From Macrostomum lignano (taxonomy: Eukaryota), in assembly GCA_002269645.1 (NCBI GenBank), contig NIVC01001385.1, positions 62,001-126,000 on the forward strand: a stretch of DNA of 64,000 bases, in the 5' to 3' direction. Below the pieces are notes generated by a model. The model saw nothing but the letters and a program-made list of their open reading frames with translations. It ran no database searches and had not been told where the DNA came from. Below are positions 1 to 64,000 of this stretch, piece after piece. The position numbers and the translations under genes are program-made. Each line of letters starts with the position of its first letter. The first letter of the stretch is position 1.

Positions 1-886
1 GATGAGATGAGCGACACCGATGCTCCTGTGTCGACTTCCATGCGCACCGGCGTGCCATCGATCTCAACGGTGGTCTCGATCGGTGGAATCTTGCCGCTCC
101 CACTGGACGCCATCGCGTGAAGCGAGAAGGTCTCCTCCTCCTCCACCTGCAGCTCCTGGACCGCCGTGTCGCCGCGGCGGCCTGCTCGTTGAGAAGCAGC
201 GGCCCGATCCTCGCGCTTCGCAGCTGACTTGCGTGCCGCAGCGGTGTGGCCGACTTTCGAGCACGCGAAGCACTTCTTGCTGATGAAAGGACACCTGGCT
301 ACTGGATGACGGTGTGACAGGCACCGATAGCACGGCTTGTGCGGCGGCGCAGCTGAATGTTGAAAAGCGTGCACGGTGTCAGAGCCGGTGGCTTTGGTCA
401 CAAGCTGATTGCCTTCGGCCGCAGACTCGTGCGCTTGCGCCAGCGACAGGGCCTTCTCGGAGAACAGTCGACGCTGAAGCGCGTCATCGCCGATGCCCAG
501 CACCAGTCGGTCTTGCAGCATGCTGTCGAGGCTTCCGCCGAAATTGCAGTCACGGGCCAATTTCCGCAACTCAGCCAGGAACTCCGCCACCGACTCGCCC
601 TCCTGGCGGCTTCTGTTGTAAAACTTGAAGCGCAGGACAATCTCCGGAGGCACCGGATCGAAGTGCTCCTTTAGTTTGCCGCATATGTCAGTGTAGGTGG
701 CTTGTTGGGCGAAAGCAGACTCGAGATCAGCTGGTAAGTATCCCTACCGCAGGTGCTCAGTAGTACAGCTCGCTTCTTCTCATCGCTGATTTCATTCGCA
801 ACGAAAAATTGCTCCAGGCGCTCCTGGTATTGAGTCCAGGTTTCCATGCCCTCTTCAAATGGTCCGATTGAGCCTATCAGACTCAT
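1..886 (-). pseudogene. Ty3/Gypsy gag-protease, one frameshift near 710, runs off the window start
   Basis: MSLIGSIGPFEEGMETWTQYQERLEQFFVAN; after the frameshift RFKFYNRSRQEGESVAEFLAELRKLARDCNF and LQDRLVLG; zinc knuckles CYRCLSHRHPVARC and CFACSKVGH; protease motif MEVDTGASVSLIS at about 1-45. Confidence 0.9.
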
Positions 887-887
887 T

Positions 888-1142
888 CCTCGTCGCCACT
901 GTAAAGACTCAGCTTTGGTTGGCAGAACAGTCGACTTGGTAAATTATAATTCTCTTACTCGGCGTTTATATTTTTTATTTTGAGCAACGTGCAATTGCAC
1001 ACAGATTGCGGGGGAACGTTCCATCGCGTACGTGTTAAGCACAGAGCGAGAAGGCTTGAGCCTGGTGAGCAAAGAAAAGGTTACGCGCAGGCGAACGACG
1101 AAATAACCAAAATAATAATTTTAACTAACTGAGGTCATCACA
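888..1142 (-). mobile_element. Primer-binding site and 5' LTR of the Gypsy element
   Basis: Minus strand: TGTGATGACC (1142) to GAGTCTTTACA (900), containing AATAAA, then a PBS-like TGGCGACGAGG (898-888) just before the gag ATG. The outer LTR boundary is inferred from the TGT..ACA ends only. Confidence 0.6.
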
Positions 1143-1600
1143 GTAACCATAACGTTAACTGATACTGACTGAAAAAGGTCAAGCAAACTTTTCGACTTGA
1201 AATGCATTGTAAGAATGCTAGAGAAAAAACTGACTGGTTGAATTCTGATTCTGAAATATATTGCATCATAACTGAATTGTAACTCCGATTTGAATTGAAA
1301 ATGCAGTGTGGAAGCGCAGCACCAGACTTGATTTAGATTGCGTAGTTACTGATACTGACTGACTAAGAAATTGATTATGTCATAACTGCTTCGTGTGATT
1401 TACTCTATGCTTGGAGTTTAAAGTGTTGAATTATATATAGCTCGTAAGTGCTAAATTTGATGTTATCAAAACGATGAGAGCTAGCCTGCAGTGAACAAAC
1501 TGAACTGCTAAATGCAGCGACGATGGTTCGAATTTTTAATAAAGTAGAATTTTTTTAATTGAAGCTTTTTAACGTCAGGAAAACCAAACGACTTTTAAAA

Positions 1601-1797
1601 AGAAGCATCATGTAAAAATCATGGAAGTGTCATGTAAAAATCATAGAAACGTCATGTAAACAATCATAGAAGCGTGATATAAAAATCATGGAAGCTTATG
1701 CAAAAAATTATAGAAGCGTCATTTTAAAAATCATAGAAGCATCATTTAAAGAATCATAGAAGCGTCGTGTTAAAAATCATGGAAGCTTCATGTAAAC
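1601..1797. repeat. About 22-23 bp minisatellite (aaaaatcatagaagcgtcatgt), about 8 copies
   Basis: Degenerate tandem copies read directly. Confidence 0.85.
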
Positions 1798-3859
1798 TTT
1801 TGTGTTGACAGGTGCCGACATAAGAATATAGATCACGAAATAGATTTTTATGGTGCCTCATAACTGGTTGGGGCACTTGCTTGGGAGCGGGAACAGAAAA
1901 AGGCATGGAGCCAACAAAGACCAATAAGTATGTTATAACAAGAATAAGTATAATTATAAGTTATACTTATTGGTCTGTGGGAGCCAAGGCCTTGTATATA
2001 GCAAACTTACTACCTAGGATTGTGAGATTGCTATACTGTATACGAGTCCTGAATCGGGTCACATCTGCTTAAGCAAGCAGCATTGTAAACAGAACTTGCT
2101 TCCTAGGTAAAAAGCATACGAGTGTCGTCAAAGAGCAAAAAAGAATTGTGGTTCAGTCAATGTACTCGTAGTTCAGTCTAACTTCATGCTCTCTCCTCTC
2201 TCCAGTTCCTCTAGCTTCCTGGCTGCTCCCCTCACATCCCATAACTTAAATTATGGGGAGGGCAGAGGGACCATTTTTCCTTTGTCTTGTTGACAGAAAA
2301 CAAGCAGAGGCAGGCTGTGCAAGTAATGAATCTTGTTCTGTGCTCCCCGTCTTGGTTTTCCTGGCTGCCTCTCTCACTGTTCCCTTTTGGACAACTTAGC
2401 TGTTTGCAAGCCCTACATCCACTGGCAATTTGCGAGGATTTCATTCGTTGGCTGGGATCTGGGAGGATGCACGAACGCTTTAATTCTAGCCAATGTATAT
2501 GCGCATTCAAGATATATCAAGCCTAACACAGAAGTGAATTATCCTGCACTGCAAGGGCGGCATACGAGAGCGGTAAACGTTTCCCATTCGACTCAATTCC
2601 AAAAGACTCAACTTGTTTAGAAAGCAGCTACACTAGAGGTTGTTACAAAATTGGATCTCAGCTATAAGAGATTTCGGATGAACGCTTACCGACGGATACA
2701 GTGGGCCTACTAGCAATGCGGGCCACCATGACGGACGAGCGGGCTGTCAAAATCAGCCTGCGAGGAGCCAATCGGGGAAAGGCAAAGCGCGGTCATTCAC
2801 CACACTTGGCTTTCTGCTCATGATAAAGATGTAAGTGACACGGATGTAAGGTCAATAGTAATTTTAGGAGAGAAAAAGAGAAGTAAAGTAAGAGAAAGGA
2901 GAATGGCGTAAAAATAGTGATAAAGAGAGAAGAGAAAATGAGCTTGTCAGAGAGATACAAGGAGGCAGAAAAAGGTCAAGAAACATAAAATAGCAGAACA
3001 TAAAACTTATGTCAGTATAAAAGCTGAAGGGAAGCATCTATTGACACAAATACTTAATTATTTTCAGTGGCAATCTGGTGCGTCTTCAAGGACCCAACAG
3101 CCACAGACATCGACCTACTAGCTAGCCGTGGCTGAGCACCTCCAACATGCGGGATACCGGTGAAGACTGCGGCAGGCGCAAAGCAACAGTCTGGCTCAGG
3201 AGCTCAGCGTGGAGGAAACCGATGGCGAAGCCGACAGAGTCAGAAAATTTTAATTACAGTTGACTTTGTAAGACCGTTGCTGCATACAGCCATTTATTTA
3301 TATTTGTTGGCTTTGCTGGCCAAAATGTTAAATATTCGAGATAATTATTATTTAGATCCCAGTCCCGTTTCTATGGGAATCAATTTATTTTGTTTCTTGT
3401 GAAATGGCCATGAAATGCTGAATGACCGCTTCGAAATCAAATAGTTAAATATGAGAAGCTTTAAATAGGAAGCAAAAAAGTTGAGAATGGGACGTGCTAG
3501 TCGATCTGCATTCTGTTTAAGATTTTTTCGGGATCAACTGCATGGCTGTGCCCGAACCACAGCCACAGTTGGGTTAATTGAATGCTACGCTTGCAATGCC
3601 CCCTATGTTTGCTGTTTAGTGTTTATGCCCTGTAGCTTGGCTTTGGATTGCATTTCTATAGGCTAAAGAAATTATGGGCGTTATACTTTATTGATGGCAA
3701 TATCTTTGATGTGGCCGATCAGCCAATATGCTATTCATCGCAATTAAATATGTCTTTGTTGTTCATAATTCTGTTTCTATGCTATAATTTTTTATTTAAT
3801 TATATTATTTAGGATGCTCTCGGAATTGTGTTTACGCAAAGTGTTACTCGTACTCGTAT

Positions 3860-4173
3860 TTAGCTTTTTTGATAAAATATAGCCATTGGAAAACTAGATA
3901 TTGTTTGTTGCATTGAGGCTGATTTTTGACAAGAATTTGATTTCGATTCTTTAATTTGCTTGTAGCAAGCATCAGAAACATTAATCAAAGATTCCAACCT
4001 GACTACTGATATAAACTCTAACGATTTGTTAATGGTTGTGAAAATGTTTTTCTCCAACGTTCGATTCCAACGTTGCTTAAAGGCGCGTCAAAACTAACGT
4101 TTTTCTAACGTTCATGAAGACTCAAATACCAATAATTGACAAAACGTTCCTGCATTGTTTTTGGCAGTCCGGG
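3860..4173. mobile_element. Orphan CACTA/EnSpm-type terminus
   Basis: Reverse complement reads CCCGGACTGCCAAAA, followed by clustered AACGTT subterminal motifs; same CCC..CTGCCA pattern as other termini in the window. No matching partner end found. Confidence 0.5.
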
Positions 4174-4310
4174 CTATCAGTAGGGTAGAGCTGCCACCAC
4201 CGTAAATTCTCGTATTACGGAACGAATAAGTCTCAGAGCTTTCTTTGAGATGAAAACTTGGTTCTTTTACGCCCCACAGGAAAATAACCAAGATAGGCTA
4301 TGGCGATAGG

Positions 4311-4503
4311 GGGGCCGTAGCCCAGTAGTGGTCTAGCGCAGGGTCTGGTGTGCCAGTGACCCAGGCTCGATTCCAAGTGCAGTCACATTAATTTGGGGCT
4401 GAATTGGAATCTCGACTTGGCTCTGCTCGTGCAATTAACGGCCTTGAGAGCCAACCCCCCAAGGCGCAGTGAAGTGTACATGCCTAACGATAAAATAAAG
4501 TTA
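4311..4503 (+). mobile_element. tRNA-derived SINE-like element
   Basis: A-box-like TAGCCCAGTAGTGG and B-box-like GGCTCGATTCC at tRNA spacing, imperfect cloverleaf, A-rich tail gataaaataaag. Confidence 0.5.
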
Positions 4504-5075
4504 CCCGGTGTAAAATTCGACGTCGATTCTCTGTCGAATCTAGGGAGAACATCGAATTTTCAGAGAGGGAACAAATGTTGGTCGAAACATGGTCGAAAAA
4601 TGGCCGAACATTCTGTCAACTAATTTTTGCTTAGATATTCGTCATTCTCTACTATTCTATATACCTAAGTAGTCAGCAAATAATTTTCTAAAGTCATGGG
4701 GTAAAACCGAAAATTTGCAAGTAAATACTAACTGTTTTGAAATTCTAAAGCTCATACAGTTACAAACGTCACATTTTTGCGCAGCAAGCGCAGTATTAAA
4801 CGAATAGGCCGGTACAGTTCTCTATTGGTCTGTTCTGATCTTTATCGATGCTGACTGCTGCATGCAAAGTAATATCTTGCAGGAAATTCAATGCAACTGC
4901 ATTACCCTATTCTGCTAGATATTCTGCTAGAAGTGTGTTAATTAAAGCCAGTAAATATTTCTGGCACAATTAACCTTGTCTTATAGCCGCTTTACCTCGC
5001 CGTCCAACAAGCTATCCTAGAGTAATTATTAAATAAGGCTGCTCTCTTAAGCACAGACCAAAAAGTAACCCTAGG

Positions 5076-6698
5076 CAGGGAATACTCTACCTATGGAAGT
5101 GACACTCCCCGATTCAGGCCTCTCAGAGCGGACCAACCCAGGCCAAGGTTTTTTCGAACGAAAAAGCATGACTTGAAAAAAGCTTTGTTACTTCTTGCTT
5201 GGAGGGGGGTTTCAAACACTGTCCACTCTGTCCCGACTCCCTTATTTCGAAAGGAGCAGAAGAGCAGGGGCAGAGAGGACAGTGAGAAAAAAAATAATGT
5301 TGGAGAGGAAAACACTGACTCAACAAAAATAAAGACACTTAATGTACATCCTGTATACAATAGTGGGCGCTCTGGGGATGACCCATGCACGTACATCTGC
5401 CTTTTCCCTGTCCTTTCAGTTGTGATTCTTATATAAACTCCAACAAAGTTTCGAGTAACGAAAAATCCCATTTTCCTGCTGTGTTATTGACTGCAATTCC
5501 TGGTTCCGGCTATGCGAATGCGATCCACACCGACAGAGAAGAAAATTCGCTTTTATTCCTTTTCAAAGGAAACTTCATTGCTGCAGCGACGGCTACATGC
5601 CATTCTGAACAAAAATCTGCATCAGCATTTTGAATGTTCCAACACCTATCGCTGGTCAGCAGCTAAAAAAGCCAGAATGCCTGCCGATTACAAGAGAACT
5701 CTGGCAGCTTGAACACCTACTAGCATTCGCCGAATTTCTACAGAATTGGCGCGCAGCTGCAGCGGGCAAGAACTGCTTGACGAATGAAACCTTCGGTAGC
5801 TTCATTCCGACATGTTCTGCGATTCCGAAACTTTGCTCAAGACTATTTGCTGCGGTGCACTTTCAGTATGTTTTGCTCGGAAAGTTTCTTTCGGAACCCA
5901 TTGAGAGGCAATTCGGAAGGTATCGACAGATGTCAGGTGCTCTATCGAAGCAGATTATTCAGTATGAAAATAAGACTAGAGTGATGTCGCTTCTATCCAT
6001 TTCTTATATCATTACCTGGCCTTGCGACGTAAGGAATCCTCAGAAAAGAAAGCCTGAATGTCATGTTTTATATCGTAGGATATCTGTCAAATTCCATTGG
6101 TAAACGCTGTCATGGGTATCGCCAGTTTCTGGTCAGCGAGAACAACTTTCCAGCACTGGAAATCCCAACTGAAAATTTAGATCAGAGGCCGGCAAACTCC
6201 GTCCACGAAGCCTCTCTATCAATGGCAATTGATGGCAATGGCAAACTTCAATGGCAATTCGGCTCGGCCCGCACAAAGTTGCTGTCCCTTCTAAGTTCTC
6301 TCCTCTCCTCTCTCCTCTCCTCACCTTTCTTATCACCTCTATTCTTTCATCTCCTCACTTTTCTTATCTTCTGTCTTCTCTCCTTTCTTTTCTCCTCTCA
6401 TCGATCTTCTCTCTTTTCTCTTTTTTTCTCTCCTTTCTTTTCTCCTTTCATCGATTTTCTCTCTTTTCTCTTTTATTTCTCTCCTTTCTTTTCTCCTTTC
6501 ATCGATATTCTCTTCTGTCTCTCTCATTTCTCTCCTTTTTTTTCTCCTCTCATCGATGTCTCATCTCCTATTTATTCTTCTCTCTCCCCCCATTCCCTCA
6601 CCATTCCACTCTCATCTGGGTGGGTTTTGGGGACGAGTTGGCCCGGGTTGGTCCGCCCCCATTGGGGAGTGTCACTTCCATATGTAGAGTATTCCCTG
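5076..6698 (+). mobile_element. Internally deleted P-superfamily (THAP-type) transposon with 7-bp TSD
   Basis: 35-bp TIR CAGGGAATACTCTAC(C/A)TATGGAAGTGACACTCCCC (34/35 match); CCCTAGG at 5069-5075 and 6699-6705. Confidence 0.9.
5470..6103 (+). pseudogene. P-element transposase remnant: THAP start joined to the C-terminal catalytic region
   Basis: CCVIDCNS..KIRFYSFSKETSLLQRRLHAI (degenerate THAP start), then YVLLGKFLSEPIERQFGRYRQMSG, typical of the P/THAP9 transposase C-terminus. Confidence 0.8.
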
Positions 6699-8446
6699 CC
6701 CTAGGACCACAACCTATCTTTCAGAATTACTCTCCATGAGCACACGTGACGGATTTTCTGGCGCCCCATCCCATAGTCTCTGTGGTGGGCGGCGTGGGCC
6801 GCACCTCCTCATATCAGCGCGAATTCGAATGCTGTGTGTGCGTCAGAATGGCAGAATTAAAGTAAACAAAGGGAAATTTTCTGAATGGATCAGAGTTGGG
6901 TGAATAGAAATGGCAGCCAGGTGGCGGCCGGGCACAGCTATCGCAAACAATATTTATCCCAGACCAAAAAGTATCTATAGTATAGCTGCAGGCGGAGAGA
7001 CTTTCCATTGTCATTTTGACAGATTCCAAGCCCTGGGTACGCAGTCCAGTTCAGTTTTTATTCAAGATTTAGTTATATAGAAGATTTATGGCCGGAAAAA
7101 TTCACGCCTGGAGCTGTGCGGGCAGTGGGTGGGCTCTTCTATCCAAGGTTTTTCTCAGTTAAATAGAAGGGGTGGCTAAAACAAAGTTTAATCAGAATCA
7201 CACAAAGAGAGAATGAAAACAAAACAGGCAAAAGGCAAGGCAAGAAGGCAAAAGCAGTCCCCCCTACGCAAATGCTAGCTTCATGGGAGTCTAAGATTCT
7301 TTAGCATTTAAAGTCTGAACGATCGATAAGCTCAAATTTATTCTCCATGAAAATGGTTTACTTGCTCTGTGTGCGGTTTTGTGCTCTACTAATCTAATTT
7401 TTTTCGTTTTCACTATCACTTGCTGACTGTTACTCGTAGTCGTATAAGTAATTAAGTAAATCTTTCAAACTTTGCCTTTAATGTTGGTCAGAGGGTGAGA
7501 AATTGAGTATGAGCATTGAGGATTCCATATAAACTGTAGAAATATAAACCAATCTGGGGATATTTTATTGCTAAACTCCGTCTTTCGAGTTTAATAGCTC
7601 TTTCGAGCTCTTTCGAGCTCTTTCGAGCTTACACTCTTTCGAGCTCGCTGGGACGGTTCACTGTTGCAAACTCGCTGTTTGAAAGCAGATAGGGTCTGGG
7701 GTCTGGGCAGTCATGTAGTCCACGATTAACTAGCTACACTTTACTGGGAGCACGGGAGCATGCTCCAACCCCTAGCGGACTACCCAAGTTAGAGCGTGCT
7801 CCAAGCTAGCTAGCTATCTGAGCCTAGGTGTAGGTGGGTCTGGGACCAAGATCATTATCTACATTTCAATGGAGCTGGCCAATTTTAGCGGAGGTTTTTT
7901 CCAATGCAGATCCAGAGGCGGAAGTTTTTAGCCTAGACATCCAAGTGGAGCGCCAAAATACACAGAATAACGAGGTCAAGACACTGAGACAGGGACTGTT
8001 TACTGTGATAAGAATATCTATCTCTCATAGATCATATCGAAATCAGAGCCTGGACGAAAAGCTTTGAATATGGGCGCCCGCAAGCGTTTTTTTCTCCACG
8101 AGGGGCTCCTCTTCATCCAATCAAATGAGTGACTGACATGCAACTGGCGATTTCGAGGGGAGGGGAACAGAGGAACAGGGGGAACAGCTGCTGGAGGGGG
8201 AGGGGATAACCCGAGTGGAGTTCTGTGAGTGAGAGCACAAAGCAAGGAAGGCTTCCTCACAGCCAACCGGTGCGCTGCATATTAAGATATATTCTATTGC
8301 GCTCCCCGATCCCAAATAATTTTACCTAAAAGCGTCTTTGAAATATATTTTTTACATCACGAACCCACATTGCTGCCGAGTTGTGCTTCCAATTCCTTTT
8401 AGCGAGTTTTGCAAGCTTGCAATCTTTAGAATTAGCTAGCTTAGAC

Positions 8447-9830
8447 ATGAACCCCGTAGTTTTAAGCGTCAAATACCGTGTGGTCGATGGCGAGGCCAGA
8501 CCGTATGACCGTGGTCATACAAGTAGGGAATACAAAGGAGGACTTAAAGCCGGCTAAGCTTTATGCCTGCAGAGAGCTGGCGTGCGCAGGTCTGCTGAAA
8601 GAAACGACAGAGTGAAGCAGCGCCGGAACTCATATCGCCCAGATGAAGTAAGTGTTTCATTTAATCGGCTTTGTCTTTGTGCAAGCTATGTTTTAGACAT
8701 GCTAAAATTTATCGAAACTAGATTTGAAATTTCAGCAAATATCGGCTGACTATCAGATTCAGACTGATGGATGGCGACATCAATTGTGATGCTGATTGTG
8801 TCTTCACAGGATGTTCTCAAAGAACGAACTGTTCCCTGAGGTATTCAAACAGCAGAAATGCTGAGTCTACAGCAGCATAAAGCACAGAGACTGCATTCAA
8901 ACCGAACCTTTTGTCAGCAGTATACGATGCCACTGTTAATCTGCAGGAGTCAGGAGCTCAGCAAGAACTCATCAGTAAGTTTCTAAATCCTGCTCTAGTC
9001 GGTCAGCACCACTTGTAGCACCACCTTACAATTTTTAAGGTGGCAAATATATCTTATATGGATTAATATTACGAGTAATTTATCTGATACGTTATAGTTT
9101 AGCCCACTTTCGACCATTGTGCGTGCTAAGAAAATCGCTTTAAGTATAATAAAGTGCTGAAATTAACGTATATTGTACATTGTAGTTAAGCAACAGTCAA
9201 GCAAATTCATTGCGTGCATTCATAAATTCATCCCACTTGCCACAGGAGCGCTGAACGTGCAGGCCAGGATGCTGGCGTCAGTAATTTCCAGAAGCAATGA
9301 GTGGTGAGTTGATTTCGCTTGATGCCCTGCAGTTTTTTCTTGCAAAATCTTCTTGATCAGTTTAATGCTCTAAATAAGATCATCGTTAACCACACATACT
9401 TCTACTTCCCACAGATACGAGAGCTCTGCATGCTGGAAGGGAAAGACTCCATGTCCAGTTTGACTTCAACCGCACTGGAAATAACGGCAAGATAAGCTTC
9501 AGTGGCTTCGAGGCCGTAGTGAAAGGTGCGTTGCTGATATGAAATGACAATGAGTATAGATTACTTAGGTCTGAGATCATTACTTTATCTAGTTTAACGA
9601 CTTAACGAACGCTACTATTGGTAGTAGGCTATAGAGACCTCGTGTTGCTAAATGAATTTCAATTTCATTTCAGAGGCAATCTCGAAAGGCCAAGTACAAT
9701 TCTGCACGCCACGAAGGTGGAGGAGCGCATTTTTAACTTCCTCTCGGATGCCCCCCGTACGATCTGGCCTGCGCACTCCCCAGCAAAAGAGCTCCAGTGG
9801 TGGTCCTGCCGCCAGCGCAGAGTGACTGAG
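8447..9830 (+). pseudogene. Multi-exon accessory gene (DUF4806/BEN-like ORF2) of element E, degraded
   Basis: GT-AG exons at about 8447-8647, 8810-8974, 9246-9303, 9415-9525 and 9674 onward; peptides IRELCMLEGKD, FNRTGNNGKISFSGFEAVVK, KVEERIFNFLSDAP resemble DUF4806-type C-termini; stops and frameshifts present. Confidence 0.55.
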
Positions 9831-11850
9831 CGCTGCGAGGCGTGGCTTCTGTCTGTCTGCCTGCCTTTGCTAAAAGTAACCCGATCGCTGACTATTAAAT
9901 TTTAGCAAATAATTGTAATGTAGTCTAATTAGCATGGTTTAATAGGAGCGTCTATAAGGAATATATTGTCATTCTCATCTCGAGTATAGTGCTTCATAAA
10001 TTTGTGTTTTTCTGCTCAAAAATATCTTTCGTAAGATGCAAACTTTCAGCACTGTCTTGTTTTGTTATTATGTTATTGTGCAAGTCTTGTTATTATGCAA
10101 TTTTTATGAAATTTAGAAGCTCTGATTTTTTAATACTGAAATTTCGCAACATGACTGTTCTATGCAACTTTTAAACTGTTTGATGATATAAATAGACAGA
10201 AATATACGTATCACAGCGATGGATACAATACAATTAAGTAATAATTAACTCATAAAAAAGCAGACGATTTTCTTTTTCTTTAGAACGACTTTTAAATATA
10301 CTTGTAACACTACTAAAAGTAGCTGTGATAGCAGTAGTCGAATATTCGTCGAAATTTCGATGATCGAATTTCCAAAATTTCTGAGTGCACATTCGACATC
10401 GAATCGACACAGAATGTTCTGGGTCGATTCTGGGTCGAATTTTTCACCGGGTAGGGCCGCTGTACACTGTGCCTGCGTACTGCTGCACTATACGTATCCG
10501 CGCGCTTGAATGCCTGTTCAGGGGAGTCGGCGGAATGGGCAGTAATGCCTCTCGCTGGGTTGTGTGTTGATGTCGCATAAAGTGCGCCAGGGTGCACACA
10601 ACCCCCTGCCTCTAATAAAAAATGGCTTAATGATCAACGAATAATTAGTTGGCGTAGCTTAATAATGGTAATTATTATTATTATTCAAGAAAACAAATGG
10701 CTAGGTGTCTGATAATGAGTAGCAGGTAGTTTACGGTAATAAATTTGTCTGCAGACATTGGTTCGCAGCGGTACCGGGGCGCTAAGTTACAATAAAGAAA
10801 TTAAACTAAAATTAATAAACTTCACGGTCGGGCAAAATAGGCTTGGTAGTCAATCGAAAACAATTCAAATTTAACACAAAAAGAGAAGAAAACAGGAGAT
10901 GGAAGAGAATGAAAATTATAGAGCCCAAAACGGTAGTTTAAATAGCATAAAGAAATCGTTCAAGCATTGGGAGCACGCACTGGGCAGAGCTATGGACGAC
11001 AAAATGACCGGGATGGACAAGGCACAAAATTACAGTAAAACAAAGCGCGGACAAACAAAATTCCATAGGAGGGATGGTAAAACCCAGGGAAAGGAAAAAG
11101 AAAAAACAGATCATGGAAAGGGAAGAATTTAACCACACGGGGGACAATTGTGACGCGGATGAAACAGCGGATGGAAAAGTAATCAAATTTCGCATGCCAA
11201 TTTTAGAGTTCGAGAAAATTATATGAGGTGGGGGCGGAGAAAGCCTTCTTGGAATGGGTTGATTTGAAAATTAGTTGCTGACACCAGCGAGGTGGGGCGG
11301 ATTCCACGTTTGAATTGCCGCCAGCGTTGAGTTCGCACGATTGGTTCCGGAAAATCGCGCAGAAGAATCACAACAAATTACTTTCTCCTGTTTTACTCCG
11401 ACAGCCGGGTCCTCAAGTTCCGGGGGGAGGGTAGTTGCAAATCGTAGCGGAGCGGTCGTATAGCGGCGCGGTCGTTCAATTGATAAAACACCGGAGATTC
11501 TGACACCGCAATCTAATGCGTTGGCTTGTCGAGCTCGTTACTTTCAGTAGGGTAGTTGCTGCCACCACCGTAATTTACGTATTACGGAACGTATGGTCTC
11601 AGAGCTTTCTTTGAGATGAGACTTTGGTTATTTTACGCCCCACGGGCAAAAGACTCAAAATAGACTATAGGCTTCTTATTAGTTAATGAAAGTATTATTG
11701 CTTAATATTAATTATTATTATAATTAACTGAGTATTAAAATAATATTTAGCAGGCAGGTAATAATTATTATTGTGCGATCGAAATGATTTGACGAGCAGA
11801 GCCGGAGTAAGGTGGATGAACAAACTAAAAACGCAAGATTAAAAGTAGTA

Positions 11851-12078
11851 AGTAAAAGAAGAAGAAGTAGTAGTAGTAGAAGAAGTAGTAGAAGTAGTAG
11901 TAGTAGAAGTAGTAGAAGTAGTAGAAGAAGTAGTAGTAGAAGTAGTAGTAGAAGAAGTAGTAGTAGAAGTAGTAGTAGAAGTAGTAGTAGTAGAAGTAGT
12001 AGTAGAAGAAGTAGTAGAAGTAGTGGAAAAAGTAGTAGTAGTAGTAGTAGAAGTAGTTTAGTAGAAGTAGTAGAAGTA
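11851..12078. repeat. (AGT)n/(AGA)n compound microsatellite
   Basis: Direct reading; explains the poly-Leu and poly-Ser ORFs. Confidence 0.97.
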
Positions 12079-12418
12079 GTTGCAGAAGTCTGAATTAGCA
12101 GCGCTTGAAACATGCAATATAAATAGTTAGTATAAATTCCAACTACAGGGGCGAAACTTGGACGGGTAGCTGGGCTGCTGGTTGAGCAAAGGAGTGGGCA
12201 CAAGGTTGAGCAAAGGCAGTTTTACGCAGAAATTAAAAGAAAAGAAAAAAAAACAAACAAGAGTGGGGAAACATGGATTCATAGGTGGGACAAATTGGAG
12301 GAACAAAAATTGGGACAAAGGACAACATACGGGAAAGTGACTAAATAAACAACTAAATAAAAAAAGTTAATTGAGAGCAAAATTATTAAAGAAATTACAA
12401 AAAAAATCGAAGTGGCAA

Positions 12419-13430
12419 CCCGACTGCCACATATAGTTCGTGGCATCTCGCCTGCCACAGTTGGTTAGTTGGTTGCTACTTTCTATTTTAACTTTTCAGT
12501 GAATGCTTCATTTGCAATGCAAGTGTCAAGAGCAGTCATTAACGGCCCGAGTCTAGGAAATGAAGCTAAAGTCTTTGTACCTTGTACTGCAATCTGTGCT
12601 GTGGTAGCGGTACAAAAACACCAAGTATTCACAAATCTTCATGCTAACAGACACTCGATTTTCATCATGTTCTTTGACTTTAGAAGCACACCTGAATTGG
12701 AATTTTGTAAGTATGGAGCTCTACATTGTTAATTAGAAAAAAATGATAAGCATTGGCCTAGCCTATCTAGCCTAGGCCTAGGCACACTGGCACATGACTA
12801 AGATGGCCACAGCTCTAAATATCTAAATAGATAATAATAGGCCTAGGTCTATATAAATCCTCATTTCCTATTAGTAGTATAATGGAGATAAGGGAGATAA
12901 ATACTAGGGCCTATATGTAAAATAGAATTAGATTAGGCCTAGGCCTAACCAAACAAAAACTAAAAAAAAACAATTTTGTATTATGGATAATAATTAGTCT
13001 AAAAATCTATTATTGCATTAATATTTATAATATATATGTAATTATAATTAAACTTAATAATTCATATAACAATAGCACTAAGTTATAAATTAATATTAAA
13101 CAGAGTTGATTAAATAGAGATTTAAAAAATTCAATGTTGTAGCTATCTTGGTTTTACATCCTACATATATCACTAGGCCATTTTGCCCTTCCTTTGTCAT
13201 TCTATCCCAATTTAGTTTTGACATTGTTTTTGTAATTTTGACCTAGGCCTAATTTGTTAATAGTATTTGGAATAAAAATAAAATAGCAAAATAGAATTTG
13301 CATATTTAGGAACATTATGGCAAAACCTTTATACTTTTTTAATCATTGGAACAGATATTTTAAACCTAATGTATAGGGTATTAGGGCATTGTCTAGTATC
13401 CAAGCTGCTAATTCTTTTGTACCCATAGAC
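12419..13430 (+). mobile_element. Truncated CACTA/EnSpm-type left end with a degenerate Cys-rich exon
   Basis: Starts CCCGACTGCCAC with repeated TGCCAC; exon-like 12498-12706 (ECFICNASV) bounded by cag and gtaagt; AT-rich CTAGGCC-rich interior like the other CACTA copies. Confidence 0.4.
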
Positions 13431-14395
13431 CATAGTCTAGATCATATTGAGTGCATGCTGAAATGTTCTAAACCAATGCATGCCAGTGCCAACTGCCAAG
13501 TAGATACATGCCAGTGCCAAGTAGATACACACCAGTGCCAAGTAGATGCACACTAGTGCCAAGCCATAGTCTGGATCATGTTGGCTACATGCTGGAATAA
13601 AAATTGTTTGCACACCAAGGATGTAGAGTTTTTTCAAATTGCATGCCAGTGCACGCCAATGTTGCATATCAGGTAGCGCTGATAAAGGGGCAGCGTGATA
13701 AAGAATATAGCCAATTCCCTAGCTGCCAGGTATATTGCCACAATGTTGTCACAACGTTGATATCTAATGTTTCTGAATTGTTGATGTCAATGTTGCGGCA
13801 ACATATTTTTTGTCGTTGCAAATGTTGTCATATGTTGCCATATAATGTTGCCATAACATTAAAGCAATGTTGACGTAACAACATTTTGAAATCTCTTTTC
13901 TTCCTACTGATAGTAATGCAGCGAGATTATTTAATTTGTAGTAGATTGTTTTAATATTCTGAAAAAAACAAAACGAGACGCAAGACCACCCTGCAGCTTT
14001 AATCCAATTCAATGGGAAGAATGAAACAAAATGGCGCACTCGAAGTACAACAAAAAGTTGTTGGTTTTATATTTTTCTAGATGGAATTTTACTTCAAAAC
14101 AGAATAAATTGCAAATGGTTTTTACTGCGCAAAGAGATGTCAATAGGGTTTGTTGTAAATTTGTAAGTCAATGGTATGCAAATATAACTTAGATAAGGGG
14201 GAAATAATATGGCATACAAAGTCATACAAAGCGGCTTTAAGAAGGAAAATCACTTTGCAGCATCATTTTTTTATATTCACCCACAACTAGAGGCTTCAAT
14301 ACAAAAATGTCCTTTGCTATCAAACAATCAAAGAAATTCGGACAGCTAGATGTTGACAAAATAACTTGGTACATTGCAATTGATTTTACACGCCA

Positions 14396-16929
14396 TTAAT
14401 AATTGTCTTCTTCGTCAGCGTCGTCAGCACCGAAACCTTCAGCATCGCCTTCGCCGTCCAATCTAGGACCAACACCAGAATCGGCAGCATTTTGCCCACT
14501 AGAGGCGCGTTCAGCTTTGCGACGTTCTCGAACGGCGGCAAAGCGCAGATGCTCGCCCACGGCTTCCTCGATCGCGAGTCCTGTCGCCGTCTTATGGGCC
14601 GTCCATACGACATCTGAGAACGAGAGAATTCCTGAATTATAAATTAAATCAAACACAAATGGACTATTTCAACGTCTGAATTAGAAACTAATGGGCATTA
14701 CATTCTGCTTTTCTTACTTTTGATAAGGGGGAGAAGTCCAAGGTTTTCAAACGGCAGTTTGGACACACCCCTACGAACGGCACCACGAAGGCTGTACTGC
14801 TTAGCCAATCCGTCGGTCATCAGTTGGTACATAAGGGTGCTTACTTGCGTTGAAACAGACTTTCCACCCAACCGACGGAGAAAGGCGAACTGAAATGTTG
14901 ATGTTGGTTGATCACAAAATTGAAGTCGAAAGAAGTCTTGTTAGATAGCTTCTTATAAGAATCTATCAAAGCTTGCAAATCGTTTTGCTATCATTGTACG
15001 ATATTTTAAAGAATCAGAAATCTCTAGCAAAAAAAGAAATCAGTGGCTTTAATTACAGTGCACATTGCATTCTAGCTGTATCATTTTATTTAACGAATAT
15101 TTACCACAGTCTCTGTTGACTTTCGATCCTCCTTGACTTGACGGCTCCATGCTAGAAGCCCCTCCGGGGAGTTGAACGGCAAGCCACCCAAAATGGCTTT
15201 GTCAGTAGGAATTTGGTTTTGTCAACTATCAGCAGCAGAATGAGCAGCGGGCAATGGGTTTGAGGAGATATGCTGCTCAATCGATTGAAGTCGCCGATCG
15301 ATGCTGCACACTTTAAGATACGTCGCCCGCTGCGACGCTGAAATATTAGAAAAATAAAATTGTTGTTTGCTTATTATACGCATATTATATGTTTTTGCTA
15401 TATATGTATCTGAGAAATATACTTCTATACGAGACAAACCATTTTTCTCATAAAAAATCAAAGCGTAGTTGTTGTGAAAATATAAAATGAGTATAAGCTA
15501 TAGTCATGTCAGTCAATGAACAGATTCATTTTAATATTTAGTGTGGATTCATGAATTTGGATCTAATGAGTAAATAGTGAGTCTATCTGTAAGCAGCATT
15601 TACTGGTAGGGTACAAAAAATATCATAACTGTTACCTTCTATTTTGGAAATCATAGAAGCAACTTCTGCCAAAGTTACAGTTGACGATTGTCCTGGACTA
15701 GCAACATCAGGTTGTTCTCCGTACAAATCGCCGAGAGTCACCAGAAGTGACTGTGTATTTGCAGCTGCGAAAGGCGACAGTTCGACCGATGGTGAATTTC
15801 GTAAGCCCGGCGACGACACTGCAGACGGCAGAGCAGACCGGTTACGATTCGCTGGTGATGATATTGCCGCAGCGCCAGCTGATGATGGCATTGCCGCAGC
15901 GCCAGCTGATGATGACACTGCCGCAGCGCCAGCTGATGATGGCATTGCCGCAGCGCCAGCAGATGATGACACTGCCGCAGCGCCAGCTGATGATGGCATT
16001 GCCGCAGCACGAGCTGATAAAATCCCACATGGTGCGGTAATAACTGATGTAGCTGAATTGTTGCTGTTGGGCCCAGGGCGGATGTTCGAAGCATGTGATT
16101 GTTGCAGTACAGTCTGCAGCCTTGGTGCCTTGGGTACCACAGTCGGTTCACCAGCTGGTAATCTCGATCTTGATTTGCGATTCCTTGAATATTCGATCTC
16201 CTCGTCCAGACAATTACTGTGTCTATCGATGAAGACATCAGCAGGTGGACGATGCCTCGACACTTCGCAGTCCGTAGATACGACGTCACCTTTGTTTTCA
16301 TAACGACTTCTTAATTTTAAAGCTGAGCGCCATGAATCTGAGAGGTTATATAACGAGAAGCGCAATGTAATGCAAATATTTTTCCCTGGCAGGTCATAAT
16401 TGAGCACTTTAATTCATATCAGTATTATGCGATACATTTTTTAGTTGTTTATTGTACGATGTAATTTGTAATAATGTCAGTTATAAATAAACAAGTAATA
16501 AACAAAAATACAAACCAAGTGCAAAAAACCTATATTTTATACATACATAGGCATACATATATGGGCTTTGAAACTTCACAAGTCACTATTAACCATGCTT
16601 TACAGTAAAATGACAAACATATTTACTCTTGAAACTCTTTAAAAGTATATGCTAAACGGGAAACAAACCCTGAACTGAGAAAAACCAGCTTACGTACCAT
16701 GCTGTGCCAATACGATCACCTCGTGTAGAGTCCAATTTTCGTCTGGAGCGATCCGTCCATCGATTGCCTTCTCATACGCTCGTCTTGGGGGCCACAGCAC
16801 AGTCGTCGGGGACTTGAACCATGTTTTGAGTACCAAATCGAAAGAACGGTCGGCAGCGAATAAAACGAGAGCATAGGTCAGAGCAGGCATCGATGGCTCT
16901 TCTTGATCAGAGTCAGAAGATGACATCAT
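14396..16929 (-). pseudogene. ORF2 of element A (DUF4806-like), five exons, one stop and one frameshift
   Basis: Phase-compatible GT-AG exons 16929-16698, 16337-15636, 15337-15105, 14889-14718, 14613-14396; N-terminal YALVLF..W..WPP..W motif; LRRLGGKSVSTQVSTLMYQLMTDGLAKQYSLRG; AIEEAVGEHLRFA. Confidence 0.75.
15866..16010. repeat. 27-bp coding tandem repeat (SSAGAAAMP/SSAGAAAVS), alternating units
   Basis: gccgcagcgccagctgatgatg(g/a)ca(t/c)t, about 5-6 copies. Confidence 0.9.
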
Positions 16930-16968
16930 GAAACTGAATTTAAATCGGAACGCTTGAACAGGCAAATT

Positions 16969-19157
16969 TCAAAAGGTGTGCAAAATAGGAAGTGCTACTA
17001 AGCTGCCTTCGCGCTGCTTCAAAAGCATCCCTTTGCACAATAAATCGGCAGATGGGATGAAGCTCAAATCACAAGAGAGATCGCTAACAACTACTATATT
17101 TATATCTAACGAATTGACAGCGCTGTCATAAAATGGTTCCATACGGCGATACTGTAGACCAACTAGAATAAAACTATTATCAACGCATGATAAAATATGC
17201 TTCACGCAAACAACAGCACCTTGCTTAGTAAAAACATAGCAATCCGGATGTAAATTGGAAATGAATGTGTGTCGATCAGGCAGAATTACTTTTGAAAAGG
17301 CTCCGGAGATAGATAAATGATGGACAGTAATGTTAGGAATCGGTCTAATTCCAGAAAAAGACACATTCTGAGTTCCAGAAAACTTATCAAAATAGCCTAG
17401 GGTAACATCTCTTTCTAGAACTCGCTTGACAACTTGTTGCAGGGTGAATGATGGGCCTCTACAAAACTTAGTAAAAAAGCGTATAAAGTTTTCACCCCAA
17501 AAGCAGCTAAAATTTTCGAGACAACCGAACAGTCGCACGTCATTCGGCACATGGATTAGGGCGTGAATCGAAAATACAATGAACTCTGGGCCCCATGCTT
17601 TTGTGCACTCAGAAACAAACCACTTGATGAGGTCCTCTGAGAAATCGCAATAATGCGAACATAAAACGGGATGCGACATAAGAAATGTGAATGTGTGCAA
17701 TGAGAGAATTAACTGGTACATAACAGAACTAACAATTCCCTTCAGAGCAACAGGTGCAAGATATAAGATAAACATGCGCAATTCTGTTGCCTTCCAGAGT
17801 TTTAAAACATTAAGGGATCGCGGCCGACGAGGAAAATCGTGCGTTATACATGATCTCAGAGACGTTAATGTTGTGCTGATTTGCCGTATAGAAAGCGAAG
17901 GGACGCGGTAGTCAACATGTGCGGCAGATAAGGACTTTAAAATTCTGAAAACAGCGCCCTCATAAATCAGGTGCATGGGATCTAATGGAAAGCACTTGAT
18001 CATGTCTATTGCTAAGGACAAAAACGGACTTTGTTGGCGATTGCGAATGTGGTCTATATAGGCTTCAGGCGTGCGGAACATATCATCAGTGCGAAGAGGT
18101 GCAGAAACATCGACAAAACAGACCCTACGTGCAACATACTCGCCTTCGACTACGCATTTGTCACATGAAAAGTAGCCTGTGCAATGTTTGGTACTTTTAA
18201 CATAGGATCGAGCAGGTGTGTCGCACATTACCATCCTCAAAATAAAGGGAACACATTTTCCATTTGGCATTATGAATCCAGCTGAGATTAAACTGTGCAG
18301 CTCAGCTATGCAATCAGCCAGAAAGTCATTAACAAAGGCAGGCTTCGAATCGCCACAATAGATGCCGATGATAAAAGAACAGTCACAAAGGTCCCTTAGG
18401 CGTCCAAAAATTGGCCAAATGGTACATGTTGTGCTCCGATAGACCTGCGCACCATCAATAAAAAGATGAAAAAAAACGGTACTCATCAGCAACAAAGATA
18501 GACAATTAGCCAGTACAAAATTTAAAGCAGCTTTGACACCAAAATGGTAATAGTGGCCAGGTTCAACAGTTTTTACAGATACTTTGCGTTCAGTTTTCAT
18601 CAGAGTACGATAGTCACGTGGCAGGCCAGGCTCAATGGCTTCCAAGCGATGAAGTAAATCATTAACCATTGCAGTGTCTGGATCTTTTGCTTTGACCCAA
18701 TTACAGAGAGCAGTTTGTAGTTGCTCCCTACGGTCAATCAAGTTAAGCTCAGACTCCATAGCCGAAAATTCAGAGCCTCGATCAGATAGATTAGCACTAC
18801 TTTGAAAGCTTGCATTACTTGAACCTGAAAAGTGTGACAATTTTTAGGGAGTCAAAATATATTTCATCTATAGTAGAGCAAAAAATGGATAAACAGTTAA
18901 CCACAAATTAACTTACCAAAATGGTTTAGAGCCTGTACCACTTCAAACTCTTTAGATCCTATATCTGCTTCCATTTCAACTTCTTGTTGGTTGCTAGACA
19001 GAGATACACAGGAATCTTGAGCTTCTAGTACTTGGTCAACTGACAGTCCTATATTAGGATATTCAGAAGCAGATGCAGAACTTCTCTGGTCTTGGACCAT
19101 ATAGTACTCAGATAGTGCTTGCCTCTGAATAGTACGTTTGCTCATTTGCTTCTCCAT
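16969..19157 (-). CDS. CMC/EnSpm DDE transposase, two exons (19157-18917, 18824-16969), apparently intact, about 700 aa
   Basis: Uninterrupted 623-codon frame with FIDGAQ, CDTPARS..GYFSCDKC, LDPMHLIYEG, WKATELRMF, HALIH and FWGENF; the GT-AG intron 18916-18825 joins the upstream exon in frame. Confidence 0.88.
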
Positions 19158-21929
19158 GATTTTGTAAAGATCTGAAAAGTTTTTGATTTATTGAATATTA
19201 ATGTGAAAACTGAAGAATATAGCCCATATGACAATGACTATATCACAAAGGATATATACATTGCTTATACATAAGTAGTTATATCTAAACTTTACTTAAT
19301 GGTATGATACATTTGTAAATAAGATGCATTCTTAGTAGATGCATTTCTTAGTCTTTTCCTCACTTTTTTCTCTAACCTTTATATACATAACACTGGCCTG
19401 TTCACACGCGCTTCTTTGAATAAACTTTTTCTTGACCATATTATGGAGCTGAGATCTGCAGCTTTCATTTGAATCAAGTTACAATTGAAACAGACTGAAA
19501 TTATATCTGCTAGAAGACATTGTAGCAAGGGTTTCAGAACTTTTGATGGACAATATATATTAGCTTTTTTCCATTGACCTTATCCCTTAGCCCTAGGGCA
19601 GCACAGTCCAGATTGGCCCAGATTGTTCTTTGCTAATAGAACTGATACTCAGGGCCATAGCAACCCACAACTAATAAATTAAAGTACATGAACTAACTGA
19701 TTGAGTACACATGCAGCCAGCTAACATGACCACCCAATAGGCTTCCCCCCCTAGTTATGAAAATAATTTTTTTCCAAAACAGTAAAAAGGCCTAATTAGT
19801 ATATAATAAATTAAGCAATTATATAAATATTAGGTTTAAGCTAAAATAGCCAATATAGAAAAAAATCAAAGGGCATTCAAGAAAATATTTTGAAATCAAC
19901 ATAATTAAAATACCTAAATACTCGTAAATAGGGATATAATAAAATTATATTTGAAAAACTATATACTATTTAAATATTTTAATTATTCTTGATAACTTAT
20001 AAGCCCCATGGCTATGTCTATAGTCAGTAGGTGTAGCTAGGAATTTCCTACAGGGGATATACCAAGGAGAATTTTTTATGGAAGGTATACCAAGGTAAAA
20101 GTATTATGATAGAGTTACATGGTAGCATATATAGCAACAAAAGGCAACAAAAAATATTAGTTAGGCTCTTTAGGGAAGGATACATCCCCCTATCCTCCCT
20201 CCCTATACCTTTGCCTATAGTAAAATATAGATGAAAAAACTAAAAATAATGGCTCAATACTACAATAAGTTGAGTCCAGTTGGAATTATTCATTTAAACC
20301 TAGGCTTCAAGTGTAGGCCTAATTTTTTTAATTATATATAAACTTAGATTTAGCACATGCTAGCATACAAAGTTTTATAGTTCAAGCTAGGTTAGGCCTA
20401 CCATCTAGGCTACTAAGTTCTAATTTTAGGCCTAGCCTATCCAATTTTTAATACCAACTTAAATAAAAATAAAAATGGCCTACCTACATTACATACTATA
20501 ATTTTTTATAAATTAAATGCCTAAAATACTTAAATAAAGCTTAGAACACATCCAAAACTATCTACTAGGGCAGCAAGGTCTGAAAATAAATGACGCCTAG
20601 CTATGCCTTTGTCTGGTTGTCTAGCTAAGTTAAGATTAAGAAAGACTGGGACTATAGAACTGTTTAAAAAACAATGAGGTAACTAGTGACTTGAATATTG
20701 AAAAATGTCATAAGTAGTGTTAGACTCTACAATAACCAAATATTAGCCTGTTCTAACAAGAACTATCTAACAAGGGCTACAAGCAAGCTCAAGAATTTTA
20801 TCCATGCAAATTTTATCCATGTATTGTTTACATCTTTTAAGTTTTATAAACGATAAATTGTATTGAGCAATACACTTCTTCTAACATTAACAAAAGAAAA
20901 TACTTATTAAGGCCTAAAAAACGACAAAAAAAATTTGTACTTAAATATAAATTTTCTGTGCCTTGGCTACTTTCAAAGAAACAGCCTTTTACCAGCTAAA
21001 TGGTTTTATTATTTTCTAATTTTTGAGCAAGGTCATGTGCCCTTATGTTCTACTATAAGCAGCCTCAATAGTAAAATACCACTACAAAATAAAATGTTGT
21101 CACGGCAACATTGTTACAATGTAGCTGAAACATAAAATGTCACGGCAATATCTATGCAACACTGTCAATATTGGTACAACATAAACTGGCAGTAAGGGTT
21201 GTCGACTACTTTGCTGACAATGTATTGCGCAGCTCTTGGTTTAGAAAAAAATGGCGTCTGATGCCCTCGGATGCCGGCGTCACTGTTGCCAGAATAATAG
21301 GTTTTGGCAGCCTCGTCTAAAAATTTCTTGCAGGCCTGGCTGCCTATAGAGGGGATCATCCACTTCAGCTTGGAGCAAAGCTGAAGGGTACTATTGGCTT
21401 GTCCCCTGCTGCTGCTGCAATCGCATCGTCAAATAAAAGGACTTGACAATGGCTTCTGAAAAAAGTAAGTTGTCACTTAATGTTTGTTTGGTTTGCCATG
21501 TTTAATGGTTAAACTATGGTTTGGGATTTTAGAAGCAATAAAATAAATACCAGAGCTACCGCAATGAAGTGCAAAGTCCAGCAGCGCACAGGCCTTCTTC
21601 CCAGCCCGCTGAAAAACAAGCGGATTCACATAAAACCAGGTAGATCTTGGTTGTGACTTTTGACACTATGTAACACTTGTTTACAGTGCCAGTTTTGACA
21701 CTTCTTCGACAATACTTTTGTCCAGCCTGTGACACTTCATTTTGACACTGGAAATAGAAAAGGAAGAAATGCGAGTGTTACGAGACACTCAATGACAGTT
21801 GTCAAATGACAGTAAAGCGATGGCCTCTGAAGACACTGGTAACACTAAAATATGACACTAGTACTTACACTCAACTGTGACAGTAGATTGACAGTCCCTA
21901 GACAGTGGTAAGTGACACTGAAGGACACT

Positions 21930-22400
21930 CAGTTTTACACTGCTTTGACACTGCCTTGACACTCCTCCGACACTACCTGACACTACCTGGACACTCCTCC
22001 GACACTGCCCTGACACTACCCGACACTACCTGGATGCTCCTCCAACACTGCCTGACACTGCCCGGACACTCCTCCAACACTGCCTGACACTACCCAACAT
22101 TACCTGGACACTCCTCTGACACTGTCCTGACACTACTTGGACACTCCTCTGACACTGTCCTGACACTGCCCTGACACTACCCGACACTACCTGGACACTC
22201 CTCCGACACTGCCCTGACACTGCCCTGACACTACTTAGACATTCCTCCGACACTGCTTGACACTACCCGACACTACCTGGACATTCCTCCGACACTGTCC
22301 TGACACTGCCCTGACACTACCTGGACACTCCTCCAACACTGCCCTGACACTACCTGGACACTCCTCCGACACTACCCTGACACTGCCCTGACATAGCTCT
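21930..22400. repeat. CTGACACT-based subterminal array of element B (left)
   Basis: Dense ctgacact(g/a)c repeats; inverted counterpart at 30790-31270. Confidence 0.92.
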
Positions 22401-23052
22401 GATACTGGCCGAGTGTGATCTGACAGTTTTTGGACACTGCTCTCGATATAGAATATAGGAAATGAATACCAGTGAACACTGCAGGAGAAGAGTTTGATCC
22501 AAAAGAAGTTGTAAAGTTGTATTAGATATCAGAGATCAAGAGCGCCAATCAGAAAAAATCAAGCTTATCAGCCAATATGTCAGAGAACACCAAGCGGATC
22601 CACCAAACAGAGAACACCAAGCTTATCAGCTTGTTTTGACAATTCTTGCCAGAGAATTTCAGTTTTTCTAATTAGAACAAAAATAGGAAAATAGTTGTAC
22701 ACTGTTTAAATTCCTAAGCAGCAAATGGCAAGCAACGATTGGGAAAATTGGAATGCCTGAACTGGACATGCAAAAGAATTGGCAATATCCACCAAACAGA
22801 GAACACTAAGCTTATCAGCTTGTTTTGAAAATTCTTGCACAGAGAATTTTATTTTCCTAATTAGAATAAAAATAGGAAAATAGAAAATTGTAATGCCCGA
22901 ACTGGACATGAAAAAGAATTGGCGATATAAACATGTGAAGTAGCCCCTCCATAGAGGTGTGGGCATTAAAAAAACACCTTTCAGTTTGGACTAATGAAGA
23001 AATTACTAGTGACTAATTAAAATGCAAATTCATTGTTTTAAATAGTAAATTA

Positions 23053-25012
23053 TTAGACATGTTCATCGGTGGGCTGTTTGATCGGGTGGGCATCATCACC
23101 AATCTCGCTAATCTCGCTCCCGACGGTGGCGGTGCTGGAGCCACTCGCAGCATTCGCAGGCTGCACAATCAGGCAGGCATTGTCACCAATCTTGCTAATC
23201 TCGCTCCCAACAGTGGCGGTGCTGGAGCCGCTCGCAGCATTGGCGGGCTGCACAATCAGGCGGGCATTATCACCAATTTCGCTAATCTTGCTCCTGACAG
23301 TGGCGTTGCCGGAGCCGCTCGCAGCATTGGCGGGCTGCACGATCGGGCAGGCATTGTCACCAATCTCGCTAATCTCGCTCCCAACAGTGGCAGTGCCGGA
23401 GCCGCTCGCAGCATTGGCGGGCTGCACAATCGGGTGGGCATCGTCACCAATCTCGCTAATCTCGCTCTCGACGGTGGCAGTGCCAGAGCCGCTCGCAGCA
23501 TTGGCAGGCTATACAATCGGGCGGGCATTGTCACCAATCTCGCTAATCTCACTCCCAACTGTGGTGGTGCCGGAGCCGCTCGCAGCATTGGCAGGCTGCA
23601 CAATCGGGTGGGCATTGTCACCAATCTTGCTCCCAATGGTGGCAGTACCGAAGCCACTTGCAGCATTGGCGACATTGGACTTCACATTGCTGCCCTTCCC
23701 ACTATCCAGCTGCTTGCAAGCTGCGGTGGCCATGTGCCAAAATACCTGCGGCAACTGCTTGGCGCAAATGGACTGCAGGCCCAATGAATTTATATATTCC
23801 TCAATAGTAGCCTGCTTGGTCGCATCCGCTGCGGGCCTATTCGTGCCGTTTTTTATAACCCGGCCTGTGAAACTGCATGTCCCAAGTTCTTCGGTGGAAT
23901 ATACAGCACAAAGCAGGCTCCGAAGAGCCTTGTCAAGAACCGCCACATCCACCTCCTTTCCCTTTTTAGTTAGGTAGTTGCGGAATTCCTGTTTGATAAC
24001 AGATAACGCAGTCGCCGAAACTTGAACGCTTGCCATCAGATGAGCGCACTCCTCATCAGCATGCGGTCCAACATCGGCCTTGGTGCCAGCTTCCTTAGCC
24101 ACCGCGCCGTCTGATGGGTTGCTGGGCTTCAGCGGGTCCGACGTACTGTTCAGCACTACAAGGTCTATTGCGATGTCTTCGTATTGCTGCGGCTCTGTCC
24201 CCGCGTTAATAGCTCCTGAGTTGCAGGGATCGACTGGGTTGTTAACATTCACAGATTTTAACCCGGCCAACACGTTGCCGCTGTCCTTGCAAGTGCGCAG
24301 TCCAGCGCTCACTGCGGTCGCCACGTCTGCGAATGCATCCTGCAGTACGCGATGTTCCGCCTTAAGTATGCCTAAGTGGGTGCTGTACGTGCGGAGCACT
24401 GACTCTGCAGCCTTCTGGTCGGCTTCATTAGCAGACTGTTGTTTGGCTAGTGTAGCCTTTATTTTCTCCAGTTCATTTTTACTTTCTTCTAGCTCAGCTT
24501 TGTAGCTGGCAGCTATTGCCTGCTGTGACTTCGCTCTTCATCTGCAAGCTGCAGTACGCGCTCCAATTTGGAACGCAGGGTCGCCGCTTCCTGCTGCAGG
24601 GTGGCGCAGCGAGTGCAGGTATTCGCCACTCGAATGATTGGCTCTGCTGGCGCGCTGACGCAGCACTTAATGGCTCTCTCACCCTCCTTTTTTTCGGTAT
24701 ACGGCCCCTTGAACAGTGTGCCTTCGCCTTAGCCGCATTTTTTGCGACGCGCACGAGAACATGGGCACCTAGTACGAGCAGCTCGCTCTCGGGAAGCGTG
24801 TCCGGATCCGTTTCCGCCGCAGCAGATTCGGGTTTAACACTTAGCTGCGCGCGATTCACGAGGCTGACCTCTTTTTTGCCTGTCGCCCAGCGGACGACCC
24901 ACCACTCGTCCAAATCCTGTTGGGGAACCGTCGTCCGTCGAGTGGTCGACGAGCAATTTTTCTCTGCAGCTTTTCTCTTTGTGGTGGCATTCGATTTCTT
25001 GGAGGGCGCCAT
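23053..25012 (-). pseudogene. BEN-domain-like accessory protein with coiled coil and 87-bp C-terminal repeats
   Basis: MAPSKK start; CTRC plus coiled coil; ALRSLLCAVYSTEELGTCSFTGRVIKNGTNRPAADATKQATIEEYI resembles a BEN fold; frameshift and stops near 24490-24720; 29-aa repeats at 23053-23680. Confidence 0.7.
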
Positions 25013-25336
25013 TTTTTCTCTGCAAATGGAAGGGAAACGTTGCTTCTGAAACGACAGACTGCTCCGAACATAATGCTGAATTTTTTTTAAATAATGAACT
25101 GATGTAACAATGAACAACACTTTCGAAACGATACGAAACGACACGACATTTGTTTTAATGAAAAAGGCACTTTCCGTACTTCGTTTACTCACATAATAGT
25201 AGGCTTAATGAACATTAAGTATAAGATAAACTACCATAGACGACCATTCCCCACTTCGAAAGAGCCCAAAAAAACGACAATTATTGTTGTAGTCAGATTT
25301 TAAATAACGGCGATTGTACGACTCCTTCACTATGTA

Positions 25337-26229
25337 CACTCACCAACATTTAAAACGCAACACTCTAACTAGAAGAAAAATCAACTCACTCAGAAGAGTC
25401 AAAGCGCATAGTCTATGGTTCAAATCGAGCTTCTGAAACGCGTGTAGCCTCCTCTCGCAAGTAACAGGGCGTTGACTCGACGTGGCATTCCCAGAACAAG
25501 GCGTCGAAAAAAGTCCTGGGGAATTTCCTGCCACGCGTTAGCAACAGCGTTTCGCAGTTCAGCGACTGTCTGCGGCGGATTCTGCCGTTGAACACTCCGC
25601 TTGATAAAGTCCCAGACATGTTCAATTGGGTTCATATCAGGGGATCTTGAAGGCCACCGAAGAGTACGCAGGTGCAGCTGGTCCTTGAGTTCGCTGACAG
25701 CTGCTGCCCGGTGCGCCGGTGCATTATCGTCCTGCAGTATGCAGTTTGCGACGCCATCAAAGTGGTTGTTAACAAAAGGGAGCAGATGCGTCTGCAGCAA
25801 ACGAGCGTACTCATCGCCGTTCACGTTTGCGTCTAAGAAAACCAGCTGGGTCCTGCCTCGCATTGAAATCCCTGCCCACACGTGTACGGAGGGTCCCTGC
25901 CCATCGCAGCTTTGCACGTGCTGCTGCAGAAGCTCTTGCCATGGCTCACGCCAGACGCGAATTCGACCATCACTGCGAAAAAGACGAAACCGACTCTCGT
26001 CTGTAAAGATAACGCGCTGCCACTGTCTGTTGAACCATTCTGTTGAACCATTCTCTCAGCTGGATCACTCTATCTGAAAACAGTCCATAGTCATCGCCCT
26101 GTTACTTGCGAGAGGAAGCTACACGCGTTTCTGAAGCTCGATTTGAACCATAGACTATGCGCTTTGACTCTTCTGAGTGAGTTGATTTTTTTTCTAGTTA
26201 GAGTGTTGCGTTTTAAATGTTGCTGAGTG
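25337..26229 (-). mobile_element. Internally deleted Tc1 (DD34E) element with 135-bp TIRs and TA TSD, nested in element B
   Basis: TIRs 25337-25471 and 26095-26229, nearly identical; TA flanks; VIFTDESRF, VWAGI and QDDNAPAH..WPSRSPDMNPIEHVW (34 residues between D and E). Confidence 0.93.
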
Positions 26230-26302
26230 TATACTCCTTCACTAGTGTCTAATTTCACAGACGGAGGCTCTAACGAATGAGACAAACAGAAGCCCCTTAG
26301 AA

Positions 26303-29182
26303 TTAGGAGAATTGGGTGTGTGGCATAAAGGCAATGTGAGTTTCGCTGACGCAGCATGCACCAAGAACACAAGGCGCAGAAACTTCGTTGACGTCACCGG
26401 CAATGTCGTCAAAAGGGTTGACGGACAGTCTGCGAACGTGACTGTATACACAACCTTTGTGAAATTCGTTGGCTGACAGCAGGAAGTAAGGGTGATCGAC
26501 GTCGGTTCTTTCCTCAACAGGTAGTCGAACAACGGAGAGGATGACGTCATCCGTCAGGGCCTCGTGGCGTATGGATTGAAGGCGCGCAAAGATGAAGTCG
26601 CGTCTGCTGTCACCGTTCCAGAGCACTAGGAAGCACGACACAGTTTTCTTCAGTTGCAGTCTGGGGTGCCAGATTTCAAGCTGTAAACCTGTTGGCAGCA
26701 CCAGACTGTTAAAACGCCCATTCTGTCGTCTGCCACCTCTGTATAGGTGGATTCCGGAGACGGTGGTATGCGACGGGTTGTCTCGAACGACAAACGGAGA
26801 TGTCACACCCAGCTGTGATTGGACACGCCTGCAGTTCAGTCGTCTGTTCGTGATTTCAGACAACTTGGCGGAAATTCGTTTCGAACCGTGAATACGGCGA
26901 CGAAGTGTCAGGTGATGCGATTCGTAGATGCTGGCTGACAAGCGGAATATAGGACCGAATAGCACCGCCATGCTGGGAAAATGTTCGCACACTTGATGCG
27001 CATTGTACGACATAAAACTGGTGGAGTATAGAATGCTGAGCAAACGATAAAAGTAACGTAGTGTTCCGGCGGCGCGCAGAACTTGCACTTAAGACGCTCC
27101 GTCCATGCAAAGCCAAAAGATAGACATGGACAGAAGCAGGAAGTGGTTGTAGTAGTCTGCGGGTAGGAATTGCTCGAGAATCATTGGACCGTAGACGAGC
27201 AGAAATGCTTCCGCCTCGTGACCCCTCATGTGCCCGACCTCGCGGAGAGATCGCCGGCACCGCTGCATGGATGCTGGCACGTGAATGCGAGACTGCGCTG
27301 CGTCAATGACAGCTACACGTCTGCTTAAATCGGGGTTGTTTGCGTTTCTGTCGCCCTTCTTCGCTGGTGGCATGAATAGCTGTTGCATCAGCGATCGGAC
27401 TAGCCCACAATTTAGCTGGTGGAGATAGCAAGGTGGGCAGTCCTGCATGTAATCGAATCCGATTATTTGCGACAACGGGGAGACCCCATGATGCCCAAGC
27501 GATTATTGCCCCAGTAGGTATGGACTGTGTGAGCATCAGAGTATCGGCGAGAGTGCGTACAGTTCGCTCCGTACAGCCTGCTTCCTGTGCCGCTAGAAGG
27601 GCTTGTGCGGAAACGGCACATGGAAAGATCCGCGCGTTTCCAGGGCGATTGACGTCGTGCTCAGTCAGTGTAGCATGTTCCACAGCCGTGTATTGCGTTA
27701 AATCGCTTGATAAACATGGCGTCTGCTCGCTGCGGGGCATCCAAAATGAACAGCAAAGTGTGCAGCCGGACACATCCCGCTTCGTCGCCGTTCACGCCGC
27801 CACCACAGGTGTGATGGATGCCATCAGTCCGAAGAGCATTTAGCTCCTGCACGAGCCATGGCATGAAGGCTTGGCAATGCAGCTTCCTCTTGGAAGCCCA
27901 AAAGCCACAGAGAACTACGTAGCGACTTTTCTTCGCGTCATGTACTTCGTTAATTGTCAAGTACACTGGGGAGCAATCGTGAACACTATGACGGAATGCT
28001 GGGAACGCATCCAGATTCGCGCTTACGGACAAGTCGCGCCGAAGCTGCAATCGATGGACCTCTTAAACGCAGTATAGCGGATTGAAGAGCCCATGTGCAA
28101 GTATTCCGTGCTGGATGGCTGATCAGCGGGGAAAACAACATTCTGCAATAGGTGGTCGCGCTCTATGAATTGTCGGATCTGACCCTGTATGTCCAGGCGC
28201 CAGAATTGTACTACGGAATCCTCGGCCTGCAGATCAGCTCCGCATTCACAAACGTCACAACAACCTCGGGTCCACCTGGCAATTGTTCACGACAGCAGGA
28301 GATGCAATAACGTATGCTAGTGTGCCGGAAGCCACCGGCGGCATTAATAACGTTGCCAAGTACCTTGGCTAATGTAGGGCAGGCCGAGCCTTCAGGCAAG
28401 ATTTCAATTGAGTAACGCAGCAAGTCGTCTGTGCCAATATTCGTTGACGCGTGCTTGTCTGTGTACATTTGCGCTAACGTTGCTATGGAACCGTACGTGT
28501 GCTTCGACCCTGGGAAAACGGGATCGTTTAAACGGGCCAGATTAGGATCGCCGCCGTCTCCACCACCGTCGCCTCCGCCGCCTCCACCACCGTCGCCTCC
28601 GCCGCCTCCACCACCGTCGCCTCCGCCGCCTCCACCACCGTCGCCTCCGCCGCCTCCACCACCGTTGCCTCCGCCGCCTCCACCACCGTCGCCTCCGCCA
28701 CCGCCTCCACCATCGTCGCTGTCGACGCTGCCCGAACCGTCACCGGCGTCGGAACTGTCGCCGCTGCCCGAACTGTCACCGGCGTCGGAACTGTCGCCGC
28801 TGCCCGAACTGTCACCGGCGTCGGAACTGTCGCCGCTGCCCGAACTGTCACCGGCGTCAGAACTGTCGTCGCTGCCCGAACTGTCACCGGCGTCGGAACT
28901 GTCGCCGCTGCCCGAACTGTCACCGGCGTCGGAACTGTCGCCGCTGGCCGGCCGGTCGTAGTCTCTGGAAGCCCTGGCGGTGCCCTTAGATGCATCGCCT
29001 TCGAAGACGCTGAATTCGCCTTCGTGGGCCGTACTGGCGTCCTGGCCGTCGACTCTCGAGCTCCTTGCACTAACGCCGCTGGGTTGCGTTCGCTTCGCCA
29101 TATGTCTGGCAAGCTTTTTTGCGTGCGAGTTTATGCAGCGTCTGAATCGGCGACGCGCCCTATCGTCTTCGTCAGATTGCAT
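26303..29182 (-). pseudogene. CMC/EnSpm transposase of element B, frameshifted
   Basis: NLDAFPAF, LDAPQRADAMFIKRFNAIHGCGTC, YLHQLNCG, SYNAHQVCEHF, SASIYESHH; N-terminal in-frame 21-bp (Gly-rich) and 36-bp (SSDAGDSSGSGD) repeats at 28530-28950. Confidence 0.85.
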
Positions 29183-29785
29183 GTATTTCGTGTTAAAAGT
29201 GTGTAAACAAAAAGATTTTATATTTACAAAAAGCTAGGTGGGTCCACCCCTTAATATTTTAGCAGCGAAAATTGAAAGAAATGTACATTGACATTCATTC
29301 ATTATGCGTACATCAAGACTATTTACACCACACAGGTGCCAACGTAGTTATATTTCAGTTACTGTTTTTAACAGACGCACGTGCACGTACATGAAACTGG
29401 AACAGGTGCATGATCGAAAAACTACAAAGGAAAAAGACACTGCAGCTACGGCTACATGCGCTAGACAGCGAATCCCGACGAATCTCGGCAACATAATAAA
29501 ACTGGAGCAGCTTACGATGCACACAGCCGGACAAAGAGGAGAACTGGCAAAGAAAGCCCAACCCCATAGCAACGCCGACGTTGCTGTCCAACGCAGCTAC
29601 ACACATACCGATATTAGTATGCATAAAGCAAAGCGCCATTAATTAAATAAAAAAAAGAAAAAAATTGTTCAAAATTAAATCCCACACTGGGATGAGAGTC
29701 TGAATCTTAGAGAAAAGGGAGAAAAGGGGTGAGATCCTATTTCAGCATTTCAGGAATTGAAATTCGAACTGATCGAAACTGAGAT

Positions 29786-30619
29786 TTACTCAGGCTTGGA
29801 AGCCTTCGCCTTCTCGCAACGTAAATCTCGCAACGGCCGCTTGCGGCGTCGTAGAGGCCGCATGGCTTCTATTGGTGCCTCCGGTTGCGTTGGTGGCATT
29901 TCGATAGCCCAGAACTGGCGGTCAACGGGTTTCTGCACCGGTTGGTTACTCCGATGCCTGTCCGCCAGTAACAGACGCCTCCTGCGACTCTCTGGTGACA
30001 GCTCAGCGAACCAGGGCGCACATTCCGGACAACAATGCGCCTCCAGCTCCTGTCTATCGGCTTTGCGCCTACAGACATATACACTGGCTGGGCCGACATT
30101 CCGTTCAGGAAGTCGGTTGTAGTCAGCGCGGATTTCTGACGCCGACATGCCAGCGTACATGCCTCCAATGCCAATGCAAGCTGGCCGGCCCTGTGTCTCG
30201 GACCCGTCGTCATCGATCTCAGTTGGCCCCTGTGTCTCGGACCCGTCGTCATCGATCTCAGTTGGCCCCTGTGTCTCGGACCCGTCGTCATCGATCTCAG
30301 TTGGCCCCTGTGTCTCGGACCCGTCGTCATCGATCTCAGTTGGCCCTGTGTCTCGGACCCGTCGTCATCGATCACAGCTAGCCCATGAGTTGTCTCCCCT
30401 GTATACCTGATACGGCCATGCTGCGTTCATGGTTTGCGTAGGTGGCAGTTCGTCGCAAGCGACGATTGCACGGTGATGCAACACATGTACACCGGTATTA
30501 AAAACAGGCGATGCAGGGCGAGAGCTGCAAAGACGACGGACCTCGTCACGCAGGATTCTATTCTCTTCAACTAACGTATCACAGATGCTGCAGTTAGATG
30601 CATCGGACCAGTGGTCCAT
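29786..30619 (-). CDS. Miniature CtIP/Sae2-like protein (about 277 aa if two compensating 1-nt homopolymer indels are corrected)
   Basis: C-terminus VCRRKADRQELEAHCCPECAPWFAELSPESRRRRLLLADRHRSNQPVQKPVDRQFWAIEMPPTQ matches the recalled CtIP/RBBP8 C-terminal domain ([52 protein letters not shown]); N-terminal CSICDTLVEENRILRDEV. ORFs 30619-30365 and 30160-29786 are in the same frame. Confidence 0.8.
30189..30372. repeat. 39-bp tandem repeat, about 4.7 copies, encoding EIDDDGSETQGPT
   Basis: ccctgtgtctcggacccgtcgtcatcgatctcagttggc x4 plus a partial unit lacking one C at 30344-30346. Confidence 0.95.
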
Positions 30620-30789
30620 TGGATGCTGGAAGGATGGCAGTGAGTGTCTGTCAGTGTCAGCCCTTACGGGGACCGTATGGGGATTATAATTATAAGAAAG
30701 AGTGCAATCACAAGGCTAGAAATACAAGAAAGAAGCGGACACAAAAACACGGATCAGATTTCCATTTATTTACTGTCTCTCAAATGTCT

Positions 30790-31415
30790 CTTGTCAGAGC
30801 AGTGCCGGTCAGTGTCAGAGCAGTGTCAGAGCAGTGTCTGTCAGTGTCAGGAGAGTGTCAGAGGAGTGTCACAGCAGTGTCAGAGCAGTGTCACAGCACT
30901 GTCGGTCAGTGTCAGAGCAGTGTCGGTCAGTGTCAGGGAAGTGTCAGAGCAGTGTCACAGCAGTGTCAGAACAGTGTCAGAGCAGTGTCGGTCAGTGTCA
31001 GCCCTGTCAGGGAAGTGTCAGAGCAGTGTCGGTCAGTGTCAGAGCAGTGTCGGTCAGTGTCAGGGAAGTGTCAGAGCAGTGTCAGAGCAGTGTCAGAGCA
31101 GTGTCGGTCAGTGTCAGCCGTGTCAGGGAAGTGTCAGAGCAGTGTCGGTCAGTTGTCAGAGCAGTGGTCTGTCAGTGTCTGTCAGTGCCTGTCAGTGTCA
31201 GAGTAGTGTCGGTCAGTGCCTGTCAGTGTCAGAGCAGTGTCAGAGCAGTGGTCTGTCAGTGTCACGTAGCATTGTCGGCAGGTAGTTTCGACTGTTGCAC
31301 ACTCGGTGGCAGTGTCACGTAGCACTGTCGGCAGGTAGTGTCGACTGTTGCACACTCGGTGGCAGTGTCACGTAGCACTGTCGGCAGGTAGTGTCGACTG
31401 TTGCACACTCGGTTA
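30790..31415. repeat. AGTGTCAG subterminal array plus three 53-bp units (31261-31415), right end of element B
   Basis: Direct reading. Confidence 0.9.
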
Positions 31416-33408
31416 CAGTGCTACTGAGTGTAAATCAGTGTTAATTTTCAAGTAGCCTGACACTTCAACTGTCAAGGAGTGTCAAAAATGGCCCTACCAG
31501 GATCCGCCGGGAAAAGAACGGTAGATAGCAGCTTCATCTACAGTAACGAGGAGATCATCAGCATCGTGCGTCTTCACAATGAGCTGCAGTGCGAGGTTGC
31601 CTGATTGCTGAGAAGCTCTTGCTAACGAGATGATCTCTCCCTTGACATCAGGCTTTAGCCAACCCTGCCAACCCTCGCCATTTAAAATCGTCTTGTGAAT
31701 GGCGCTCACGTAGGACAATACGTAAACACGTGACAGTCGCTTGTTCAGTTCTTGCAGATGGTTGAACTGTGATGCCATGTCTACAAGCTTAATGGATGCA
31801 ATTGAAGAAGTCAGCTCTTCAACTTTCACCTGGAGCTCGTGCAGATCGGCTGTCAGCATGGTGATGATGTTGGTAGCATCAAGAATCGAGCAGTCCTCGT
31901 GGGCTTCGCTCAGACAGCGCTCGATACGGGACACAAGGCTCTGGTGCAGCGCGCGGGCCAGCTGGCACATGTCCGCTTCGATGTCCTGTTCAGTACGATA
32001 GTGAATTTACAAGTGAAGTTTAGATTACAGACCATCGATTTGATCTGACAGAGACATGAATAGTTTTTAAGTCGAGTGAATACAAATAAAAGCTATATGG
32101 AATTTTAGCAAAGGCTACTACGGTATTCAAACCTTCTGTTCACGAAGCTGCCAGTTGACTTCACCACTAGGGCGACGTCGACCGTCCCGTTTCTCCCAAG
32201 CCTTGCAATCTGGTGCAGTCACGACGAGCCAACCCTCCAGGAGCTTCACGCTGTCATACTCGCCACCGGGTTGAATTGACTTGGCGCACTTTTCGTAGCG
32301 AGGATAGTCCGATCTGTGATTTATTTTGTAGTTTCGAAATTAAAATTTTACCTACCTTTAATTACTTGAGATAGGGCACAAACTTAATTACCGACCCAGA
32401 CTCACCTGCGAAAGCACTCACTGCGGACACAAAGAAAGTCGGCGACAGACTTCCACAGCATGGCCACCTTCCAATGTGGTAGCTGGCTGTCCTGGACGAC
32501 CATCATAAGCTCTCTGACAGGCGCCAGCAGGTCCAGCAGGCAAAGCATGTCTGCCACAAAGTTGCTGCCAAACAGTTCATATTGCGAGGTTTCGTTGACC
32601 CCGCAATTCATATTTATAATGTTTATTTATTATTTATTATTTATTATTTATTATATTATTTATCATATTTATTCACATATATTTAATCTCTTTTTAAATG
32701 CAATGTACAATTGCTCGCTAAACCATCGCCATCCACGCCATGCAATCCACGCCATGCACGCCTTGCATGCCAAAGTGTACGCCAACCCCTTAAAATATAT
32801 ACCAATGCACGCCATGCATGCCAACTGAAAGCAAATGCACGCCAGCTGAAAGCAAATGCACGCCGGAAAATTCAGGCGTGCACTACATGATGCGGACTAT
32901 GGGTGCCAAGTAGATACATACCAGTGCCAAGTAAATGCACACCAGTGCCAAGTAGATATACACCAGTGCCAAGTAGATGCACACCAGTGCCAAGTAGATG
33001 CACGCTAGTGCCAAGCAAATGCATGCCAAACTAATATATTACAGAAAAAACACAACTTTTTGTTTAAAAATGCCTTTCAAAAAAACAAAACTTAAAAATT
33101 TTGTAGCATGCAAATACTGTATATAAGATTTCTTTTTGGCACATTAAAATTTACTTGTCATTTTGCAATAAAAATAAGTATGAATTCTTGTCTCAACAAA
33201 ACATGCCCTACTATCATGCCAGGCCATATTTTATATCAGCTATTCCATGCCATAGCATGCCAATATGCCACTTTTAGTATGCAATACCTAAATACATGCC
33301 AATGCATGTCATAATTTTTAGGCCAAATTAAATGCGTGCTTAGAATATTGGTGCTTCATATTGGTGAAGAAATTTCAAAAATAAGACTTAAATATGATCT
33401 TGACAATG

Positions 33409-36400
33409 CTTAGAGCTTTAGCCACATATCCTGGCTCTTCTGGGTTTTGGAATGGAATGGAATTGCTTTGACCCAGCGGGAGTACAAGTCCACGATATTT
33501 AGTAAATACCGCAGCTGGGGTACGGCTGTTTCGATTGGGTCCGGCACCGGAAGCGGTCCGAATAAATTCATGTGAAACGCTGTGCAGGTGCATGCATGTG
33601 GTGCAGTGGTTGGCAAACATGACAACCGATTTTCGCTGATTGACATTGTGTGCATTCTGCTGTCCAGCGCCATATGTCTGACTTCATGCATGGCCAGAAA
33701 AAATGATGGGCGACTAAACGCAGCATGGCCTTCACGCCTGGATAGGCGATGTAGTGCAGTGCTTGTACAATCTGACGGCGCACGTGCTCTGGTATAAACG
33801 GTTGCAGGTTTGGTTGCGAAGTTTCGCAGTACATCGGACAATCTGATAACCTGACGTCGAATGGGCGGTAACGGTCACCGCTCGTGAGCCCCGCTTCTCG
33901 CTGTGCTGTGCCTTGGCAATCGCAGAGAGATCTGCGGGCAACTGCAATGTGTGCACGTCTTCCGATTAGACAGTGTTCACTGTGTGCTTCCCAGGTTTGA
34001 CGATGTCACGAGTTAAGGTATCAGTGACCATGTTCTTGGCTCCCGGGATATGAATTATGTTGATCACATATTCTGAGATGGTGGCCAACTGGCGCTGCTG
34101 CCGATCAGATAGGCGCTGCTTATTGCTATTGAATGCACCGACTAACGGCTTGTGGTTGCTAAACACGGCTGTGGGCTGGCTGTGAATGATGTGTCGCCAG
34201 GTCTTGATGGCCGCAAACACGCCTAGAAGTTCACGGTCGAACGCGCTATATGCCATTTCCGCTTTGGTGAGCTTCTGTGAATAGAACGCAATGGGGACTG
34301 AATCACCGTCTATATTCTGGTGTAAACTGGCGCCCAATGCGAACGAGCTGGCGTCCAATGTGATGGTGAATGAACCAGTTGGGGTCGGGTCTGTCGGGAA
34401 GGCGAGAGTCACTGCTGCCGCTAGGCTATCCAAGAGCTCTCGGAAGGCGGCATCATGTTCTGCTTGTCAATGATAATCAATTTCGGTGAGCAATCGCAGC
34501 GGTTGCACAATGCTTGCGTATTTCGGAATGTGGCGCTGGTAGAAACCAAACATGCCGAGAACGCGCTGAAGGCTTTTGAACTCTGCTGGAGATGACAGCT
34601 GTCGCAGCGCTTCCACGCGGGATGGTAGTGGCTGGACTCCGTCTCGATGCTAAAAAACCGTCTCCGTCCAAAAAACTCGATGCTACTCTGAAAAACTGGC
34701 ATTTTTTGGGTTGAACTCGGAGCCCCTCTTTGTGTAGGCGTTGCAGCACGATCTGAATGTCGTTGTGATAGTCTGCCTCTGACTTGCTGTGAATCAGTAT
34801 ATCGTCAGCGTATGTGATGACACAGGTCAAGTCTCAAAACAGCGAATCGATGAAGCGTTGAAATGTGCTGCCGGCATTGCGCAACCCGAATGGCAACCGG
34901 ACGTATTCAAAAGAGCTGAATGGCATGCAGATTGCTATTTTCGAAATATCCTCCTCGGTATGAAATGGTAGGCCTTGACCAAGTCCAATTTTTGCTAAAC
35001 ACGCTGCTGCTACGAAGTTGGTGGTAAAAATGCCGGATATGCAGAAGTGCGTACCTATTGGCCACCGTCATGCTGTTCAGAGCGCAGTAGTCCCCACAGG
35101 GTCTCCACAATCCGTTGGCCTTCTTGACCATATGGAGTGGTGATGCCCAAGGGCTGCAGGACGGGCGAACAATGTCCATCTGTACGAGCTTGTTAAATTC
35201 TGCCTTGGCCACCTCGTACTTTGCAGGCGAGAGGGCGCGGCTTGCAGTAGACTGGTTCGCCTGACGTGATGATGCGATGCTGCACCGGAGTTGCTGGCAG
35301 GATTGAGTGATCCGCAGCTTCGATCAGCCCGGGATATTTGTCAAAAATTGCACTACCGTCGACGTCGGATACCACGTGGATTGACGGTGGTCGAAACTCT
35401 TGCTTGGCATCGAAATTGAGCGGCGCAACCAGCAAAGTCAGGGGATCTCGAAGGCACTTGGCTCCCATGTCGATGGAAAGTCCATAATGAACCAAAAAAT
35501 CCAATCCAAGAATGGGGGCTGTGTCTGCGACAATGAAGTTGAATTGAAAGGTGCAGCGTAAACCTTTTAACGAAAACAAAGCATTGCAATGCCCGTGGGT
35601 GCGAACTTTGTGCCCACTGCCCCGCGAAGCTGAACGTTACAGTGGGTGATGAGGTTGAACGGGACAAAACACGGAGGCAATAAGAATTTTTCTGCCCCAG
35701 TGTCAACGAGGAATGAAACAAACAAACTTAGTATTTGAGCGCAAACGATAGGTGTGCAGGCCTGTACGTTGTCATGGCCTGGCCGCTGTACATGACTTAC
35801 GTACTTGTTTGGGGTCGGCAAAGCCATGCGAGACAAGGCGGGTGTCGGCTGACCTTGGCGGAGTATGTTCGATGGCTTTGGACCTGGCCACTTGCACCAG
35901 GGTCGGCAAGTTCGAAGCTCTGTCAACATAGTAGATGTGCACATTGCAGACGAGTGGTTGCTGCCGTCGGCGAGGCTGGGCGTCGTAAGCTGGAGGGTCA
36001 GGTCGCCGGGAGAAATGCCAGGCCAGTTGCTGCTCTGCATTAGCAGCAGTGGACAACTGATTGATGTCGGCGAATGGTGAGGGTCGACTGGCAACTGCAA
36101 GCATGCTGTCCGCAATCTTGGCAAAATCCTCCAGCGGGCTTGTGCTCATGTCCGACGAGTGCGGAGCGAATGTGGGGCAGCAACACAGAGATAAGGCGTT
36201 ACTTGACTATGGCGTCGTCAACTTTCAGGCTGACCTCGGTAAATTGGCGTTTTATTTCATTGACAAATTGGCTTGGTCTCCGATGGCCAAGTTCCACGGC
36301 AGAAAGGGCTTCCTCGATTAGCTGATGCCGATTAGCGCGCAGTCTATCGCCCACCGCCTTCTTTAACGCATCGTAGTCGTTGCCGTTGAGGTTGAGTTTG

Positions 36401-36671
36401 CATGTAATATCCTCTGGGAGGGTTGCTAAGGCATAATGGTATTTGGTGGAGATGCTGGTAAGTTTGGCGAGTGCAAATTGTGACTCCAGCTGATTAAACC
36501 AGGTCTTTGGTGACTTCCTGTAAAAAACAGGTGGTCAAACCGTGACACGGTTGAGCTCGTTGTGCTGCGTTGGAAGCAATGGCTGTTGTTGTTGTTGTGT
36601 TTGCTGCTTGTGGGCTCTCAAAAGAAAGTACTTTTATTAAACGCAGGGACAGTGGGAAACAAGGCGCTACA
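33409..36671 (-). mobile_element. Degenerate Ty3/Gypsy retrotransposon (gag, protease, RT, RNase H, truncated integrase)
   Basis: LTR-like start TGTAGCG at 36671; gag WFNQLESQF; FLVDTGAE; SPWASPLHMVKK..WRPCGDY; YADDILI; LDASSFALGA..YSAFDRELL; integrase GPLP..RYLLNIVD; many frameshifts; cut at 33409. Confidence 0.92.
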
Positions 36672-38949
36672 AATTTAAGTGAAAAAATAAAAATTGATAT
36701 TCAATATGCTATTGGTTGATTGGTGAAAATAGAACATTCTTTATTAACATTGTCAAAACAATTCAGTAGTTTCAATTCAATTCAATTAATTATAACAATG
36801 CATTTTATGCAATTAGCATATACCAAAAAGATGGGAAAAATAACATGGCGAAATCCAAAAACGTGGGATAAAACGGTAAACATATTTGCGGACATTCGAT
36901 GGAAGGTAATGTATCTAAAAAGCTTTTTGAAAGATAGATAAGACTTTCAAAAACAGTTCTGGATAAAAACTATTGTTTTCATGCTTTACATTGCTGAATA
37001 AATGAGTAAAAAACCACAAAAAAGCATTTTAAAAGTCCGAGTTGACCGATTTGCAATTTTTTGTTTCACTTTTTTAATTTACAAACAATTAATTTTAAGA
37101 CTTGTAGACCTTGGAGTAGGCTAATTTTTTCACTACTTACAAAACAAATTATTCTGTGTTTCAGCATTCAGCTCTGTCTAGACGACCTTCGGAACCTTCA
37201 ACGGAGTGCCACCATCTGTAACTCTCCAATTTAACATGGTGCAAAAGCATAGTATATTATGCAAACATGCCTGGTTTGGTGCCTTGATAGAAAAAAAGGA
37301 TGTTGGCGGTTTCAGCTCGTCGGGGCCGCGTGGTGGCACTCCGTTGAAGGTCCTGAAGGTCGCCTGTATGTCCACAGGTCAGCCTAGAGGAATTAATCGT
37401 CTATTTAATTCACCGATTATGTCTACTGACTGAATGCTGCATGCAGAAGAGGATTATTCCATTTCAGTTTTGGGAACGCAGCCGTCTCTGAGATGCCAAT
37501 CAGGTGCTTTTGTTGAAGGTCCCGACGGTCGCCGCCAATGCTCCAGACTGTGATGAAGGGGACCCTGGTTCCTGGGATACTGAGAAGAAAAGCCTATACG
37601 ACTGATATGCATAGTTTGTTGAGCCGAAGTTAGCAGGAAAAATTAGCCATTGTTGGTGGTTTTTGCCACCAGACACCCCGAGGAGAATCGTTGAATATCT
37701 CGACGATGCCGATTTTTCGTGATTCTCGAAGTTGATTCATCGAATAGAGCGGAAAATGTTAGTCCGTGTTCTGGATTTTCATGGCAATTGGTTGAATCTT
37801 TTTGGAGATCCAGACAAAGGAAAAATGCAGTGTGTATTTGAAATACACCCTATAGTATTTCTACTGTTAAACAATTAAAGTGTAAAAATTACTTACAGGC
37901 TAAGTCCCGTCAATTACTAAAACAGTGGAATGCCTATATTTCCCAGTATTTTTAGGATAAATAGTAGGATGAATACGAGACATTGTACGGTTATCTGTGG
38001 CAGACTCGTAAAATTGTACTGTTCGTCGCAGCTTATCTTTCGATTAGCTGCTTCTGCATAAATGTCATTCTGTCCAAAGCAACGCTATATCCTGTAATTT
38101 AGAGCCAGCTTTCCTATCCTATTCCAGGTTCGCTTACGGAGATTTTGATATAAGAAAAGGTGGGCTTTGGGGCCTCGCTTTTTTACTCATGCTTAGAGTT
38201 CGGATACCACTCCACTAGGAAAAATTCTACACATCTGGCTACACATATGGCCCGATCGGGGCAGGCGTAATTATTCATTTTTCATTATTCGAAAAGAGTC
38301 TGTAAAGATAGGTAAAGATTGCTGTCGGCTTCACATCTGTCTCAATTTTAGGATGGACCGCAACTGTCTTCATGCTCGTGCGAACCGCTCCTTCTAAGAT
38401 GAATTTATTCTAGGCTGCTGTACAGATTCTAGATTTTTAGTTTCAGGTTCCTGATATTAGATATTCATGTTCACTTTGGGCCGAAAACAAGACAGTTTCT
38501 ATTTGATCAATCAACTAGGAAGATTGAAAATCCTAAAAAATATTAATATCATTTAAAAACAATGCAAGTGGCCACAAAATTTATTATGCAACTGTAATAT
38601 TTCCTGAATTCGTCTATACTCATAAGGGAAACAAATATTTGTATATTTTTCGATATATTTTATGCAAGCTTACATAGGAAGTGCATATAAAATAGCCCGC
38701 ATAAGATTTAATAGTTATTAAAAATTGCTTTACGAACTGTAGTACCTATTTAGCATTACCATTACGAGTATTTTAAGGAAAAGTGATACTGTAAAATACT
38801 TTAATCTATAGGCATAGGAACTGCTAGTTAAGTGGTCTGCTAGTTATAAATTTGGCCCTGGCCCCTACATATCTCGAAACCGATAGGAAATTGCGTTCGC
38901 CACCGCACGGCTCCGGCAACTGAAAATAATAACGGGAGTCGAAGAGTTT

Positions 38950-39095
38950 CAAAGTAGCATGTGAAAGAGTTGGAGACAGGGAAAGATTGAGGTGCCAAAA
39001 GTGCAAAGTAGCATGTGAAAGACTTGGAGACAGGGAAAGATAGTGCACAAAAGTGCAAAATAGCATGTGAAAGACTTGGAGACGGAAAGATTGAG
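38950..39095. repeat. About 53-bp tandem repeat, 3 copies
   Basis: aaagtagcatgtgaaagacttggagacagggaaagat.. repeated three times. Confidence 0.85.
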
Positions 39096-39695
39096 CTGAC
39101 AAAATGACATCAATTTTTGCCTACAAAATAAAGCAACAGTCTGCATCGCAGGTCTGCATCGCGCGCACTGTTCAATCGTTGGCTTTTAGTGCTAAGAGCT
39201 AAAGAGCTAAGAGCTAAAGCTTAAAACCTCACGGTGCCTTCTGAAAATTGGCATAATTTATGCCAGAGATGAGAGATTTATTCTGTAGAGTAGAAAATCA
39301 AATACATGTATGTCTATAAAATAATAGATCAAGTGTTTAAAACAACGAAACGATCATATGAAACTTGCGTCTAGCATACTTCGTAGGAAATATAATCCAT
39401 ATACTTTTAAATGGATTAGTAGTATTCTGTAGGCTGCTGAACTCGATGCTTGGACAAGATGGGCGAAAACTAATGGCAATTAATTTGCTCAAGAATGAAA
39501 CTAAGCTTCCGTTATTTGTCACACCCATCCACTAGAGTTCCTACTACTCGTAGTATGTATCTGTAAGTTCGTGATAGCGGAATCCCAAAGTCGGTCGGTC
39601 GTACACCACCCAATTTCATCACTACACAATGCGCTTAAGCAAGCCACGAGATTCAATAATTCAGACAAAGTATTTAGCAAGGTGTCATGGTAAAG

Positions 39696-39750
39696 CAGGG
39701 GTAGGCAAACTCTGGCCTGCGAAGCCTCGCTATCCGGCCCTCGGGTCCTT
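39696..39750 (+). mobile_element. hAT (Charlie-type) terminal fragment
   Basis: CAGGGGTAGGCAAACTCTGGCC..ATCCGGCCC, a typical hAT end; no partner end seen. Confidence 0.55.
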
Positions 39751-39959
39751 TGAAACTTCACAATAGCACAATAGCAATCCAGTTTGTGTCTTTTCTCAGA
39801 TTTCTTCTCTGTAATCTCTCTCCTTTCTCCTATCTCTCTTCCTCTCTTCGGCGAGTGCCTGCGGCGCCAAAATGAAAACCTACGGCGCCAAAAGAGCGTT
39901 GACAGGCACGTTTACGCTAAGAAATAGATAATTAAAATCTCGCTAATAATGACAACCTG

Positions 39960-40459
39960 AAATCCTTCAGGCTTTATGTTCCTCTCAGCCAGTCGACCTT
40001 TCACTTCCTCCAGGCTCAGAGGGCTGGTATTAACTTCATCTTCAAATGCCTCTCTCAAGGCTTCCAAGCGTTAAACTTCGATCCTTCTCTAGCCGACCGG
40101 AGGCAGTGGCAATGGAAGCGGAGTGTCGAACAGCGGCTGGCTTTGAGGACAGATAATACGGTGCGTTAGCAATAATAGTTGGCACTGCGTCCCTCTTTAC
40201 CTTTTCACCAGCTCCGTGGTGAAGTTCTTCTATCTGTGAAAATTATTTTCGGGATGTTCCTCGATGAAGTCACTTGTACAAGTGCAGGGAGCACATTCTC
40301 GGGTGCTTGGAAGGAACACAGTCTTGGCTTGGCTTTCATCCATAAAGCTTCAAGAGCTTCGTCTTTCGGAAAATAATGAAATGTCACCTTTGTCTCGGCT
40401 TGTTGCGGATGAGTTTTGTAGCCACTTGTGCCGCCAAATGCACAACACAATTGTAACAC
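39960..40459 (-). pseudogene. THAP zinc-finger transposase remnant
   Basis: CCAFGGTSGY..TFHYFPKDEALEALW, frameshifted RMCSLH, then KRDAVPTIIANAPYYLS (AVPTIF box). Confidence 0.75.
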
Positions 40460-41069
40460 ATGCTCTTTTAGTAGTTAATATGGAGGACTGATGAGATACA
40501 ATTAAAAAATTAAATCAGTAAGGTAGATTGAGATTGCAAGATTGCAGGAAAACTACGTGTATATATACTTCCTACTCCACCAACCAAGAAGCCTGTCTGT
40601 TACTTATTTGTCTGGGATATAATCCCCATCATTTTCTCCTTATGATGGGGATTCTATTATACGTTCGTATAATAGGAGCACGGAAAGAATGAGAGTACAT
40701 TCACGAACAGAAAAGAAGAAAGGAATGAGAGTGGGATATAAAGAGGCATGCTGGGGTCGAGTGACACGAAGCCCAATCTGTACTCTGAAATCCCTAGAAG
40801 CCTTGTATGCACTTGCTACCTTACCTTTTAACTAAGACTTGGTTCCGAAGCGCACAAAAACAAAGCTGAAGCACTGAACCTGTATTTCGTCTCTTCCCAC
40901 ACCCCACCCACATAAAGACCAATAGGCACGAATTACTAGCTGGAACAGTCTCAAAATAGAAAGGGAAGAGAGAGAGGACCTCTGGGGTCCAGGCCAGAGG
41001 GGAAAATGCTTACCACGCATTCGTGTTGGACTTGGCCGTGTCGTACGCCAAATTAAATTTTTTTGTTTC

Positions 41070-41770
41070 TTGTCCAGACCTTATACTATTCAGGGGTCCG
41101 TGGGTAGTGTTTTGTCCTCGGGTGAAAGACTCTTGAAGTTCGGGGCCATATTTAAGATTTCTCGAAAGAACCTATTTCGAATGGGAATGCAAAATGTCAA
41201 GCTGCATTTAAAAAGAAAAAGAGTTTCGTTTTCTAATTCAGTTCTATTCTTAGGGCAAATCCTGTCTTCAAATGAGACTTTAGGTCTTGCAGCTCTTAAT
41301 GTCTCGCAAGCTAGTTTGTGGCTTCCGAGTCTGAAGGTTGACAAGGTTTTTCGAAGCTCGGGGTCTGTGATTTCCGTAAGGTATCTTTTTCGTGAGTGAT
41401 ATCTTTGCAAAGCTATAGTAAAAATGTTTCAGTTTCTTAGAGTTTTCCACTTTCTGTCTCCAGTGTCTGTCATATTCTGGCACAAAGTTTGTCCTATGTC
41501 GCTTAATTGCCTTTGAAATGCTTGCGTCCTTACAGTCTTTCATCACTTCGCTGTTCATTTTCGCCATTAAGCCTACTTCCCTATAAGTGGGATCGATTAT
41601 CAATTTGGAGACGATTGAATCTCCACGATTTGCAAGGTAGGCCCAGAAATGAATACTCATATTTTGAATATTGTAAAGGAGGGGCAGCTTTCCTAATTCT
41701 GATCAGGCAGAGTGAGCAGACATCCCAACGCACAGGTTTTTCCAGAGTCTTCAGCTGGAATTATAAAGCT
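41070..41770 (-). mobile_element. 3' fragment of a CR1-group LINE ORF2 (Crack/Daphne-like)
   Basis: ELGKLPLL..HFWAYL; LRKTLSTFRLGSHKLACET..DRICP..ENET..FKC..IRNRFF; frameshifted. Confidence 0.75.
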
Positions 41771-41848
41771 AACTGTAAACTAGCTCGTAAATGTTCCACA
41801 AATTACAAGACTTAGCAGTCGCACTATTGAAAAGTTTGCAATACTCAC

Positions 41849-42051
41849 GCGCAGTTCGCGAATTTCGGCGCGCAGTTCGGCGCTTGATGCGCGCATTTCG
41901 GCGTTTGATGCGCGCATTTCGGTGCGCAGTTCGCGAATTTCGGCGCTTGATGCGCGCATTTCGGTGCGCAGTTCGCGAATTTCAGCGCTTGATGCGCACA
42001 TTTCGGCGCGCATTTCAGCGAGCATTTCGCGCATTTCAGTGTAGTCGCAGA
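41849..42051 (-). CDS. Isolated exon encoding a heptad-repeat coiled coil (EMRASSAEIRELRT repeats)
   Basis: Acceptor attttag, donor gtgagt, 203 nt open, built from 21/42-bp repeats; parent gene unidentified. Confidence 0.45.
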
Positions 42052-42299
42052 CTAAAATATGAAGCCGAAGAATTAAAAAGCGACAACAGTTTAAAGTCAG
42101 AAACTCAAATGCAATCATCAACATCGCCTAAACCTCTTATCATCATCACCCTATACTAAGCGTCCAAGATAAGTTTGTTGGTTTTTTGTACCGCTCTAGT
42201 GATTGAATGCGTTAACCATTTTTATTGCGTTGATTGTATTGATCCAAGGATTAGACTGATAATTTTTTGTCTCAATGCTAAGGGTAGTAAATAATCGGA

Positions 42300-42640
42300 C
42301 CTTTCTAATTCTTTTTTATTTTCTTGAATGCACGTGGCCTAATCAGGTCAGCTGTGTACTCGTAGCCACCAGCACAGCTGCAGCTATTGCGCGGCGCATC
42401 TTAACGCTGCGTACAGCATTTCAGTCCATGGACTGGGGGAGAGGCCCCACTCATCCTCAATTATCTAGCTAATGCTGGTACTCATATTACAGCTGGCCTG
42501 GGTGAAATGAAGCAATTCAGCACTCAGGACATCAGTCAAATGTTCAGAGCTAAATAGATACAAATTGCACCAACGGACTCTGGAATCAAACACCGGACCT
42601 AAATTCGTGAGTCCGACACTCTAACCACTAGGCTACAAGC
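42300..42640 (-). mobile_element. tRNA-derived SINE
   Basis: A box TAGCCTAGTGG, B box GTTTGATTCC, central CACCCAG..GTAATATGAGTACC motif, A-rich tail. Confidence 0.65.
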
Positions 42641-43057
42641 AACAAAAATCATCAAATTTAAATCAACAAAAGTCTAGTTTCAATGCTTACCTACTTCGCT
42701 AGCACCGCTTTCTGCCTGGGAATCCATCATGCTAGTTAAAATTCAAAATAAGATCTAAACACCTAGCTGCAATGATTTTTCGGGATTTGTTGTGTAAACA
42801 TGGCAACGACATGGGCGGAGTGGAGCCTATGATGTTAAAAAGTATGTTAAATATATTTTTAAAAACCTAAACTTTCATTGAGTTGAAATTATTTTTGGCT
42901 TAAGGGGAAAACGGCCGAGTTAAAATTAAATCTGTTGTACTCGTACCACTGAGATCAAGGATGTGCTTACACGAATGAATGGGAGAGGTCATACAGATTG
43001 AAGGAGGTACTAAATTTATTTATTAAATTCTTATAGCCTAAATTTTTCCTAAATTCT

Positions 43058-43430
43058 AAAGTGCTATGAGATTATGGCTAAAGTGCTATGAGATTATGGC
43101 TAAAGTGCTATGGGATTATGGCTAAAGTGCTATGGGATTATGGCTAAAGTGCTTTGAGGTTATGGCTAAAGTGCTTTGAGATTATGGCTAAACTTAGAGG
43201 AGATTATGGCTCAAGTACTTTAAGATTATAGCTTAACTGCTAATATGATTATGACAAGATTGAAATGAGATTATGGCTCAATTGTTATATGTTTAACTAA
43301 AATGAGATCATAGCCAATGTTGCTTTGAGATTATGGCTAAACTTCTTCAAGTTTATAGGCTAAACTGAAATGAGATTATTGCTTCGAGACTATGTCTCAA
43401 CTGCTATGAAATTATGGCCAAAATGAAATG
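43058..43430. repeat. 22-bp minisatellite (aaagtgctatgagattatggct), degrading rightwards
   Basis: About six near-perfect copies followed by degenerate copies. Confidence 0.92.
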
Positions 43431-43958
43431 AGATTGTGACTAAAGAAAACAAAGTTTTAATGAAAAAATCTTGTGTTATTATGAATTGGTCTAGAGTGAT
43501 ATGCAGTTTGAGAGTGAAGGAGCTAAAAAATGTCTTACTGTGACATTGGGCTACATTTGAAAAATACTCAACATTATCTGGACTATGGTAAGCATAAAGG
43601 GGGACTATATAATTGAGGGACCCCAAAAGAATTGAGATCCTAGACCCCAAGTCCTAGGATCCTCAGATTTTGGGATTTGGGATACAAGAATTGACTTCCC
43701 TACTAAACTGATATTTCAAGAATAAATTACCTTTTAAGGACAACCATAGGGTCAAGTCAAAATAGTTTACAAATCAATCAATTTAAAATAATGGGTTATT
43801 GCAGTTTGCGTATGTTATTTATTTTAAGAAGATATTGAGATAAGATATTTAAAGCAAGGAAGCTATAATCCTTAGGTCACGAGGAACACCTAATAAGCAG
43901 ACTGAAACAAATACAAATACTATATTGAGCTAGCCTAACCAGCTTATAAATACATATA

Positions 43959-44560
43959 TCTCTACATATAAAAATCAAAACTCTGTCTGTCTGTCTGTGT
44001 GTGTGTACAATTTTGTTCGCTTTGGACTCCCAAACTACTCAACCAAATTACACTAAATTTTGCACCTAGCCTAAACTCACTACGGAGAATGTCTTAGGCT
44101 ACCTTAAAATTTCCTAAATTTGAATCTTCCTACCTGAAAGTGCAAAAAACTGCTTAAAATGCGCGATTTTTTTGCTAAATCCTTTATAGCGCCGCTCCAC
44201 TTCTACAGATCCTCTTCAAATTTGACACAATTAATCTTCAACTGTGTAAAGTTTGTGACGTTGCCAGTTTAAGGTGGTCCCGATAAAAGGGCCGTTGGAC
44301 TGCTGTTCCTCTATAGTTTCAACCCTTCAGTTTCACCGTTTCAACTAAACTGTTCCATTTGTTTATTGCGACGTTTACTTGTAGTAGTGCCCAACGATTT
44401 TGTGGCAATTTCTAATTCACTGTATATTTTGCTATCCTCTCTCGCGACCGTATAAAATTGGCACGATCGATAATTTTAAGTTCTCTCGCCAGCCAATGAA
44501 ATCACTCGTGCTCGCGCTACCCCCCTCTGCGCTCTTTTATTAAACCCCCCCCGCCTGGCG
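43959..44560 (+). mobile_element. Possible non-autonomous Helitron/HINE
   Basis: TC..ATATAAAAAT start followed by (TCTG)n/(TG)n; a GCCTG-gcgg-CAGGC hairpin near 44540; canonical CTAG end not seen. Confidence 0.4.
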
Positions 44561-45559
44561 GCAGGCACTCCTCTCTCCCTGTCTGTCCTTGGCCTTGTGT
44601 GTGTTTTTGCGTTCCTGTCTGGCTGCCTCGAGCCTCCTTATTTCTCACCACGGCCCCTCTGCCTGGGCCAGCCTGCTCACACACTTACTTGACTGTCTCA
44701 CGCCACGACCGACGCCAAACTCGCCACTACGTTTCACTGCCTTCACTGTGCTCATAGCCACTGCTCACGTCACGTCGCCATTGTGTCATTCGCCTGCCAC
44801 TTGACTTCATATCCAAATTATATTCAACCCATTGTTGCAGCCGCCAGTGCCCAGAAAGCTATAGTCTGTTTATTGCCAGTAACAACCAAACTTAGTACTG
44901 ATATTAACAATAAAGACAACTACGGCAGTTCCTGCCTTTATCGCCAAGTGCTCCGCTACACCATCCACTTCGCCTAAGTTGACTTCAACTTCTTTTGGGA
45001 CTAAAACGGCCCTTTTAAGGGTCACGGCCAACATCAAATAACGTGACAAGTTTGTAAATCTTGTAAAATTTGGAGTCTCAAAGTTAATCATAAGCGGCGC
45101 TGTGCACTTTTAAAATTAGGCTGTTTTTTAAAAGAGGCAGCCACCCCAACCTCCGCCTGCCTCTCTTTCCCGATATGGGCCCAGATATGTAAAAGGGGTT
45201 TTAAAATTGACTAACTTTCGGCTGCCATAAGTTTGCTCCGTGTGAAGAAATTGACTTGATACTTGACACAATTCTTAATTGACTCATTCTCTGTCTAAAT
45301 GTAAAGTCTCAACTCTGTAACTCAATAAGAACAGAAACTGCAAGCATGTAAAGCTTGTCTGCTTTTTCTGTTGTTTGTGCCGCTCACTCACTCATTCCCC
45401 CGAATCCCCCAGCCCAGACCAAGGTTTAGGCGATAGGGCTCAGTTTTACTTAAAGGCACTTAAAAATGTTTCCAAAGAGAAGTATAATATAGGTTGTTAG
45501 ACTGCTGCGGTACAGTGGAGCTGGAAATACACAAATTGGCTGCAAATTGGCCAGAAAAA

Positions 45560-47030
<1,471 letters not shown>

Positions 47031-48172
47031 ATCAGAGGCAGAGGTCAGAGTTTGCCAATGTACATGTTTTTAGTCAGACAGACATTGCCGGACATTCTGC
47101 GTCTTAGTCAACTAAAAGTATTAAATGGCAAAGTAGCAACTACCAAATTACCAAAAGTACCAAATTAAAGTAAATACTCTACAAAGATTACAATAAATAT
47201 GCTTCTGATAAGAATTCTAAAGGTATAATTTCGTGTGAATTTAAAGGGTTTTATACTCAAAACTTACTAAAAACCACTATGGTAGGGCAGAATAAATATA
47301 AAAAGGGTTCTACAACACATAATTTTATATAACAAAATATATAATTTTAAAGGACTAACTTTATTGGAGTAAAAGTTTAAACGCATTTAAATTGTTATAG
47401 TGCAAAAAATTTTAGTAAGTAGCTAGACCTAAAAAGTTTAAAAAACTGTAAACTATTCTTTAAAGTATATGTAGAAGATAGGACAGCTATCTTGTTAGTG
47501 GGTAACTGTGGATAAATATGGATAGACCTATGCTATGTGGATAATTAGAAAATCATTCCCACTGCATAATGCAGAAGATAGGATAGCTAGCCATCATGGC
47601 AGTATGCTGTGTGGATAAGCTGAAAATTATTCCCACTGTACCACAGGAATTATAGCAGTCAGATATTATATCCTATGTAACATGGGGAAAAGCACTGCCA
47701 TTATAAATTGCCTCAAAACTTTACACTATATAAGATGTAAGATTGTTACCTCTTAGCTTAGCAGATTTAGTTCAATATAGTTATTTATTTTTCGGGCATG
47801 CAATGGGAATAATTTCTCACTTATTCATATGACATAAAGAAAACTTGACATATAGACAACTGACTATGGATAGTAGGCTAGTACTAGATATGGATACCAT
47901 AATCTAGGCATATTGTACTTCTGATTCTACTTGGCGGTGGCAATTTAGATTAGGTAATAAGTACCAGAAAATAGTTACATCGGCCCTATTTCTTAAATTC
48001 CATATCATAATGACATTTTGACATATGGGAATGCAATGCACAAAAGAACATACTAAGGGCAGTGAGCAGTGAGAGTAATCTAAGACAGTAGTCTAAGTTG
48101 TTTGAATTATTAGAGAAAAAGTATTCCTGTAGCATTAAAAAATCTGAGACTAGCTATGCCAAAAAATAATTA

Positions 48173-49487
48173 CGAGGGGTGATCAAAAAGTTCTGCAAGT
48201 GACCTCACAACTCAGTGTTACAACAGCCGAGGCGTCTAATCAGTGTCACATTCCCTTAAAGTACTTTCCACCACTATCTATGCACCATCGCAACGCGTAT
48301 GCACCATGTCTGAAAGCAGTCATGGTACTCCGAAGTTGGTAAAACCTGTAGAGCTGAATGTACCGCTTGGGCAAGGTCTTGCATGTGTGAAAACGGCCCA
48401 CCAGAAATGACGGATTTGATCCTCGGGAACAGCCAAAAGTCACAGGGTGCTAGGTCTGGAGAGTAGGGTTGATGGGGCAGCTGCTGCTCCATGTACGCCA
48501 TGGTTGAGGCCGCTCTGTGCGGTGCCGCATTTTCATGGTGCAGCAGGAGTCGAGGTCCATGCTTGGTTCGCGCACGTTCTTGCCGCTCCTGCAGCACGCC
48601 TGGCAGAGCAGTGTTTGTGTAGTACCTGGCAGTCATTGTGGCACCTGCTGGAAGGATGTTTACCGATACAACACCCTGAGAGTTGAAAAAATGGTGAATA
48701 TCCGCTTCCGACTGCGGAATCCGGTCTTCAGCACCTTGGGCCTCGGGCTCATCTTCTGCCAGCCCGACCATGTTGGACTGCTTATCCTTCATGGTAAAAG
48801 AAGTAGATCCAACATTCGTCTCCTGTGATGACATCCGACAGTCGTCGTGGGCCGTGGGGCTCAATGCTCAAACATTTGCACCCACAAGCCACAGATGTGC
48901 ACCCTCTCTGCTTGCTGCTCCGGAGTGAGAAGATGGGGTACCCACCGAGCGCAGGTCTTTGTGCGGCCTAGTTGCTCATGCATGATGTTATGAGCACTTC
49001 TATAGCTGACACCAAGCTCATAGGCAAGGAATCTCAGCATAATGCTCCAATCCTCAAGAATTATTACATCGGCTTGGGCCACGACATCTTCGGTCACGGA
49101 TGTCCGGGGTCGGCCAGACTTCGGTTCATCGTTGAAGCTGTCCCAGCCTTCCAAGAAATGGCGCAGCCACCGGGCAACCGTGTCTAATGATGGAGCAGAG
49201 TCAGCTAAAACATTCACCAGATCGGTATGAATCTCAGTCACTTTGAAACCAAGTTGCATGCACATAAAGATAAAGAAGCGAACACTGTCTTTTGATGTTT
49301 CCATCAGCTACTGAAAACACGTGGAAAATGTATGGCTGTGAAATTTGACTGGAGCACATTTGGAAGCCAAAAATGCATATTAATATAGCAAACAGATATA
49401 GCCGCATAAGTTTAAGTTTTTGGCTTTTGCCGATTCTATAACTAAAAGCTACAACAAAAGGTTGCAGAACTTTTTGATCACCCCTCG
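48173..49487 (-). mobile_element. Mariner element, 1315 bp, inactive
   Basis: Perfect 26-bp TIR CGAGGGGTGATCAAAAAGTTCTGCAA with TA flanks; WVPHLL, ITGDECW, HHENA (D to E), YSPDLAPCDF; stop and frameshifts. Confidence 0.95.
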
Positions 49488-50155
49488 TACAAAGATGAAT
49501 AATAAGAACAGGCTAAAACAAATTTGCCTAGATGTCTTGTCATGAAATAAAAATAGTACTAGACAAACCTACTGGAACATGAAGAGGCTTTGTACTACTG
49601 TTTAGTATCACCAAGTAAATAAATAAATAGAGCCGTGTGGTTCTGCCCTAGTAGCAGTGGTTGAACCAAAAAGCTATTTTTTAATAAAATTAAGTCCAAT
49701 ATGTATATAACTTTGACCGATCAATTGACTGTTGTGCAGTGTTCTATCATTCATTCATCGTTCATTAACTGACGCTGGTAGTTATTGATGTCAAGGCAAC
49801 CAGTGGGAAAATTAAAGAAAAAAACTATAAGAGAGAGAGAAAGACTGGAAAGAAAGTCTAAATATGGCTTCAAAACATTTTTTAAATATAAAAAAGTATT
49901 TCGCTTAGTTGCAAATTTTGAGACGTATATGTGACCTTTCTGCTACTGTAAAGAGTAATAAACGAGTAGTAAAAATATCGACTAGAAAGGCAAACTAAAT
50001 AAACAAAAGACAAACAAAACTAATAACACAATAATTGTGTAATAGCAAGATAAATGGCACAAAAACACGGCTGTGTTGATAACAAGACGGAAAAGAACAC
50101 TCAAGAAAAATAAACAAGTGAAATGAAAAGTTAACAATCATAATATACGCATTAT

Positions 50156-51513
50156 TTACCAACTGTCGCTAAATAACGCCACACTAGTCATGCTCAAAAT
50201 TATTAGGAGTTGGGATCGCGTAAGTATGCCCTTTACTACGAACAGAAATAAAGTGGGTATAAGCGCACTTACTATTGATCGCAACACAACAAGCTTCAGA
50301 AATAGAAAAAACTGCACATGATCTTCAAGTACACGAAGAAAAGTTAGAAGAACTGGTAACGCATGAAAGTTAAACCGTAAAAGCACGTCTTTGCGGCAAT
50401 GAAAAAGCCGTCCAATAAGAAAGTAGTCCGTCTTGTTTTGAACAATTTGCTCAATTTTAAGAAAGCGAATTCGTTTGAAGACTTTGCAAACAGCCAAATG
50501 CGAGCACGTTTGCCGATTCTCATCACCAGCTTTTGTGGTAAAAATAAGGCCGTTAATACGAATACTGCGAATGCTTTGAAGCCGATGAGACTTTTGAATA
50601 GGTTGGTGAGATTTTTGTTGCTTTGCGTACTTGCATTCTGAACTGGGCAAGATAAATTTTCGGCGAATATAATTCCTTATTACGTTGCGCACTTCGTCTT
50701 GGACACCATGCATTTCCGCCATAAGTCGACCGAAAAAAACTTTCGAACATTGAAGCTGTCATTTTGTAATCTCTTTGGTGGGTGCTGCTTCTTTTTAGAC
50801 CGGCTTGCAGAAGCCATAATGCTGAAAATTTAGTTTAAAGGCAAGAGCAGTAGAATAAATAAAGATCAAAAAGCAAAACAAGAATCTGCAAAAAAGCATA
50901 TCTATAAGCTGTATAAAGTAGACTATGATCTGAGATAGAGTATTATTTATAATAATGTTTGATATTTTTTCCTTAGAATTATCAATTTTTCAATGTTTGA
51001 TAAATTAATAATTAAAAAACAGTTTAGGCCCTATTATTAAACCTATCACAATCTCTATATCTCCTAATCAGAGGCGTCGGCAGAAGCTGGTCCAGTGAGC
51101 GCAGCTGCAGAGGCGTCGGCAGAAGCTGGTCCAGTGAGCGCAGCTGCAGAGGCGTCGGCAGAAGCTGGTCCAGTGAGCGCAGCTGCAGAGGCGTCGGCAG
51201 AAGCTGGTCCAGTGAGCGCAGCTGCAGAGGCGTCGGCAGGAGCTGGTCCAGTAACCATATCCTCTACGTTGCAGCTATATTGGGTTGATACGCGGACTGC
51301 CAGAGGCTGGAAGTCCTCATCGCTGTCCAGTTCGGTATCTGCAGGCTGGTGTTCATTTCCTTTTTTGGGGTTTGGTCGTCTGCTAGTCATTACTAGCTGA
51401 TGTGCCATAGGGGTGTTACTGCTAGTTTAATCCCACCGCTTAGCTACTAATTTTTTGTAGGGGTGTTTAATTATAGTTTGGTCCTACTGTTTAGCTACCA
51501 AATTTTTTGTGGG
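50156..51513 (-). mobile_element. Internally deleted CACTA/EnSpm element D: 5' terminus, repeat-rich N-terminus, transposase C-terminal remnant
   Basis: Terminus CCCACAAAAAATTTGGTAGCTAA with a subterminal copy; ORF 51408-51064 with 39-bp repeats (51071-51253); MFESF..HGVQDEVRNVIRNY..INGLIFTTK resembles an EnSpm transposase C-terminus. Confidence 0.6.
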
Positions 51514-52930
51514 TACTTTAGCTCTCTGGGGGGAAGTCGGGGTTAAGGGAGTCGGGGTTACTGGCTTTTATTTTATTGCTGACACGGATTATTTTAGGAA
51601 TTTCGTAGGATTTGGGGAGAAGTATGCAATTTCTACTACTAGAAGGGGTAAGCCTTAGGTTGCTCCTGGTGGCGTGGTGTCCGAGCGGCAAGACACAGTT
51701 TTCTACTCAGTCCGGGGAATTAAAATAGGGGGGAGTAAGGGCTTCGCGGTGGATTAGAATTGCCTGGCGCGCTAATCGGGAATTCTAGTGGTTAGTAGGG
51801 AATGCTGGCATGAAGAGCAGGTTGCTTCATTGGGAATTAAGTAGCGGAATAGAACGTCTAATATTAAGGGACAATTAGTCGGAAGCAGGCAGTGACTTGG
51901 CGATTACTATGTCTGAGGAAGAGCGGGCGGGCTCCGTGGGACGGCTGTACGTTCAAAAAGGGGGGGGGGGTTTGGACAGGCCCGATCTTTCTGGGGAGCG
52001 CTTGCGGGGAAGGGAGGAGGGGAGCGATCGTACACTTCTCTTATTCAGTGAACCTCGGGAAAAGAAAGGAAAACTGACTAACTCCAATTTCTATTATTAG
52101 AACAAATGTTCATCTAGCACAAGCAGATAGTCAAGGCTAGCGCTCTAATAAAGACACAAGGCCCACAGGATGATTTTTCTACGTATATTTTACTCGCTTA
52201 TATAATATTTCCAGCAAAAATGGCGTACTAATTATAACAATGATTTTCTTACCGTTATCTTTAATAAGGCGAAAAAAGGTTAGTTATACATATTAAGCGC
52301 ATAATATTGTTTGATAAATTTGCAAGTATACTACAAAAAGAAGGCCAATTCATACGCGTAAAATTCGTAGTATACGAGTATTGCGTTACAAAAATATTTG
52401 GCTACTTCAGATGTTTGTTAATCAATTGACCGGCTAAAATTGAATGTATCAATAGACAAGTCAGCCAAAATAGCTCGAATGCAAAAATGCCATTCACAGT
52501 AATGCAACAGTCTCAACAAGATCGCCCAGACTTACCAGCCACACGCTTCCGCTTACGACCATTCTTTTGTTCAGAATCGCTGCATGACAGAGTATGCTGT
52601 AAGGAAGCTTTTTCTCTATGAACTGCAGTTGAATAGTCGTCTGAAAAGGTTCATAGTACTCGTACATTACTAAATAATTTAGGGTCTATCTTAAGTAACT
52701 TAACAAGAGAATATGCAACTTACCGCTACGGAAGATAACTCAAAATTCAGTAAATTCGTCCCATTTATCGGTAGGTGATTTTCCATATAATTTCTTGTAG
52801 TCCCTCGAACGTGGGGGAAAATAAACTACATTTTTTGCCGTGTCCAGCCAGAAATTAGCAATTACAGCGCTCTCTATGAGAGCCGCTCTCTATGCCAACA
52901 AATTTGACAACAAGCCACTTCTTGGTGGCG

Positions 52931-54489
52931 TTAGTATTCATCGGAAGACGACAGTATGGGTATTATCAAAAATCCATTAGAAACTGAAAAGCCACATGCT
53001 TTTTCCATTACATCCGAGGTATTAATACTGAATGGCTGGCTAAGACTGGTCAAACTAACAAAAAAAATTCCCAGCAAGGAGCTAGCAATAGGCACTATAT
53101 AGAAGTCGGACTTTGATTGAAATTGCTTAACAATATACCCTGTTGGTAGACATTCTTGAATCAAGCAGATCTGCCTAGACACGGTTATAATAAAACCATC
53201 CTTTGTATTCGCCTTTAATGAGCTGGGTTGAATCTTGTGCTGCTCATTCAAAGCATTAGTCTGCAGCAGTTCTTGCATTCGATTGTGTAACTTAGCAATA
53301 ACTTGATTGCCACTACAAAGACGGTTCTTTAGAACTTTCAGATAATTTTCAAATCTAAAGGAAGAGAAACTATCGGCAGAGCCAAAAGTAACACAGTCAT
53401 CAGGAAGATGAATAAGGCTATGAGCAATGTTGGTAACAAATCCATCTCCATACAATGATGATGAAGTACTGAAAAAGTTACGCAGAATTTCCTGTGCAGT
53501 GTTGCATTGGCTTTTGCTGATTTGCCACAGAGAAGATGCATAGCAACATGGAAAAGCAGAAAGTGATGATAAAGCTTCTTGGGAACTCTGGCATCTTTCA
53601 GAACCACAATTCCAAAATAAAGACTAAATGATCGATATTCAGTGCCTTTCCAATAACAGAGCTCATTGAATCCACGAGGCCTTCGGGTAAACTCTGATGG
53701 AGTACATTCCTGCAAAGACTTCATGTTTGCTGTCAATTGTTCAATCCATGAATATGGAAGTCGAACAGCATATGCATTTCCCTTAATCCAGAAGTGCATC
53801 ATACGTCGCATCACTCCAAGGTATGCAACATGTAATACATCAAGAGGAAAAGATTTGACCATATCCAGTGCATTGCACTTTAAAAGAGGTGACTCTGAAT
53901 TATGATGGTTTTCATCAGCTTGACTTCGAAATGTTTCATCAGTACGTAATGGAGCATCCAAGTTGGGAAAAATGACACATCTCCTCTTTTCATCATATTC
54001 ACCAACAACATGGCATTTATCACAACTACTATAACTAGTTGGATACTTAGTACACATTAGTAGGCTCCGAGCAGGTGAATCACGAATGAATGCCTTTAGT
54101 TGAATACTATCAATATTGAGAAACAATAAATGATCTGAAGACACACAACTTGTAGATGGGTGATTCAATAAACATTTAACAGTTTCTTGAAAACCAATGT
54201 AATACAATTCCTTTAAAATAAACTTCTGCTGATTTAATTGTGTTTGGAAAAAAAGTTGCTGCTGTTGAAGGAATAGAAGAAAGCTATTTTGCAGCTTTAA
54301 AAGGGAGGTAACATGAACTTGGCAAACATTTGCTTCTATAGTCCAAGCACGCAAATAATCTGCAAATATTTTTGACGTTTGCTCTTCTTGGGAAACACTT
54401 GCTATACCTACTAATTTTTCTAGCAGTGTTTCTTCATCAATCAAAAGAGTATCTGCTGTGTCTATACTATCATTAATATTAAAATTCAA
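52931..54489 (-). pseudogene. CMC/EnSpm transposase (element C), frameshifted and internally deleted; related to element A
   Basis: RDSPARS..SYSSCDKC, FPLDVLHVAYLGV, WKGTEYRSF, HSLIHL, FRFENYL; sequence after the first catalytic Asp (FLNID) is missing; ORF2 remnants at 52500-52900; CCCTAGTCCAAGG terminus with AACGTT repeats at 56702. Confidence 0.85.
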
Positions 54490-56824
54490 ATCACCACTAA
54501 TACTAGCAGTGTATTGTTCAAAAATTTGATCAAACAGATCTAATTGACTTTGAGTTTGAGTATTTTCTATAGTAGATGTTTGCTAATTATATATATATAA
54601 AAAATCAATGTGAAATTTAGGTTTAAAGGCCTATTTTAATATATAACTCATTTCTTTAATTCTTTCTAAAGTAAGACAGAAAATGCTTAACCTTGACATC
54701 TTCCTTAATTTATAAATTGTTATAACTTATATAAGCAAAGAATAAGCAATATATAAGTATTGTTAAATATATAAAATACAATTATAAAACTTCTTAATAA
54801 TAAATCTCAAATATACAACATAAAGCTTTTAGGTATCTAAAAATCTTATGATAAACTATTTTACTTTAGTTTAGAAATATATCCTATTATAAAAATTATA
54901 CTAGGCTTAATTGATAAATAATCATCATTTTAACTTCTAAGCTTTTTAACCCTTCTTAAACAAACTAGACCCTTTAATATTGTATGATCTAGTATTGAAA
55001 TAAACTAATAATAATACTAATAATATTAATAAAATGTTTGTAATATAGATTGATATATGACTAGTTTTATTAGCACTTTCAAAAACAAGCTGCTCTATAA
55101 TATAGCAATAAGAATAGCATAAGAATAGCAATCTAAAGAGATTAATCAAATAGAAAAAGCTCAAATATTGGACATTAAACAAAGAAAATAATGATAGACA
55201 CCATGGGAAATGTGCATTATTCAAGGAAAATAAGGTAAAAAATACTAAAAGGCAATGGGAAAACGACCTCAAAGAATAGGCTAGCTATCGTTGGTTTAAC
55301 ATTTAACAGTAGTGGGAGCTTGCAACACTGGGAGGCACATGCCTATTTTCTCCTAGAAAATATATCCATTCATATATTGCATATAATTTATTGTACCCTT
55401 TTGAATATTTGAGTTTTTAATATTTGAATGCCTAGTAATAAAGCCAGGATAGGCCCATTAGTAATTTTCTTGCTTTTTCTAATTTTAAGCCTTAATTAGT
55501 AGCTTATATGTATTATATAGATTACCTATGCCCCCTTTACCTATGCTTAGTACCCTTCTAAAATATTTGGCTCTGCTGCCCATGTAGACTAGATAGACAA
55601 TAAAGAGGCTAATAAAAAGCAATAAAGGTTGGGTCTAACCATTGGAAATGATAACAAAACCTAGACCAGCTAGTATATAAATGGGAATTCGCAATTGTTG
55701 GCAATGGCTAGAGTTTTGGTACCAGAACCTATTTCTAATAGCTATGTATCTGACAGGGCTTTATAGAATTATATAAAAAGACTATTAAGAATAAGAACAT
55801 ATTTACTTAAGAAGTCTAAATTTGAATATTAGAAGTATTTCATTCTCATTTTGATCTCATCATTGAATCTTTCAGGAACAAAATCTCAATTTACCACCTA
55901 TAGAAAAAATATTGTTTTCCTGTTTTTATATTATAATGGCACTGTGGGATCTGTAGCCATTAAAAAATGGGTTCCAGTGCCAGAACTCTAGCCATTGCCT
56001 GCCATGATGCTTGATGCGAATGGCTATAATAAAGAAAATGGTCTATTAAAGATAGTTTGCAAAGACAACACAGGCAATATTAAAAAACCATACAATTAGC
56101 TATTTTTGTTAGTAACTGGAATTCTGTAATGGACAAAAACTTAACTTAGGATAAGGCCTACTTTGGCTTTAAATGTAAGTCTTTAGGCTTAGTTTAAAGA
56201 ATTAGAGGCTATAATGCCTATATATAAGATCAAATCAAATGTATCATATTTATGCCAGAGAAACTTGCTATCAAGAAAAGATATTGGAAGCTGTCAAGGA
56301 CAAGGACAAGACTAGCAAGTAGCAACATAGCTAGTAGTAGCAACCAGTCTATTAATAATAATAGATCACTACTCACAACACATTAGGCCTAACGTCTAAG
56401 CAACAAGAATCTTAGCAAACAGTTGTATCAGTAGATCAGTGGGTTGAGAATGAAAAAATTCAGTTATTAAAATTATTAGATGCTTGATAAAAAATCAATA
56501 AAAAATGTCTTTGAAGTAAAGCCGTGCTGTCTAAAAATATTCTAATAGCTAAAATAAAATATTTCCTTTTACGCTGCTTATATCAGTAAAGGAAACATTC
56601 CTTTCGTCCGAATAACGTTAGTTTCAAGCAGAATTACTAACGTAAAAAAACTAAGTTCTACCCAAGATCGAACGTTACTCGTAACGTTACCTTGGACTAG
56701 GGTGCAAATCCCCTTGGCGAGTGCACCGCCGGCCACCTGGGGGGCCAACCGGGGGCCCTGGGGGACAATCGCGGAAATGCCGCTGCGTCGCGGAAATGCC
56801 GCTGCCGTGCCGTGCTCATATTAA

Positions 56825-59601
56825 CCCGCCATCGTCATAGTGATATCTGATACTGTATTGACACGTTTATTTAAAAGCTGCACTTATTTAAATGCATCGC
56901 GAAGGAACATGCACTCACATGAGAGATGGGGATGGTAATAAAGAGGAAGAAAAACAAGAGAGAAGAGAGAGGAGAAAGGAATTGGGAAACGATAAGAGGT
57001 CTCGAGGGAGAGAGTGAACCGAATCGTCCGAACCTTCTGACCACTTTAACTGCGCCAGCCGTTTTTCCATTCTGCTCAGGCACGCGTTGACATGTTCGGT
57101 CTTTTTTCCGTTTGCTTAGTATGACACTACGCAGGAGCTTATAGCTACTGGCTGCCAAAAGTATGCCGCCTCGATCGTACCAGGTACAATGTTGTTACGG
57201 CGCACCAGCGTGTCGACTGCCGCTGTCGTTTAGATAAGTAATTAGGTTTCTTGTAGGAAGAGATATATTTGTCAAATATTAAAGATGTGATTGATTTGAA
57301 GGCGGGCTGAGCTGCGGTCTGTACGGGTGCCATAGACTATTAATTGAGTGAGACACAACTGCGTTTGAACTTAAAGCGCAAGGCTGCAAATTAAAGGGAA
57401 ACATTGGAGGATAAGAATCCGACAGATTGGGGGGGGGGGCGGCGCAAAAGGTGCTGAATATGTAACTTTAACCTCTATTTGACTGGAGTTTTAGGCGCTT
57501 ATAACCGTTCCCGACGGATAGGCCGAAAACAGCCATAGACAGTCAAATTTACGATCATAAATTTTGCTGCTACCACCGTTCCCGCCTATAGTCTCGCTTA
57601 AATTTAGGGTCTGTTCGCTAGTTTAATTCATTTATACGGACTGCTTTATATGAGCATTTTACTTTTAGTTTAGTTATGGATCTCATTTACACGTCGGACT
57701 CAGAGGACAATTTTCTCACTGACGACGAGGACGGACCGTTTTATTTTGATGAAGAGCCAGGTGAGGATGGTGACAACGTTGAAAGCGCCAGCAGCTCAGA
57801 TGAGGACGTCGAAATGGAGGAAGAACACGAGTGGCACCAAGCTATCGAAGGGACGGACGACACGGCTGTCCCAGAGTTCATGGGCACCCCAGGTTTTCGG
57901 CCGGACTGGGTACCACCACAATCAGCGAATGGCAGTGAGTCAGAGTTTTTGCACCAATACCTAACCGACGAGCTGTTCGAGAACATTGCAAGGTGGACGA
58001 ACGAACGGGCCTGGAGTTTCGCTCAGGAAAGGTCAGCTGATGAGTTACCAAAGGTTGTGTCTACATGGAAGGATTGCAGTGTTGACGAGGTGAAAAAGCT
58101 GATCGGCATCGTGTTGCTTATGGGCATTGATGACAAGCCGGAGATCAGCTCATACTGGGCAAAGGATCCTGTGTACCACTGCACGTTTCTGGCTCAGCCA
58201 CATTCACTTCGCCACATCCACATTCCTGCCTTCGCTTTTACAGTAGCGCTGGTCCCGCTCCTCAAAGCCCTGTGGACAAAATCTCTCCATTCCTTGCTCT
58301 TGTGCAGCATGCCTGTCGGAACAACTACATGCCCGATCAGAATCTATCAATTGACGAGACTCTGGTCATGTACAGTTTAGGCAGTACATTCCTTCTAAGA
58401 AGAGCAAGTATGGTATCAAGTCATACTGCCTGTGTGAGGCCAAGTCCGGATACCTGTGGAACTTTGCCGTTCACACAACGCAGCAGGAGAATGCCAGGTT
58501 TGGTGCTGGACTGGACTGTGAGGCCCTGTCCTTTAGTGAGCGAGTCGTAGCCGAGCTATGCCGCGACATTCTACATCTTGGCCGTCGCATCTTCACCGAC
58601 AACTGGTTTACATCGTACCGACTGGCTTCGTGGCTACTGGCCCGCGACACCATGCTAACTGGCACCGTGCGCAAAGATCGTGGACCGCCGCCACTGCTGC
58701 AAGACACTAACCTGCACCCTACATCATCAGCATTCGCAAGGTGTGGCAACGTGCTGGCGTGCAAGTTTGTAGACTCCAAGAACAGTGGCAAGAAGACTGT
58801 GTACTTGCTGGACACGGCAGGTAACGCGCAGTGCCACGATGTAGCCCGCATTCGCCCTGGTTGTCAGCAGCAAGTGGTGGCGAAGCCGGTCAGCATCACC
58901 ACGTACAGTCGTTGTATGGGTGGAGTGGACCGCATGGACTCTAACACGAGTCCCTACATAGCTAACCGCAAGTCGCTGCGCTGGTTCAACAAGTTGGCTT
59001 TCCATCTGATTGTGCTGCTTGTCCGCAACGCCTGGATCTTGTACAATTACCACGGCGGCAGCATGTCCTTTCTGCACTTCGTGCGCAAGGCGTTAGATAT
59101 TCTGGTTGCGGAAACCGGTGTTGCCAGACGCCGAGGTCCTCCAGCTGCTCCAGTTGCTGCAGTGCCAACTGGCACAGGTGACGGGCCGCCTGTTGTTCCT
59201 CGACATTCGCCTACTAAGGCGCCCAAAGAAGGAGCCCTGGCCCGACCTCGCAAGCGGTGCAGAATGTGCAAAAAAAGAACCGTCTTTGTCTGCTCCACGT
59301 GTCCAGGGAGGCCAGCTCTGTGCCTTGGCGCGTGCTTTAGTGCCAGCCATACATAAAAAACAATTGTATCGGACACTTCTAACGTGTACGTGTAATCATT
59401 CCTGTTTAGTTTATTAGTTTATACATTTCATTCAGTAAATTACTTCTTGCGTTGTGCATTACTATACTATTATAGTCAACCTCAGTTTACATTAAATGCA
59501 TTGTTTTTCTGCATTAAAAATACACACTCGTTGAGTCTAGCAGCCACAGGAAACTTTTTTTCAGTCAGAACAGTCTCTTGGCACTTGTTTCTTGGCGGCT
59601 G
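56825..59601 (+). mobile_element. piggyBac element; transposase at 57676-59356 with small deletions and frameshifts
   Basis: TTAA then CCCGCCA at 56821; acidic N-terminus, LSIDETL, KYGIKSYCLCE..GYLWNF, FTDNWFTS, MGGVDRMD, C-terminal CRMC..CSTC..C..CF..H; right end uncertain. Confidence 0.88.
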
Positions 59602-62600
59602 TTAATCGACTGTAAACCATTCTACTCTGTGCATGTTACTTTATCATTCTCTATGGGAAACTATCGTTGCCTTATTGGTGTGTTAGATACATAGATGAAG
59701 GAATGAAGTTCTATTGATTATAAATATGGTTATATATAGCAGTCAGTAGTCCTTATACATAATATCTATATGGCCGTTTACGGCCTCTAGTCGTCAGGAA
59801 CGGCTGTGGTAAAAAATCCAACAAATCTGGCCCATAGAGATTGATTTTTTTTATGCCGTCTAGCTTGGAGGTAGACAGAATGGACGAAAACGGCCATCCG
59901 CCTGCCTATGGTTAAGCGATAATATTGATTGAAATTGACATGCTTTAATAATTGCGGTTTGCGTTGCAGATCTGTTAACATTAAATCATACATTGAAGGG
60001 CCTCTTGAAAAGCTGCAATACGCGAAATAATTGGAGGGACAAAGCCGTTCCCGACACTCTGGGGGGGGGGCGGCTAAACAGTCACGAACAACAGAGAGTA
60101 TCAACAGATTCCATATATTTTTGCGAGTCAACTTTATAGGAAGATATAGTGCGCGGGGCCGTTTAGAACGAGGGGACTCAATTTGATTGTGATAAAACGC
60201 TCATTAATAGTCTCGAATGCGCTGTCGACGCTGCGCGCGAAGAGTGCGGGGAGAGACAGTTTCCCTGGCCCCTGGAGGCTGCATTTCGTCGTCTGCGCTG
60301 TTCGTGTCACTTGCATTCCGAGCAGGAAGATCAGCCTCGAGTGGGACCAGGTGGGCGACGGCCCGTTGGGATTCATGCCCGGAACTTGTGCGAACTGTCA
60401 CGTATCGAATGATTCCCTGAGTGTCTGGATGGTTTGCGACAACTCGATACGTCTTCCAGCTTAAGCGAGGCGTGCTGTCAGCGAGAAGGTAAAGCTGACC
60501 GACGCACGGTTAATAGAACTGGCCCCTAAAACAGCGACGGTCCTGTAGATGGGTGGACTGTAGATGTTGCAGATATTCTCGGCGCCAGCGGTTCCAGAAG
60601 GAGTCAAGAATCTCCTTTCTGCGACGGTAGAGGGCACGGAGGCGATCGGCAGTAGATGAACCCGCGGGTGGAGTGAAGTGGTCCGCGTCCGCTGTGCTCG
60701 GTAAGTCCAGTCTGCAATTTGGCGCTACTATGCTGGCTGGGGTCAGAGGGCGTAGGTCCTCGGGATCATTGCTGAGGGCAGTTAAAGGTCGTGAGTTCAG
60801 TTGTGCTTCGACTCTGCACAAAAGCGTTTGCAGCTCGTCGTCACAGATCCGGCGGCGCCACAGTGCGGGGCGAATGCTGGATTTGATAAGAGCGACCATT
60901 CTTTCAACGGTCACTTGGTGCCAAGGCGCGCGAACCGGTGCAAATTTGAAGCGTAGCTGTTTGGCAGCGGCGAAGGGTTGCAGGTCTGGGTATAACTTGT
61001 GCTGGAAGATAGGTGTGAGAAGCGAGCCTATGACTTTGGCGGCGGATTAAAACGCAGGAGCCTGGTCGAGGAAGATGGTACCCTCAGTGAGGCTACGTCG
61101 AGCCAAAAACCGCTCGAAGGCTCGAAGCACGGCATCGCCGGAGTAGTCATTCAGGTACTCCAGATGTACGGCACGGCTTGTAGTGCAAGAGATAACGAGA
61201 GCCCAGCGCTTGGCACTGGCCGCAGTCTTTGGTTCGAATGTATGAATCAGACCCAGCTGGTCGACAAGGATGGAATTGAACGCGGGCTGAGTGAAGTCGA
61301 GGCGCTCAGGAGGTAGCAGGCCAGGTGGTGGGCGCGGCAATGTGGAACCTTTGGCGTTGCGGCAGGGAAGGCAATTCTTAAGAACACCGCGTATCGTAGA
61401 GAGTCCGCGGAGAATCCAGAAACGTTCCCTCAGACGACCGAGGACGGTGCGAGCAGACCACTTCTTGCTCGTGAATGTGTAGAATGAGAAGACGGGTCAG
61501 GTAGCTGTCTGTCGGCATGAGTAGCGGAAAAACGGCGGCGGCATCAAGGGTGGCGTTTGCCATGCGAGACCCTAGTCGGACGTAACCATTTGAGTCCAGA
61601 AAGAGCGCTAGTTGATGAATTATTCGACAGGTCCCAGACCGGTTTGATTGAAGAGCGATTACAACTTCCAAAAAACGGCTAAGTTGAACGAACTTGACCC
61701 AACGGAGCAGAGCAGTTTCGCGCTCCGTTGCGTGAGGAATGCCAGTGATTTTACTGCGTGTCGCGAACCGGACAACATAGGCGGTAGCCCCGAGCAGCGT
61801 AGTGAGGCGGCTAAATCTGGAGATGTCCATGCCACCCGGAGGTAGAGCAACTACCTCTTCCGTGACGGACAAGAGAGCGTTAGTGACAGGCATCTCGGCC
61901 TTGGTGCGCGAGAGCAGTGGAAATGCGTCCAAGTCCGTCGAGTCAATATCGTGTCTTTGCGGAAACCAAGACGGCCAGTCCGTGTACTTTTTGCGGAGGA
62001 ACTCTGGTCCACGATGAAAGTCCGATCGAAGAAGCTGAGAGAGCGTCAGTGGCTTTGTGCAGTGGTCTGCTGGGTTCAGTGCGGTTGGTACATATCGGCG
62101 ATCATTCGTGAGGCCGGAATTCATGATCTCCTGAACGCGGTGACGCTCGTATGGGCGAAGCTTGTCCGATTTGGCATCGCGATGGAGCCAGTAGAGGACT
62201 ATCTGGCTATCGATGTAGTGGGTAATGCTCACGATGTTAAGAGTTGAGGTGAGCATATCTCGAAGGAGTGCTGTAGCACAAGTGGCGACCAGAGCAGCCC
62301 ACAGTTCAATGCGAGGTATAGTAATGTGGAGATGCTTCTTACCAATTGGAACGAGGCGTGCCTTAGCGTAGAGAAGTGTCGCGTTCACATTGTCACCCAC
62401 ATGCTGGTACCATAAATCAAATCATAAACCATAAGCCCTCTGTGAACCATCGCTAAAGATGACCAGTCGGCAGGGCTCCGAGCGATCTGAGACGCAGCGA
62501 CGAGGCAACGTTATACGGTCTATGTTGGCAAAGTCGTCCCGAAGAGTACGCCATGCGTCGACCGTGGCTTCATCAGCGGGTTGGTCCCAGGAATCCCCGG

Positions 62601-62618
62601 CACGGAAAGCCGTGTGGA
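59600..62618 (-). mobile_element. 5'-truncated BEL/Pao retrotransposon (RNase H, integrase, DUF5641-like end, probable 3' LTR)
   Basis: IFSDGSQRAY, LYAKARLVP..TIPRIEL, DSQIVLYW, NPADHCTK, CTTSRAVHLE, RPLT..LRPLTPA, FWNRWRREYL; pol ends at 60204; LTR-like TGTCGGG starts at 60056. Confidence 0.88.
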
Positions 62619-62762
62619 ATAAGGATTATCAATTAAGCAATAGATATATACGAGCACGCATTGTATGAGCATAAGGATTATCAATTAAGCAAAAGATATA
62701 TACGAGCACGCATTGTATGAGCATAAGGATTATCAATTAAGCAATAGATATATACGAGCACG
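62619..62762. repeat. 52-bp tandem repeat, about 2.8 copies
   Basis: ataaggattatcaattaagcaatagatatatacgagcacgcattgtatgagc. Confidence 0.92.
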
Positions 62763-63103
62763 TAAAATGTTAGTTATGCCTAGTACTTGAATTCATGCCG
62801 AATTCCGTTGGCAGGCTGCTCTTAATGGGCCATCCCAGCTTGTCGGCCATCCAGCAGATCTCGAATCTTAGTTGCGCCTGTTGGTAGAACCATCCTGACT
62901 GGGTAATGTCGTGCAGAGCGTACATAACGGCCTTGCGCCAGGCCGCTATGCATTGCTCATGCGTGAAGCTGGCCTGTACGTCCTCGATCGCCGCCTCTGG
63001 CTCTTTAGTTTGAGGCAGGAAGCCCCTCCCATCCACCTTTAGCAGAGCCACGCTGAGCAGGTATGCCTTGAGCTTAATGATGGGCATAAGTGTGTATAAG
63101 TAG

Positions 63104-64000
63104 GTGACGCCAGACGGCCTCTCGGACACCTTCGACATGTCATCCGGAGTGCTCCAGGGGGACACGCTGGCGCCCTTCCTGTTTGTACTGGTTCTGGACT
63201 GGGTGCTGCGGACTGCCCTACCAACAGCCGACGATGGCTTGCTCCTGCAACGCCGTGTGGGCCGCCGCCAGCCAGAGCGTCGCCTCAGCATCCTGGGCTA
63301 CGCCGATGATCTCGCCCTACTGTCCTCAACCGTCGAGGGAGCCCAACGTCAGCTGGACCGTCTGGTTGGCGTTGCTGCGAGCGTCGGCCTGTTGATCAAC
63401 ACGCAAAAGACCGTCGTGCTCACCATGCCCACCAACATCCAAGCCGACATCTACTGCCGAGGCGCTGATGGGCAGGAAACGCTGCTGCCGCGCGTTCAGC
63501 AGTTCGTGTACCTCGGCGGCCTGGTACCTGACGCCTTCGACGACCTGAGGCGTCGCCGTGGACTCGCTTGGGCGGCCTTCAACTCCATGAGAACCGTCCT
63601 GCACTCTGCGGCCCTGCCAGACCGCCAGCGCTCGGCGTTGTTCCAGGCGGTGATCGAGACCGTCGTGCTCTACAAAGCCGAAATATGGACGCTGACGGAG
63701 ACGCTCGAGCGACAGGTCGACGCGGCGCACGCCGGCCTGCTGCGCGCTGCCTTCAAGATCGGCGGCGGCGAGCATGTCACCAACGCGGCGCTGTACGCCC
63801 GAGCTCGCCTGGCCCGCCCCAGCGATCTGCTCCGCCGCCGGCGGCTCCAGCTGGCAGGCCACCTCATCCGCGCTGAGGCGTACTGCCCCGAGCCGGCGCA
63901 GGAGACGCTGCTGCTTGCGCTCCCGGCGCCCTTCCGGCGGGGGCAGGCGCGCACTCGGCGGTATCCGGACTGCCTGCTGGCCGATGCTGGCGCCCCCGAC
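63104..64000 (+). mobile_element. 5'-truncated RTE-type LINE reverse transcriptase, runs off the window end
   Basis: Open frame TPDGLSDTF..GVLQGDTLAPFLF..GYADDLALL..FVYLG..LYKAEIWTLT..RRLQLAGH. Confidence 0.92.

Follow-up and report, generated by a model that had tools for sequence, protein, structure and literature searches.

A CtIP/Sae2-like C-terminal domain of apparent host origin inside an old CACTA transposon of a flatworm genome

A CACTA transposon is found to carry, just upstream of its transposase, a coding sequence whose last 124 residues, judged by sequence comparison, are a genuine CtIP/Sae2/Ctp1 C-terminal domain, and which on the same comparisons is a real, host-derived cargo. 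This CtIP-like gene sits inside an 11.25-kb element at 21080-32333 of the window, by which we mean the whole 64-kb stretch of DNA that was analysed (Table 1). The element is a single CACTA (CMC-type) DNA transposon, old and dead; this copy no longer works as an element and probably no longer as a gene. Gene capture by CACTA elements is an already known phenomenon, and a literature search on CtIP/Sae2 in combination with transposons, EnSpm and Macrostomum returned no report of a transposon-borne CtIP; the preliminary description of this DNA likewise knew of no such cargo in CMC elements.

Identification of the domain rests on two kinds of search, both centred on the 124-aa ORF with which the cargo ends. 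Compared by phmmer with 1.84 billion representative proteins, this ORF gave 29 matches at E ≤ 1e-3, the best at 6.8e-21, with E-values of 1e-7 to 1e-4 against bona fide CtIPs and of 4e-6 against proteins carrying both CtIP_N and SAE2. When the 10 best phmmer matches were scanned with Pfam, eight showed a C-terminal SAE2 domain above the cut-off, and CtIP_N was present in two as well. An independent HMM, made from 29 CtIP C-domains that included neither the window sequence nor the three sequences closest to it, picked the same ORF from the 354 ORFs of the window (73.1 bits, E = 4.4e-22; runner-up, E = 1.2). The similarity to the SAE2 family is therefore significant by phmmer and by the independent HMM, and the CtIP/Sae2-like C-terminus first proposed from the sequence stands. 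The Pfam SAE2 model (PF08573), with which the proposal was to be checked, did match the ORF, but at 18.3 bits (E = 0.005), under its gathering cut-off of 19.8 bits, and it gave the 277-aa read-through 14.9 bits. Since even the undoubted host CtIP of Macrostomum lignano scores only 13.4 bits, we regard this model as insensitive in this lineage.

The residues that define the family are in place. CPEC, RHR, FW, PPTQ and RRRKRP of the window protein line up with family columns. Across 31 CtIPs, 26 columns reach at least 70% conservation, and the window protein keeps 17 of them, all the invariant ones (R, R, L, C, C, R and H) included; the M. lignano host CtIP keeps the same number. Absent is the CDK-type S/T-P site before FW, where the window reads KPVDRQFW and 77–87% of CtIPs have TP, and this site is absent from the M. 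lignano host CtIP too. An S/T-P just before FW (human T847, yeast S267) is described as the activating CDK site needed by CtIP/Sae2 (10.1101/2023.03.25.534200). The structure prediction that had been suggested was obtained for the domain only, from a seven-sequence alignment, and the AlphaFold2 model (pLDDT 63.8, pTM 0.28) was too weak for a fold search; a PDB sequence search found no solved structure covering the domain. A metagenome scan with the CtIP alignment was empty, and word-indexed protein searches with the 277-aa read-through, for which the repeat described below may have saturated the search, with transposase pieces and with a four-sequence alignment gave nothing useful except P0003.

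All the peptide strings quoted in the preliminary description are present in one minus-strand frame of 277 codons, which by translation runs from an ATG at 30619 to a TAA at 29786-29788. The 277-aa protein described there is thus real as a run of codons in one frame, but would require read-through of a single in-frame TGA. This stop lies in a 39-nt tandem repeat that supplies residues ~88-152 of the frame and has GGG in its first and last units against GGGG in the middle ones. The first unit is 1 nt short and is read in another frame than the rest, which produces the TGA; because the stop arises from this offset, the apparent 277-codon continuity may be partly accidental. The segment that the repeat encodes resembles the VDDEGSET segment of the M. 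lignano host CtIP. An intron removing the stop was rejected, since the sole nearby GT...AG pair (30406-30346, 61 nt) disrupts the frame. An alternative code with TGA as Trp, prompted by a TGA at a conserved Trp in a related contig (L001, below), was set aside as the main reading, since a 623-aa ORF and other transposon ORFs of the window read normally. Exact protein look-ups found none of the 124-, 84-, 596- and 158-aa window ORFs on record.

Table 1. Features of the CACTA element and of the CtIP-like cargo gene (positions in the window).
Feature	Position	Strand	Remarks
Left TIR, CACTACAAAATAAA	21080..21093	+	Terminal inverted repeat beginning CACTA
Left subterminal GACACT array	21650..22425		44 copies, + orientation; within 21.5-22.5 kb
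Two ORFs downstream of the transposase	23509..25192	-	Co-oriented, 232 aa and 296 aa; second with sub-threshold BEN-domain match
Nested Tc1/mariner remnant	25335..26231		143-nt TIRs 97% alike, DDE_3; inserted into the CACTA element
Decayed transposase	26300..29182	-	N-terminal ORF with Gly/Asp/Ser repeats; catalytic-region pieces in three frames
124-aa ORF, own ATG and TAA stop	29786..30160	-	29789-30160 without stop; whole CtIP/Sae2 C-terminal domain (CPEC, RHR, FW, PPTQ, RRRKRP tail)
39-nt tandem repeat	30189..30384	-	5.1 copies, 96% matches; codes (E)IDDDGSETQGPT
In-frame TGA	30365..30367	-	Divides the 84-aa N-terminal ORF from the remainder
84-aa ORF, MDHWSD...CSICDTLVEENRILRDEV...SPVFNTGVHVLH...	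30368..30619	-	Candidate cargo N-terminus; kinship to CtIP N-terminus non-significant
Right subterminal AGTGTC/GACACT array	30640..31497		42 copies, inverted relative to left array; within 30.5-31.5 kb
TATA-like stretch, TATAATTATAAT	30683..30694	-	64-75 nt upstream of ATG 30619; read from sequence only
158-aa ORF	31497..31970	-	Between right TIR and right array; co-oriented with cargo; residues 39-91 resemble host CtIP coiled coil, borderline
Right TIR, AACTACAAAATAAA	32320..32333	-	13/14 match to left TIR

The element around the gene is delimited by its termini and its repeat arrays. Five matches to the TIR motif at up to two mismatches occur in the window against 0.88 expected, and only the TIR pair has none or one; no GACACT cluster lies outside the two subterminal arrays in the 64-kb window, and the inverted repeats of the element reach 92 nt. 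Read along the minus strand, the order is TIR, 158-aa ORF, motif array, CtIP-like gene, an AT-rich spacer of ~600 bp and transposase, followed by the Tc1/mariner remnant, two ORFs, an 87-nt repeat, the left array and the other TIR. The TIR pair, the inverted arrays and the minus-strand transposase frames, which start at 29182, agree with the original placement of the gene inside the TIRs, co-oriented with the transposase and just upstream of it. A shorter boundary, using a 27-nt inverted match (21685-21711 and 31495-31470) as the TIR, was discarded, as it has neither CACTA nor a duplication and the motif recurs further out on the left.

The transposase bears at least two in-frame stops and two frame changes, and its pieces matched no Pfam family, had no homologues in the word-indexed protein search and gave an empty metagenome scan. 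They do align, weakly but in the same order (E = 0.005 and 0.008), with an intact ORF of 623 aa that belongs to a second element (16969-18840) and that in turn has a faint match (E = 0.13) to DUF4218, a domain known from plant CACTA transposases. No 3-bp target-site duplication is preserved at the ends (flanks TAC versus TCG); the element is old, and the duplication may have mutated. Likewise, a search for an empty-site paralogue with the joined flanks matched neither the window nor the M. lignano loci. The decayed transposase and the lost target duplication together indicate that the element is old and dead, and lesion density is alike in its two genes, with one stop per 834 nt in the cargo and at least four lesions over ~2.9 kb in the transposase. 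The window holds no second copy of the element, and two other related transposase loci within it have no CtIP-like neighbour.

The closest sequence found is the host CtIP of M. lignano (P0001/P0030; PAA54340.1 / PAA88737.1), a gene of three exons over ~3.3 kb that is flanked by acetyl-CoA synthetase (ACAS) and EMP24 genes at two homeologous loci. The separate host CtIP that the first account had proposed to look for thus exists, and having a syntenic host gene as nearest relative bears out its view that the cargo was captured from a host repair gene. Over the domain, cargo and host protein are 57% identical across 107 residues in the phmmer alignment (E = 6.8e-21) and ~52% identical across 108 aligned positions. 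They share RHRxNQ, IEMPPT, YN(K/R)LPE and a DD(E/D)GSET segment; RHRxNQ is common to the window, M. lignano, the metagenomic protein P0002 and L001, and the other aligned CtIPs are without it. In a longer alignment, window residues 109-275 match host residues 308-481 (41% identity over 184 aa, E = 7e-30), and this alignable part of the host protein lies wholly within the last of its three exons. With significant homology confined to that exon, the earlier suggestion that a whole gene had been compacted is not borne out. Elsewhere in the window, a repeat at 42370-42638 is 69-74% identical to each of four sites found in the M. lignano loci, whereas these sites are 83-96% identical to one another. 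Neighbour-joining grouped the window sequence with L001 and the M. lignano gene at a bootstrap of just 23-30%, and no branching order is claimed.

An N-terminal CxxC coiled coil, also part of the original proposal, found no statistical support in the 84-aa ORF at the start of the frame. This ORF had no Pfam match, CtIP_N included, a hhalign probability of 1.8% against a CtIP_N-domain alignment and no match in a PDB search. Two short resemblances to the Macrostomum CtIP are suggestive only: DTLVEENRILR against host DSLTAENRRLK, an ENRxL(K/R) likeness that is non-significant (E = 1.8), and SPVFNTGVHVLH against host SPVFNRSDHLLH, with a pairwise E of 0.012 and an order that differs from that of the host.

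Two contigs from outside the window contain related domains. The first, L001, is a 910-bp Logan contig (SRR31628425) in which an FHA-like exon (sub-threshold; Pfam E = 0.0023) is followed by a GT-AG intron and then by a CtIP C-domain whose FW motif has TGA where the conserved Trp would be. In the window itself, a tblastn search for FHA-like sequence gave no match. The second, L004, is a 1603-bp JGI metagenome contig that carries P0002, an intact, intronless protein of 315 aa with an N-terminal coiled coil and a Pfam SAE2 score of 37.6 bits, above the cut-off. On either side of P0002 lie tandem arrays, their units 20-21 bp long and sharing GTCGGCGAGAGCAAC in the same orientation, and the contig ends within these arrays. 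Its layout resembles that of a gene embedded in transposon subterminal repeats, and L004 is a possible second instance.

Cut-and-paste transposons rely on host double-strand-break repair, and whether a break is closed by end joining or by recombination sets whether the jump is conservative or adds a copy. Use of the CtIP cargo by the transposon is plausible, and the reading to which we give most weight, at slightly less than even confidence, is that the captured C-module served the CACTA element as an MRE11-RAD50 cofactor or mimic. At some point, the element took up coding sequence from a host CtIP gene, of which the complete C-terminal Sae2-like module survives; it occupies the 5' end of the element, next to the inner edge of the subterminal array, and precedes the transposase in the same orientation. 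The product of the module would probably act as a transposon-supplied cofactor or mimic for MRE11-RAD50, with binding of RAD50/MRE11 running via CxxC...RHR...FW...PPTQ...RRRKRP at breaks made by the transposase. It would promote the endonucleolytic clearing of hairpin-capped or transposase-bound ends, plus resection, after which the sister chromatid would serve as template to fill the donor gap and so bring the element back at that site. That the C-terminal Sae2-like region contacts RAD50 and activates MRE11 is described in two sources (10.1101/2023.03.25.534200; PMC11662671), the first of which cites Zdravkovic 2021 for a C-terminal peptide being sufficient. For hairpin-capped breaks left by Ac/Ds excision in yeast, a further source reports no revertants when Mre11 or Sae2 is missing (PMC3299998). 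The comparable decay of cargo and transposase and the possible second instance on L004 also count in favour of this reading; against it stand the single, broken copy in the window, the related transposase loci beside which the gene is lacking, the missing S/T-P site, the Pfam SAE2 score under the cut-off and the lost target duplication.

The main rival of this reading is neutral transduplication, in which a piece of the host CtIP gene, approximately its last exon, was captured in the manner of Pack-CACTA or Pack-MULE elements, was never used and has been decaying with the element since, an explanation we consider possible but doubtful. In plants, there is ample documentation of CACTA elements taking up fragments of host genes (PMC6379663, PMC8903248). 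In the window, such a capture is consistent with significant homology being limited to the last host exon, with an N-terminal part of the cargo that has no significant relation to CtIP, with the single copy seen within 64 kb, with a lesion density in the cargo about equal to that of the dead transposase, and with related transposase loci that have no CtIP-like gene beside them. Against it, the ORF is complete with an ATG and a stop of its own, placed where a 5' transcription unit would be, and Pack-type elements are usually non-autonomous, whereas the window element carries a transposase, decayed as it is. Free drift would also not be expected to leave every invariant residue and a host-like 17 of 26 columns at ~50% identity to the host, and from this retention we infer that the module was maintained by selection for some time after capture. 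This argument fails if the source gene is much closer: should the source species' own CtIP be close to the cargo, the capture may have been recent and retention of the motifs needs no selection.

How much of CtIP the element holds depends in part on the 158-aa ORF between the right TIR and the right array, which may be an upstream exon or an unrelated coiled-coil ORF. When the 354 window ORFs are compared with the first 110 residues of the M. lignano CtIP, this ORF ranks highest (E = 0.016-0.045), with a pairwise E of 7e-4 and a Smith-Waterman score of 56 against 28 ± 4.7, a score that none of 2000 plain or heptad-preserving shuffles reached; the coiled-coil match was supported neither by the vertebrate CtIP_N profile nor by P0002. 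Should the match be real, the element contains the N- and C-terminal parts of CtIP in their proper order, perhaps as a pair of exons; should it be coiled-coil noise, the ORF encodes some other, unrelated element protein. An extension of the cofactor reading, which we think unlikely, is that a macrostomid CACTA lineage encodes its own miniature CtIP, comprising a coiled-coil exon and the Sae2-like module, which would recruit or activate MRE11-RAD50 at the lineage's own excision breaks. Hairpin- or transposase-blocked ends would then be opened and repair pushed towards sister-templated recombination, so that the donor site regains its copy and the element multiplies; P0002 on L004 would be a living example and the window copy a dead one.

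The same ORF enters an account, improbable in our estimation, in which there was no cargo at all, and a host CtIP paralogue locus was instead invaded and rearranged by transposon sequence, with 31497-31970 as its N-terminal exon and 29786-30370 as its last. The rank of the upstream ORF in the comparison with the host N-terminus fits this account, as does its position upstream of the C-domain in the same orientation. Both ORFs are, however, enclosed by the CACTACAAAATAAA TIR pair, the C-domain lies between inverted arrays and directly upstream of the transposase, and the host neighbours ACAS and EMP24 are absent from the window; the coiled-coil match is, as noted, without support from the vertebrate CtIP_N profile and P0002.

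A cargo used by the element could also have been inhibitory, though we see little likelihood of this. A truncated CtIP without the tetramerisation/DNA-bridging N-terminus would occupy the site on RAD50/MRE11 and block the host CtIP; resection would be suppressed, and excision breaks would be end-joined or the host response blunted. Such a role shares the evidence for a functional cofactor, and it agrees with an N-terminal oligomerisation domain that has no significant counterpart in the cargo and with the missing activating S/T-P phosphosite before FW. It is countered by the M. lignano host protein, which likewise has no S/T-P site, and by the coiled-coil ORF present upstream inside the element. 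Finally, that the gene is a chance open frame with a superficial resemblance in its motifs, for which the Pfam SAE2 score under the gathering cut-off might speak, is refuted by the phmmer search of 1.84 billion proteins, in which the M. lignano CtIP matched at E = 6.8e-21 and bona fide CtIPs at 1e-7 to 1e-4, and by 73 bits against an independent profile, and its probability is negligible.

The En/Spm transposon makes two products, the transposase TnpD and the accessory DNA-binding protein TnpA, and has CACTA termini and inverted arrays of subterminal motifs. The window element is similar in its CACTA termini, its inverted motif arrays and its several co-oriented ORFs, of which one is possibly DNA-binding (the sub-threshold BEN match); it differs in that its extra 5' ORF is a DNA-repair cofactor domain and not TnpA-like. 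As for the cargo itself, the module is like CtIP/RBBP8-Sae2-Ctp1-COM1 in having CxxC, RHR, FW, (P/S)TQ and a basic tail at the extreme C-terminus. Unlike members of that family, the gene sits in a DNA transposon and not at the syntenic host locus, and its protein is short (124 aa, or 277 aa with read-through) and interrupted by a stop. Full-length CtIP further differs from the cargo, which has no demonstrable CtIP_N/tetramerisation domain and no S/T-P before FW. The M. lignano host CtIP has three exons, an N-terminal coiled coil and a long low-complexity middle, whereas no intron is evident in the window gene.

With plant Pack-CACTA elements (PMC6379663, PMC8903248), the window element shares a host-derived coding fragment between CACTA TIRs and subterminal repeats. 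In contrast to them, it belongs to an animal (flatworm) genome and retains a decayed transposase, and the captured fragment is a complete module with all family motifs rather than a random exon piece. Transposons with accessory enzymes offer another comparison: KolobokP has a His-Me finger nuclease and certain fungal elements have TET/JBP (PMC9587614, PMC12730594). Like these, the window element is a cut-and-paste element bearing a second, non-transposase DNA-acting protein. The KolobokP and TET/JBP accessory genes are found in many copies and lineages, whereas the window has one decayed copy of a host repair cofactor.

What the finding means depends on which of these readings applies. If the capture was neutral, gene capture of the CACTA type, documented in plants, is extended to the animal genome of a flatworm. 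A functional cargo, on the other hand, would directly exemplify how a mobile element can manipulate the choice of repair pathway at the breaks it makes, and would provide a naturally minimised CtIP module for the study of MRE11-RAD50 activation.

Element B, the decayed CACTA-type transposon that carries the CtIP-like cargo gene, contains other coding sequence and repeats besides the cargo and its transposase. The nested Tc1/mariner remnant encodes a 165-aa DDE_3 ORF (E = 2.6e-15) and looks much younger than the element that surrounds it. The 296-aa ORF, overlapped by an 87-nt tandem repeat (6.3 copies, 23081-23631), could be a DNA-binding accessory protein of element B. Towards the N-terminus of its transposase ORF, tandem repeats of 24 nt and 36 nt at 28551-28950 encode long Gly/Asp/Ser runs.

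Mobile-element and transposase-like features in the window
Feature	Position	Strand	Remarks
Short Tc1/mariner remnant inside element B	25335-26231		143-nt TIRs, 97% alike
Element B ORF, 296 aa	23509-24399	-	BEN-domain match, sub-threshold (E = 0.0096)
Transposase-like ORF, 623 aa	16969-18840	-	Uninterrupted; faint DUF4218 match
Small ORFs accompanying the 623-aa ORF	18897-19157 and 16690-16965		
Third transposase-like ORF, 383 aa	53288-54489	-	27-29% identity to element B transposase pieces
Gypsy-type RT/RNase H/integrase stretch	33400-36200	-	
Two tandem piggyBac-like ORFs, 234 aa	57676-59356	+	DDE_Tnp_1_7
Pao/BEL peptidase ORF	61378-62400	-	

The 623-aa ORF is a distant relative of the element B transposase and may be part of a younger, intact element. 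No CtIP-like gene lies beside it, nor was CtIP-like sequence found near the 383-aa ORF. Neither a clear host gene nor any tRNA or Rfam RNA was detected within the 64-kb window.

Tandem repeats with similar 21-nt units (TGCCAAGTAGAT[A/G]CACACCAG) occur at 13494-13563 and 32903-33023, in direct orientation and 19 kb apart, flanking elements A and B. A repeat of approximately 270 nt at 42370-42638 shares 69-74% identity with sequence at four sites within the two CtIP loci of M. lignano, and is the sole nucleotide-level link found between the window and the genome of those loci. Strand asymmetry is very strong at 46001-48000 (GC skew 0.50, AT skew 0.38).

Relatives of the cargo were also observed on other contigs. 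On L001 (Logan, SRR31628425; 1-910), an exon resembling FHA (E = 0.0023 for the Pfam FHA model, under the cut-off) is followed by a GT-AG intron and a CtIP C-domain, in which TGA occupies the exact position of the conserved Trp of the 'FW' motif. To our knowledge, there is no known example of an architecture combining FHA with the CtIP C-domain. On L004 (JGI 3300040801), tandem arrays stand on both sides (1-61 and 1454-1603) of P0002, an intact 315-aa mini-CtIP; their units are 20-21 bp long, directly oriented and have GTCGGCGAGAGCAAC in common. The setting of P0002 between these arrays may represent a transposon-like context.
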